From assembly GCA_000708835.1 (NCBI GenBank), contig DF237100.1, forward strand, positions 9,660 to 73,659: a DNA stretch of 64,000 nt, in the 5' to 3' direction. This DNA is from Klebsormidium nitens (Eukaryota; Plantae; Klebsormidiophyceae). A program made the translations under genes and the position numbers. Below the pieces are notes generated by a model, which saw nothing but the letters and a program-made list of their open reading frames with translations, ran no database searches and had not been told where the DNA came from. Positions 1 to 64,000 of this stretch are shown here, in pieces; positions within the stretch are counted from its first letter, which is position 1, and every line of letters begins with the position of its first letter.

Positions 1-2045
1 CACAAATCATTTGAAGAGCTGTAGCTTTTATGAAGAAATTGCTCAGACCTGGTTTCGCGGGTCCGGTATCGATGGTCCTTCATCAGAGAGTTTGTTCCGG
101 TTTTGTAAGAAGGGCAACCCAATATACTGGTCCCGATGCGCTTGCAAAGGCTCCAGCTTTTTACGATCCAATGATGCGCCAATGTTACTCATCAAACAGA
201 TTTCCACTTTGACGCCATCAACTGGTACCGCGATCAGAAATTCGTTCTGTACAACGTCTCTTTTCGATCAAGGTGAGCAATCGGTGCCCTCACCGGATCT
301 TCTTGTTGGCGGTGTTGCCAGCTGCACACTTCAGGAGCTCTTGCATCGAATGGATGGCTCTCACGTCCATGCTCGAGGTATGGATACCCTCAAGGAAGTC
401 CTGGACGATGGCGTAGAATTGCAGTGCCTTGCAGAAGTTCTGGACGATGCCAATTGACTGCGGGTAAAAAGTGAAGGATCAGCTGCGCAGTTCATTCACT
501 TTGCTGATGAAAGAAACTGCTAGGAGCTAAGTTTTTCTTGAACACAACCTCTTGCAAGGGTCCCCTCTACAGCAGTGAGCTGCAACATACGCTACGCAAT
601 CTGCAAACCCTGTCGGATGAATGTGCGTGTAACTTTCAACCAACTTGAGCCCGCAGTCAAGCGCACCCAATCTTGGCACACTCAATTGAAGAGTGTGCAG
701 ACAGACCATAATACCCCCAGTGATGCCAGGAGCTTGCGTGCGCTCGACACTTACCATTTCATCCTGATCGTTCAGCTTTTCGACCAGATCGACAGCCAAG
801 GAGATCCTGTCCACCGTAATCCGAGGGCCTGATGCCCACAGCGGCAGCGTACTGCCGCCCAGTTTTTTGAGGACCGCCGCAGATCTGGCGGGAGCCCAAT
901 CTCCATCGTCTCGCCCATATCCGTGTTGGATACAGAAGTGCTGCGCCAGCAGAGAAGAAGCTTGAAGTTTGCAAGCGTTTGCCTCAATCAATCCTGAAGT
1001 ATGCCTCCGATAACCTGCCTTTGGAGGTCAAATCTCTAGCAAAGGGCGACGTTCTCGGACTACTGAAACAGAGAAGCTATATCTAAAAAAGCTCGTTGGC
1101 TGGATCAAGCTTTGGCGGGATGACCTTTGAACCTCAGCTTAAGAGAAGCTTCATATAAAACCCTGGAGTTCTTTAGAAACCTCAGAACTTTCTACTATGG
1201 CTAACCCAGGCGCTGGTCCTGACTTTCTGTACAAGTACGCCTACATAAGCAGGCTTGTGCGCGGCGACAAAAGCGCAGGAAAAAAAAGTTCGAGTCATCC
1301 ATCCTGTGTTGAAATGTACAACAATTGATGTACAAATTACCTTATAAGTCTTTAGGCCTCGAATGTAGTCCTTTTTGCTCTTCGGCTTCAGATTGGCGTC
1401 CTTCTTTATTGCAGCATTCCAACGGGCGTCAGCAACGTGCCTTTCCCGAGCTCGCTCCTCCGTCTCCTCTTCGACGCACTCCGGATTCTGCTCTCTTCCG
1501 GGAATTCCTTGTGTTTCCGCATTGTCTCCATCATGTGCGTCAGCATTCCCCTCGGACCCCGGCCGACTGCCATGCCCTTCCGAGGGCCTCGCGACTAGCG
1601 CTGCGTCAAGGATACTCGTCCCACTTTTCCGGCCAGCCCCTTGCTTCCGGCTGCCCGCTTGTCTCCAGGAACCCAATCCTCTGCCCCTACCACGCCCCCC
1701 TCGGTTCCGGTTTGAGCGCTGCGCAACTCCTGTCTGGGTAGCTGAGTTAGGCGCCAGGGGTGCCGTAACCTCGGCAAGAGGCGTGGCGGCAGTTGTAATA
1801 GCAGCCGGTTGAGCTGGTTGCTCGGCCGAACTTGGTGGTGCCCATTGGGACTGGCAGTCGACGGCGAGGTGTCGACACTGCCTGCATGTTTCAAGAAGAC
1901 CCTTGGTCAGCTTAGTGTCGATTGAAGCGAATGTCCTGTTCAACGGTATTTTCAGAGGGAGTCGGCTCTCTATGAACGACAAAAGAGAAATCGGTCGAAC
2001 GGGATAGGATGCGTTAAAGGATGGTAAAACGCACGAAGTGCTCAC
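1..2045 (-). CDS. Partial spliced gene, Crypton/Ndc10-like tyrosine-recombinase-derived protein (5' end uncertain, runs off left edge)
   Basis: Exons ending at 1341, 940-755 and 457-293 join in phase 0 at GT/AG sites to give KSKKDYIRGLKTYK-HFCIQHGY...GPRITVDRISLAVDLV...EM-SIGIVQNFCKALQFYAIVQDFLEG...VRAIHSMQELLK...NKKIR. This matches the remembered pattern of the Crypton/Ndc10 core-binding region (Y...F..FC, vT.eKl.lF, v..y..Al.....Q, R....LL). A further open frame at ~240-50 reads ...HRDQYIGLPFLQNRNKLSDEGP but could not be joined in frame. Confidence 0.45.
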
Positions 2046-2410
2046 GAATCAGAGTACTAAAAGGGGAACGAGCGATTGCTATGGGGATGTTGAGAGGGCG
2101 ATGAGAAGAAGGGTGACGGAGAAAAATCAGGGGCCCTAGGTAGAGAGGACCAGAAAGGAAACAAGAAGTGCGGCCCCGGAGTTGCTAAGGGTGCCGGTTG
2201 GTGGTGACCGATTCCTGTAGATCTTGAGTTGCATGCCGCCGTAAAGGAGAGCTTAAGAAGGTAAACGAGAGCTTACGAAAGGACGAAAGAGCAGATCAAA
2301 CCGGAATCACCAAGAAAGAATGCAGTTTGATACCCAAAAGGATAGGTCGTAGATCGGAGCTCAAGGGAATGACAAGGAGGTGTCACGTGGCAGGCCTTGG
2401 GCGAAGCGAA

Positions 2411-4830
2411 TTATTCGAAGCCTCGAGCCGATCGAAGCTTGATCACGGCAGATTCCGAATGCAGTAAGACCAGATTACCTGGACGGACTTGGCCTACGTC
2501 GTGCGAAGAAGACTCGGCGACGCTATTCCTGCCACGTTGCCCACCTCGCGAAGTCCTGCTTCTTGCATTCTCCGCCTGCCAAGTAGGAAGCGTCGACATG
2601 GGCGATGCTCTTGATTGTCTTGAGCGAGCTGGATCGCCGACAGTAGCACGTAAAATCAGAGGCTCGTCCTCGGACTCACAATCGTCTTCGACAAGACCTG
2701 TAAGAAAGTCACATGGGTCAGTTGAAGGGGTCAATTTTTCAAAGGCGGCCTGTCAACTCAACTCAACAAGTTACCGTAATCTCAGATGTTGCTCCATTGA
2801 CCTGAGCAATCAGCGGGGTAAGCAAGGCACTGAGCGGTCTTTATAAGTTTTGAAGAGAACAAAAGTTGGGTTAACAATCAACCTCCGAATCCAGCTCAGC
2901 CCTCACGGTTTGAACTTATGTTGTTGGTGAAGAAGCGTGGAAAGCTGAACCTTCGTGAATCGAGGCAAGCAGTAAAAGGTGAGTTCGTATCTGCATGAAA
3001 GCTGCAGATTTGTATAGCTTTCTTAACACTTCGTCCTTGCGCTCAAGTCACTCTCAACTGAAAGCAGTGACCGGGTCCAGGACAGGCCTGCTATGAAGAC
3101 AGCCAGCCTTCACAGAAGCTCCGGATGGACACTTTTAAAGAAAAATAAACTGAAGAAAGTAGTTACAATAATTGATCAGAGTTCACTGTCGAACGTGCTT
3201 GACAAGCTTCAGTACAGCTATGACCAGATGCATTGCTCTTCACTGCATGAAAACTGTGGTCGATAGATCCGTGGATGCCTTCGATCGTTCCGCTGAAAAA
3301 GATCATATCCCTCTCTTAAGAAGACGTGCTCACAGGCAAGAGCTTACCGTCGACTCGCGCCTGCTCCTCTGTAAGGGCTGGCCCGGGATTCGTCTCAACA
3401 TTCCCGCGAAGCAGGAGCATTTCTGCCATAGCACAGCAGTTTTTGGTGTTAGCGAGCTTCGCAAGTACATTGTTGAGTCCTTTGCGAATGATAGCATTAA
3501 TTGCTCACTAGGTTAGATATGAGTGCCGCGTTTGCCTGACTTAAGCAACGGGACAAAGTGGAAAGGCAAAAGATCAGTCACTGGTCTTGAAAGCATCCAA
3601 AACGATAAGGACACTTTTTTAAGAACGCCGCTTCCAAACAACGAAGTACTTCAGCAAATGACACGGGGCTCAACACAAGATTGCGAAAGTCAGAGCCCAC
3701 GTATTTCGGCCGAGGGTCACTTGAGCTCACCAATGAGCGCTCTGCTCAAAACCTGCTTGATGCCAATGTCGATTTGAGCCACACCCTGCCCATGGCATCT
3801 CTGACCCTCGTCAAAGCACCCCCGCAAGGGTGCACAACTGGCCCAGCCTGCAACAAGGATTTGAGCGTCATTGGTCGCCTTCTTACCCGCCATATTGGCC
3901 CTTTTCATTGTTCAATAACGTCCAGTTAACAACTGCATGTCGAAAACCTTGCTCTACTACGTCTTTTGCGGCTTCCTGCGATTCCATCACTGATAGTGAT
4001 ATCAAAAGACTGAATGGACCATCCGCTGCACAACCCCGGAGAAATCCAAAGGCCCCGTTCGTATCAAACGAAAGGCGAAACGACATGGAGTGCTCACAAA
4101 GGACGTTCCGAGCTGGCGCCAGCGCGTCTTGAATAAGAGATGCATGCAGCTCCTGAACCTTTCGAAGGTGCTTCTCTTCTTCTTGCTCCGCCGCTCGGAG
4201 CTCCTCCTTCAGTTGGCACCTTCGTTGTTCACGGCGCTTGAGCCATTCTGTACGGTTTCAATATCCTTTCAATATCCAGTCGACCTATAAGGGGCTATCA
4301 AAATTCTGTGAACTGTGACGTGGCAGCTCACAAGAAGGTGGACCTTTGGAGAATCGGAGTGCTTGGCAGGTCATAGACTGTTGGCTTCGGAAAATACATC
4401 TCACCCTAGTCTGCTGTACATAAAGCGTTGAAATGAAAGAAGAACTTTCTGTCACACTTAATGCTTGCTATTTGAGAAAACATCGTTTTGCACTTGCATT
4501 TATAAAGATGAAGGTGGAGAAGAAGCAACTCACGACCAAGCAGAATAAGAAGCCCGAAAGGGCCAGCGCTGACATATAAGAGAAGAGAAGGGAAAGCCAC
4601 CAAAGAATAAGAACAGGTCAACACGATGCAATGGCAGCTGAGAAGAGTACGAGTCTCATTACCTTCCCAGCTCTTGTGGACAGAGAAGTATCCAACGGAC
4701 GCCGCGCTCAGTGCTCCAGCGGGCACTCGATCCTGGTGTGCTTTGCAGCACCACTCGATAGCCCCCCCCTTCTTGCCGCCACGGCGCCCGCAAACTGCTG
4801 CAAGCTCGCAACTGTCGCACTAGATGCCAT
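2411..4830 (-). pseudogene. Multi-exon gene of unknown product, probably decayed; contains the 2A-like motif
   Basis: ATG at 4830 (MASSATVASLQQ...). Several exon-like blocks have good splice sites (EWLKRREQRRCQLKEELRAAEQEEEKHL at ~4235-4095; 4030-3890; ~3480-3350; last exon ~2700-2411), but some junctions could not be kept in frame. Confidence 0.35.
3379..3420 (-). other. 2A-like (StopGo) peptide motif MLLLRGNVETNPGP
   Basis: Direct translation: atg ctc ctg ctt cgc ggg aat gtt gag acg aat ccc ggg cca. It matches the 2A consensus (hydrophobic run)-G-D-(V/I)-E-x-N-P-G-P except for D>N. Confidence 0.6.
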
Positions 4831-4900
4831 GGTAATCTGCATTGGCACCGTGTCAGATCAGGGAGCGGCTGCTGGGATCAGTCCCGTGCAAGTATACTGA

Positions 4901-5074
4901 TGTAACGGNNNNNNNNNNNNNNNNNNNNNNNNNNNNNNNNNNNNNNNNNNNNNNNNNNNNNNNNNNNNNNNNNNNNNNNNNNNNNNNNNNNNNNNNNNNN
5001 NNNNNNNNNNNNNNNNNNNNNNNNNNNNNNNNNNNNNNNNNNNNNNNNNNNNGGTCGGCTTCCGTACCGTTACA
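4901..5074. mobile_element. TG...CA insertion (solo/collapsed LTR or Ginger-type element) with 4-bp TSD, interior in N-gap
   Basis: Termini TGTAACGG (4901-4908) and CCGTTACA (5067-5074) are 8-bp inverted repeats. CTGA flanks both sides (4897-4900, 5075-5078). Confidence 0.65.
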
Positions 5075-6457
5075 CTGACGTGAAGGATCCATTACAACTG
5101 TCAACACCTGATTGGGAAGTTATTGCGCCTAGCATGCTTTGGTACATGGCTGTGATCATATCCGCTTTGCTGGAAAGATGAAAGCCATGTTTCGCTTCCG
5201 TCATGCCCATCACAGCACGGCAGCCTGCCTGACCCCTAGAACTGTTCAGGATCAGTTTTGAGCTTAAGCTCGGCTTGTTCACGACTCAAAGACTTCAAAG
5301 CTGCATTAATCTGTTCACTTTGACTGAGTTGCGGTGAGCATGTACTGAAGCACTTAAGACTGGCAGCTCTAGTATGGAGACATGGTGTACTGCTTGAGAA
5401 AGGAGAATAACAGGTCTGTTGGCTGACCTTTTCCATCTCCTGTGAGTAACAGGCCCTCCAGGTTCAGTAGGAAACAGGCATGTTTTGCAGACTGCCCCTC
5501 AGATTCAACTGTACAGCGGGGGGTCCCAAGACCATGCTGGGCGGAACATCCATGGAATGTGGGCTCTGAGCACTTTCTTGCATGTCCATCTGCTCTGTTC
5601 AATCCCGAAACACTTGCTTCTACTGTCAGCGGCGTGCCCCTTCTCACGAGTGGACGTGTTGTCGCTCCGAGTCCTTGTGGAGGCTGACTTGCCAGGTCTT
5701 CCATAGTAATGTGCTAATCCGGAAGCGCTGCAATATTGTTCAAGGCTAGCACTTAAAACCCTATGTTTTTGAGACAGAGGGCCCAGCCTTCCAGTTTAGT
5801 CCTGCAGTATGCAAAGAAACTCCCCAGATCCCCAGCTAGCCTAGACCCCTAGCTTTTGAGGCCAGAAGGCCAGGCCGTCTGTCCCCTAGTCTTCTCAGCC
5901 CCTGCCGGACAACTTTGCAGCTCAGAAGGGCTAATATACACCTAAGGAACAATGGCGTCCATGCTTTTTACCTCTCGCTGAGCTCCCCGTGCAACTGCCA
6001 ACTTTTTGGTTTTCTGCACCTAGCTGCGATAAGAAGTATTGTGACTGTCAAAGCTCAGGAACTGCCAACTGGCCCCAGTTTAACCGTTTTTGAATTCAAA
6101 TTTTGGAAAGGACACAGATCGTTCGATTCGAAGGCGCTGGCCGTTCGATCTGATCCTTGCGAAAACAAACCCGCTATACTACAACTCAACACCGCAGGCT
6201 AAACCTGCACGGTCAGTACGTACACAGGCATACGGGTGTTTTGTACTATACCTAAGCCGATTTTCTAGTGCCTCTTTCGCACACTTCGCATGATTCGCAT
6301 GGTCTGTTCCCGGGGCCATCGCATGCGAAACTTGGACTGTCGCCAGGTAAAGGGCGACATATACTGTAGCTCCTTTCGGAACCTTTTCCCATTGCAGGTC
6401 TCTAGTCATGGCTTCAAGTTCAAGTTTAGGCTTTTCACCCATTGCTTGAAATTGAAT

Positions 6458-6854
6458 CAGGGTCACCGGATGATGAATGATAGCAATCGATTTGAAAAGC
6501 TCCAAAATAGCAATTATGATATCATCGCAAAAATCGGCTATTTTAATTGTTAGAAAATGATATGAGGGTTTAGGGGTTTTCTCCGTTTCCAGCCTGAATA
6601 TAGACATTTTGTTGGACCCAACTTTCGATGTTCGACTATACAGTCGGATAAACTCTTTGGGGATGCTTTTGAGACGTCGAATAGTGACACAACAAGTGTC
6701 AGCACACAAGTTCAGTGCATATACCCCTTATAGACTGGCTGTTAGCGGCTGAGTGACGTGTCTGGTATCATTTATATATCACTGGTTTTGAAAAGGCAAA
6801 ATTAGCAATAATGATATCATGCAAAATTTGAAAAGATATCATCCGGTGACCCTG
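6458..6854. mobile_element. MITE / non-autonomous DNA transposon, ~400 bp
   Basis: Perfect 17-bp TIRs CAGGGTCACCGGATGAT (6458-6474) and ATCATCCGGTGACCCTG (6838-6854), with AAT on both flanks. AT-rich interior carries a subterminal repeat (ttgaaaag...aaaat(t)agcaat..tgatatcat.gcaaaa) near both ends. Confidence 0.7.
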
Positions 6855-6900
6855 AATTATTGAATGTGCCCTAACTTTCCCCTAACTTTTTAAATTGACG

Positions 6901-7398
6901 GCCGGACGGCCACCCGGGTCCTTCGATTGGTGGCCCAACGGGCCACCCGACCACGACCATTGGTGGCCCAGCTTCGCGTCATAACCAGGATTTCGAACTG
7001 CTGGCTTAGATGCAAAAAATTCAAAATATGTTCACATGATAGAGCGCATATGGGACGTCTGCTATAGTGCTATAGGTACTCAGCTTGTTGTGGACCCCGG
7101 GCTGAATCAGGGTCGTATGCGGCAGCAAAATAGACCGGCTTCACCCTTTTTCAATCAAATACAATATCTTGACTATTTCCTTTAAATTGGCACTTTGAGC
7201 AAAGATTTCCAGCTTATATGACTTTTGACTTCTACCATAGGCCACTTCTGACCATCGATTGATGGCCCACCGGGCCACCTCGGCCCTCCGTATGGTGGCC
7301 CGTTGGGCCACCACCACCCCCCCATTGGTGGCCCGTTTTGACCATTGATGGTCATTTTAGCAGGGAGTGGGCCACCGGGGGAAACACTGCGGGCCACG
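6901..7398. repeat. Array of GGTGGCCC/GGGCCACC motifs in two inverted clusters
   Basis: About 10 exact or near copies (6929, 6940, 6962, 7262, 7272, 7294, 7305, 7327, 7369, 7390). 6928-6947 is the exact reverse complement of 7294-7313. Confidence 0.7.
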
Positions 7399-7992
7399 TG
7401 TGCCTCTCTCGTAACTCAAGGACCAAACTTTAAAAAATGTAGGCAGCAAAATGCTGCAATCGCTCAATTTACGATGAGGCGATATCATTTCAAATTTCAA
7501 TCCATTCGAAAACAGCTGAATCATACAAATAGTATAGAAAGCCACTTCAGACGCATGAAAATAGTTTATAAGACCTGCAAACATACGCTTTATACGTACT
7601 ATAACCATCCACCGCCAATATTTGTATAATCGATCGTGCGAGCATCAAATACGTACGTCAGATTGCGTGTGCTCCTGATAAGCTATGATAAATCTAAAGC
7701 TTATCCCCTTTACGACTTTCTGGCGGGCGCGATTCAGAAAACGGCCGGCCGCGCGGCTCTGTCGGCAGTCGGGCGATGCAGACCCGACAGGCACGTGCAG
7801 GGTTCAGGGTTTAACCCCTAGAAAAAAGTTTTGCGAAGCATCGAACCTCAAAACCCGTCGAAAATGGGGGTCTGCAAAATCAGACCGTGAATCACTGAAT
7901 TCTACGTTCGACGGGCCGAACCGGGCTTAATAGAGTGATCCAGTCTGCATCGCCACTTCCCCCTTTTCTGAAACCCCGGGGTCGATTGCGAC

Positions 7993-8680
7993 AGCTCGGT
8001 ACTGACTTTGTCAGAACCGGTGGAAGGAGAACGCGGACTACAGTTTGCAGTCCCAGAGTCCAGACCCCCACACCGCCTGGTACTTGNNNNNNNNNNNNNN
8101 NNNNNNNNNNNNNNNNNNNNNNNNNNNNNNNNNNNNNNNNNNNNNNNNNNNNNNNNNNNNNNNNNNNNNNNNNNNNNNNNNNNNNNNNNNNNNNNNNNNN
8201 NNNNNNNNNNNNNNNNNNNNNNNNNNNNNNNNNNNNNNNNNNNNNNNNNNNNNNNNNNNNNNNNNNNNNNNNNNNNNNNNNNNNNNNNNNNNNNNNNNNN
8301 NNNNNNNNNNNNNNNNNNNNNNNNNNNNNNNNNNNNNNNNNNNNNNNNNNNNNNNNNNNNNNNNNNNNNNNNNNNNNNNNNNNNNNNNNNNNNNNNNNNN
8401 NNNNNNNNNNNNNNNNNNCGCCATCTACGGTGGTAAGGCCCCAGATTGGTCGAACTTGCAATCTGGTCCCTTAAAAAAAGACTCATGCACGGAGTGTGCA
8501 TTTCCGGACCTTTGAAAGACCCCAATGTTGGGTCGCCAGCGATCCGGCATGTCAAACCTCGCCGGCGGTGACGTTCCCAGACCCGGTGCTCGCGCACTGA
8601 GTATCAAGCGGTGTGGGGGTCTCGGACTGCAAACTGCAGTCCACGTTCTCCTTCCCTCCGTTCTGTCAGTAAACCGAGCT
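7993..8680. repeat. ~85-95-bp diverged inverted repeats flanking an assembly gap (foldback/TE-derived)
   Basis: 7993-8086 aligns by eye to the reverse complement of 8599-8680. The right arm contains the hairpin GGACTGCA-aac-TGCAGTCC and the left arm a one-mismatch version. Confidence 0.7.
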
Positions 8681-9081
8681 AACAAGATGTCTCGCCCGCA
8701 GGCTAGACGGCGGCTGGCCATGGGGGAATCTCATCGGCGGTCACTGGTGATTTGAAGGGCGGTAATGGATAGTGGACGGCTGTGATCTCATGATGCCGGT
8801 AACACCTTTTGCACAAACCCTAATCTGGTTGTGCTGAGTCATCCCTTGGAATCAAGATGCTCCTCAGCTGCTTCAGCCTTCTGTTTTACCTGGTTGATCA
8901 GTGCAACTGTAAAATTTCTTGAGGCGCTGTGGGAAGGCGGAAGAAAAGGTTGAAAAAAGAACTGGCAATCGACCCAGGGATGCACTGATTGGTGGCAAGT
9001 TGTTCCTTCGTGTTATCTGCAATTCCCGGTTGTTCTTTTATGCAGCAGAAAGAGAGTTGCAATTGGGCGTGATCGGACAGC

Positions 9082-12000
9082 ATGACTCGCAGAGGACTGC
9101 GGGCCCTGGCCTTGACCGCAACTGCAGCGGTGGGGACCTTGTATGCTGTCCAAGCTCGTAATGCAGCATTTAGTGATGCTGGGGCCGCCAGTTTCTCAGA
9201 TGAGGTCCCCCCAAGAGCCACACAATTGGGAGTCCTCAAAGGGAGCAGCCCAGTCAGGTCAGTGGCAGCACTCTGGATTTGCTGTGATTGTGCAAGAGCT
9301 CTGATCTGACTCATGTGGCCCTCTTCCTTGTATGTGATTCGCTGTATCATCAGTAAGTGATCCTCTTATTCTGATACGGTCCTAGTGGTTGTTGAGTGAT
9401 TATGGGGCCCTAAAGGACCAAGCTAGGTGGACATCACAGGGACACCAGCTTGAGACAAACTTTCAGGTTTATGTGACAACTGCTTGCTTGTTAGATTTCA
9501 GGTAAACAGCATTATGGTGGAGGTCTTGTAACTGACAGAAGTTGTGATGCACTGGTTGTGACTGACCATTGCAGATGAGTGGCCTCATTCTTATGGGACA
9601 TAAGGGTGTCCGCTGCTTCTCTCAATGGATCCTGTAGCTGAGCTGGTTTGCACGCCTGTTTTTAAAAAGTGGAAACAGGGTGAAGGAGAATCAAGGCAGA
9701 TTCTGATAAGTGCTCAACAGAACCAGCTCTATAAAAAAAAGACGACCTTTTCTTCAAGGTCCGCCCACATCAATGAAATAACTTATTGTGCTGTGTCTCT
9801 ACAGTCAATTCGACATTCTTGTCATTGGTGGCGGAGCCACTGGTTGTGGGATAGCTGTTGATGCCGCTACCAGAGGCCTGCGAACAGCCCTTGTGGAACG
9901 AGAGGACTTTGCAGGTATGATGTGCCAGATTCCACCCCGCGTGGAGCCAGAGAACTCTCACCTCTGTACGAACGTTGCAGTTTGTGAGAGGCTTCCTTAT
10001 GTTGTTGTTGACAGCAGAGTGTTGCATCTGATTGGTGTTAGATCTTTTGATCTATCTAAGTGCTTCATTCAAATACATGGGTTCCAGAAGTGAAAGTTTT
10101 TCTTGTCTCACGCCAGATAATCCAGGTGCCCCAAACCTGAACCACCGCCTTCGTCTTTTTGGGGCGATTCTCGTATGCAGGACCTTGTTTTTGATCAGGT
10201 CTTCCTTTCCTTTGATCAGGTCTTCTTCACCACTCCTGTCCATCATTTATATCAGCTAATACTCGTATCCTCCGTGCGATGTTTCTTGGATTGAATTCAT
10301 ATTAAAGAAGCCCGTTTCCCATCTCCCAGCCGGCACATCCTCTCGGAGCACTAAGCTGGTCCACGGCGGCGTGCGCTACCTGGAGAAAGCCGTCAAGAAC
10401 GCCGACCCCGGCCAGCTGAAACTCGTGTACGAGGCCCTGAAAGAGCGCGCCACCATCCTCCAAAACGCCCCCCATCTGACCGCCCCCCTCCCCACCATGA
10501 TGCCCTGCTACTCGTGGTGGGAGATTCCTTACTACTACGCGGGCATGAAGCTATACGACCTGATTGCCTGGAGCCGCGTCCTGCACCTCTCCCGCTTCCA
10601 CAGCGCCAGCGAGTCCCGCGAGATGTTTCCGACGCTGGCGGCTTCGAGTCCCGACGGGCGCAGCCTAAAGGGCACGGTGGTTTACTTCGACGGCCAGATG
10701 AACGACGCGCGGCTCAACGTCTCGCTCGCGTGCACGGCGGCGCTAGCGGGCGCCGCGGTGTTGAACCACGCCGAGGTGGTGGGACTGAATAAAGACGAGA
10801 CGACGGGCCAGGTGACGGGGGCCAGGGTGCGGGATGCAGTCTCGAGCCAAACATTTGACGTGCACGCAAAGGTTGTAATAAACGCCACCGGGCCGTTCTG
10901 CGACTCGATACGCAAGATGTCGGACGGGGAGGCGCGGCCTATGGTAACCACGAGCAGTGGGGTGCATGTGGTGCTGCCGGATTACTTTTCGCCGGACTCA
11001 ACCGGGTTGATTGTCCCCAAGACCAAGGACGGAAGAGTGGTGTTTATGCTGCCATGGTTGGGGAAAACGATTGCGGGGACAACGGATGCGGAGGCGCCCC
11101 CGACGCAGCGGCCGGAGCCGCACGAGGACGAGATCAGCTTCATTCTGGACGCGATCAACGGGTATCTAAGCGTGCCGGTGAGGAGCTTGAGTCACTTGGA
11201 CTTTCGAGAGTTAGAAACGGGGTCGAACTTTGTAGGGCCCTTCCACCTTTTGATCTTGATTAATTCAACGCTGAGTGTCGTGGAAGCTCTAAGTAGAATC
11301 AAGTGAAGCATCTCGATGGAGTGAGTGACCTGGGTAGAAGAAAACGGGACTTCAGGACGACGAGTATTATCGGCCTGGCTGGTGTGAGTTCACCTTCTTG
11401 GAAAGTCTGGAAAGTCTGGAATTGAAAACCCCCCAACAGAATCAAGGCTTTTTTGCTGAACAACTTAGTGATACGCCAAACGACTTTTTTAAAAAAAGGA
11501 AAACATTGAGATTTCGAGTCACACAATGTCTTCTTTCACGTTGTTCTTCAAGCTGTGGTGGCGTCAAAGGGCGTCCGGCTTTTTGACAGAGAGCGAGAAG
11601 ACCTCTCTCGGTCTCGGGTTCATCTTACGAGGACCGAGAAAAAAACAAATTGCAGTGATCTGGATCTGTTTCTGTGACCTATATTGGAGCAGTAGCTGAG
11701 TCAAGGATGGTAGAAACTAGAGTTCCTCATCCCTAATCCGGATTCATTGCCCCGGACTTCTTGCTCGGCTCCTTCCGTTTGCGGGGAACCCTTTCCCCGC
11801 AAACGTGGGCAAGAGTTTTTTTGTGTCGCTGGAAGGGTGTTTTGTGTGTTAATCCAAAGTGAGGAAAGTGCGAGCTCCTCCAGCACGAGGCGGCCGTCTC
11901 TCGTTTCTGACTGCGCCTCTGTGGGACGTCTCTGAAAGTGGATTCACAGGCAGAAGACATAGGAGAGCTTTTACATGTTGAACGAACAGAGTCGGGTCGA

Positions 12001-12896
12001 TGCTCTGTCCACTCCTTCTACCCTGTCATGCCTTACGAAAATATACCAATTCCGCTGGTGCACGGGTATCGCTACTTTGCTATCCGCCGGATTCCCTGCG
12101 GCACCTTGCAACCCTGCCGATTTAACGGCCGTAATTTGGCTGTCTTCCTTAACGTGGTAGATTCTAATCTCTGGACCAGGTCCGAAGGCAGGACGTTTTG
12201 TCTGCCTGGAGCGGCCTGCGCCCGCTGGCCACCAACCCCGACTCCAAGGACACCAAAGATATCGTCCGCGACCACGTGGTCACCGTCGGCGAAGACGGGC
12301 TCATCAGCGTCAGCGGCGGCAAGTGGACGACGTACCGGTTAATGGCGGAGCACGCCGTGAACGCCGCCGTGCGCGCCGGGAAACTGACGCCGCAGTCCAA
12401 GTGCGTGACGGAGAATCTGCTGTTGGTGGGGGCGGAGGGCTGGGACCCGTCGCTGTTCGCGAGTTTGACGCAGCAGTACGTGCGCATGAAACGGACGTAC
12501 AGCGGGAAAGTGGTGCCCGGGGTGATGGACACGGCCGTCGCGAAGCACTTGACGCATAGCTACGGCGGCCGGGCGGACCGTGTCGCGTACATCGCGCAGG
12601 TGGAGAGCTTCGGGAAGAAGCTGGCGCACGGGTACCCGGACCTGGAAGCGGAGGTGGTGTATTGCGCGCGGCATGAGTACTGCGCGTCGGCGGTGGATTT
12701 CATAGCCCGGAGATCGCGGCTTGCGTTCTTAGACACGGCGGCGGCGGCGCGGGCGCTGCCGCGGGTTGTTGAGCTGCTGGGGCAGGAGTTGGGCTGGGAC
12801 AAGAAGAAGCGGAAAGCTGAGCTGGCGGATGCGCAGAGCTTCTTGGAGACGTTCAAGGCCAAGTCAAACGCGCAGTTTGTTGATGGGAAGCACTAG
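9082..12896 (+). CDS. SDP6: Mitochondrial FAD-dependent glycerol-3-phosphate dehydrogenase
   Basis: Exons 9082-9257, 9805-9914, 10330-11177 and 12180-12896 join in frame (616 aa). Motifs [69 protein letters not shown]; N-terminal targeting-like sequence. Confidence 0.96.
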
Positions 12897-13832
12897 ACCA
12901 TGATTGGATAGACTATGTATGATACATATTGCGCGCAGCAGAAAAGCTCATATTGGATGCAACCAGCTGTTGACTAGTATGCGATGCAGCTCCAGTCCAA
13001 ACACGAGGTCGATCCCTTGGAAGAGTCGACGTGCAAGAACATCGCTGTACGTGTTGCGGCATGAAGAGGTCGACTTACAGCTGACTTATGCCGGACATTT
13101 CTCAAACATTGGGCCAACCTGAAAACGCCCAAACCGCCTGCTCAGTTCTGGATCAATGAAAGATCCACCATACCGTCGGGATACATGCATTCGGCGCGGA
13201 ATTTGACGCGGGATACATGCATTTGGCATGCAATCATGTGCATATATGCTACTGACATACTCATGTGATTGCTTAATCATCGGATAGCTAGGGCTCGGAT
13301 GATCAGCGCATGTTAGTATCCTGCAATGCATGTCTGGGCCCGCGGCCGATGGTACTTTCTAACGCGCATGGTCATTCATTTCGGTGGTCGCGGCATGCTG
13401 CAATATAATCTGCCGCACAATGGTGAAGAGACGCGCGAGCATGCCGCCGTCGATCGCTCTACCATTTTCTTTATATCATTTGACATTATCATCTGATAGC
13501 TGCATGATGCAGGCGCCGCAGCTTTTGGGTACAAAATCTCCTCCGATATGCCCTTTTACAGGTGCCCGCTGTCGTCACTGATATTAACGAAGGTCCATGA
13601 GTCAGTCTAGCTCCATGATCCGCGCTCCGCCCGGCATCCTCGCATTCGCATGTGTCCCTCAACTGGCACAGCTAGTGCTGGCGAACTTATATTTGAAAGG
13701 ACACGCCCATGTACACTGTTACAAGCAAATCACAACGATCAAAGTTGGAAATCCATTCGGATCTCGAGGTCCCAATCCGCGTCAGTCTACGGTAAAAGGA
13801 TCCAGCGCCGTACGCTCTGCCAACGCCATCCT

Positions 13833-16800
13833 TCAAGCTTTGAACCCAGGTGCACAGGCCTTGACCCACTCCTGGATGCTCGTCGCTTTCCGCCCAACGA
13901 TGGTTTCAAAGTCATCGCTGTACGTCACAAGGTCCGGTACCTCAGCGTCGATTCCCTTCATCAGCTCGCAGGTTCCGTCAGCCTGGTTTCAGGCAGGCAA
14001 ACGGAGGCTGGTTAGAGAAAGTTGGTGGATGCAAGCTGGGTAGACACTGGCCATCAAGCCACCTTACTTGTATTTGTCAATATTTCAACTCTAACTGACA
14101 GTACAGCTTGCGGATCTCTAAAACCTACAGAAGGTCAACCTTGACGAATACTTCTGACGCACTTGAAAAGCCGGCCCTATCAATCACGTAAGGCATCAAA
14201 TGCTTTCAAATCGTTGCAGTAGAAAATCACGCTCACGTAGCACATCAAGCGAATGCGTTCGCTACGTCAGGCATACAATCCGCAAGAGCTGCAGGGCAAG
14301 CGGCAGGGGAAAGAGGGCACTGATTATTGAACCTCCAACGACAATCTCCTTTTCGCTTCTCAACCACACATGGCTGCCTGCTCTAAGGTGCAGACTGAGG
14401 AAGCGAGACTCACGATCCAGCCCGGGTACCCGGACCCCTGCATCTGCTGGCTGGCGACTTCGTAGGGGACCTGCAAAGGTGTCACTCCGCATTCAGATTG
14501 ATATTCCGGTCCTGATGCTTCGGAAATAATGCAATCGAGCTGCTCAGAACGACACGCGATCGATCCGCCCCTTCCCCAAACGACTTCTAGCCCAGATTTC
14601 TTTTTTCAACTCAGTACTTCATGGATGTAATCGGTACAAGAAGAAATCGTTTTCTACCCCGATGTCTCTAGTACATTGTTGGATTTGTCTCCTACCCCTT
14701 CCCTGATGCTTTAGGACATGCACGAGAGGAGTTTTTTTGGAAAGGGATCCCCTTACCTGCACGTAGTTGACCGGCTTGCCCAGCGCATCGCTGAACGCTT
14801 TGGTGAGGTCGTTGTACGTATACTTCGGGCAGCACAAAAAGTAGGCCTTGCCCACGTGCTTCTCAACGCCGTCGTTGGCGATCGTGGCAAACGCCAGGCC
14901 GACGTCAGCAGTAGTGATGGTCACGAAACCGGCATCTGGCTTCTGGGGGCAGTAAATGCAGCCTTGGCCCACGATGGAGTCCTTGTTGCCCCACTGGTTG
15001 TCTGCATCAGAGAACAAATCTCGTTACTCGAAAGTGGAAGGACTTTAGCTTGACTTACTTTAGACGTGTGGAGGGTGGGGAACTTGGCTGGTTGTCCCAT
15101 TTGTAAAGGAAGCTGAGAGCCTGGCGGACTGTTCAAAGAAAGTGGAAGGAGATGTGCCCACTTGGCCAGGGCAGTGAATCGTCCGCTAGCCAAGTTCATC
15201 ACTCGTCTAAGAAGCTTCGTTCACTTTGACTTTCCGTGCGGTGTTCAGAAAACAAGTTTCGGCTGGAGTCTGGCGAGAAAGGTCTCTGAGATCTTGGAAC
15301 ACAACGTGGCCCATCTAAGAGCTTTCGTAGTGGGTTCGATTCGATACTTTCTTGCGTCCTTGAAGTAACGAGGTTGCCTTATCCAGTCCGGTATTCGGCA
15401 TGGATTCAACGGCCACATATTGCAGTACTGGAAGGATCAGAGGACTTGCCTGTGAAGATGGGGATCCGACAAGCGACGTGAGGGAGGCCCAGGTCTTTGG
15501 CCCTTTGCTCAATGGGAAGGAAGTCAGACCCGAAGCGACCTGCAAAGTCACGAATGCAAAACATGAGCGGCCCCCTCTATGTGCAAGCCAGTTTTTCTTA
15601 ACGTTCACATGGCCTCAACCCAGAGAGCAAAACTGACGCCAGGTTCACAGATGCTCTGGCGTCGCTTACACTGATCCATTTCAGAAGCCTCACGCCAAGG
15701 CTCAAAAGAGCAGAAAGGTACTGATCCAAACACGCTCGGACAAGGTTTGAATCAAAGCCCAAAGCGGACCTCCCTTCCCCCTGGTCCTGAGCTCTTTCAT
15801 TTATGACCACCAGTACTCAATAAACAACTCAGGCATGTTGGCATCAAGAGACGTCAAAAGCTTTTCTCGTTTCTTTCCTGCTACAGGAGAGTGTATGCCC
15901 GACCTTCAAAGACATTCTGCTCAATATGTGCAACTCACCGTATGCGCTCTGGACAGTAGGAACAGAGAACAGGATGACAAAGGGCACGCCAACTTCCTTG
16001 GCCACCTCCAGGGCGCTGATGAGCAGCTGCGTCCGGTTCTCAACTCCAGGAGCAATCAGGATCACCTGCACACCCCAGGAGCGACATTCCTAGAGACTTC
16101 CAAACGGCCGACCAGTCTTTGATTTCACAGTTGGGGCTTCAAGCGATTCACGACTCACATTTTTTTCGGATCATCTCTGCAGGTTCACCTAGAGGAAAGA
16201 AGCTCCTTGGCAGCTTGCAAAATCTCCCAAAACCCTCCTAGTGCAGCAGGACAGCCTATGGTGGGTTCGCATATGGTTTCTCCACCTTAACATCGAATGG
16301 CTTCAGGCGGGCTCACCACATCCGCTCCAGTGAAAGCAGCTTTCATGGACTCGCGCTTGCTGTAGTCAGCGGCGACTAGCGCTGTGTTGGGAGCTAGGTC
16401 GCCCAGTCCCTTGGACACATCGCGCACTCCAGCCTTCACCACAAACTTGTCAGCGAAGTCTGGGGAGCCCAGCGCGGCAAGCGTTGCTTTCTGCGAGGAC
16501 AAAGAATCAGATAAGATCGGCAGGCGCTTCAGCCGCCAGGCGTGTGGTTGAACACTTGAATATGAATGGCTGGGACCACATCTGTGCGAGCGAATAACTT
16601 TGAAATCATATTCACCAAGGATGGCAATTATGCAATTGCAAGACCCTGATTCTGGACTATCATATCACGTGACATAAGTAACACGTGACATATGAACAAG
16701 TGTAACGAGAAGGTGACAAATGACCATGCCAGCTTGCTATGATGAAAAGTCTGGCAGGCAGCCAGAACTTGCAACAGCGGAAAGTGATCGCGCCTCTCCT

Positions 16801-16931
16801 AGTCGACAAAGTCAGTCAATAAAATCAGGGCTCCCAGATGCGATTCACCAGCAGTGCAATGCCAGGGCCAATGAGCTGCTTACCCCAATGTACCCAGAAG
16901 TACCCATGGTAACAACAGTCTTGGGAGCCAT
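13833..16931 (-). CDS. NmrA-like / atypical SDR NAD(P)-binding protein
   Basis: Exons 16931-16884, 16490-16317, 16065-15939, 15539-15450, 15001-14757, 14470-14414 and 13982-13833 join in frame (296 aa). Rossmann start VVTMGTSGYIGKATL, VKAGVRD, AFTGADVVILI, LGKPVNYVQVP. Confidence 0.9.
16666..16692. promoter_or_regulatory. Tandem G-box (CACGTGACATA x2) in intron 1 of the NmrA-like gene
   Basis: Exact 11-bp direct repeat at 16666-16676 and 16682-16692, each with a CACGTG core. Confidence 0.4.
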
Positions 16932-17811
16932 GGTGCAGTTCTAACTTTTGCCTGAAAGCAACGCCGGATCGGGACTAGCTCTGCTGTTGTTGCGCTCTGG
17001 TGTTGATGAGCTGATCAGCTGTTCTCCAAACGATTTCTGGTGACAGCTTCTAAGGCTTGGAAATGACTTTATGACTCTGCGCTCCACCCCATACAGATCA
17101 GTGCAAGTGCAGTTCTGTTGCTTGTTGCTCGATCGCCAGCTGCTGGGTTTTCAAGACGCTACCGCAGACTGCAAAAATCGACATCGATACAAATCACAAT
17201 GTATCTCGCGTTTCATGGAGCTGTATACGGTAGCTCGGATCCATCCTCCATGGCCTACTTCTGCTTTTCCAGTCTCAACGTCACTTCTTCAAGACTCAAT
17301 CGAGGCAAGTGACACATGTCTGACAATCATGGCTCAAGCCTCAGACTGCATTCCCTCTACCTATATAGAGTCTGAATTCCATCAGACAAGGAACCTCTAG
17401 ATGTCCACATCCCGTATTTTGACATGTACGCTCCTTCGGCACTGGCAGCTGTTGCGCCTCACGCCCGGGGCTGCTCTACCGGTCGCTTTCGAATACGGGA
17501 CGGGGATCATACATCGCCCGCGACTCGTCCCCGGCCGTGAGGACGACCGTACAAGAGGTGGCCGACAATGATTCCTACCACGTGGATCACATGAAACCCA
17601 TGTGGTCCGCAACGACGTCTGATTGGCTGTCACGGGCAGGCCTTTGAAGGAGCTTGCAAATTGAAGCTTGGCAATTCTGCCTGCAAATGTATCGCAGGGC
17701 AAATTGACAATGGATTTCACTTTCAGGCGGCACCTACCGTATTGCTGTCCCATATTAGGTAGGTAGCCGGTTGCATTTCTCTTTTTTTTCAACTCAACCC
17801 TCTTCTTGAAG

Positions 17812-20800
17812 ATGGCGCAGTCAATGTACAAGGTTCCCCTAAATGTCGCAATTGCTGCTATCGTTGTCACAATATTTTATGGTCCAGGGTGGGGAGAATT
17901 GAGCCGCACGGTTCCCGCTTGGTTTGAAGAGCACACACCAGCCCCATTGCTAAAGGCTGTGCAAGGAGAGGCAGACGCCCTGTATTGGAACGCCACCATT
18001 TGGACAGCGGATCCAAATAGGCCGTGGGCTGAGGCGATAGCGGTGAAGGACAAGCAGATACTGAAAGCAGGTTGGTGGTGTGCTGTTCGTTGGAAGTGGT
18101 TCTGCTGGATGGCATCTTGGAACCTGCTTGCGAAGCTTTGCCGGGCTTGCAACAATGTATTTCTTTGAAGAGCGTCCTTGATTGGTTACATGGTGGTAGG
18201 CTGTGATATCTTGGAAACATGCTTGGAAAACATTCGTATTTGTCTTAGAGTGCTACTGAGATGCGCGTTACAATCTCAGGGACTTTTGCCACCACCAGCA
18301 AACTCGCTGGTGCGCAAACACTGGAGGTGGACTTGAAGGGCGCTTTTGTGGCGCCAGGCTTCATCGACTCGCACGTGCACTTTATCCAAGGGGGACTGCA
18401 GGTTAGTCGCACTCTTGTGTTTGGAGCAAGGTGAATTCACTTGTCAGGTTGAGCTGGGTGTCTGCATGTCACAGACAACACCTTTAAATAAAACATAAGA
18501 AAACTGCCTTCTGTGCAGATTACGACAACGATCAGCATTGCAATGCAGTAGGAAGAGGTTAAGTTTTGGCTCCACTTTCATGGCAGGCAGAGGTTTGTGA
18601 AATTGCGACAGTCGTGCTTCTTTATGCAAGTCGTATCTACTCAATCAAAACAATCATTCTCAATCACCTAAAACAATCACTGATGCTGGTTCTTCCGCCT
18701 GCAGCTCTTACGGCTTGACTTCACAGGCGTGAAAGACAGGGCTGGCTTTCAGCGGGTGGTGTCAAGAGGCGCAGAAAACAAGCGGGAAGGGGAATGGATT
18801 CTCGGAGGAGGCTGGGATCACGAGCTCTGGGGAGGCGAGCTGCCGGACATGCGGTGGATCGACGATGTGGCGCCAGAGAGTCCGGTAAGCTGTGGGAACA
18901 GCCACGGAGCGAGTGGCATAGCACCATACAGCCTTCTTTGCACTTTATGGTGATACTGCGCTTGGCGTGACGGTGATCGCGTGTGCCTCAGTCACAAGCG
19001 GAAATGATGGAAATACAAGGGTCAGATTGCAAAGGAAGTTCTGGTCCACTAAATTCTATGGGGTGCGGCCCTTGCCAACACAGAAGCAGCCTTCTATCAG
19101 GGTGTTCCTGAGTGCGATCCTTCCTGAGAAAACAAAACATTGATGGTCAAGTTTAACAGAAAGGGGCACGCATCTCTTTAAATCGGCGTTGCTCAGCTCC
19201 TCAGTATGAGGGTGCAATATTCCTCTGACCAATCAGGTGCCTTCGAACTCGGTGTTGACTACAGGGACAGCTTGGGGAAGACTTCAAAGGCGGCATTGAA
19301 ATGAGCACACCCTCGGGTTGCAAACTTTCCCAGCACAATCTCGCGGCTTCAGTAACTCTTAACTCAACCACCACCCCCTTCCTCCAGGTCTGGCTAACCC
19401 GCTTAGACGGCCACATGGGGCTGGCGAACCGCCTCGCACTGGAAAAAGCCGGCATAGACGGGGACACTCCAGATCCTGAGGGGGGTGCGATCGTCAGGAG
19501 TCCCGACGGCGCTCCGACCGGCCTGCTGAAAGACTCGGCCATATATCTGCTGTCTCCGGTGACCCCCCCCCCAAGCCTGCAAGACAAGCGCGAGGCGCTG
19601 AAGCGCGCGTGCCGGCACGCGAACAAGAATGGGATCACGGGGGTGCACGACTTTGGCAACTTTGGCCCTGGGAGCACCACAGAGGAGGTCTGGGCGGATC
19701 TAGAAGGTGAGCTTTTTGCCACCGAGTGTCTGAGCTTATATGGGGATGACAATGAATGTCGAAAGATAGTGGATGCAGAGGAGGAATACGGGGCTCTTGG
19801 TAGCCCCGATGTTGGTGGCTGTCTGCCTGTTTTCCTGCCGGCCCACGATGAAGACCAGATCGCGAGATGCATCCTTTAGCAGACCTTCTTGGGAAGCCGA
19901 TTGACTGCTGGCACAGAACGTCAGAGGAAAGCCCATTGTCTTCTTGCTTTTCAATTGGATGACAGAGACTTCCTTGCTTTGCAGCTTCTGTTAGGCAGAG
20001 GTGATGTCACTGAATACCTCGCAAAGGCTCACTTGTCGATCTGGTACCGGCAGTGGGCGGTCCTGCAAAATGTGGAATCTGAATCGTCCTTACCAAATCT
20101 CTTTGTGCCGCCAAGCTATTTCCGTTCCGACGACAAGGAGTGCGTCAGAACAACAGCCTCTTAGTGCAGATGTGTACCTGCCCGCTGCTGCCGTTGGTGA
20201 CATGACGGTGCGCGTGTATGCGTTCACACCATTGGAGACGCATGAGAGGCTGGCGCAGAAGATCAAGGAGAAGGGGAAAAAGCTCAGCCCCTGGCTGCAC
20301 ATAGGAGGTGTCAAGGTGAGGCCCCGCTGTGCGTGGCCTGTGACCTCAACGAATTACCCCAGTCAAGTGACTTGGACAAAGGTGCATTTCAGACGTCCCT
20401 GTGTCATTCAGCGAATGTCGTGTTCGGCCCGGTGGCCCTCCGAACGGCTCACACTTGCACGCTCTCTCAACTCGTCAATCTAAGGGATTTTGGTTGCTCT
20501 CACCGGGATTATGAGTGTTTTGCTTTTGATTCCGGACTCCTCTACTTCCCTTCCTGGGTCATCGTAAACTCGTTTCGCGAAACCCAACAACTTGCACGCT
20601 TGAGCTAAACTTTTCCCAGAAGGAATGTTGACCTTAACAGCGAGAGAGCTGGCGACAGAAGCCTACAGACAAACCTGGTTGCCTATCGAGGCCTTTCGTT
20701 TGGTCAGTGAAGCTCTTTCGTTTGGTTAGTGAGCTCGATTGCCCCAGTTGGCGCATGAAGTTTCTGGGGACCTTTTGCAGGCTTTTGCGGACGGCTCCCT

Positions 20801-22734
20801 TGGTTCCTCGACGGCGCTGTTCCACGAGACATATGCTGACGATCCCACCAACTACGGCCTGGCTGTCGCGCCAGAGGATTGGCTATTACGGAACGTCGTT
20901 GCCGCTGACGCTGCAAAGCTGCAGGTAAGCAGCGCATGGAACATAAGCGAGAGGTGGCTACTATATGTGTTATTTGATCCTGCCAGCTTTCAGTATATAT
21001 CTGAAAAAAACGAGCATCATTCTGGGAGAGATTCGGTCATAAGCAGTACTTAGACCTTTCTCGTGGTGCCTCAATGACCTTTGGTGCTCCAAACCGTGAA
21101 CAAGCTCGAGAAACCCCCTGCTGAACCATTGTCGCGACTCAGTCATGGGACAGAACCCGAATCACGGGGTGAGGCCTAGTCCAATTGAAGTGTAGTCCGA
21201 ATAGTAGAGTCCCTCAGGCGACCTTTTCGCCCTTTCTATCTTTCCAGGTGGCAGTGCACGCGATCGGGGACGCTGCCAATGACCGGGTGCTGAGAGCGTA
21301 CCGACAGGCGAGAGCGACGAACGGCTTGAGGTGAGGAACACCCCGCCCTTTTAACAGGAGCTTTCTTATCGAAAGCAGGGAGGTCGAGTACCTTACCGGT
21401 GCACCGGGCTCCTGTCTCTGCATTAATGGGTCCCGCATCAGTGGCCAGACCTTGCAGTTTCCAGATAAGAAGAGTGGATTCAAGTGCCAGCTCGCGGTAA
21501 CCCTCGGACTGCTCCGGTCCGCCCTTGCCTCTGAGAAAAAGCTGAGTGTGGCTGTCGGGAGGCCTGAAACGCACGGCGTTCCGGACAATGCGTGAATCCG
21601 CAACACGTAGTTTCGCTCTTTTGTGTTGGAACACACTCGCCGTGGCCCGCCCAAACAGCGTTCAGGCAGTTCTGCACCATGTTCAGCAAGCACAAAAGGA
21701 TACTCGAATCTTCTCCTAGTCTTGGTCCAGATCCGAAGTTTTCCGTCGCTCCGTTGCAGGGACCACCGGCACCGAATCGAGCACGCGCAGCACCTGTCTC
21801 CCGAAGCCCCCGACCTCTTCCAAAAGTACCGGGTCACCGCCTCCATGCAGGTGGGCAGCCAAACTTTCTTCTCGATCGTCAGAATGGTTTTGCAGTTGAT
21901 GGAGAAGATGGTGAGTTCGGGCGCCAAGAAACGGTCAATCAATGGCTTTCTCTTTGTGTCGTAGCTTGTGAGCCAGGCTGGCTGATCGGTCAAGAAAGTT
22001 CCTCAAAGCTTCTAAAGGAAACTTTCTCATCTGCGGATCGGCAGAGCAGCACTGACGGCCTCACTAGAATGACAGGCAGACTCCCGTGAGGGCCGTAGAC
22101 GGTGGCATTTCTTGTCGTGGCCATTTTAAACCATTGTCCAAACTTTTGCCGTGTTGACTTTGAACCAGACCTGCGTTCAAGCTTCTGAGGTTGACTAGTG
22201 AATGTGATCGCGGCCGGAACACCAAGCCCGTCTTTTTGCTCCGTGCTTCGTATCGTATCCAGACCGAACCCTTATCATTCTCTGAGTCCTTTTACTTGAC
22301 AGCCGCACCACTTGATTGACGACGCTGGCTACGTGGAGAAACGCCTCGGAACGGAACGCGCATCCAAGTCGTCGTACCTTTTCAAAACCCTGCTCGGAAA
22401 GGGCGTCCCCCTAATCCTGGGCTCTGACTGGACGGTCACCCCGCTGGACGCTCTGGACGGCATCCACGCGGCCACTCACAGGACGCCACGTGGCGCTTCA
22501 GCTGAGACGCGGCCGTGGCTGCCAGAGCAGAGACTTAGCGCTGAGGAGGCAATGATTGGTTATACGAGCGCAGCGGCACGTGCCTCTTTCTGGGAAGACG
22601 AAGTGGGGTCTTTGGAAGTCGGAAAGCTGGCCGACTTTGTCGTGCTGGATAGGAATCCGTTGGAAGCCTTTGACGAGCTGCCTAGGGTGCTGCAAACGTT
22701 CGTCGGAGGGACGAGGGTCTATGTGGCTGATTGA
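17812..22734 (+). CDS. LAF3: Amidohydrolase-3 family (YtcJ/LAF3-like) protein, multi-exon
   Basis: N-terminal TM segment; WNATIWTADPNRPWAEAIAV, DLKGAFVAPGFIDSHVH, WILGGGWDHELWGG, RLDGHMGLAN, VHAIGDAAND, HRIEHAQHL, GSDWTV, GSLEVGKLADFVVLD, TFVGG; stop at 22734. Confidence 0.92.
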
Positions 22735-24179
22735 TGCGGGATCAGATGTGCCAATTGTTCTGCACGCGTATGCCACTGCAAGAGTTTTGTGATTGTAGGT
22801 GCCTGTTCTCTAAGCGCGTTCCGTCAAGTTCGTCGTTCTGGTAAATAAATGGCATTGTGACGGCTCTTATGACCGGACCGGAGGTCACGCAAGATATCGG
22901 CCAAAATACGGGCAGCCGGCGGGCCTGCCAGCTTATGAGGATCTTCAGCGTCTCATGTTCTAATGCTCGTGTTCGCATCAAGCTTCCGACCTGCGCCAGG
23001 GCCTGTGCTGCTGAACTTTGACATCATTTGATTGCATGAACACTTCCTTGCGACCTCCAAAAATCCATGAACGGCGCGGCACAGGCGGACTGCAGTGCTC
23101 AGAGATAGTCAAGCACATGCTTGAGTGCCACTGACTGATTTGGAGGACGCCTGATTGTGGCACGCCGGCTTTTGTTTGCATCTCACATGCGGTACGTCAT
23201 GCCACGCGCCGTGCCACAGTGACAGTTCGAGTAGTATGTGATTGGATCTGCGCATGAAGATTCTGCGCTTTCCCGGTCCAAGTTCGATCACCGCGATTTA
23301 GTCATATAGCTGGTTAATTTGCATGCATGTACATGCTTTAGCTGCAGGTCATGATTGAGATTGCATGCAAAGATCTTGGCGCATTGTCGGTATAAAGGTA
23401 GTCATGAATCCTGACGCTCGTCGACTGGATCAGCGCAAACGAAGGTGACGCCGCTGTTAGTAGAACAGGCCGCGCTAGGCCGCCGCGAATCTGAGTTGCG
23501 GCCTGCAGCCCCGCCCATGATAACCTGTGTTAAACCTTCAGACCTCTTAGCACTGAACGGCGCGGGCGGCCGCGGACGGGGATCGACGAACTTAGGTAAT
23601 CATGGCACTGGCAAGCCTACCTGAGCCTACCAAGTCGACTTGAACAGTGGAGCATTACGAGAATGTGAGACTAGCAGAGCACGGACAAGGAGAATAAGTC
23701 TTCGCACGATCGGAACCGGGGCCACGCTGTTGGACGGAGTCGAGGCACCGGAGTCTGGTGCGACGGCGGTGCTCCCAGCCCTTGATGCTTCCTTAGACCA
23801 AAATCTGACGGCCTCTAAGCTTTACCTCAGAAACAAGGTGCCATGGGAGGCACAACTCCTGTGCAGGTTCTACCCGGAATGTCATATGAACCGTCCGATG
23901 AGAGTCTCGAAGCATCTGACGGGCAGAACAAGCGGAAAGCTCAGCGGCCGCGGCCCCACCTTCCCAACGGTGTCCCCGGTTCCGATCCTGCGAAGACTTA
24001 TTCTCCTTGTCCCGGCTCTAGCAGGCAGCAGAAGCACACGTTTTGGACTTGAACACCAGTAGCGAATAGCAATCGCGATTAGACTAACTGGAGGAGCGCG
24101 CCTTTGTTGAACAAACACAGTGCTCAGCTCTTTGCGTGCTGTTCTGATTGCGTGCAAGTGCTTAAAAACGCAAACATTG

Positions 24180-27100
24180 ATGGAGGCTCTCTTAGGGCCC
24201 CAGGACCCTTATCGCGAGGACTTGCGCTCAGCTCTCACAAGCGTAAAACGATCTGGCACGTTCAGCTGTGGTGGCTCGTTGATATTCTGCAGTCCTCCTG
24301 GACTAGAAATCCCCGGAGTTGGCCCCATCGGCTTACCGCTCATTCAACAGCAAGCGCAGGCTTTGGCTTCCCAAGCACGTGCAGGACCAAGGTAAGAATG
24401 AAAGACCCAACTCCTGGTGATACATGGGGATACATTCGTATTCAAATCGTCAACCCGTTCCTAGAGCAGTGCTATCAGCACCGCTACTAGTGCTCAGTTT
24501 AGCATCTGATGTAGCTGTCCGGCTTCTACTTGCCTCAAGCTTGAGAAGACGTTTGGCCATCAAAAAGGATCTGTAGCAACTCAATAGATATGTCTATTTT
24601 GTATCTTAAACATCGTCCTCCTACTTTGGTTTGCAGAGCAGCGATTGGGGACCACTACCCGTGGGGTCAAGGTTTGCAGCTCTTACCCACGGAGTTCAAC
24701 CTGGCAGGTCTCGGTTGGGAGACCCAAGTGAAGCAGATCGTAAATGAGAGGGTGAAACCAGGATTACGCCTTTCGACGTCAACAAGGGTGGTACCAAGGC
24801 TGAACAAGCTCCTTCTGTACGATGCTGGTGGCTTCGCCAAAGGTCACTACTGGGACAAGGAGAAAAGGGCCGACGATTCTTTTGGTACTCTGATGATTGT
24901 GCTCCCAACAGCTCGTGCAGGAGGTAAGTCATCCATGACAGCTGGCTGTCCAATCAATGCATTTTTGCAATCCTTTGGCGGATTCTGCCTTCCAAGACTG
25001 TTTTCCATATTTCGAAGTTTGGCATGTCGTTCTCCCCTGATGAACGTTGCATGCTGACAATTGGGCAAATTTCATCGCAAATAAGGAGTTAAAAACCCCT
25101 TGAAAGCTTGTGAAACAACTCTTGGGTTCTCCAGGAGAGTTGGTCGTGCGCTATTGGGGTCAGGAAAGTACATTCGACTTTGCAAGAGACGGCTTCTACA
25201 ACATCAGCTATGCGGCCTTCTTTGCCAACTGTGAGCACGAGGTCCTGCCGGTCCGAACCGGATTTCTTCTGGCGCTCATCTACGACCTTGTTGCTGAGGT
25301 AAAGCCTACAGCTGCTTCTGTGCCATACGCATCAACGCTGAATGGCCTTTCACCTGGTATCACGGGTCGTTGACATGGATTAGACGTTATGCCTTTCTGC
25401 AACGAACAAAGTTTTATGCTTTCCTTGCTGGGCTCAACTGACAAGTAGATCAAAAGCGTGCTTCAACTTGCACATAGTGTGGCGAATTTTCCAAGTCGTA
25501 TCCTCTGCACTTGGCTTTTCGGAGCCGTCTCGTGCAATCCCTCTATTGACCACCAAACTTGCAAACAAATACTTCAAGGAAAAGCTCAAGTACTATCCTT
25601 AGTGGAGCATTCTTTTCCCTTTTCTGAATAGCCTAAACTTCTTCGTACGTGCTTTGGCAGGGGTTCGCCTGTGTCCCACAGCCCGCTGATAACAATAGAG
25701 CTGTGAGAACAATCCGAGAGTTGATGAGGGACTGGAGCCAAGACAGCTGTGGGCCTCAGAAGCTCGTGATCCCACTCACGCACCTGTACTCCGACAGCAT
25801 CTTGTCCTTCGAAAGCCTCCAGGGGACAGATCTTGCGACAGTCGACGCTTTGCTGCAAGCTTCCAAAGTAAGCGAACGTATAGAGTCAAGCTTGGAAACA
25901 ATCCTGCATCGAGCAGGCACATCAGTCATGCAGTGCCTGGTATACTACATCGAAATACAGGCCTATATTGCTCTTCCTTAAAAGGCTTCCCTCTCTCAAA
26001 TTCTCGCCTCGAGACAACAAATGAATCACCCTTCTACAGGGTCTGCGTTCTGAAAGCTTCAATGAATGAAAGGCATCATCTGTTCTACACCTCGCTGAGA
26101 ACATAGGGAACCTCGCTCCTCCGTAGGTCCCTGGGGGTCAACTTTTCCACCCCTACATCGGTCTGCTGCAAAGAGGCTATTCCAGCTTCCCGCAAGAGAA
26201 GAGCCCTCCAATGGAACTCACGGACGTAAGAGGCTGCGAGGGACAGCAGGAGTGGTACTATCGTCTTGAAGTCAACCTTGAGGGTAAGAGCCGCTTTTCA
26301 AAACCTCACTCTGTTTTCCTCGATTACGCAGATTCTGCACACCGGGCTATGCTTCGCATTCATTTGCGATGGTCGGCTTTTGAAACAAGCTCGCCATGGT
26401 TGCAAGCGGAGTCTACACTGCTTCCATCTTTATCTTCAAGGTCTTTCCTCATCTTTCCTCATCTTTTTACCTTGATATCTGTATGCTTCTTTTTGACGAG
26501 GCACACCGTGAACACCGCCTGCAGTTTAGTGGAGGAAAGAAGTGGCCTGGCCATCCCTCCAGTAGTCCTACTGAGAAGCAAAACCAATCTTGAACAGGGC
26601 GTACTTTTGCAGAGCTGATTCCTGGGACTGCTCCCTACCTTTCTGCGGATGACGCAGAACCGGGGTTTCTGGATGAGTTCAACGTATCCCGTAAGGCCGC
26701 AGTTGTGATCTGGCCGCACACCAGCCGCTGGGAGGTGCGCAGTACCAATTGTGCGGGGGCAGCGCTTGCGGTGAGTAGTCGCCGTTTTTCCACTCCGCCG
26801 ACATCGTTCTGGCCAAAAGTCTTACGCGAGGCTCTGCTTTTCCGCTTTGGTATTGGACCTGATTTTCCTTCTCGCTCTCGCTAAAGCAACAGAAGCCGAT
26901 GCAAGAAACGGTCAATGTGATCCTCTCGCAGCAGTTTTGTTTGAATGCACCTAGCGACACTTAATGTCTTTCATCATAATTTGCTATGTCTTTGCAGGAA
27001 GCCGCCTCGCTGTCCGAGATTGTAGCAGCCTTGCCGCGGCTTCTCGAGGCTGCTTGCCTGAGCACAGGCCGCTTCTCTCCCGGCGAATCCCAGACTGTGG

Positions 27101-29226
27101 CCGACCTGGTGCTCGAGCACGGTCAAGTTTATGCCGTGACAGAGCTGTCCCGTGCTCTGAAGGCTTTGGCCGTGCACGCAGCTGGCCGGCTCTTTGGCCA
27201 GCCGGCGAGTCAACTGGTTCACCTGGTCATCCGTCACGGTGACGTGGAGCTAGCGAAGGTGAGAGAAATTCTGAGGCTTGCTGTTTGATCCCGAGGAGTC
27301 TACGAGATATTGCTGCTGTCCCGAAAAGGATTCTTCCCATCTGTAAGCATACCTGACTCGGTAAATTGCCCTATAACGAGCTCGTCCGCAGATGCGCTCC
27401 TCTGGAAGCCGATGATTCTGCTGTCTACCAACTTCTGTTCCTTAGCAACACGCCCAGATTTGCTTAGCATTTCAAGAGCTGACGTTTTAAACACAGATCT
27501 CGGGCTCAATTTCCTCCCCTCAATGGATTGCAGGCTTTCCTCCAAGGGTACGTCAGCCCGCAATACGAGCACGGCGTCGTTGCTTCCCTCGCAGCCCGTT
27601 TTGGTTGGAAGACTCTGGGACCCCTCATCGTAGGCGCCGCCCTGCGATCATTTTCTCCTCCTGTCTTCGAACGCGGCCTCTTGCTACTGTGTGAAATCGC
27701 TCCCCCCCAACAAGCGAGCGAACTGCACGGGACTGGCACGGCGATATCTGGCTCAGTTACGGACTCAACGGAACGAGGTTTCGACAAGCTCTTCCGAGGA
27801 GGCGAATCCGTTGAGGGTCACGATTTGGACCAGCCTGACAGTGAGCGAGCAGAAGTGTCTCGACAAGCTATGGAAGCGGTCGTGGCAAAGATCTGTGGCG
27901 CCCAAACACCTGCCCTTCTGAGTTTCAACAGCTCCGAAACGATGTTCGGCCCTGGGAGCTTTCAAGTGACCGGCCAGTATCTGAAGGTCATCGAGCGATT
28001 CGGGTAAGATGTGTGGGCGCCCGCAACCGAGAGATTTGTCAGAGAGTCACTCGCCAACCGAGAAGCGGCGGTCGCCTTTGTTTCGAATCTCGCAGCGGCG
28101 GGGAGCGAACTAGAGCGAACAAATAGTTGCGACCCTCAGCAAGTTCCTTACGTCAGGAAGCTCTTAGTCGTGGCCATTAGGTTTCAGGAGTACTTTGCGG
28201 GCAGGTTAGTCGACGTCTTGCTCTCCGAAGAGGACCCACTATTTAAACTGGGGTGTTCTCCACCAAGTGCGCGCAGCTCCAACTTCGTCAGCGATCTGAT
28301 GGCAACCCTCGACCGCTTAGCATTCAGCAGCGAGAGGATGGAAGCTGTCGTTGCCCAGTTCTTCGTTACTCCAAAACTCCACAACTTAGAGGTCACCCTT
28401 CTCCCTGCCGTTGAGCAGCTTCTTCGATATCTAGGAAGCCGCTACAAGGACAGCTCCTGGTTTCTGAAACTGTACTGGGGGTGCCTTGACGCCCTCGAGA
28501 ACCGCTGTGTGAAACCCCCCCCGCTCGATGTGTGGGTCCTCCCAACCGCGAGCGCCTGCGCCTGTAGAGACTGCAAGATACTGATCCAATTTTGCATGGA
28601 TCCTTTTCGGGTGGAACTTGAGCTGAAGTGCCCGGGGCGCGACTCCAAAGAGCATCTCATCGACAGTGTCGAGAGGTGAGCGTGTTCTATTTTTGCCTAT
28701 GTCCTTTCTTAGGGTGCTCACTCGGCTTAGAGCGTGTCGACAGACTTTCTGGGTGATTGCTGCCACTGTGCCCTTCAAGTACTCCCTTTGCGGGATTCTG
28801 CGGCTCACTCTGATATCTCTTAGATTCTGAAATAGTTTGAAGGCTTGTTGTGGGCGCCGTTTATCAATGCTCATCTGGACTCGTGTCTTGCCGTAATCTG
28901 CACCTTATACTTGATATTAGTACCGAGATGTCGATATCCTACTTTTCGACAGGAACCGAATGCCCATCATCATAACCAACCAGGAGTCGGCGCTTGAGAG
29001 CGACTCTGCACCACTCTCCTGCATCAAGATGGGTGCCGAGGAAGACTTTGATCAGAGGATTGTGGACCTGCATTCTAGAATGCAAGCGGAGTACGAAAGC
29101 AACATGAGCAGGATACAGTATATGAGAGCATTGATAGGGGAGAAATGCGGGAATTTTTGGTCAGTAGTCGACGCTTTGAAGCAAGAGCACGAAAATTGGG
29201 ACTTTCACGAGAATTTGATTGGATAA
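24180..29226 (+). CDS. Large 2OG-Fe(II) oxygenase-like domain protein, copy 1 (catalytic residues altered)
   Basis: GTFSCGG...PGLEIPGVGPIGLPL; LNKLLLYDAGG...SFGTLMIVLP...GGELVVRY; YAAFFANCEHEVLPVRTGFLLALIYDL; long helical C-terminus with CACRDC motif; spliced exons; paralogue at 50780-55796. Confidence 0.82.
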
Positions 29227-29455
29227 TGATCGGCGCAACCTCTGTCTAGAAGCTTGTGGCAACGAGATTGCACGCTAAGTTTTACGTACTTTGCGCTCTC
29301 TATATGAATCACTTGAATTCTGTTAGAGTATCACCTTGCTTTGAAATGCATAATAAAGTCTTATCCAACGCGCTCCATCATGTATGCCTTGGCTTTTGAC
29401 CTTGTGATAAAATTGTCACATAAAAATGATGTGACAAATTATTTCCAACGAAAAT

Positions 29456-29887
29456 GACCATCGATCAGATCGATTTCATTTGTAGCATCAGGGCTGNNNN
29501 NNNNNNNNNNNNNNNNNNNNNNNNNNNNNNNNNNNNNNNNNNNNNNNNNNNNNNNNNNNNNNNNNNNNNNNNNNNNNNNNNNNNNNNNNNNNNNNNNNNN
29601 NNNNNNNNNNNNNNNNNNNNNNNNNNNNNNNNNNNNNNNNNNNNNNNNNNNNNNNNNNNNNNNNNNNNNNNNNNNNNNNNNNNNNNNNNNNNNNNNNNNN
29701 NNNNNNNNNNNNNNNNNNNNNNNNNNNNNNNNNNNNNNNNNNNNNNNNNNNNNNNNNNNNNNNNNNNNNNNNNNNNNNNNNNNNNNNNNNNNNNNTTAAG
29801 TACTACATAAAAATAGAATAGTGCAAATTAATTTACTACGAAAATAGACCATCGATCAGATCGATTTCATTTGTAGCATCAGGGCTG
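29456..29887. repeat. 41-bp perfect direct repeat on either side of an N-gap (probable contig overlap)
   Basis: GACCATCGATCAGATCGATTTCATTTGTAGCATCAGGGCTG at 29456-29496 and 29847-29887; the preceding ~40 bp are also similar but noisy. Confidence 0.75.
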
Positions 29888-30747
29888 CTGCCGACGAGCA
29901 GTCTCGAAGTCTTGTCCACCCCAATCCTTCATCGCTTTGCCTCTAGCTGGTCTGAGAACACGGAGTTTACTGTGCTGAATGGCAACTGCCAGCTTAACTT
30001 GATGACCAGGTCGGCTGGTTGGTAACTTGAATTGGTCATTCGAACGAGCCCTGGGAGTCTGGCTAGGGCAGGCATGAAAGACAAAGGCCTTTTAGCAATC
30101 ACTTGTGGAATTTCGGGATTCTATACCTCGAGAAGGCAATCTTCAATACCACGGTTGTTGACCGCATTTGCGGCCCACAGACATATCACTCAATGGTCTT
30201 CTCAAACACACCTTCACCTAGAAATTCTGCTGCCAAGGTGATGGCTCGTCGTGCGGTATTTGCAACAGCGCTGTTTTGGGTTTCTTATCAAGGTCAAACG
30301 GAGCCAAGTGAAGCGCCGAAGTCCTAATACTAACCGATGACCTGCTGGTCATGCCGAGTTTCAAACGTCGTTGGCCGGCCGTCCACGCGGCCGCCCAAGG
30401 ATCTGGCAAGTCTGCCGGTTCGCGGTACGATCGCGCCGCACAGGTTTATGTTCAAACTTTGGACCCCGCGGCCGGCCGCGCCTGGCGGCTTGATACAGGT
30501 AGCGGGCGCGGCCGGCCTCCAGGCCCAGCCTTTGTTCGCTTCCGAAGCTGACGGTGATTCGGAAGCTGCCCTCGAGTTGCCTCCTTCGACGCGAACTCAC
30601 TCACGCAAGGAGCTCAAAGCTGCTTTGTTGCTGTCCTTGTTCACCGGCAATGTACGTTTGCCAGCAGCTCGAGGTTCCAAAAGACGATTCACCTTAACCT
30701 TGGTGAAGCCTGTAAGTCTTAAGCCGTGACCGCCGCCGTAAGCGAGC

Positions 30748-31941
30748 ATGGCGCTCTTCGCGCAGCTACCAGCTGACCTGAACGAGGAGATCGGGCTGGC
30801 GCTCTCGAACAAGCTCAACATAAGCCAGCTCAACTTCCTGCGCCTGGTGAACAAAACCTGGAGAGGCGCAGTCGAGGGCGGCCAGTTTGGTTCCCTCGGT
30901 AGACTTCTACGTCCGGGTCTGCCGAAACTGGCCATCCTATTCCGAAACGACGCCACGAGCTGCGAAGAGTCTGAGCTAGACACAAGCGTGGCGGTGGCGC
31001 TTCCCGCCATAGGGATCGTCGATGAAGCCACGTGGCGCGTCCACATCTTTCCGCTGAGCTCGACTGGACCGCTCTTCGTTCATAAACAAACGCACGTCGT
31101 CCTTCTGGGGCGTTCCATTTTTACCTTCACGAACCTAAAGCCCAAGTCCATTTTCTCGGGATTTAGGGAAGTGAGGCCGACAAACATGGACTCGTACAAT
31201 CTTGTCTCGAAGCGGGCCAAAACGTACGAAAGAGACATCCGTCGTCAAGACGAAGAAAGAACGACGTCTTGGTCTCAGTATCTACACGTGATCAATACTG
31301 CAAAGCTGGACGAACATTGTTTCGTGGTGTTTGGTCACCGCTTTGTGCGAAGGACAGCACACCCTTATGGGCGTCACAGGAGGAGTCCGTTAACAAGCAA
31401 CGTCCAAGCATGTTACGTGGTACTGCTTTTCAACTCTCGGAGTGCCACGTGGCAACTTCTCCCGTCTGTGCCGCTCTCTGACCAAAGCTGCGTCTACGAC
31501 GCCCGAAGTTTTGCCTACGTTTTGAAAGGGCGTATCTGGGTCACCCATGATCTCCAGCTGTACAGCATAGCTTCGCAGGCGGGAACAGAGGAAGAATGGA
31601 GACGCGAGGAGGCTTCCGTTCCGGTCCGGTGCCTTGAAGCGGCGGAAGCCTCTTGCCAAGTGCTGGCACCCCTTCGAGAGCTGACGCAAAAGGGGCGGTG
31701 GCAGTTAGCCGTTCGGAACGGGGGTCAGCCAGAACTGCTAGAACTGCCACTTTTAAGAAAGGGACTCGCCTCGCGACCAGTGCGAGGGGCTCTGAATCTG
31801 AAGAGAGGGCTTCTCATATTGTCTTCAGAGGAAGCGTACTTGGACGGCGGCGAAGTGAAGTATGTTTGGGAGCGGGGCGCAGGCATCGAGTGGTCGCCGC
31901 AGAATTGCAGGGTGGTTTGGGCGGCGGAGTTTAAGGGTTAG
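30748..31941 (+). CDS. Intronless F-box domain protein (397 aa)
   Basis: Long ATG-started ORF. N-terminal FAQLPADLNEEIGLAL...LNFLRLVNKTWRGAV fits the F-box pattern. Later beta-rich/kelch-like segments (LLFNSRSATWQLLPSVP, YVLKGRIWV). Confidence 0.65.
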   Translation: MALFAQLPADLNEEIGLALSNKLNISQLNFLRLVNKTWRGAVEGGQFGSLGRLLRPGLPKLAILFRNDATSCEESELDTSVAVALPAIGIVDEATWRVHIFPLSSTGPLFVHKQTHVVLLGRSIFTFTNLKPKSIFSGFREVRPTNMDSYNLVSKRAKTYERDIRRQDEERTTSWSQYLHVINTAKLDEHCFVVFGHRFVRRTAHPYGRHRRSPLTSNVQACYVVLLFNSRSATWQLLPSVPLSDQSCVYDARSFAYVLKGRIWVTHDLQLYSIASQAGTEEEWRREEASVPVRCLEAAEASCQVLAPLRELTQKGRWQLAVRNGGQPELLELPLLRKGLASRPVRGALNLKRGLLILSSEEAYLDGGEVKYVWERGAGIEWSPQNCRVVWAAEFKG

Positions 31942-33155
31942 GCGTAAGAGGTGAGAGCTTGAGGGCATGAGAGGAGATTGCCGAGGCATGTATAGGAGGG
32001 GAGGATATGGTGGGCTGAACGACGGTCCTCGAGGGAGGCGGGATGATTTACAATGGATTGAAAATGCAATATGTCAGAAATTTGGTGGAGCTGGCGTGTA
32101 ACACAGCTGGCCTGCCTATATCTTTGATAGAAGCCCGAGCTCGTTACCGAAGAATTCCAAACACGAGCAGGTTAAGAACAAAGCTGTGCTGTGCATGAAT
32201 TCGTACTAATTTGGGGAACGTCCAATCAACCAACTTCGAAGGTCCTCACTCCCATTAGATTCTACTTTCGAGCAGACGAGAATTGTCTGATAGTGCCGCC
32301 CAAATCCTGCGTCTGCATGCGCAGGGCTCTCGATTACTGCAGCCTATCACTGAATGAAGGAACTGACGTCAACGTCTGAAGGAGGTCCTTTATTCACTGA
32401 AGGAACTGCCATCTGATACAGGTTACCACGACTCTTTCAGTTGTCAGTCGACGCCTTCGCAAAATTAGAACCCCACTTATGCGCATCACACATATGTAAA
32501 GCGCTCTCGAGCAAGTTGCTTTGAGCGACTCGCTAATAACCAGCCGCCGCCATAAGAACGCTCACTGGATAGATTGCCACATATGAATGATAATACTTGC
32601 GGTAAGTGCGAGAATATGCACACGTCCGTATGAGCGGTGCAGGCACTTCACATCTTCGGTAAGGGCGCACGCCTATGCCTTACACAAGGTTTACAACACA
32701 GACCAGCTGTCAGATAGCATGCCTAAAACCACGGTTGCACGATACGAAGCGATCAGTTTCGAAAGACTGGTGCAGGCGTTGCTGCGCTGGCCGAAGGACT
32801 TTATAATCATGATGAAGCAGCACCCAGTATGTTGGTGAGAGGTCGATTTGGTGGCTAAAGCACGACAATATTGGTAAGGGTGCTGAGACAGCTTGTAAGA
32901 GCCTCAGTGCTAGCAAAGAATCTTATCTACAGAGTGCTATGCGTGCAATTTATATTGCGCGAGACCCAGTACTTAAGCTGATCTATACAAGAAGAATGAA
33001 AGAGGAAACGGAGAGGTCAGTTCCATCGTATGAACCCGCCTCTCTGCTCTGCCAAACTGACCCATAGTACTGCCCTGCCCAACGCAATGTCGTATCATCG
33101 AGGCGTTCGATCTCGCTCAGTAGCTTTCTATTCCGCAACGCGCTAGCTCTGTCTC

Positions 33156-35402
33156 TTACTCAACCGAGGCATAATGCAGCTGCTCCACGTGCCTCTCGTG
33201 CTTCTCATGAACCGGCCCCTTCAACCACAATCTCGACAGCTGAGCCGCGACGGGAATCTCCTCAAGCTGCTCCTTTGACGCAGACCTGTTCTCGTGGACT
33301 TGGGCACCCTTCACAGCCTGATGCGACCGGTCATCAACCTCCGACTCCTCCGCCCTCCACTGCCACTGGTACCACGGCCATTTCTGGCCGTCGGATGCCT
33401 CCTCGTTCCTCTGCTTCCCACCGTTGGATTGCTTCTGCACCTTCACCTGGTCGCCCTTCTTCTCCGCACCCGCCGCGTGCTTTTGTACACTCCCCTTCTG
33501 GGCGCCCACGTCATGTCCTTTTTCCGCGCTGCCAGCTGTCTTTTTCCCCTCCTCCTCCTTGTGGGCGCTTCTCCAGTCCCCCCGGAGCAGCTGCCCGCCG
33601 ATGCCCTGCAGGCCGCCACGTGGCAGCAGCAGCTTCCTTGGCCGGTCGTCGCCGTCATCCCAGGGGTTGCGGGCCCGGTCCTTTGCCACGCTCCTTTCCC
33701 GGCCGCTCGACAGCTGGCGCTCTTTCAACGCGGTCAGGTCCTCTTTCCGGGGCTTCCACAGGAACTCAAACAGCCCGGCGGAGCTCACTTTGCGCGCCTC
33801 GTCTGCCAGCTCCGTCTCTAGCTCCCCGTCCTCTCCGACCGCAGCAGTCTGGTCACCATTCTCCGACTCCCCCTCTTCAACCTTTTTTGGCGCCCAGCCC
33901 CCTTCCTCTCCGAGCCACGTTGGGATCTGTCCGTTCTCTGCCCCGTTTCCAGACTGACCGCCAGCTGTCGTGGCCACTTTGTCCACATTCTGCACAGCGT
34001 TTGACGCGAATGACGCCGCCACCTCTTCTGCGCTCCCAATAGCACCGTCGCTTTCCGAGTTGCGCTCGCCCCCCCACAGCCCTGCTGACCTCACCCGCCC
34101 CTCCACGCGGCCACGGGCAACTGAACCCGGCTTTCTCGTCATGCGAATGACCTGGCCATTGAATCCAGGCTTGCTCTGTGTATCGACAGCTGTACTGCTC
34201 AGCCCATTGACAGCTGTCTTGCTCGTGACTTCACTGACTTGTGCCTCAAAGAAGGTCGGGTAGTCGTCTCCATACTGCTGATGCTGTGGGTCTGGCTGAA
34301 GCCATCCGTCGGTGTTCCACTTCAGCCCCTGCAGAATGGACCCAGAGATTTAGACCTTTGCCGTAATGAACTCAGATCTGCAAGGGATCAGTTGTATTTT
34401 GACGGCTGTCAGTAGACACCTGTAACCAGATTGAACTTCGTTTTGCCGAAGTCCAGAGGGCACTTCCAGCAGGGTGGGCTAGATGGAACGCCTGGCAGTT
34501 GCAGGATTCTGTCGTGGTGGGCGCGGCCCTTCAGGGCAAAATGGTACAACCAGTACTTCAAAATTGGTCGTCATCCTGAAAAGTGACAGCTGTTGCCACG
34601 TGGTACATGCCCCCAAGAACCAGGGTTTGAAGTTACAACTCTGCTGGACAGCTTGACAGCTGTAACTATCTTTTCTCAAGCTTTCACAGCTGTTTCAACA
34701 CAGGTCCTACCATGCACAAAGGCATTGTTGAGAAAAAGGCATCCAGTGATAGAAGGACTATTTGATTTCAAGGATCTTGCACTCAATCCTTGGGTTGAAA
34801 CGAGTCTGATGGGCCATCTCGATGCCCCTTAGAAGCCCGAACTATACTGAAGTGCGTATGCAGCAGCTTTTTGAGATTGGCACCGATCATACATCCCAAA
34901 CCTCCTCAAATCAACCACCATTCCCAGTAGTCTCAGGAAGAGCCACAAATTTTAATGGCACTTGTTTTGCTGCAATTTCAACGCTGTTTGTCCCTACTTT
35001 TCGTAAGCAGTCCAAATTTGCTTGGTGGGTCTCCTGAAGGCTGAACCGACACCTGTGCAACGTGCAATCACCTCTTTGCGTTCCTGTATTGGCATGCAAA
35101 GCAGCAACGCCCGGAGCACTAGGAAAGAGGTAAGGCTGGCTCACCGCAGTTTTGCCAAGTGCGACCGAGGCCGCTGCCTCATGCTTGCCGGCACCTGTCG
35201 GGACAGCATTCCACAGGTGGGATGCAACAAAGCCGGTGAAGGAGAAAAGAACAACAGCAGCAAACCCCAATGCTAGAGGACTCAGGCGCGCGTTGTTCTG
35301 GAGGTGGTACAAGTCGCCCTTTGAACTTTTGCGCTTCCACTTGGCCACTTTTGCAGCCGCGCTGCTGGAGCCTGGACTAGCGCCTCGCCAGCTTGGCGCC
35401 AT
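33156..35402 (-). CDS. Hypothetical type-II membrane protein with long low-complexity C-terminal exon
   Basis: ATG at 35402 (MAPSWRGAS...), basic N-terminus then TM helix LALGFAAVVLFSFTGFVA; large open last exon ~34330-33156; internal exon structure unresolved. Confidence 0.5.
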
Positions 35403-36321
35403 GAGATTCGTGCGCATCAAATTTACTCTCTTGGTGTGGCTTGCAAACACGGAGACTGTGTGCTATGCCAAGCTGGAGGAGCGTAATGGTGGGCAGAACT
35501 GGTCAAAGCCCGGCTGCGCTCCTAGTTTCTTCCAATGAATCTTGATTGCTCAAGCGCCAATGCTGAAGAGGATCGAGCAAATGCTGCGCCTTTCCACTAC
35601 GAGAGAGCTGCAATAGACTTGCTTTTGCTGCTGTTGTGATGTCACCAGAGTTTCTTCTCTCTCTCTCCGCGCAATGCCGCATGCACGAAGGGGGGCTCGA
35701 GGATGCTGGATTCATGAGGAAGATCTGGGTTAGACCTTCTATCGCACAAGCCCACAGGGCTGTTTCAAAATGCGGAAAGACGGCAGCGGACGAAAAGTAC
35801 GCTCAGCACTGCCTTCATGTAGGTTGCATGCAGGCTGTTGCATCTGATGCTCCCTACACGAGTTCTGTAGCTCAAGAGTACATATTACAGGTACAATAGG
35901 CAGGCACGTTCGAACCTACAGGCCAGCAGACAGAACAGCAGCCCAAAAATGCATGCACGTTCGCCGACGCAAAGATACTTTCATGGCCGTACGATATCAA
36001 TCAAAATTCTGATCGTACGGTTATCCGGTCGGTGCGCTTCGGCACACTGCCATGTGCAGCAGGCTGCTGGGGTTCGGCCGTCCAAACCCTTCCTTATGAA
36101 CGAGAATTCCTCTGCGGCCGCGGGTCGCCGCGGCGGCCAAGATGTTATTTTTTTTTTTGACACTCATATTCAAGCGCTATATCCTTTCACTCTTTCTGCC
36201 GCCGAAGCGTCATACTCTAGTGTCAGAATATAGATGCGCAAAATAAAGAAAATTATACGATATTGTGAGGCTCTCTCTGGGCCTCATGTCAGTTTACGAC
36301 GACGTTTCTGCGGCCGCCGTG

Positions 36322-37000
36322 TCAAAGTGTTCCAGTGTTGCATCCATCTGGCGCGAGGCGTTTGAGGATGCCTTTGTCTCTGTCCGAGAGCACAATGCAT
36401 AATGTTCTTCTGCTCGAACTCATAAAAGTGGTTGCTTGCTTTTCGATTGGGAAAGCTCTAATTTGATCATTTGGGTTACCAATAAAAACACGACGTTTTT
36501 TCCTTTTACATGCATTAAGGTTGCTTGTTGATGGAAGACGTTTCTTGCAAATCTTAGATATAGTATTTTCGATTGGAGGTGCTTGTTCTTGACTTGGAAT
36601 TTGGATAAGACTACGTTCGGTCATTTGTTGTGCAGCAAGCTCGTGCGTTCGTGACACATTAATATCACGATGACCTGGATAGATAAGAGCTTCGTAATGA
36701 TTGCCATTACAATGAACGATATGTATCATATTTGCTGATTGATTCGTTTGCGTATTGTAATTTATAATGTCCATCGGTCTTCTTGTTTCCAGCTTCCATA
36801 TTACAATCGGAAGTTGAAGCAGTTCCGCTATGACATTAATCTCAAGTTGAGTGCCCCATATACCATCTTGGCTCATATAATTAATGTAAGCTTCAGCGTT
36901 CGGAAATATTGGAACGGGATCAACATTTTGCACGTCTGGAGCATCTGGGCGATCAGGTTTATGGCAGAAGTTTGCATATAATGAATAATGAATTGATCTG
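36322..37000 (-). pseudogene. AT-rich intronless OTU-family deubiquitinase fragment (C-terminal half), possibly foreign
   Basis: YINYMSQDGIWGTQLEINVIAELLQLPIVIW...IHIVHCNGNHYEAL (36888-36685) is the OTU WG...E / His-loop signature. No DGNC catalytic Cys motif is visible upstream. 36721-36780 has 19/60 G+C. Confidence 0.7.
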
Positions 37001-37322
37001 GCATGCAGTCTGAGTACTGCCCCACGTTTGCAAAGGCGCTGCGTCAAGTTGCGAGCCAGAATGCACAACAAAGAGCCGGAGGAAGGAAACCTTAGTGGTT
37101 CCGCAATCAAGCTTGGGCTCAGGGCAAGGGGCAAGGGCCACTGGGACTGGCCTAGCTTCTTATTGAACATGTTACGAAGGACACGGCGTTTAGTGTCTTG
37201 GGCCAGCTGTGGCCTCCTACCTGGCTCTCAAAGGCACAAAGTTGACCGGCGTTCAAAAGGTCACCGTCTCTGCACCCAGTGCTGAAGCAGGGCGCTGCAA
37301 GGACGAGGTTGCAGCGTGGCAG

Positions 37323-37994
37323 ATGGATGAGGATGAGTGTACTTCACTATCTTCTGGGGATGAATTTTATGCAAGCACGGGGGGTTCTCAAGAGGGGCCA
37401 GAGCTGATTGGACCACAGGAAGCTGTCGAGAGTGAAAGACCTGCTCCAGGTGACCAAGATTTAGACTCTCCTCAAGAATCAGAGTCCTCAGGGGGCAACA
37501 GTAGCAGCAGTGCGCAAGATTGGTGGCCCCAGTCCAGTGCAGGGAGCGGCCAAGCCGGTTCAGAAGAGTCGGGGGAGCATTCCCCAGGCCACAAAGAAAA
37601 CTCTCTGCCTAAAAAGAAGCCGATGCGGTTAATTGGCGAGGGGGACGGTGTGGAGGGGCCTCCAGATGCGACGCTGCCAATACTCAGCCGGAACTATTGG
37701 CTCAACATTCTCTACATCATACCTGAGCAGCTCGCTGAAGCTCTGGAGAACAAGAAGAGCAAGACGGAGATTCTTGACGTGCAGATTGGTGTTCTTGCCT
37801 GGATACCTTCTTTAGAGGTCTGGAAGCAATTGTCGTCTAGCGGAGAGTCTGTTGTCATGGAATCGTTTTTGCTGGACGAAGATACGTTGAAAAGCGGGGA
37901 CAAGGCTCACTTGGTGAGCAGTGCCCTCCGCCCAAGACACATCGTATGGGTAAAGCAGAGGAAAGACCTGGTAATATTTTTGCTGGATATTTAG
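37323..37994 (+). CDS. Hypothetical protein (acidic/Ser-rich N-half, globular-looking C-half)
   Basis: Open frame 37195-37994; first in-frame ATG at 37323 gives 223 aa; no recognised motif. Confidence 0.4.
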   Translation: MDEDECTSLSSGDEFYASTGGSQEGPELIGPQEAVESERPAPGDQDLDSPQESESSGGNSSSSAQDWWPQSSAGSGQAGSEESGEHSPGHKENSLPKKKPMRLIGEGDGVEGPPDATLPILSRNYWLNILYIIPEQLAEALENKKSKTEILDVQIGVLAWIPSLEVWKQLSSSGESVVMESFLLDEDTLKSGDKAHLVSSALRPRHIVWVKQRKDLVIFLLDI

Positions 37995-39333
37995 TACTAC
38001 TACGACTAGAATCCGTCACAATCATTACCCACATGAGAGAATCAGAGATCTTTGGTTGAGAATCAAAGCATTGCGGAGCTGAGTAGGAGCGGGACGGCAG
38101 CTTGCTATGTCTGCAAAGGAATCAAGCTGATTGTAGCTTCCTTGAGTCAATTGTGAACTCTGCACATGCTGCGATGTTCCTGTATGTGCCCGTGCCGGCT
38201 GCCCTTGCGACTGTAGGACTATAGCGAGTTGGGTTCGAAGTCTTGTTCTTACGCCGCAAGTACCAGAACCTGGGTGGCAGCTAGGCACTGCGCAGTGAAG
38301 CCTGATCTTTCCGGGAGCTTGAGCCGGCACATTCTCATAAGCCCTGACTCGCTTGACCTTCGAACCTACCTGCTAGGACCCATCCCTTCGATCCTGTATA
38401 CAGCCAGGTTAGCCAGGTCCCTACAGTCTTTGCATATTCTTCTTCTTGAGCTGGCCTCCTCATTCGCAAAATCGTTTCTCGCCCCCTCGTTTCCATGCCA
38501 TGTTGAGCGGGGGGCATGTGACCTTACATCGAAGGTGACAGAGACCAATCTCGTTCTTTTTTCAGTCCTTGTTAATAATTTGCGGCGGCCATGAGAGGTG
38601 TTTGCGTGGTGAGAATTTTGACTTGGTCTCTTGCCATGGTGCTAGTGCGATACTTTTTGGTCTTGCCAGTGCTCATGCCGTTTTCATTATTTGCATATAG
38701 ATCCAATTTTTTGTATGATGCTTATTTGTCAGCGTGATCCTTGGTGCAACTGCGGGGTTCTGCCTCGAGCTCCTCTTGTGACTATATTGCATTGATCATG
38801 GGTGGGCCTCATGCGTGATGCTGTTGCGACATGTTGAATCATTATGTGTTGGCCAGATATTGTGGTGCTCAACGATATACAAGCGAATTGAAGGGCCCAC
38901 GCCCACGCCCGTTTGTAAGCGCTGTAATTAGTTTAGTAGCATGGTTAGTAGTAGGCTTCGGGAACTCCATGGCCCCGCGCCATAGGGTGTGCATCTAGCT
39001 TTAAACTCAAATCGCCATAGTCTCGGCGCACAGTAAGTAATCTAATTCTTGCAGGGTTATGCGCAAAGCCATCCTGCATGCGCAAGTTTGACTGATCATG
39101 ACATGTATCCAGCATTAATTACTTTCAACGTCACTGCTCAATGTTGAATGATATGCGAGCGATCTGATGACGTCAAATTAAGGCTGAGGCCAACAATAAT
39201 GGAGTATTTGAACTTGCAACAAATCCTTGGCAAGGGCGAGCCGGATACGTGAATGAACTTAAGTTCAATTTCTCACAACGAATTGCTAGATGTGACATGG
39301 TCTCTGATATCTGACTGCGGAACTCGCCAGATA

Positions 39334-42300
39334 TTAATCAGCGTTTTGTAACTGCTTGAAGTAGTCCTGATACAATCCTGCAAGACAAAGCCCAAATTCA
39401 GTTGCGGCCTTCTTTTCTGTCGCGCGAACAACAATGATAATAAAGCACCCGTAACGACCGATCCAGCCACATCAACGTGCAGAGGAACGAATGCTACAAG
39501 AGATGGCTCGAGGCACCTATTTGGGTTGCCTGGCAAACAGCCCTCTGCTCTTATGCAAGAACAAGCTTCCTTTGGTGGGTGACCCTCACCGTCTCTGATT
39601 TTAAGAATCCCCTCGGCGTACTGCTTGTACATATCCAGCTGCTTCAAGTCCCGCTTGGAAAACACCGGCGTGGCCCGCCAAACCAACTGCAAGAACAGGA
39701 TTCAAAAACTATGAGCACAATGTATGAAAAGATAATGTCAATTTACGAGACTTTTATTGATATGAAGGACAAATTCACTGACATATTGAATCCTGTAGTT
39801 AACAACTATGCTCGACAGGAGATCATATAGATAATACTTATGACACCTTGTAGAAGTTTACGATTTTAATTTAACTCGAAATATCGTTGCCCATTTTGGT
39901 GGCTGACGATGCTCCGTTCACTACAACCATGGGTACTTACATCCTTGTGAGGTTAAAGTGTTAGCATACCACCGACGGCACGTCGACCATCTGTGTAGTG
40001 TACCAGTAGTACGAAGATACACTATACCGTCTTCATGATCGTTGGTAATAACGTTGAGAAAGTTGTAAAGAACCTGATTCGATCACTACGGGGTCACACA
40101 TTACATTAAAATTGTCAAATGACACGTTTGGAGCAAACGAGTCCGAAAGCCAAAACAAAATGTAAAGGGTCGCGAAGAAGCGAGAGCTTTCAGAAAGGTG
40201 CAAGTGGTGCTCCAATGACACGGCTATGGAGAGACGCATCCGGTCGACCTTCACAAATACCTTTTTGCAATCACCGGCAGATCCGACCAGGACCTTTCTC
40301 GCGCTTTCAACCAAACAGACTTTTGTGCAGTAACCATGAGGGAAGCACAAGCCGAGAAAGCAGCATCGCATTGGAAAGCGCGATGAGGGCTAAGAACAGC
40401 TGAGTAACCGCTGCCCAAAGCGGCAACTTAATGGCCTTCGTCAATGCAGACTCGCTTTATGGACTATGAAGGCTCGCAGCTCTACTATTCTGAACCACAG
40501 CTTGCAATCGCCTAAGCCACAACAGAGATAATTTTCTTGGCATGAGGGTCGGTGATTGGGCTGTCTTCGACGAGTAAAAATCTTGTTTCACGGCGCCTTT
40601 TAACTAGCAGGCACTTCGTCGCATGCCGCGAGAGACACTCCAGCTTCTCCATTCCCTGAGGCAACAAAGTAATCTCACCTTTCCCAACACTACCAGTACA
40701 AGGTACGCTACGAGCAGGCCCCCCGCCAGCCACGCAAAGTCGTTCAATGGTGGAGCTTCTAGCCGCGTCCCATCGACCTTCCGCAGGCCGAGTGGGTTCC
40801 GGAAGACCTCTAGGTGTTCTGGGTACTTTTCTCTGCAAGCCCAAGAGGCAGGATTAAGTGGCGACGACCGGGATGTTTCTGACTGATGCAAACGCTGCAA
40901 CAAAGCAAACCTTTCGCGAAGCAAGTCGCTGTGGAAGCTCGGCGAACCCGTCTATATTTCACACGCACACTCTTATCCGGGACGTGTTAGCATCCGTCCC
41001 TTAACAACCAGAGTTAGGACCAATTGGCGACCTACTTGTAACTTTCGCAACGGCCTAGTCTGCAGTGCTTCAAAGACAAGCATAGACGAAACCACCTCGG
41101 AAGAAGACTTTAAAATGAGTAGAGAAAATATTAATGGAGCGATGACTCACAGAACGGAATCAACGAGGTCCCCTAGGGGCCCCACTGTGGCCAGTAGCTG
41201 GCGGAGAGAAACTAGAATGAGGAGGAAAAGGACGAGCCACGAGGCCAGCAGGAGGAGCAACCCTGCAAGAAGGAAAAGAACAAGGTTTAAGCCAGAAAAT
41301 CGGATTCGCGATTTAGATTGAAACGGTCGCAGAAAGACCCGGGGGAGTGCCAGCGGGCTCAAGTTTTCGAGGGCATCACAGGCAAGTAGTGAAAGGATTC
41401 GGTAACTAGCTGAGAGAGACGGCAGAAAGAGACAGCAGAACGTCAACGGAAAAAGCCAGTCGCGCTGACGAACGGGTTGCTGAGATAGCAAACAAGAATC
41501 TAGGCTCATCAGATTTCCCTCACCGTTCGTGCGTCTCGTGCTGTTGGTCTTTCTCCGCCGTTGATCTTCCATTTGCACCCTGCACAGGAGAAGGGATCAC
41601 AGTATGAGCAAAGGTCTCTTGGAGGAGTCACAAACTTTGAGGTCCCTTAGAAACAGCCACGACAAGACAACCCCAGTAGTCGGAATCAAAGCAGAGTTAG
41701 CAATTGGCATCACCAGCAGAAACACGGGTATCAGGCATCCCGACTTTTTCAACACTCCTCAGGCACAGCGCTCTTTGGAGATCCAGGATGTTACAGAACG
41801 AGAAGGACAGGTCACAAGTCGCCTCACTCTGCTACTCTCTTCTGGATGGTCTGGCAGTCGGTCTTGACGGACACCAAATTCTTCTGGACCGTCAGCCGGA
41901 TCGCCTGCAAATTCAGAAAAAGCGGCGCATTGAGAATTTTCTCGAGCGATACTGTGCGGCAACAAGCAAGCGGTACAAAAGCAATCCTGTGCATGATGGC
42001 AGTTTGAGTCGGGAGCAGTACAAGGTATGCAGCCCGCATGTGCGAGGGTCGGATGAAGTCGACGGTGAGTCGCGCAAGGTGATCCGAATTTTGCTCGATT
42101 GACATGCTCGGGGGTCTGGTGGAAGGGCTGAGGAGAAGGATCTTAGCAACCAAGAAGGCCGAGCGCCAGGACATTGCAGGCGTACCAGAGTGTGCATGCC
42201 CTTTCTGTGGGCACCCAGAGAACAAAGGATCCGTCCATCCTTGAGAAGTCTATGTTCCTTGCTTCAAGTTTCAGTCGACCTCGACTTCTGACGAAGGATC

Positions 42301-45300
42301 TCCAAACGGTTCCGTTCGCAAGTGTCGCAACCACGCTTGCTGAAGGCTGACGACCGTGGAAAAAAGGTTCCGCAAGTGACTGCAACATAGTGGAGCACCG
42401 TCAAAAGAGTGCCTCACCTTATCAATACCGTCGCAGACCTCCGAGATGGCGTTGGGAATGGAGGCGGGAGTGCGTGACTCGTCGACAACGGAGGGGAGGT
42501 AGAAGGTGGGCAGCGAAAACGCGTGGGTCGACTGCGAAACAATGTCGCATGCTTTTCGTTAGGCAGAAACGGACCATTGGCACTTCCGATCCGCAGCTTG
42601 TGTAGCATTTCCATCAGAAAAGCATGCCGTGCCGCAAGAAGCAAAGCAAGAATGAGAGAAGGGGCCGTTAGGGGAACAGGGAGAGTCGCGTTGCAGACTA
42701 TGTCCTCAATCGCGACAAGCGGAGGTGACATGCAGGATCAAGCATAACGAACTCTGATGACGTCAGTTTTCGAAGCCTGGGAGGTCACTTGAAGACGCAT
42801 TTCATTTGTCGTGGCGAGACAGTCGACAATTCGTAAAGACAGGACGGGAGTAGCAGAACACAATGACAATCGGCCGGGGAGTGCCGCACCTTGATCCTGG
42901 CCGTGACGTTCTGCGTAATCTGGATGAGCACCCGCTGGCGGTCGTCTTCTCTATCAACCTGGGGCAAGCAGCACAAGGGGAAACCGTCAGCAAGCAAACG
43001 CCGCCAAGGTCATAAAGACGAGCGATGAGGAACCACCTCTAGGACAAACATAACGTTTGCACCTTCCATGACAAGCTTTCGCTCGGAAAGTGCCTGCTTG
43101 CTCGGCCGTGCCGAGAGTTTCCAATCCCACGTGTGATGGTCTTTAGTTGTCCTGAAACACAAGTCTTTGTCCCACTTGTTGAGTGTCGAAGCTAATCAAC
43201 CGTATGGTGCAACCGACAATGGTAGTGAGCGTGGCTCACCTGATCCGCCTTGGACATGTAGAAGCGGAGCTTTTCGTTGTGCTTCTTCGACAGCCGCTCG
43301 ATCACGTCCATGGTGCGCGCAGTCAGAGCCTGGCCGATGGGATCAAAGAACACTGCAGAACAACAGCAAAGCGAGGACCTCAAGAAGTGCGTCTGGTAAG
43401 CGACTGAATGAAGAATTGAAAAGAGCAGAATCCTCTTATCCCAAGGTTCGCAGTGGCTTTTGAATGCAACAGGAAAAGTCCACTCTCCTGGGGTATCTAC
43501 AGGCCCCAGCCAGCTCGGCTCGAAGGAGTTCCTTGAAGGATGCTTGTAGTAAAACACCAAGTTCTAAGCAGAGTGCCAACTCTTGTTAAGACAAGGAAAA
43601 GGAAAGAATGCAAGGCACGTGACTGCAGCGTACCCAGGATGAGATCCACATGCTCCGCCAGCCACAGGATAGCGTTGTCAACGTCGTAGGGATCTGCAAG
43701 GAACGGCTTTCATATGAGCTGCAACTCCATAAAAGACCGCATATTTGTAAAATCCACAGCCACGCCTCGCATTTGCGAGAGAACAACACAATTTGCCGTC
43801 CTGGCGAAGCGACCTGACGAAGGGAGTTGCGAACAAGGATTCGGATCAATAATAGTCGGGCTTAGAGACAACTTTACGCTGAAAAGAATCGATGGGAGTA
43901 CTTGAAAGATTGCAGTACCATCATATTTCCGAGCAACCTTGCCGGGGTCTCTGCTTGTTGTGATGAGAACGAGCAAAATACTCAGACGGCGTTTCGTAGA
44001 AACCCTCGACGTTTCATGACCCAAAGTCCTGTAGTTTGAACTCTACTCAGCAAGTTGAGGCCAGACTCACAGTGGATATCCCCATCAACGAGCCCTGGAG
44101 TGTCAATGAAGTCAACGCAGGAAAAGTTGCGCTCTTTGCTCGTGCAGACCTGGAGGAGCGGACCGCCGGTCACAGGTTTGAAAAAGATGCGAACTTATCG
44201 AGTCTCTCTTTCGTCTGGGCTGGACTCGTTGGTCGCCTTTGTTTGGGGGGGATTTCACCACGGTGCTCCGCCAGAAGATAACTGAGCGGCGCAAGCAGAG
44301 GCGCACAATGGATGATACATCATGCAGATACAGCAGTGCGTTGGCAAAAACGGCACCATCTTGGGAATCTTAAATGGAGCGGCTGACCTCGGTAAACAGG
44401 TTGGGTACAATCCCATCGAACTGATCGAAGCCCTCTAGATGGTCGTAGTAGAAGAGCGTGGCATCACCCTTGAGAGTGTCGCGCTTCTTGCCGCTTGTCA
44501 CAAAGTAGAATCCCTTGGTCTCAATGGCCACACCCGTTTTCTGCACGTCAGAAGAAAAATACATGACAGTTGATACTGTTTGACCTTCGCGAAGCAGCTG
44601 CACACTTGCCAAGGCAAATAACAAGGCGAAAAATGTCCATTGACGTCAAGACACCTCTGGCTCTGTCAGGATATACTCTCAACGGCGTCTTTCAAAAGAC
44701 AACCGAGCATTCTCAAGGCCCATGGGTAGTGGCTCTGAGCGGACTTGCGCTGATTTTGAAAGTCCTCGCTTTAAAAACCTGGACAGATGAACCCCAGATT
44801 CTCGGCTCACCTGGATCGTTTCTCCAACATACCTGCATCCAGGAACCACCGGTCAGAGCTCCGCTTCGGAGCCGCAGAGAGACAAGAAGCCAGAGAAAGT
44901 TTCGAATCGACTTTTTTGAGGATTCTTGAGGCTTTGCTTTCAACTTCCAGGAAAAGAGCGTGGCAAGAAACGAGGAGCATATCTTGGCAATCTAGGTCTA
45001 ATCAGCAATTCCTGCATAGGAAATGAGTCATGAGTCATATTCTGTGACTCATGACTCACTTCAACCGGCTTGTGGACTAACAGAACCTGTTCATCCTTTC
45101 CACGAACGCATCTGGATTACATACACATCACGCCAATGACGGACTCTCAACATACCACCACCCATGCATCGGACGGTCGCAAAAGCAAGCAGACTCACCA
45201 ATTGATGAACGAGGACTTGCCAGCGGAGTGGTTTCCAACAATCATCACGGACACGCGCTTGCGGGGCTTGTGCAGGTGCAGCCCCAAGAGCGGATCGTCG

Positions 45301-46124
45301 GCGATCGTCTTCAATCCCAGCGACCCGGGACCTGAAAGAGGCGCATCAGAGTGAGATGGCCCGCCAAACCAGCCAGAAACAGAAATTGGCACTCTACCTG
45401 TGGATATGTCACAGTGCCGCAGTGGCCGGAGTCAGAGCTCTGCCGCTGTTTTGCATGGTTGCTTATAACTGCGATGAGTGCTTGAACATAGTGCTTTTAC
45501 GGGCACGCATCTGTGCACTGTGCCATTGCTGAGCATCCCGCAACAATCACGAAGTAATGTGCCCTGTGCACACCTCCAGTGAGTCCTGGTTGACAAGCAG
45601 ACTGTGAACAATGCAAGCTTTTGCTTCACTACTCTGCTTGTGCTTGTTGCCTTCCAGTCACAAATCTCAGAAGGATCAAGAGAATTCAAATAACCAATTT
45701 TCACAGTGCAAACCCACATTGCTATGAATGGACAATGGATAGACGAGACACCGAACCTACCTCCACCTGGTCCAGTCTCATAGATATCTGTAATCTGCTT
45801 AAGAATCCTCTCTGTTACCCCCATTGTCACGCTTTCCGTGTCATTTTGGGTCTGCAATTTCTTCACCGGCTTCTGCTTGCCCTTCCCACCACCGCCCATC
45901 ATATTTGGATTGCTCGTTGGGGCGGCTTTTGTGGAGCTTGTGCCAGCAGGAACAGGTGACTGCTTAGTGGTAATCTCCTCTGCAAACAAGCTTTGGTCCA
46001 AAATGTCCTTCGAGCTCCTGGGATTGGTATCTCCGGTCGCAGGCCCTGCTTCTGGCACGTCTACGTCCTGCAGAACGCTGAAGCTATTTCCAGAGCCTGA
46101 GGAATGCTTGCGCCCACGAAACAT
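39334..46124 (-). CDS. Dynamin/EHD-like P-loop GTPase with C-terminal transmembrane region, multi-exon
   Basis: G1 VMIVGNHSAGKSSFINW, G3 FIDTPGLVDG, G4 YMSKADQV; DRQRVLIQITQN, HAFSLPTFYLP; hydrophobic FAWLAGGLLVAYLVLVVLG; final exons LVWRATPVF...KIRD and EKKAATEFG...QNAD* (stop at 39334). Confidence 0.85.
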
Positions 46125-46898
46125 CGAGAGCTGAGCGCCCAGCGTTCTCCTGTTCTCCGCTCAAGTGCTCTGGATAGGCCGTGTACAATGGCCGTATATG
46201 CAATGGTTCGAGAGCGCAAGTGAGCCGAGTGAGACGGCCTGTTTCAACCGTGCGATTGACCGCATCTGACCGCCAAGGACCTGTTTGCCCATAGTGCGCG
46301 AGCACATGTTCGTTGTTTCATGATTACGGTAGACCCGTTTCCAAAGTACTTGAGACAATGCTGCAGTCGTGGAGACTTGCGAGTAGGTACATATTGAACT
46401 GTATGATGCACCAGATCAGGGGTGTGATTCTGAGTGAAGGGTCCAGCTCGCACGGCCGCACTAGGTTGCTCTCCATCTTCATGTGGTATTGGACTCAGCA
46501 GCAAAACGTTGTTTAAGCCCATTGTTCATGATGAGTCGGAGGCTTCAAACCAGGACTTTAACAAGTATTAAGCTTGTATAAGCGCACGCGGGAGCGCACG
46601 AGTTGTTTACTGACACTATATAAGCATTGAAAAATGGGTGCAAAAGGTGGAATCTGGACAAGGCCCAAGGAATCGGCTGCCTTTCTAAGTTGAATCAAGT
46701 TGAATAACTAAGGGGACCTCTCGTGGAATAGCAGATTCCTTGATTGGATGAGCCGTGATTGAGCTGGACGTGCCAATAGGCCTGCATTTGGGTGCACTCA
46801 CGGCGCAGTGACAGTTCATCCAACAGTCTTTACTAGCTACAGGAGCAATTGAAAGCGACTAGTGCAGGAGCCCACCCCAGCAACAGACGGTCACAACG

Positions 46899-49800
46899 AT
46901 GGCGGCGCTCGAGATTGGTGAAGCGGGCGCACATCTACTAGCTACTGCATTTCGTGACATCAAAGTTGACAGCTCGACAATGTCTGCACAGCTGGCCAGC
47001 GGGCCTGGCTTGGGTGTCTCCAACTTTGATGAGGAATTTGTAGACCAAACAAGCAAGCTCGGGTCGGCCGAACTCAATAAGGAGGAATCTTACCACATTT
47101 TAAACAGACGATTAGTGAATGTTGTTCTTGACGAGGTGCCCGCTCCCCCTCTCAATACCAACAGGATAGAGAGCTCTCCAAGGCCTGTCTCTCAGCTTCT
47201 GGAAGAGGAACGTCCTGAAGAATCTTCGAAGGTGCAAGAAGCAGCAGCCCCTCAACCAGCGCATGCTTCTGGTTGGTCTTCAGATGAAACTGAGAGGCTT
47301 CAGAGTCATAAGGATGCAACCTCTAGTAGAGAGACTGGAAAAGCTCCTTTGGGGAAGGGGTTTAGGGGCTATCTCGTCCAAGACTCGCTCAGCTCTCAGG
47401 CGCATGCAGAGCAGTACAGGGCTGCATTCAGAAGCGGGAGCATTGGCAGCTGCTTGGAATGGACGGTGTCAAATGATGGCCTTGACATGCTACAAGGGAG
47501 ACCAAGCGAGTTGGGTGCGCACCTTCATGGAAAGGAACAGCTGACCTACTTGTTCACCGAGCAGCGGCGGCTGATGAACGATTTTTTTGAGAGCCTAGAT
47601 ATGGACCAGGTGGGCCCCTTTAATACTCTCCTTGATCTTCAAAATCAGCTGCTCTGAGCTGCCTAGTAAGCAGGGTTTCCTTACGGGCATATGAATCGAA
47701 TGTCAAGCTCCTCTGCTTGCTCAAATCTCTGGAAAGTGTATACAAACGACAGACCTGCAGTCTTAATTTATCAAAAGACTTGCCTGAAGTAGAAGTAGAC
47801 AGGTTGTGCTCAACAATTCAAGTGGGAACCCAGATCTTTCTACCACTAAAGCTGTCCCTCTTTCTACCCCTTCTGTAGGTCCACACATTCACGCAGCTGT
47901 GCCTTTCCTGCCAAGGTGTCCTGATCTTCACCGGGGTTGGCAAGTCGGGTTTCATTGCACAGAAGGTTTCACAAACGCTGGTGTCGACAGGAACCAAAGC
48001 CCTCTTCCTGTCTCCAACTGACGCTTTACATGGAGACATTGGAATCATTGGCCCAAAGGTGAGAGGCAAAAGGCCCGTCTGGTCTTCGGTTGTTTGGTGT
48101 CAAAGAGTATGCAGCATCAGGAAGGTGCGCCAACAGAAGTTGAATTTGTTCGACGCAATCAGTGTGAGCACCAAGAGCACTAAAGGTTCTTGCACTCAAG
48201 TCATAATGTGCACCACCTAAGTGATGTAAAAGGATGAATCGTACTAAAAATCTGCTCTGGTTTCAACTCACTTTCTGTCATTTCAGGACATTCTCGTGCT
48301 GTTCAGCAAGAGCGGCGCAACTGAGGAGCTGACCAAGCTGGCGCCTTACGCCAAGGCCAAGGGCGCGTACCTGGTGGCAGTCACGTCCTGCCAGGACAGC
48401 AAGCTGGGCAGGATCTGTAACATGCACGTCCACCTACCACTGGAAAGAGAGGTATCATTGAAGTCGCTAGTACCGCTCAATTCTATGGCATCGAATGTTG
48501 CTAGTGCTGGGCCCATCAAAGCCGTCAGTAGAATCTGCTCAATCAGATCGAAACGCTTCAGGAAGCGATGATTATGGTAGGAAGCAATGAGCTTTGACAC
48601 CAGTGCACTTGCGTTTGTGCAATAAAATCACCCTAAGGACTTCGAATGCGGTTCTTATGACGTTCCTAGACGCCAAGTCTTCCTAAACCGACAAAGGCGT
48701 GTTTTTGCAGCTGTGCCCGTTCAACTTGGCCCCAGTCACATCGACCACGATCCAGATGCTGTTTGGCGACACAGTCGCAATCGCGCTGATGCAAGCCAAG
48801 CATCTTACGAGGGAGCAGTACGCCAAGAATCACCCTGCGGGTCGGATTGGGAAACGGCTGATCCTGCGGGTAAGCCTGCAGACAAATCTTTCTGGAAGCA
48901 AGCGCCAGGTAACGGTTGTTTCTGTAAGCCATCACATTACATGCAGGCCAAGCACCATAGAAAGGTCCTGATACGTAGGTGGATAGACTGTCGTGCTCTT
49001 GATCAGGTTCTTCGGCCCCCACCTTTGACGCTTGATTCTTTACATGATCTTCAGTACTAGACAAGGACCGCCAAAGAAAGCACCGCCGTAACTGAAGCTT
49101 CCATGTACCGATGCAACAACCCGCCAACAGGTGATTGAAAGCAACCCCGCCAACTGGTAATGGGAAACTTGACTTGGCTTCAGGCTTCAGGCTTTGACAC
49201 GGTCCTCGTGAGCTCAAAGAAAGATTTGAGGTGCGTTGATCTGAGCACGTTATCTTTTTTCAAACAGGTTCAGGATGTGATGAAGAAGGGCGCAGAGCTG
49301 CCGCTGTGCGCACCCGAAGCTCCCCTGATGGACATGCTAGTTGAGCTGACGCAAAAGGGGTGCGGCTGCCTGCTGGTGACCGATCAGGTACGTGTGACGG
49401 CTCAGCATCGGATGTTCTTTCTGCTGTTATTCGCAACCGACTGTTCGCGCCAAAGTCTCCTCCGCAAGCTGAACCAAGAGAATCGGGTTGTTGATCCGGC
49501 AGAAGCCTGTTCGAAAAGGGACAAAAGGCCATATTTGCTTTCTTTTGCAGCAAAAAAAGCTTCTTGGCACGTTCACGGACGGGGACCTGCGGCGGTCGCT
49601 AAACAGGTTCGGCTCGGACGTCATGTCGAAGCGGGTTGGGGAGCTGATGAACGAGTAAGCTTTTCCAGGACACATCCTCATCGCCTTGAGGCACAGGATC
49701 CGACAGTCGAGTCTGTTTCTACCTGTGGAAGGCTTTGTTTCGTGCCGTATTCTCAGCTGAACCAAGTTACCTGGGTTCCCGTCTTTGAGATTGATTCTTG

Positions 49801-50066
49801 CCTCAGGTCCGTACCTCGTACACAATCGCAACTCATTCCAGATCAAGTGCTACCTGGCCTGGGCAGATAAGGACTTGAGCCAGAAGCTCATGTCGTCGAA
49901 GTTGCGGTACAGGAATCCACGTGCCGTGCCTTTCGACTCGATGGCTGTCGAAGCGCTGCAGCAGATGGAGACGTCCAACCCGGTCACTTTCCTACCGGTG
50001 GTCGACACCCAGCGCAGAGTCACTGGGCTCGTCACCCTGCATGGGCTAGTGGCAGCAGGTCTGTGA
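46899..50066 (+). CDS. kdsD: Arabinose-5-phosphate isomerase (KpsF/GutQ, SIS + 2 CBS)
   Basis: [76 protein letters not shown]; exon 1 is 46899-47609; SETH3-like. Confidence 0.95.
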
Positions 50067-50779
50067 AGCTGGCGGGTCAAAATGATAACCAGTAGCCTTA
50101 CGACAAGCCCCCGATCCGTTGAAAAGACTTTCTGGCGGGCATTCTTGGATAAAAGTAGCTTTTACTATTGCTCAGAGAACATCTTGACTCAGGCGGCGTT
50201 CGCATAAGCGAATGTTGCTTTCTAAGCCGTGTCAATCTCGCACTGAACGTTGGCCGGGCACGCTGGCACGCAGTAATCCATGTAACTTATACATAGGAAG
50301 CTTAGAAAAGTACGAACCTCACTTGGGCATGCTGTTTAGGGCATTGTACCTCTTTGCGCTCGCTAGAAACCGCTTCTCCGACGGATTTGCCTGAACCAGA
50401 GTACAGCATTTCGCGAACCTGTCAGTGTTGGTGGTCGGACCATGAGGTGCTTGACAGGTTCTGGAGAACCGAGGAGCATCAATTCTGCAACAGCCCTGGT
50501 CTCTTGCAATTTGATCGTTGCGAGGACTGGCTGCAAGCTGACAACTAACGTAAAGCTGCAATTCTTCACTTATTTTGGAACAACAAAGTCGAAAGCTAGG
50601 GCATACATGGAGCGTAATGAATACAGCTGTACGGTTTGTCTCGAAGCAATTGGGCATGACACTTAGCATGTGCGGTTCCACTTTGTATCAATGAGAACTC
50701 CAAAGAGCGTGCAATGCGCAGGTAAAAGTTGTGCAATGTCCGATGCAAAAGGTTCTAGACGCGCAGGAGGCGCTGATCA

Positions 50780-53700
50780 TTAGTCAGTCCAGTATCCTGG
50801 AGTGTACCAGCTGTCCTGCTCCTCATCTAGACTGTCGATCAACGCGCTTACCAACCCACATCTCTCCGCAATCCAAGCTCTCATGTCCTCTATAGTGCTC
50901 ATGTTACGGTCGTACTCCTCCTGTAATTTTGAATGCCGGTCCACACTTCTCTGATCAAAATCTTCCTCGGCACCCGTCTTGATGCAGAATAGCGGTTCAT
51001 ATTCGTTCTCAAGCGCCCCCTCCTCATTGCTTATGACGAAGGGCATTTGGTTCCTGCGGACAGTTTGTGTAAGAAAATGTCTGTGAGATCGACTCTCAGG
51101 GCGTAGACCCGCAGGGGGAGACAAGCGTCTAGCCGTGTGATGATCGTGATGATGAACGGCGGCCATGATCCACTATTCTTGCTGTGAATAAAGAGATCGG
51201 AAGATCCTGGAAGAAAGCTGCGCCCTGCGACAGTTTGTCAGGAATGACAAGATTTTAGCACGCGCCATGAAAAAATCTGAGACACTAGAGTCGTTTTAAG
51301 AATACATTAAAATTGGTAACATTTGCAGCAAGATAACTCCAGACAGATTATGACCTTGTGACAGTCTTACCTTCGGACGGAGTCGATGAGGTGCTCCTTA
51401 GCGTCGCGGCCCGGGCACGGCAGCTGAAGTTCCACTCGGAACGGATCCATGCAGAATTGAACTAGCTGCTTGCAGCCTCCACAGCCACAGGCGCTCGCGG
51501 TGGGGAGTACCCAGACGTCGAGCTGGGGGGGCTTCACACAGCGGCTCTCCAGAGCGTCCAGGCACCCCCAGTACAGTTTCACAAACCAGGTTTTCTCGTC
51601 GAAGCGGCTTCCTAGATATCCAAGAAGCGGCTCAACGGCGGGGAGAAGGGTCTTGTCGAGGTCGTACAGTTTTGGTGTCACGAAGAAGTGGGCAACGACG
51701 GCTTCCATTCTCTCTCCGCTGAACGCTAAGCTGTCAAGGGCTGTCATCAGGCTAAATACGAAACCGCCATTGCGAGCGTATGGTGGCGGCAACTCCGTTT
51801 TGAACGGTGGGTCCTCTTCGTTGAGCAAGGCGTCGACCTATTTGCCCGCGTAGTGTTTGTGGAACCTCTCGGCGACGACGACGAGCCTTTTGAGGGAATC
51901 TTGCCCAGGTTCACGCTTAGCCGCTCGCTCTAGTTCGATCCCTGCCGCTATCATCGTTGAGAGAAGGTCGGCCGCCGATTGTGAGTCAAAAATTAACCCT
52001 CTGACGATCACCTCAGTTGCCGGCGCCATCATATCCCACCCGAACCGCTCAACCACCCTCAGATACAGTCCGATCACTCGCACTTCCCGAAGATCAGGCA
52101 TCGGCGGGCAGTGGGTAAGACCCAAAAACGTTTGCGCTTCGCGACCGCAAACCTTTGCCACGAAGGCTTCCACAGCTTGTCGAGACATTGCTTCTCGCTC
52201 ACTGTCTGGTTGGCATGACACCTGACCGTCACTGGTTTTGCTTCCTCGAGCCAGCCCTTTCTCGATTTCGCATGTAACTGGGCGAGGTTCCGCTGTGCCT
52301 GCGTCTTGCGACTTGTGCTCCTGTTGCGGCGGAGCGATCTCGAGCAGAAGCCAGAAACCGCATTGGAAGTGCAGAGCAAACGCGTGTAGGACGGCGCGCA
52401 CGATGAGCGGTCCCAAAGCTTTCCAGCCAAACTTGACTCCGAGGGGAGGCACGATGCCGAGTTGGTACAAGTGGCGGTCCAGAACCTGGCTGGCGTATGC
52501 TTGGAGGAAAGCCTGAGGTGGACAGAAAGATAGAACAATGACAGTGTCCCGGGGAATCGGCTTGCAGAATCTTTAGCTTTCAACCTGCTAAGCAAAGCTG
52601 AGGTGCTACCAAACCAAAGCATTTGGTGACAGGGCAAAGCATTGGTTTTCAGGGGAGCCGTCCGCGGAAGAGCTCGAACAAAAGAGACTCCCGGAAAAGA
52701 CATGTATGAGCACTTGCTATTCTAAAGAGTCCAGGAGATCGAAGCAGAAAAGCAAAGATTTTGGGATCAGAAGAGAAAGCACTGAGAAACCTTCTGGGAT
52801 CGGGAGAGAAAGCTCTGAGAAACCTTCTCACCTTCGCTAGCTCCACGTCACCATGACGGATGATCAGGTGAACCAAGCTTCTCGCGGACGGGCCGAAGAG
52901 CCGATCTGCTCCGTGCACTGCCAGAGCTTTGAGAGCACACGACAGCTCTGTTACGGCGTGAACTTGGCCGTGCTCGAGCACCAGGTCGGCCACAGTCTGG
53001 GCTTCGCCGGGAGAGAAGCGGCCTGTGGCCAGGCACGCATCCTCGAGAAGGCGCGGCAGGGCTACTACAGTTCTCGACAGCCAACATGCTTCCTGCGGAG
53101 AAACCACGTGTGCGGTCTCTATCAAAACATGTTCTCTTCCTTAGTTGCTTTCTGGATCTTTTGAATTAGCTTTAGCACGTCGGTTGTAGCCTTCTCGCGC
53201 ATCGCTGTCTGCCGCTCTGAAGAGGACAAAGATTCATGTCTAACACCGGAGCTGCAGATTGGAGCCTTGCTTATTGGTACATGAGGGCCAGGAAGATATC
53301 GCAAAGAAACGACTGTCATTGCCGTACGCCTTACCGCGAGCGCTGCGACCGGATTGCTGGTGCTGCGCACTTCCCAACGCCTGTTGAACGGCCAGACTAT
53401 AGCTGCGGCCCCGTAGGTTCCGGAAGAGTTCCAAGCATCTTCGTCGTCGAGAAGTTGGTGGTGGGGAGCACTCCTGGGAAGCAGCTCTGCAGAACAGTGT
53501 GCCTCAACATTGATGGTGTTGATTTCCGAGGAGTGCTGAAAAGGCACTGGATAGGACGAACTAAATCTCTTTCCTGAAGGACGATGGAGGTACGATGGTT
53601 CCAGTCAAAGGAAAAGTGCATGAATTCATCTTTCTGATGCAAGACGTTGGGTCCACAAAAAGGTCGCCATTGTTAACAAACCGTCATCCCGTAGAGTCTT

Positions 53701-55796
53701 TGAACGTTTCTTCAAAGAGTATTCTCACCTGGGGTGTTGACTCCGATACGGAGATAGCATCCCAGCTCTCCCCCGCATCCTTTCATGTGTATGAGTTCCA
53801 TTCGAGGGTGCGTCTCGTGCTGGTAGCGTGAAAGGCATGTTTGCAGCATACCGACGTCGATGTGAAAATGTTGACTTTCAGGGCACTGCAGCAACGAGCG
53901 AGGTCCCTTGTATTTTTAGCTGGGTGTCTGACGGAGATCACCGTTTGACAACAAGATATCCAGAACGCACTGTGTAGGGATTGAACCTTTTGTGAGGGTA
54001 CTCTATCAAGAGAATTCCTGGAACGAATACATCTTGAGGGAAGTGCGAACCAGGGTCAGTTCGGTGAGGGTAAAACAGAATTCTCGGCTCTACTTCGCCT
54101 GCTCGATGCAGGCCTGCTTCCAAGCTTGAACTTGCTACTGTCGCTTACCGCAGCAGCTTGCAGCAAAGCGTCGAGAATGGCAATGTCTGTTCCCCGGAGG
54201 TTTTCGAAGGACAAGCTCCTCTCGGTGTATCTGTGCACGAGCGGAATCACGAGCTTCCGGGGCCCGCGGGCGTCCTGGCTCCAGGCGCTCATCAACTCTT
54301 GAATCGTCGTCACGGCTTGAGTGTTGTCAGCGGGTTGTGGGACGGACGTAGAGCCCTGCCAAAGTACATACGAAGATGGTGACGCTGATAGAGAAAATGA
54401 AACTGATGCTTATAAGAGGACATTTCTGAGCTTTTTTTGAAGCAAATGTCTGATGGCAAGCGTGACTGTCGACTTCGTGTCTGCATGTCGTTGACATGGA
54501 AAACTCAATTGGTATGCAATTTAGAACAAAGCATTCAAGACTACTGTCAGTCGGACCCAGCTACACAGTGACAGACGTGTTCAAGTAGACAGTTTTACGT
54601 CTACCTCAAGCTGACGGATCGCACTTCTCCAAATGGGAAAGAAAGCGATGTAAGAACGACATGACACAGAAACGGTTGCCGGCTCTACCTGTGTAACTAG
54701 GTCATAGACGAGCGTCAGAAGAAAGCCGGTCCGGACGGGCAGAATCTCGTGCTCACATCCCGCAAAGAAGGCGGCACAGTGAATATTGTACAGGCCGTCT
54801 CTTGCAACGGAGAAGGTGCTTTCTTGGCCCGCATAGCGCACGATCAGTTCACCTAGAGTAAGCCAAGAGCCGGTTAACACGCCTTCCTGAAGAAGATCTG
54901 GTAAATCCACCTCTCTGACTTTAGGGGAGCAGTAAACTTCAAAAGTCGAACATGCTTTCCTTCTGAAGTGGATTTCAATATACGAGACATCAGGACAGTG
55001 GAGCAATCCTGAATGTCAAATTCTGCAATTTGATTGCAAGCACGACAAAGTGAATTAATTTGCCAGCGGTTTCCTCACCTCCCGAGTGAGCTGCTGGGAG
55101 CACAATCATCAAAGTACCGAAGGAGCCCTTGGCCTCCGATTTCCCCATGTCCCGGTGTTGGGATTTGGAGAAGCCACCAGCATCGTACAGAAGAAGCTTG
55201 CTTAGTCTTGGCTCCACCCTCACTGTATTCGGAAGGCGAAGTGCTGGCTTCACCATTTCATTCACAATCTCGTTCATTTGGGTCTCCCAACCGACGCCTG
55301 CCAGGCTGAAGTGTCTGGGTGAGAGCTGCAGACATCCCCACCTCTGGTTGTCGTCGATCATCGCTCTGCCAAACAAAGACGAAGCACAAAAGTGCTCAGA
55401 AATGGTTGGGGTTGAAAATGACAAATGATGTGCTACACATCATTTCTGGAAGCAAACCATCTTCTCAAACTTGAAAGGCATCAAAGCTAGGCTTAGCAGT
55501 GCCCCGATACATAGCACATCCCTAGTCAGAATTTGACGACTCCTGGAAAGAAAGCTCCATTCTTCAACGTGCAATCTTCACTCTTACTTTGAACGCACTT
55601 GGGAAGCCAAGTTCTGTGCTTGCTGTGGAGCAAGTGGTAAGCCAATGGGTCCACTTCCGGGGATCTCCAGTCCAGGGGGATTGAAGGATCTCAGCGAACC
55701 ACCACAGCTGAACGTGCCAGGTCGGGATATGCTTGCAAGTGCTGAGCTCAAGTCCTCCCGATAACTTCGATCCTGGGGTCCTGAGGGAGCCTCCAT
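50780..55796 (-). CDS. Large 2OG-Fe(II) oxygenase-like domain protein, copy 2
   Basis: MEAPSGPQDRSYREDL...GTFSCGG; LLLYDAGGFSKSQHRDMGK...FGTLMIVLP; CAAFFAGCEHEILPVRTGFLLTLVYDL; CGCGGC motif; exon-for-exon similarity to 24180-29226. Confidence 0.82.
52763..52828. repeat. 33-bp tandem duplication in an intron of oxygenase copy 2
   Basis: gggatcagaagagaaagcactgagaaaccttct / gggatcgggagagaaagctctgagaaaccttct. Confidence 0.8.
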
Positions 55797-56059
55797 CAGG
55801 GTTAGAGCTTCGGAATCTTACACGTGACCAGACAGCCGACCAGCATGCAAAGAGCTGAACACCGCTTTTGTTCGCGGTTCTCCAAGTAGATATGGCTGGC
55901 AGCACGATATCGCTTCGCAAAGGGTCCTTCGTCGCAACATATGCACAGTTGTAAACCTGATTGAACTTACTTGCGCTTTTGAGCCCGGCCTTTGAACTGT
56001 ATAGAATGACCTTTGACTGCCTCTCTTAAACGAGAGCTTGCCTATAAATCATCCCCGTC

Positions 56060-56370
56060 AGACCGTCACCCCGGCCTGCGCGAAACGTATCCTCGGCCGG
56101 CCGCCGCTGGCCCGCTGCTTAGTACCGCGCAGGCCCGAGGTAGGAAGGTTTACTAATGAACCAGACTTCGGTTCGGCCCGCGCGCGGCCGCCTGGGGTGG
56201 CCGCCGTGGCGGCCGCGCGATGGTTGGCCGCGCGTTTGCATGGGGCGGCCGGGCGCACGCGCCCATGCACGCATGGCAGCCTGCCGGCCAGCTCGCCTAG
56301 CTGGGGCCAGCCTAGCTGGCCTCGGAGCTATTAGGGCTCCGCTGGGGCGCAGCTTGGTAGGGCGCATGAA
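56060..56370. promoter_or_regulatory. GC-rich GGCCG/GCGGCC island in the divergent intergenic region between oxygenase copy 2 and EDR2
   Basis: Dense GGCCGG, GCGGCCGC and CCTAGCT repeats between two divergently transcribed genes. Confidence 0.35.
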
Positions 56371-56596
56371 GCGCTGGGGCCAGACGCTGCAAACTCTGTA
56401 CAAGTAGGAAAGCAGTTGCATACTTTCATGAGCACCATGGTGGCTTCAGAAAGTGCAAATGATGCACTGCATTGATTCCTTAAGACTTGAAAGGTAGCTG
56501 TTGTGAGAGCATGCAATGCTGCGACCCTCAGGTTGATATGTTTGAACTTTTCTATGCAACACCCACCCACGTGGAATGTAAAGAATCATAGACTAG

Positions 56597-59500
56597 ATGG
56601 AGGGAGAGGTACTTGTGATTCTCGAGAATGATTTGGCTGGGGGTCCAGCCCAAGTGACCAAGCGGTACCTTGTGTTGAAGGGTCGCAGGTTTGAGGTTTT
56701 CCCAGACAAGCCAAGGGAAGGAGAAGTGAGTAGCACACTGAATTTTGAGCTGTGCACCCTACATCACTCGCACGAATCCATGCACGCTTTGCACCCGCCA
56801 ATTGACTTTTAGTAAAGTACTTCTTCAGAAGCCTCATGTTTGGACTAGAGTGCTAAGCGAGGTGGTGCACCACCTTCAAGATATATTTCGAAAATCCGCT
56901 CCTTTCGTGTGCCTGCGCTATGGAAAGTCAGAATGAAAGTCAGCGCCGCTACGCCATAACTGCCACTATGTTTTGTCAGAAGGGCTGTGGGCTTTTCTGA
57001 CACAACCAACAACCAGGGCCTTGCATTCTGTGCGCATTGTTGGAAGTTCTAGCTCACAATCTACAGCAATATATGCAGAAGCCAACGAGTGTGGGACTTC
57101 TTGGGCCGGACATCCGAGTGAAGCAAGGAACGAGAGAGACTGTAGCGGGGCAGGTAAAAACGCGCACTTCTTCAGGCTCATTGTGGGGCTCCCCCCGCTA
57201 TTTGAAGACATAATGAATGAACAGAGAAGCTTCTCTGTTACACCACTATTTTTGATAGTGGTCCAAGAACCTCATGTGACCTTCATTGTGACGGTGATCT
57301 AGATATCTGGTGGCAGGCAAACAACCAATTTCTAAACCTGTCTACCGTCCACCTTCTCTTTGTTAGAAGACATATGCTTACATGCACTGGAACTATGGAT
57401 CTCAACCCCCCCATCTTGTTCGCAGAAGCTCTTCACATTTGTCTTGTCCAGTACGTTGGCCACCAAGAAAGAGACGAAGGTATGTCTCGGATCCTTCTGG
57501 TTCTCCCCCCCCCATTATGTGCTGTTTCTTATTCTGGAAGGCTCTGTCTTTGAGCAGGGCTTTTAATGCTGTGAACTCTTGGAGTACTCAAAGCTCTTAC
57601 ACACGGGGACCTTACAAGTCTTATCTTTTTCTGTACCAGCTGGGCACCAAGGCTGGGAAGGATGCTGTAAAATGGATCCAAGCAATTACGGCCAGTGTCG
57701 AAGGGGTAAGTGGCTCAACTTTCCTGTCCCACTCCTTCAGAGAGCTTTCGGACTTCATGACCAAAGGCAGACCAAAGGCTGACACTTTCATCACATTGCT
57801 TCAAGTCGTACAGAGTCTTCTTGTTGAACGCTTTTTGCAATGCGGAACATCCTGGTCGTCTATCGAGCCCTCTATAGGATGCTCACTTTGATTACTTCGA
57901 CCGAAGACCGGAGGATGTGTGGACTGTTTTCTGCTTCTTGTCTACTGCTGCTTCTCCTCCTTTGTATTACGCCGATGAGATTGCTGATCTATGTTTGAAG
58001 ATGCTGAGGCCGTGCAATAGGTGATTGCAACACCCTTCCAATCAAAGGATGTGGACAGAAAGGAAAAGAGGAAGAAAGCTGGCAACATACATCACATGTC
58101 TCGTTTCGTGGAGCAACTGGCCAGCAAAGAGTATGTAACTTTCGCATGTAGTCCCTCCAACGGAGCGAGAGCTGGAAGCTGGCCAGCCCTGACGATGCCG
58201 TCGCTGTTAAGATTGGCGAGGTGGACATTGTGGCGCAAGTCGCGTGGAGACTGTACAAGTGCGAGAACGGTGAGGAACGCCCCTGCTTACGTTGTGAGAA
58301 TTTTTAAGGCGTCGATTCCGTTTTGGCCACAGTTGCGCCTCCATTTCGTTCAACAACCAAAAGTCTAAGCCTAACGGATCTACTGAATAACAGCTAAAGA
58401 CAAGGTGCAGCTCTCTCCGTGAGAGCCACACCTGAATAGATATCAATTCCAGACTTTGACGACACAGAAAGTCCCCTGTTCGCCTTCTATGAAACCGCTT
58501 TTGATATATCACAGCTGAAAGGAGTTGCGTAGTATTTTTGAGGGTCTTCAGGCGCACTCTCGATACAATGTGAGACCAAAGGCGCAAGATATTCGTCGCT
58601 CTGTCGCAAAGGTTCTCAAGCGGCCGTTATGCTGTATGTCTCAGGCTAGCCCGTTATCGATGGTCGACACTTCTGTTTGAATACATCCCTTTAGCTCCGC
58701 ATCGGAAGAGTCTTCCCTCGAGTCATATGGTCATGATGACGAGTCCTTGTGCCTTCTTTTCTCTTCACGGGCTTGTGCTTTCTCGAAGAAACTTATCCGT
58801 TCTTTCTTCTTTACAGGTTTGCGCTTCTTCGAGGAGACCAGCGCTCAGGGCAGCGCACCAAGGCAGCGGGTAACGAAGGTTTTGGGTGTGGTGGAGGCAT
58901 CGACAGAGGCAGTGTTCAACCTAGTAATGGACCTGGGGACCACACGCACAGAGTTAGCCACTTGCCTTTACTTTCTTCCATCTGTCGTTTCAATTGTTGG
59001 TTACGTGCCGTTCCCTGGAGGACCAGCGAGTCATCTGGAACTGATTGCGCCCTCTTGTGAAAAAAGGGGACGTTTCTAAGCCCCGCGGCAACAAGTTTGT
59101 GATTCCACACGCGAGAAGTGCTTCGTAGACGTGCCCTGCACAACAGAGAATGCAGGTAGAAGGAAGGCTGCTATGACTGTGCGGGTGGCGATAGGAATGG
59201 CTTTAAAAGCCCGCAATCGTCAATGGTCCCTTGAAGAAAGATGTTGAAATTGAGCAGGGATGATAGTGGACTGGCAGACCCGTATTGGAAAAGACGCCTG
59301 TTTGTCACGACGAGCGGTCTGCATTCTGATATTCTTGCTTACCTTCTTCTGAAGGAACGTCGAACAAGTCACGAACCGTTTTGCGAATGTGTTCGAAACA
59401 ACACGACGCTGTTTGAGGACAGTTCCCCACACAGACCTGGCTCGAAACCAAGAAACCAACTCCTCACATTGAGAACAGCGCAGTGAGAACAGCTGCTTGT

Positions 59501-62500
59501 TTCTTTTTAGTTTCAGGCCAAGGTACGCCTCAATCCTCTTGCCACATAGTTGGTGCAAATGCTGACGTCAATTATGACGTTGCAGATGGGACACAACGTT
59601 TGTTGGGGGCGGGCTGGTGGAGCAAGTGGACGACCATGTCGATATTCTGCACCAGCTTCTGGAGTACAGAAAGCAAACGTGCGTACAGAACGTCCTCCCT
59701 TTCTCAAAGAATGTGACATAAGAACCAGTCAGTGGATGACCGAACTCGTTGTTCAGAACAGCAGATTCTTGGGCAGATTCCTGTATCCCATGAAAATTCT
59801 AGCACAGGTTGGCCGACTGCGCCTACCAATGTATGGCGCTACGATGTTGCTGTCACACATCCTGCGACCCCTTAAGAGGGCCGAAGCAACAACGAGTTGC
59901 GGCCAATTGGCAAGGACGATTAAACAATACTCTTTACAACGAATTGCTGCTGTGCTGCGCAGCTGGGACCTGTGCTTGACCCGGTACTGGCGCTACCAGA
60001 CCGACGGATCGTACGGTAAGCACCACTGAAACGCCTTGGGAGCCTGAGAATGTCAGGAAAGAGGTCGCTGATTCCCTCACTTGGAAAGGGAGACATTTAA
60101 AGTTTGAGCTGCGGCGATCCCCTGCTACACCACGACTTGTTTCTCCGGCAGTGCTCGACAGAAAGGCTTTGCATGTAGCGGGGGTTTGCATGTAACGTTG
60201 GCAGCTTATCGAGAGAGTTTTCCTTGCGTCGAAACACTCCCCACTCTAACGGACAGTGATTGCTCATGATTGACGTAAAGAAAGAAAGTAGCTGCATGCT
60301 CGTACAAGAAAGTACTCTTTGATCCGGCTTCTCGAAGTCTTTTCTTAAGTGCACTGACTTAGACGCTACCTATTGTTGCAGTGGTCTTTTACGAGTCTAC
60401 GAAGCACAAGGCCTGCAAGCCCAGGTGGGGAACCCAACGGATCAGTCTCGAGAGTGAGTCTTTGCGCAAGCCGTCGTCAGCAAACCAACAGTCTTGCCGC
60501 GACATCCTTCGTTTGTGAAGTCGGAGGTTAACCTCGTTACCGCCACTCACGCTCGCTCTTGGATACTGCCCTTCTAGAATTCAGACTTGGTGCGGGTGTC
60601 GTGATGTAACCTGACGCGATGCCGTTTCGTGCTGCGGTCCGCAAGGTTTATCCAAGAAGGCATCGACTAGTCGGGGCTTTCCAAACCCTCAACAGTCTTC
60701 CTGTTAAGAAGAATTCACACCCTTGAGAGATTCTGGTACCATCTGGCCCGATCAGCGGGGCCGTAGGTCCCATTTGCCCCTCGTTCTTTCGTTTCCACCT
60801 TATGCCGTTGCTCATCAATCCGCTTAAGGGCCCTTCCATGAGGGTTCGGCGGCATTCGCTACAGTAGCTCTCTCTGTGCTTCCTCGCAGAGTCGTCCAGC
60901 CAATAAGTTTGCGGTGGTCGCCTTCGTATGCTGCTATTAAGTCACGGATCAGTTTGACTTTGTCTCAGGTGGCGGCCTCAGCATCTCCCCCCTCCAGAGC
61001 CCCACCGGCTCGCCCCGCGCTCTCGTCGAGTACACCCTCGAACTCGAAACCGGCGCCTCGCCCCACTTCGGCTCCGGCTTTGGCAGCTGGCAGCAGAGCG
61101 TGACGGCTTATCCGGAGGGCCTGCGAAACGCCCTACTCGGGCAGATTGCCGGTAAGGCGCTCGTTCTCAAAAGTCGTCGTCAGTGCTCGCGGAAAAGCCC
61201 GTTGTGTTTAGCAGACCGATGGTAGAAGTCTGTCCTGTGAGAACGAGATCTGGGCTTCTTTCAGGTTGTGAACGTCTGATTGTTGTCAAATTGTGCCTGG
61301 GCAATCAATGCTGTCGTTCGCTTTACGTGTGGCAAGGGGCACGTTATCGGGACCATTAGAGCAGTGGTCCTTCGAATGTTTTGGACTTTCCTTTTGACCC
61401 CCATGCTACAACTCAACACTGGGTTGCATGCCCTACTCCTATTTACAGGCATCCGTGACACTACTTCCCCGCATTGGACCAAAGAGAACCCCAAACCCTG
61501 AACCTCAGAGGGCGTCAGGTCGCCGCAAACTTCAGCGACGCAACCAGTGCTAAACCTGCTTTGCAGTAAGCCGCAAGTAGTTCTGCTGACATATCGTGCA
61601 GCGATGGCAAGCCAGAATTCTTCACTGCGATGTCGCTTGACGTCCGGCGTTACAGATGACAGACCCCCACCTTCACATTCAATTTGGAGTCAACAATCGA
61701 GTCTGACTATCAACCCACTCTTGCAGGCATCCGTGACTACTATGCCTCACGTTCCCGCCCCCGCGTGGACGTCCGCCACGACAGCCCCGTCAAGGGCGTG
61801 CTCGAGCTGCTCGCGCCCAAGAAGCGCTTCCTGGACCTGCGATTCCCATCAGCCGCGGAGGGGGATAAGCTATCCTCCACCCCCGTGCTGGAGGTGAACG
61901 GGGCAAACAGGATCGACGAGGAGGAGGAGGAGCTGGAGGAGTTTTACGACGCCTTCCAGGACATGAGCTCCAGCTCGAGTAAGAGTTTTGGGACGTGGGT
62001 TGGGAAGTGTCCGGAATCGCTGTTCGAGAGTGTTTTAGAGCGGCTAATGGAGAGTCTCTGTGACGCTTGTTTGGGAAATCCATCGCTCCAACCTGGGACC
62101 GGACGATGAGACCGCTTGTTTAGGTTCACGTTGGCGTACCTGGATTCTCCCAGTGTTCGGAGAGGGATTTTGGAAAAAGACTTCCTCGCAAAAGTGCTGG
62201 AGTGATTCAAACACGATCAGGGCCTTGAGCTGATCCAAAACGACGATTGATCTCACGTCCAAATCTGGTCACTAGCGGAATCTGAGCAATCAGTGGCGGG
62301 CTGTGGAACAGTCACGTCAACCTGAATGTCCGCTTTCAAGAATTACCCCCAGCTTGGAACGTCAATGCGTCAGCATTTGCCAAGGAATGGCATTTTGGAA
62401 ACAACTCAGATGCCCTCTTTACAGAGTAAGATGCCTTCTCAGAGTCTACAAGGAGCTCGGGTTCAATTCACCTGAATCTTCTACTCGTTTCCTCCTGTGC

Positions 62501-64000
62501 TTTCTCTGTTCTGCTTCTTAGACGATGTCTGATCGCTTCTTCCGTCCTGTACAGCCAGCACCACGCCCGAGGGATCCCCCCGGGACCCGGGCTTGTGGCA
62601 GCCGGTGGAGCGCGCGCCCATTGACTGGTCGGCGTTCCGGGGCAATTTGGAGCAGGGCCCCAAGGAGAAGGGCAAGAACTGCTACAGCGACCCCGACATG
62701 GAGGTCTTCCTGCTGCGGGGCATGACCTACTTCCAGGACCGGAAAAAGGTGCGCAGCGCTTGTGTTTGGTTGTGCGAGCGGGGCGGGCTGCCAGCCACAC
62801 TGGATCACGAGTGGCTGAGAAGGCCCACATTTTGCAATATTATGACGATCTCAGAAGGAGACTGATCATTGATTCCATAAATTGCCACTTATGCAGATTG
62901 CGGTGTCTTCCGTTAAAAAGGAGTTTTACGTGACTTGGCTGTCCAACAGCTTCCTATAGGGTGACCACGGTATTGCAATTTGAGGAATTCTCACACTCCC
63001 TGGTGCTGTGTTTCAGATACCAGCTGGTGAGCCTCTGCTCCGATTAGCAGCCGTCGATTGGCTCCGATCAACCGCGAGGATCGACCGGATAGCCCAGCGT
63101 CCCAATAACGCCGTCATGCAGGTGAGACAGTATTTGTATCCCTTCGTTCTTAGGCACCGTTCTTCACTAACCAGGCTCCCCCTTGATATTGGTGCATGTG
63201 GACTTTTAGGTTTCAGTCGCTCGAGAACTGATGTGAAATTGCCGCTCAACTGCTGTCCACGTCCAATACCGTACTTGCTTTCAAAGGGCAGATTGAATAT
63301 TTGAGGCGCTGGTAGTCGGCAACGCGCACTTTAACTCTGGCAGCCGCTACGCATTCCCTTCCTCGAAGCCCAACCTGTAGATCCGCGGCTTTCACATTTT
63401 GCAAAGCCTAGCGCTTGATGATGCAACCAGCCGTTCAACACGAGGGTGCTGTTGTGTCGGTGCAGGCGGCTTCGAAGGTGGACGACCTCTTCGCGATGAT
63501 CATCAACATGCAGGTGGACTATAAGAACCTTTCCTTCTTTCGTGCAATTCGCTGAGCAATGTCCAGCCGGATATACCTGCGGACCTTTTCAAAATGCGCT
63601 GCATCTCTTGCACGAAAGTCGGCCTCCAAAGGTTCCGGAGGGACTCTTTTGAGGATCATACAGAACGTTAGACGAGCTTCGTAGGAAATCCTTCGGTCAA
63701 TTTCTTTGCCCGGATGGACGTGGCGGCAATGACGTGATTGAAGCCTGTACTCAACAGCCTGTGACGCAGCTTAATAAGGCTGGCGCACATGCAATTGCAC
63801 GCTTGGTCGTACAGAAGGAGAAGTCAGACAGGGTGCAAGAAGACCTTCTTAGAGACGGGTTTCATCTAGATCAGTGCCAAAAGCTCGGTGTTCACGGCGA
63901 GTTGGGGTACCTTAAAGGGTGTTCACTCCTTCTTTAGATGATGCTTTTGTTCCAAACATTCGTGGGGTTTCGATTCTCGCAGCTCCCGGGCAAGACGCAG
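56597..64000 (+). CDS. EDR2: EDR2-like PH-START-DUF1336 lipid-binding protein (3'-partial)
   Basis: PH: KRYLVLKGRRFEVF...KWIQAITASVEG. START: VLGVVEASTEAVFNLVMDL, EQVDDHVDILH, DLCLTRYWRYQTDGSY-VVFYES...SGGLSISPL. C-terminal: IDWSAFRGNL, FLLRGMTYFQDRKK-IPAGEPLLRLAAVDWL, FAMIINMQ (63466-63513). Confidence 0.92.

What the first reader, a model, noticed from the sequence alone, without database searches (positions are those of the whole stretch)
3379..3420. 2A-like ribosomal-skip motif (LLLRGNVETNPGP) inside a spliced algal gene next to a Crypton-like recombinase
Seen: minus-strand frame ...KLANTKNCCAMAEMLLLRGNVETNPGP-ALTEEQARVD, followed by a GTAAG donor. Established: D(V/I)ExNPGP preceded by a hydrophobic run defines 2A peptides of picornaviruses and of 2A-like motifs in non-LTR retrotransposons and some invertebrate genes. 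An 8-residue match plus the Leu run is very unlikely by chance in 64 kb. Inference: this may be a plant-lineage StopGo element that splits a product, or a relic of a mobile-element ORF. Here it is followed by short spliced exons rather than an endonuclease/RT. The D>N change may weaken or remove activity, and the frame is closed upstream by TAG TGA at ~3506-3511, so translation needs a splice or an internal ATG.
Basis: partly seen in the sequence, partly recalled or inferred. Interest (0 to 1): 0.8.

Follow-up and report, generated by a model that had tools for sequence, protein, structure and literature searches.

The report
Relic 2A skip peptide in Crypton
The virus-style "ribosome-skipping" (2A/StopGo) peptide is real and conserved in a family of Crypton DNA transposons of the green alga Klebsormidium nitens, where it lies between a zinc-finger leader protein and the recombinase, but the copy in this window is a broken copy for which I found no transcript.

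Summary
The motif MLLLRGNVETNPGP is on the minus strand at 3420-3379. It is the only NPGP in all six frames, and about 0.0004 matches to the expanded core motif are expected by chance per window.

- **Locus.** It is Klebsormidium nitens gene model KFL_001510020. The motif lies on a 75-nt exon (3422-3348).
- **Reading frame.** In two expressed paralogues this exon is spliced in frame. Upstream is a leader of about 250 aa with a CxxC...CCxxH module and a coiled coil. Downstream is a Crypton-type tyrosine recombinase.
- **Conservation.** Eight of nine copies or relatives keep (N/G)(V/I)ExNPGP. Only the free position x varies, several codon changes are synonymous, and exon dN/dS is 0.10-0.30.
- **The D>N change.** N is the usual residue in this family, with G in two relatives. 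It is a published functional variant, not decay.
- **This copy.** It has a TAG in the leader (4822-4820) and a 1-nt deletion near 1829. No transcript of it was seen. Its catalytic exons are not in the assembled sequence, because an assembly gap follows.
- **Not tested.** Skipping itself was not tested.

The scan had already noted 2A peptides in Cryptons elsewhere in this genome (s1-310273, s1-323146). I found no paper that links 2A to Cryptons.

The parts
5428..5704 (-). Leader exon Z. It starts at the ATG at 5704 (MEDLASQPP...), covers 92 codons plus 1 base, and ends in a G|GTCAG donor.
   Evidence: ORF. It is 69% identical to the L002 start exon MEYLASQPP.... The RNA contig's loose end upstream of exon A matches the L002 exon end GGGAAAG|gt.
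4663..4836 (-). Leader exon A, a Cys-rich CxxC...CCxxH module. This copy has an in-frame TAG at 4822-4820.
   Evidence: RNA joint 4247/4663. The exon is 89% identical to L002 at protein level. The window has TAG where L002 and L003 have CAG and L004 has CAA. Relatives' versions give weak hits to Zn_ribbon_recom (E 9e-4) and EsV_1_7_cys (E 0.01).
4098..4247 (-). Leader exon B, a charged, coiled-coil-like stretch (WLKRREQRR...).
   Evidence: RNA joints 4247/4663 and 3846/4097, cut +1. This is the only open frame in the exon. It is 73% identical to L002.
3731..3847 (-). Leader exon C. It supplies the upstream half of the 2A peptide (...IKQVLSRALI).
   Evidence: RNA joints 3423/3733 and 3420/3731, with a GTGAGC donor after 3731. 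The ...KQVLSRALI end is kept in L002, L003 and L004.
3348..3422 (-). The 2A exon (75 nt): E-MLLLRG-NVETNPG|P-ALTEEQARVD. The core octamer is at 3402-3379. The predicted skip lies between Gly 3384-3382 and Pro 3381-3379.
   Evidence: The flanks are cag| and |gtaag. RNA joints of paralogues fall at both ends. Alignment A1 covers four copies. dN/dS is 0.10-0.30.
2479..2697 (-). Exon E, the acidic start of the post-2A protein (LVEDDCESEDEPL...).
   Evidence: RNA joint 2695/3346, cut +2. It is 79% identical to L002. The CAG|GTAATC donor was deduced.
1341..1881 (-). Exon F, an RGG/basic and acidic linker ending in ...KSKKDYIRGLKTYK. This copy has a 1-nt deletion at about 1829/1828 that shifts the frame.
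   Evidence: tblastn splits the exon into two frames in the window only. Alignment A2 shows the single-base gap against L002 and L003.
755..940 (-). Exon G, the start of the recombinase core-binding domain (HFCIQHGYG...).
   Evidence: RNA joints 940/1341 and 457/755. It is 97% identical to L002, with dN/dS 0.03-0.10 between lineages.
292..457 (-). Exon H, the core-binding domain continued. It is the last exon of the family present in the window.
   Evidence: It is 100% identical to L002 at protein level. Atlas feature search of the paralogue's residues 225-424 gives core-binding / integrase SAM-like / ALOG / QRICH1 clusters at 0.96. Homology to L002 ends at about window 259, and an assembly gap starts just left of window position 1.

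Best explanation
The window holds a decayed copy of an intron-rich, CryptonF-like tyrosine-recombinase transposon gene of Klebsormidium nitens. In intact members of the family, one spliced mRNA encodes a leader of about 250 aa (a Cys/His zinc-binding module, a coiled coil and a Cys-rich segment) that ends in ...SRALIEMLLLRGNVExNPG. A proline follows directly and starts the recombinase protein (acidic and basic linker, core-binding domain, catalytic domain, GCR1_C DNA-binding domain). The peptide is a class-A, Leu-rich 2A/StopGo element with Asn at position 12. Inferred mechanism: while the nascent peptide sits in the ribosomal exit tunnel, the Gly-Pro bond is not formed. The leader is released and translation continues, so a single transcription unit yields two proteins. 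In this window copy the 2A exon is intact. However, a C>T change creates a stop in leader exon A, a 1-nt deletion shifts the frame of exon F, no transcript of this copy was found, and the catalytic exons are not in the assembled sequence. Here the motif is therefore a relic. Shown: the motif, the exon structure, in-frame splicing in paralogues, conservation, the defects, and the recombinase identity of the downstream part. Inferred: actual skipping, and what the leader does.
For: Motif and rarity. Organism and gene models: (KFL_001510020 at 100% identity; paralogue KFL_013330010). Exon structure: spliced contigs in RNA-labelled public runs, with GT..AG joints. Of the 40 listed differences, 36 equal the letters of the L002 paralogue, so that copy is expressed and spliced from leader exons through the 2A exon into exon F. 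A second expressed paralogue reads ...NPGPPATDEQAR with different codons for P, G and P (loose end at 3386). All leader exons are open and in phase in L002. Conservation: NVETNPGP, NVEVNPGP, NVEANPGP, NVEWNPGP (two relatives), GVEQNPGP, GIEVNPGP; one broken copy reads NVESTLGP. dN/dS of the 2A exon is 0.10-0.30 at dS 0.4-0.6. Relatives with only 36-39% identity in exon F keep the same order: leader exon A, 2A, linker, recombinase. Recombinase identity: atlas hits to core-binding / SAM-like integrase clusters; collinear weak NDC10_II hits on successive exons; GCR1_C at E 3.3e-9 downstream in L005; R (LRGDD), K (GKTNK), THAPRG and LGRW...SY read in relatives. N at position 12 is a published functional variant, and MLLLRG resembles the published LLLLSG-like upstream group with G at position 11. 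Defects of this copy. No contig is 99% or more identical to the window in four runs, and no listed RNA run holds its words.
Against: No experiment shows skipping for any member. D12N was only modestly active when placed in the EMCV 2A context. Absence of expression rests on assembled contigs of four runs, which drop rare transcripts. The runs are labelled RNA only by guess, although their spliced joints argue for RNA. The missing 3' half may lie in the roughly 2-kb assembly gap rather than be deleted. I did not map element termini or target-site repeats, so 'transposon' rests on domain architecture, copy number and decayed copies. The public annotation starts both gene models at the Met of the 2A exon, which is a different reading from mine. 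Pfam gives no above-threshold hit for the recombinase catalytic exons, which could only be scanned one at a time.
Confidence: 0.8

Rival explanations
1. The public annotation is right: translation starts at the Met of MLLLRGNVETNPGP, so the motif is an N-terminal 2A-like sequence, as described for some sea-urchin genes. It would release a 13-residue peptide or act as a dual-purpose N-terminal signal, and KFL_001510020 would be a working gene.
For: Both K. nitens models (P0001, P0002) begin at this Met. PMC12338488 reports that most predicted eukaryotic 2A peptides lie near the start of the annotated coding region. PMC4981915 describes N-terminal 2A-like signal sequences (abstract).
Against: In both expressed paralogues, spliced contigs join leader exons to this exon in frame. 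The Met is not conserved in distant relatives, which read LLLLRG, LQLLQG and ILLIRG/A. The leader exons are under purifying selection and exon A recurs upstream in distant relatives. P0001 reaches the recombinase frame only through an exon path that the RNA contigs do not show and that avoids the frameshift. A 13-residue nascent chain is shorter than the 18-22 residues that the papers give for 2A peptides.
Confidence: 0.06
2. The motif is conserved for another reason, for example as a linker or a protein-interaction site, and does not cause skipping on Klebsormidium ribosomes. The family would then make a fused leader-recombinase protein.
For: No functional test exists. Position 12 is N or G rather than the classical D. 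D12N was weak in a foreign 2A context.
Against: The pattern of constraint is exactly that of StopGo. Positions 13, 14, 16, 17, 18 and 19 are fixed and only position 15 is free (T, V, A, W, Q, V). A Leu-rich hexapeptide and G at position 11 precede it. Natural N and G variants were more than 95% active in their own contexts. 2A works in plant systems when it is introduced artificially.
Confidence: 0.1
3. The family is a vertically inherited host gene family derived from a Crypton, not an active transposon. The window copy would then be an ordinary duplicated pseudogene.
For: Intron positions are conserved. There are few copies in the K. nitens assembly: two annotated models plus at least one more that is expressed. 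I did not define termini. An earlier scan note (s1-361055) reads another Crypton-like gene of this alga as host-like.
Against: Several decayed copies exist in different samples: a broken motif in L004, an in-frame stop in L005, R>C in L007/L008, and a stop plus frameshift here. Divergent lineages coexist in the same sample (L003, L004 and L009 from one run). Relatives keep the full catalytic residue set.
Confidence: 0.15
4. The motif is a chance match in non-coding DNA.
For: Genome-wide, roughly one chance match to the expanded motif could be expected in about 100 Mb. I extrapolated this, and the genome size is from my own knowledge.
Against: The motif sits on an exon with canonical splice sites and is conserved in paralogues and distant relatives through synonymous changes.
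Confidence: 0.01

Closest known systems
Class-A 2A/StopGo peptides of RNA viruses (FMDV F2A type; expanded core (D/G/C/N)(V/I)ExNPGP, PMC12846837)
   Same: The core octamer matches the expanded motif. There is a Leu-rich hexapeptide with Gly at position 11, like the LLLLSG-like group. The peptide lies between two protein-coding parts of one reading frame.
   Different: It is encoded in a cellular DNA element with introns, and an intron splits the peptide itself. Position 12 is Asn, rare in viruses, and appears to be the usual residue in this family. No activity test exists.
2A-like sequences of non-LTR retrotransposons (L1Tc/Ingi of trypanosomes; APE-type elements of animals, PMC3708506)
   Same: A mobile element uses a 2A peptide near the front of its main reading frame to separate an N-terminal product from the enzyme.
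   Different: Here the element is a DNA transposon that uses a tyrosine recombinase, with no reverse transcriptase or endonuclease. The host is a streptophyte green alga. The upstream product is a zinc-finger/coiled-coil protein of about 250 aa.
CryptonF elements (Kojima and Jurka 2011, PMC3212892)
   Same: A tyrosine recombinase with an N-terminal core-binding domain, the R-H-R-Y set and a C-terminal GCR1_C domain (seen in relatives), with similarity to the Ndc10 central domain. Some Cryptons carry a second protein.
   Different: The published second proteins are C48 peptidases, encoded either within the recombinase protein or as an additional protein, with no 2A link. Published hosts are fungi and oomycetes. 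Here a different leader is joined through a 2A peptide and the gene has about 12 or more exons. The window copy lacks the catalytic part in the assembled sequence.
N-terminal 2A-like signal sequences of sea-urchin genes (PMC4981915)
   Same: The annotated K. nitens models start a few residues before the motif, which looks like this class.
   Different: Contigs from RNA-labelled runs show upstream coding exons, so the N-terminal position is an annotation artefact here.

Membership tests
2A/StopGo peptide (class A, expanded core) | Core octamer (D/G/C/N)(V/I)ExNPGP | tested here: met
   NVETNPGP at 3402-3379. The motif definition is from PMC12846837.
2A/StopGo peptide (class A, expanded core) | Upstream context suited to the exit tunnel (Leu-rich hexapeptide, Gly at position 11) | tested here: met
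   MLLLRG precedes the octamer, compared with the LLLLSG-like group and the p11 Gly preference. Further upstream residues come from exon C.
2A/StopGo peptide (class A, expanded core) | Lies in frame between two translated parts of one mRNA | tested here: met
   Met for the expressed paralogue L002. Not met for the window copy itself, which has a stop at 4822-4820 and a frameshift at about 1829.
2A/StopGo peptide (class A, expanded core) | Constraint pattern: all core positions fixed except position 15 | tested here: met
   Eight of nine copies keep it, with T/V/A/W/W/Q/V at position 15 where it could be read. dN/dS is 0.10-0.30.
2A/StopGo peptide (class A, expanded core) | Separated products during translation | not testable with these tools
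   This needs a reporter assay or proteomics.
CryptonF-type tyrosine-recombinase transposon | Tyrosine recombinase with the catalytic R-H-R-Y residues | tested here: inconclusive
   In relatives I read R (LRGDD), THAPRG and LGRW...SY by eye, with collinear but sub-threshold NDC10_II hits. L002 shows the R and the GKTNK box before its contig ends. In the window and 23 kb around it, no catalytic exon is present, and an assembly gap follows exon H.
CryptonF-type tyrosine-recombinase transposon | N-terminal core-binding (SAM-like) domain | tested here: met
   Exons G and H (940-755, 457-292) are 97-100% identical to P0002. Residues 225-424 of P0002 give 0.96 feature scores to core-binding, ALOG, QRICH1 and Phage_int_SAM clusters. 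This is a language-model similarity, not an alignment.
CryptonF-type tyrosine-recombinase transposon | C-terminal GCR1_C DNA-binding domain | tested here: met
   Met in a relative only: L005 18741-19412, PF12550, E 3.3e-9, 37.3 bits against a cut-off of 23. It is not present in the window.
CryptonF-type tyrosine-recombinase transposon | Defined termini with short direct repeats, and polymorphic insertions | not tested
   Homology between the two K. nitens copies runs to the end of contig L002, so no boundary could be seen.

The most novel reading that the evidence does not exclude
Streptophyte green algae natively use StopGo. A lineage of CryptonF-like DNA transposons has carried an Asn/Gly-position-12 2A peptide, split by an intron, since before its sub-lineages diverged. 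It uses the peptide to make a zinc-finger accessory protein and the recombinase from one spliced mRNA. This would be the first DNA-transposon use of 2A. It would also suggest that many 'N-terminal' 2A peptides in eukaryotic protein catalogues are truncated gene models of such polyproteins.
Probability: 0.55. Interest if true: 0.65.

Novelty: new member of a known kind. Interest (0 to 1): 0.45.

Why it matters
2A/StopGo is known from RNA viruses, non-LTR retrotransposons and a few animal genes. PMC12846837 stresses that plant viruses appear not to use it, although plant ribosomes support it.

A family of tyrosine-recombinase DNA transposons in a close algal relative of land plants keeps the signal under purifying selection. 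That gives a natural green-lineage case, which can be tested with a simple reporter. It also gives an Asn-position-12 variant in a native context, of possible use for multigene expression in plants and algae.

There is also a practical annotation lesson. Both public gene models start at the Met inside the 2A exon and miss about 250 codons of leader, which may be a general reason why catalogued eukaryotic 2A peptides seem to sit at protein N-termini.

The window copy itself is a dead copy. It matters only as a member of the family.

Tried and rejected
- **Pfam on local ORFs.** Nine ORFs around the motif gave nothing.
- **Repeats.** The window holds no second copy of the element.
- **RNA runs.** The look-up of sequencing runs listed no RNA run that holds the stretch. 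I therefore laid contigs at 85% likeness, which showed paralogue transcripts but none of this copy.
- **Word search.** The search for homologous proteins with P0002 returned only the two K. nitens models and one contig ORF.
- **P0006.** This hit from the representative search (4,622 aa, 35 stretches) is a translated tandem repeat, not a relative with a 2A motif.
- **Atlas search of leader exon A.** No usable hit. The leader's family stays open; the only hits are sub-threshold, to Zn_ribbon_recom and EsV_1_7_cys.
- **The search of earlier findings by sequence.** Blank.
- **Literature.** Crypton + 2A-like gave one irrelevant paper. DNA transposon + NPGP gave none. Klebsormidium with skipping, 2A peptide or StopGo gave nothing relevant.
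- **Earlier notes' claim.** Earlier scan notes say that sister Klebsormidium peptides are listed and reporter-tested in a 2026 preprint. I could not confirm this. The three candidate papers do not name Klebsormidium in their main text, and no supplements are held for the two I queried.
- **3' truncation.** I first read the loss of homology at about window 259 as a 3' truncation. I dropped that claim because an assembly gap starts about 260 bases further on.
- **Joined model not searched.** Exons were searched one by one by reference, and frames across junctions were checked only in local scripts. For this reason the leader was not folded.
Full report
**Observation.**
The minus strand at 3420-3379 reads M-L-L-L-R-G-N-V-E-T-N-P-G-P, followed by ALTEEQARVD and a G|GTAAG donor. 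It is the only NPGP in the six-frame translation of the 64-kb window. From the window's own residue frequencies I expect 0.0004 matches to the expanded StopGo core (D/G/C/N)(V/I)ExNPGP and 0.00008 to the classical D form. Two hundred shuffles gave none.

**Where it is.**
- A word search with the long ORF at 1185-2048 found a 100% identical protein, KFL_001510020 of Klebsormidium nitens (332 aa). It also found an 88% identical paralogue, KFL_013330010 (424 aa).
- Both annotated proteins begin at the Met of the motif: MLLLRGNVETNPGP... and MLLLRGNVEVNPGP....
- The window lies on scaffold DF237100.1 of assembly GCA_000708835.1 (L001). The paralogue fills a 7.7-kb contig (L002).
- The two loci are collinear over about 6 kb, from window position about 6295 to about 259. 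Identity is 72-77% overall and 82-95% in the exons.

**Exon structure and transcripts.**
- No listed RNA run holds the window's own words.
- I laid the contigs of four RNA-labelled runs of the same species label on 1-4900 at 85% likeness. None was 99% or more identical to the window. Several were 82-96% identical and spliced, with GT..AG joints on the minus strand.
- The joints and canonical splice sites give these exons:

| Exon | Window coordinates |
|---|---|
| Z | 5704-5428 |
| A | 4836-4663 |
| B | 4247-4098 |
| C | 3847-3731 |
| D (the 2A exon) | 3422-3348 |
| E | 2697-2479 |
| F | 1881-1341 |
| G | 940-755 |
| H | 457-292 |

- Of the 40 listed letter differences between contigs and window, 36 are exactly the letters of L002. 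The 1,409-nt contig is therefore the mRNA of KFL_013330010, spliced from the leader exons through the 2A exon into exon F.
- A second, more abundant contig comes from a third paralogue. Its loose end reads ...NPGPPATDEQAR and uses CCT GGA CCG where the window has CCC GGG CCA.
- In L002 every exon from Z to H is open and in phase.
- The 2A peptide is thus internal, and an intron splits it. Exon C supplies ...IKQVLSRALI and exon D supplies E-MLLLRGNVExNPGP.

**Conservation.**
- Two genomic contigs from another sequencing run (L003, L004) carry the same exon set. Across the four copies the exon D alignment shows NVETNPGP, NVEVNPGP and NVEANPGP, plus one broken copy NVESTLGP. Asn, Val, Pro and Gly codons carry synonymous changes.
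- Nei-Gojobori estimates give dN/dS of 0.10-0.30 for exon D at dS 0.4-0.6. They give 0.12-0.62 for leader exons A and B, and 0.03-0.10 between lineages for recombinase exon G.
- A search of 1.84 billion cluster representatives with P0002 found more distant relatives, with 34-42% identity in the linker. They read LLRGNVEWNPGP, LLQGNVEWNPGP and LLIRGGVEQNPGP.
- Their contigs (L005-L008), and one more lineage (L011, ILLIRAGIEVNPGP), have the same order: Cys-rich leader exon A, 2A, basic/acidic linker, recombinase exons.
- Eight of nine copies therefore keep the core. Only position 15 varies, position 12 is N or G, and position 13 is V or I. That is the pattern of functional 2A peptides.
- I do not know which organisms the non-K. 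nitens contigs come from.

**The D>N question.**
PMC12846837 expands the core to (D/G/C/N)(V/I)ExNPGP. It reports natural position-12 Asn variants with more than 95% activity in their own context, while D12N placed in the EMCV 2A context was only modestly active. It also describes an LLLLSG-like upstream group and a preference for Gly at position 11, which MLLLRG resembles. In this family N is the usual residue and not a sign of decay.

**What lies downstream.**
- Exons G and H are 97-100% identical to P0002. Residues 225-424 of P0002 score 0.96 in the atlas feature search against clusters named core-binding domain, ALOG, QRICH1 and integrase SAM-like N-terminal domain.
- L002 continues with exons that read ...LRGDD......GKTNK... 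and ...RH...CAVGA... before its contig ends.
- Relatives add ...THAPRG... and ...LGRW...SY....
- Successive exons give collinear but sub-threshold hits to Pfam NDC10_II at profile positions 82-134 and 188-266.
- An ORF further downstream in L005 hits GCR1_C at E 3.3e-9.
- Kojima and Jurka define CryptonF by a recombinase plus GCR1_C, and note that the Ndc10 centre resembles CryptonF recombinases (PMC3212892).
- The downstream product is therefore a CryptonF-like recombinase. It is part of the same reading frame as the 2A, not a neighbour.

**What lies upstream.**
The leader is about 253 aa. It starts at a conserved ATG (window 5704; ME-D/Y-LASQPP). It contains a CxxC...CCxxH module in exon A, for which relatives give weak hits to Zn_ribbon_recom (E 9e-4) and EsV_1_7_cys (E 0.01). 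Exon B is charged and coiled-coil-like, and exon C is Cys-rich. Its function is unknown. A nucleic-acid-binding or assembly partner of the recombinase is a guess.

**State of the window copy.**
- Exon A has TAG at 4822-4820 where two copies have CAG and one has CAA.
- Exon F has a 1-nt deletion at about 1829 relative to L002 and L003. tblastn splits the exon into two frames in the window only.
- The annotated model reaches the recombinase frame through an exon path that the RNA contigs do not show.
- No catalytic exon is found in the window or in the 23 kb of L001. However, a 1.9-kb run of Ns begins just left of window position 1 and is followed by a Ty3/gypsy element. Deletion and assembly gap cannot be told apart.
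- Together with the lack of identical transcripts, this copy is best read as a pseudogene whose 2A exon happens to be intact.

**Mechanism.**
- Shown: in intact, expressed copies the leader and the recombinase are one spliced reading frame joined by a conserved class-A 2A peptide.
- Inferred: the ribosome fails to form the Gly-Pro bond. It releases the leader ending in ...NPG and continues with a Pro-initiated recombinase. One promoter and one mRNA then give two proteins. Nothing here measures that.

**Comparison and novelty.**
- 2A peptides are established in RNA viruses, in non-LTR retrotransposons and in some animal genes. Earlier work already lists cases in Archaeplastida (PMC3708506, PMC4981915, PMC12338488).
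- A UniProt-wide profile search has been published. Because both K. nitens models are in UniRef, the bare peptides may already be in its tables, which I could not read.
- I found no paper that links 2A to Cryptons or to any DNA transposon, and none on natural 2A in Klebsormidium.
- The scan itself has already reported 2A peptides in Cryptons elsewhere in this genome, and 2A peptides in other K. nitens genes. This finding repeats that on a different copy and a different peptide variant.
- I therefore file it as a new member of a known kind with a context that seems unpublished, and score the window copy modestly.

**Limits.**
- The joined spliced protein was not searched or folded; exons were handled one by one by reference.
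- Contigs cannot prove that a copy is not expressed.
- Element termini were not mapped.

Noticed in passing
window 3420 (start of KFL_001510020) and L002 2990 (start of KFL_013330010): Both public gene models start at the Met inside the 2A exon and miss about 250 codons of spliced leader. This kind of truncation could explain why catalogued eukaryotic 2A peptides often seem to sit at protein N-termini (PMC12338488).
   Followed up: partly
window 24209-29151 and 50855-55764: A large inverted duplication: eight collinear arm pairs, 74-83% complementary, about 22-31 kb apart. It looks like two diverged inverted copies of a multi-exon gene. Pfam found nothing in the longest ORFs (28008-28676, 51841-52572).
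   Followed up: partly
window 36325-37227 (minus strand): A 301-aa ORF with an OTU-like cysteine protease hit (PF02338, E 1.3e-6). The scan also flagged it as s1-346724.
   Followed up: partly
L001 13421-15368 and 17984-22784 (scaffold DF237100.1, left of window position 1): A 1.9-kb assembly gap lies directly left of the window. Beyond it is a Ty3/gypsy-type retrotransposon on the opposite strand, with ORFs that look like gag, protease, reverse transcriptase, integrase and a chromodomain. The scaffold ends there.
   Followed up: no
P0006 (4,622 aa, from the representative search): A translated tandem repeat matches the stretch just after the 2A site of P0002 (best stretch: query residues 12-67) in 35 stretches. 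It may be a satellite derived from a piece of this element, or a compositional artefact.
   Followed up: no
L004 2613-2684; L005 about 14000; L007 13908-14045 (same in L008): Other family copies are also decayed. L004 has the 2A core changed to NVESTLGP. L005 has an in-frame stop in the GKTNK exon. L007 and L008 have Cys in place of the first catalytic Arg (LCGDD).
   Followed up: partly
window 4664-4819 and L007 5718-5864, L005 6574-6714, L011 134-223: The leader's Cys/His module (CxxC, then AV-x-GRRGGK, then CC-x2-H) is conserved down to 47% identity. It gives only sub-threshold hits to Zn_ribbon_recom and to the EsV-1-7 cysteine-rich motif, so its family is unassigned.
   Followed up: partly
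window 10260-12893 (plus strand): An FAD-dependent glycerol-3-phosphate dehydrogenase-type gene (DAO and DAO_C on the called 616-aa product) is the nearest ordinary host gene upstream of the element.
   Followed up: no
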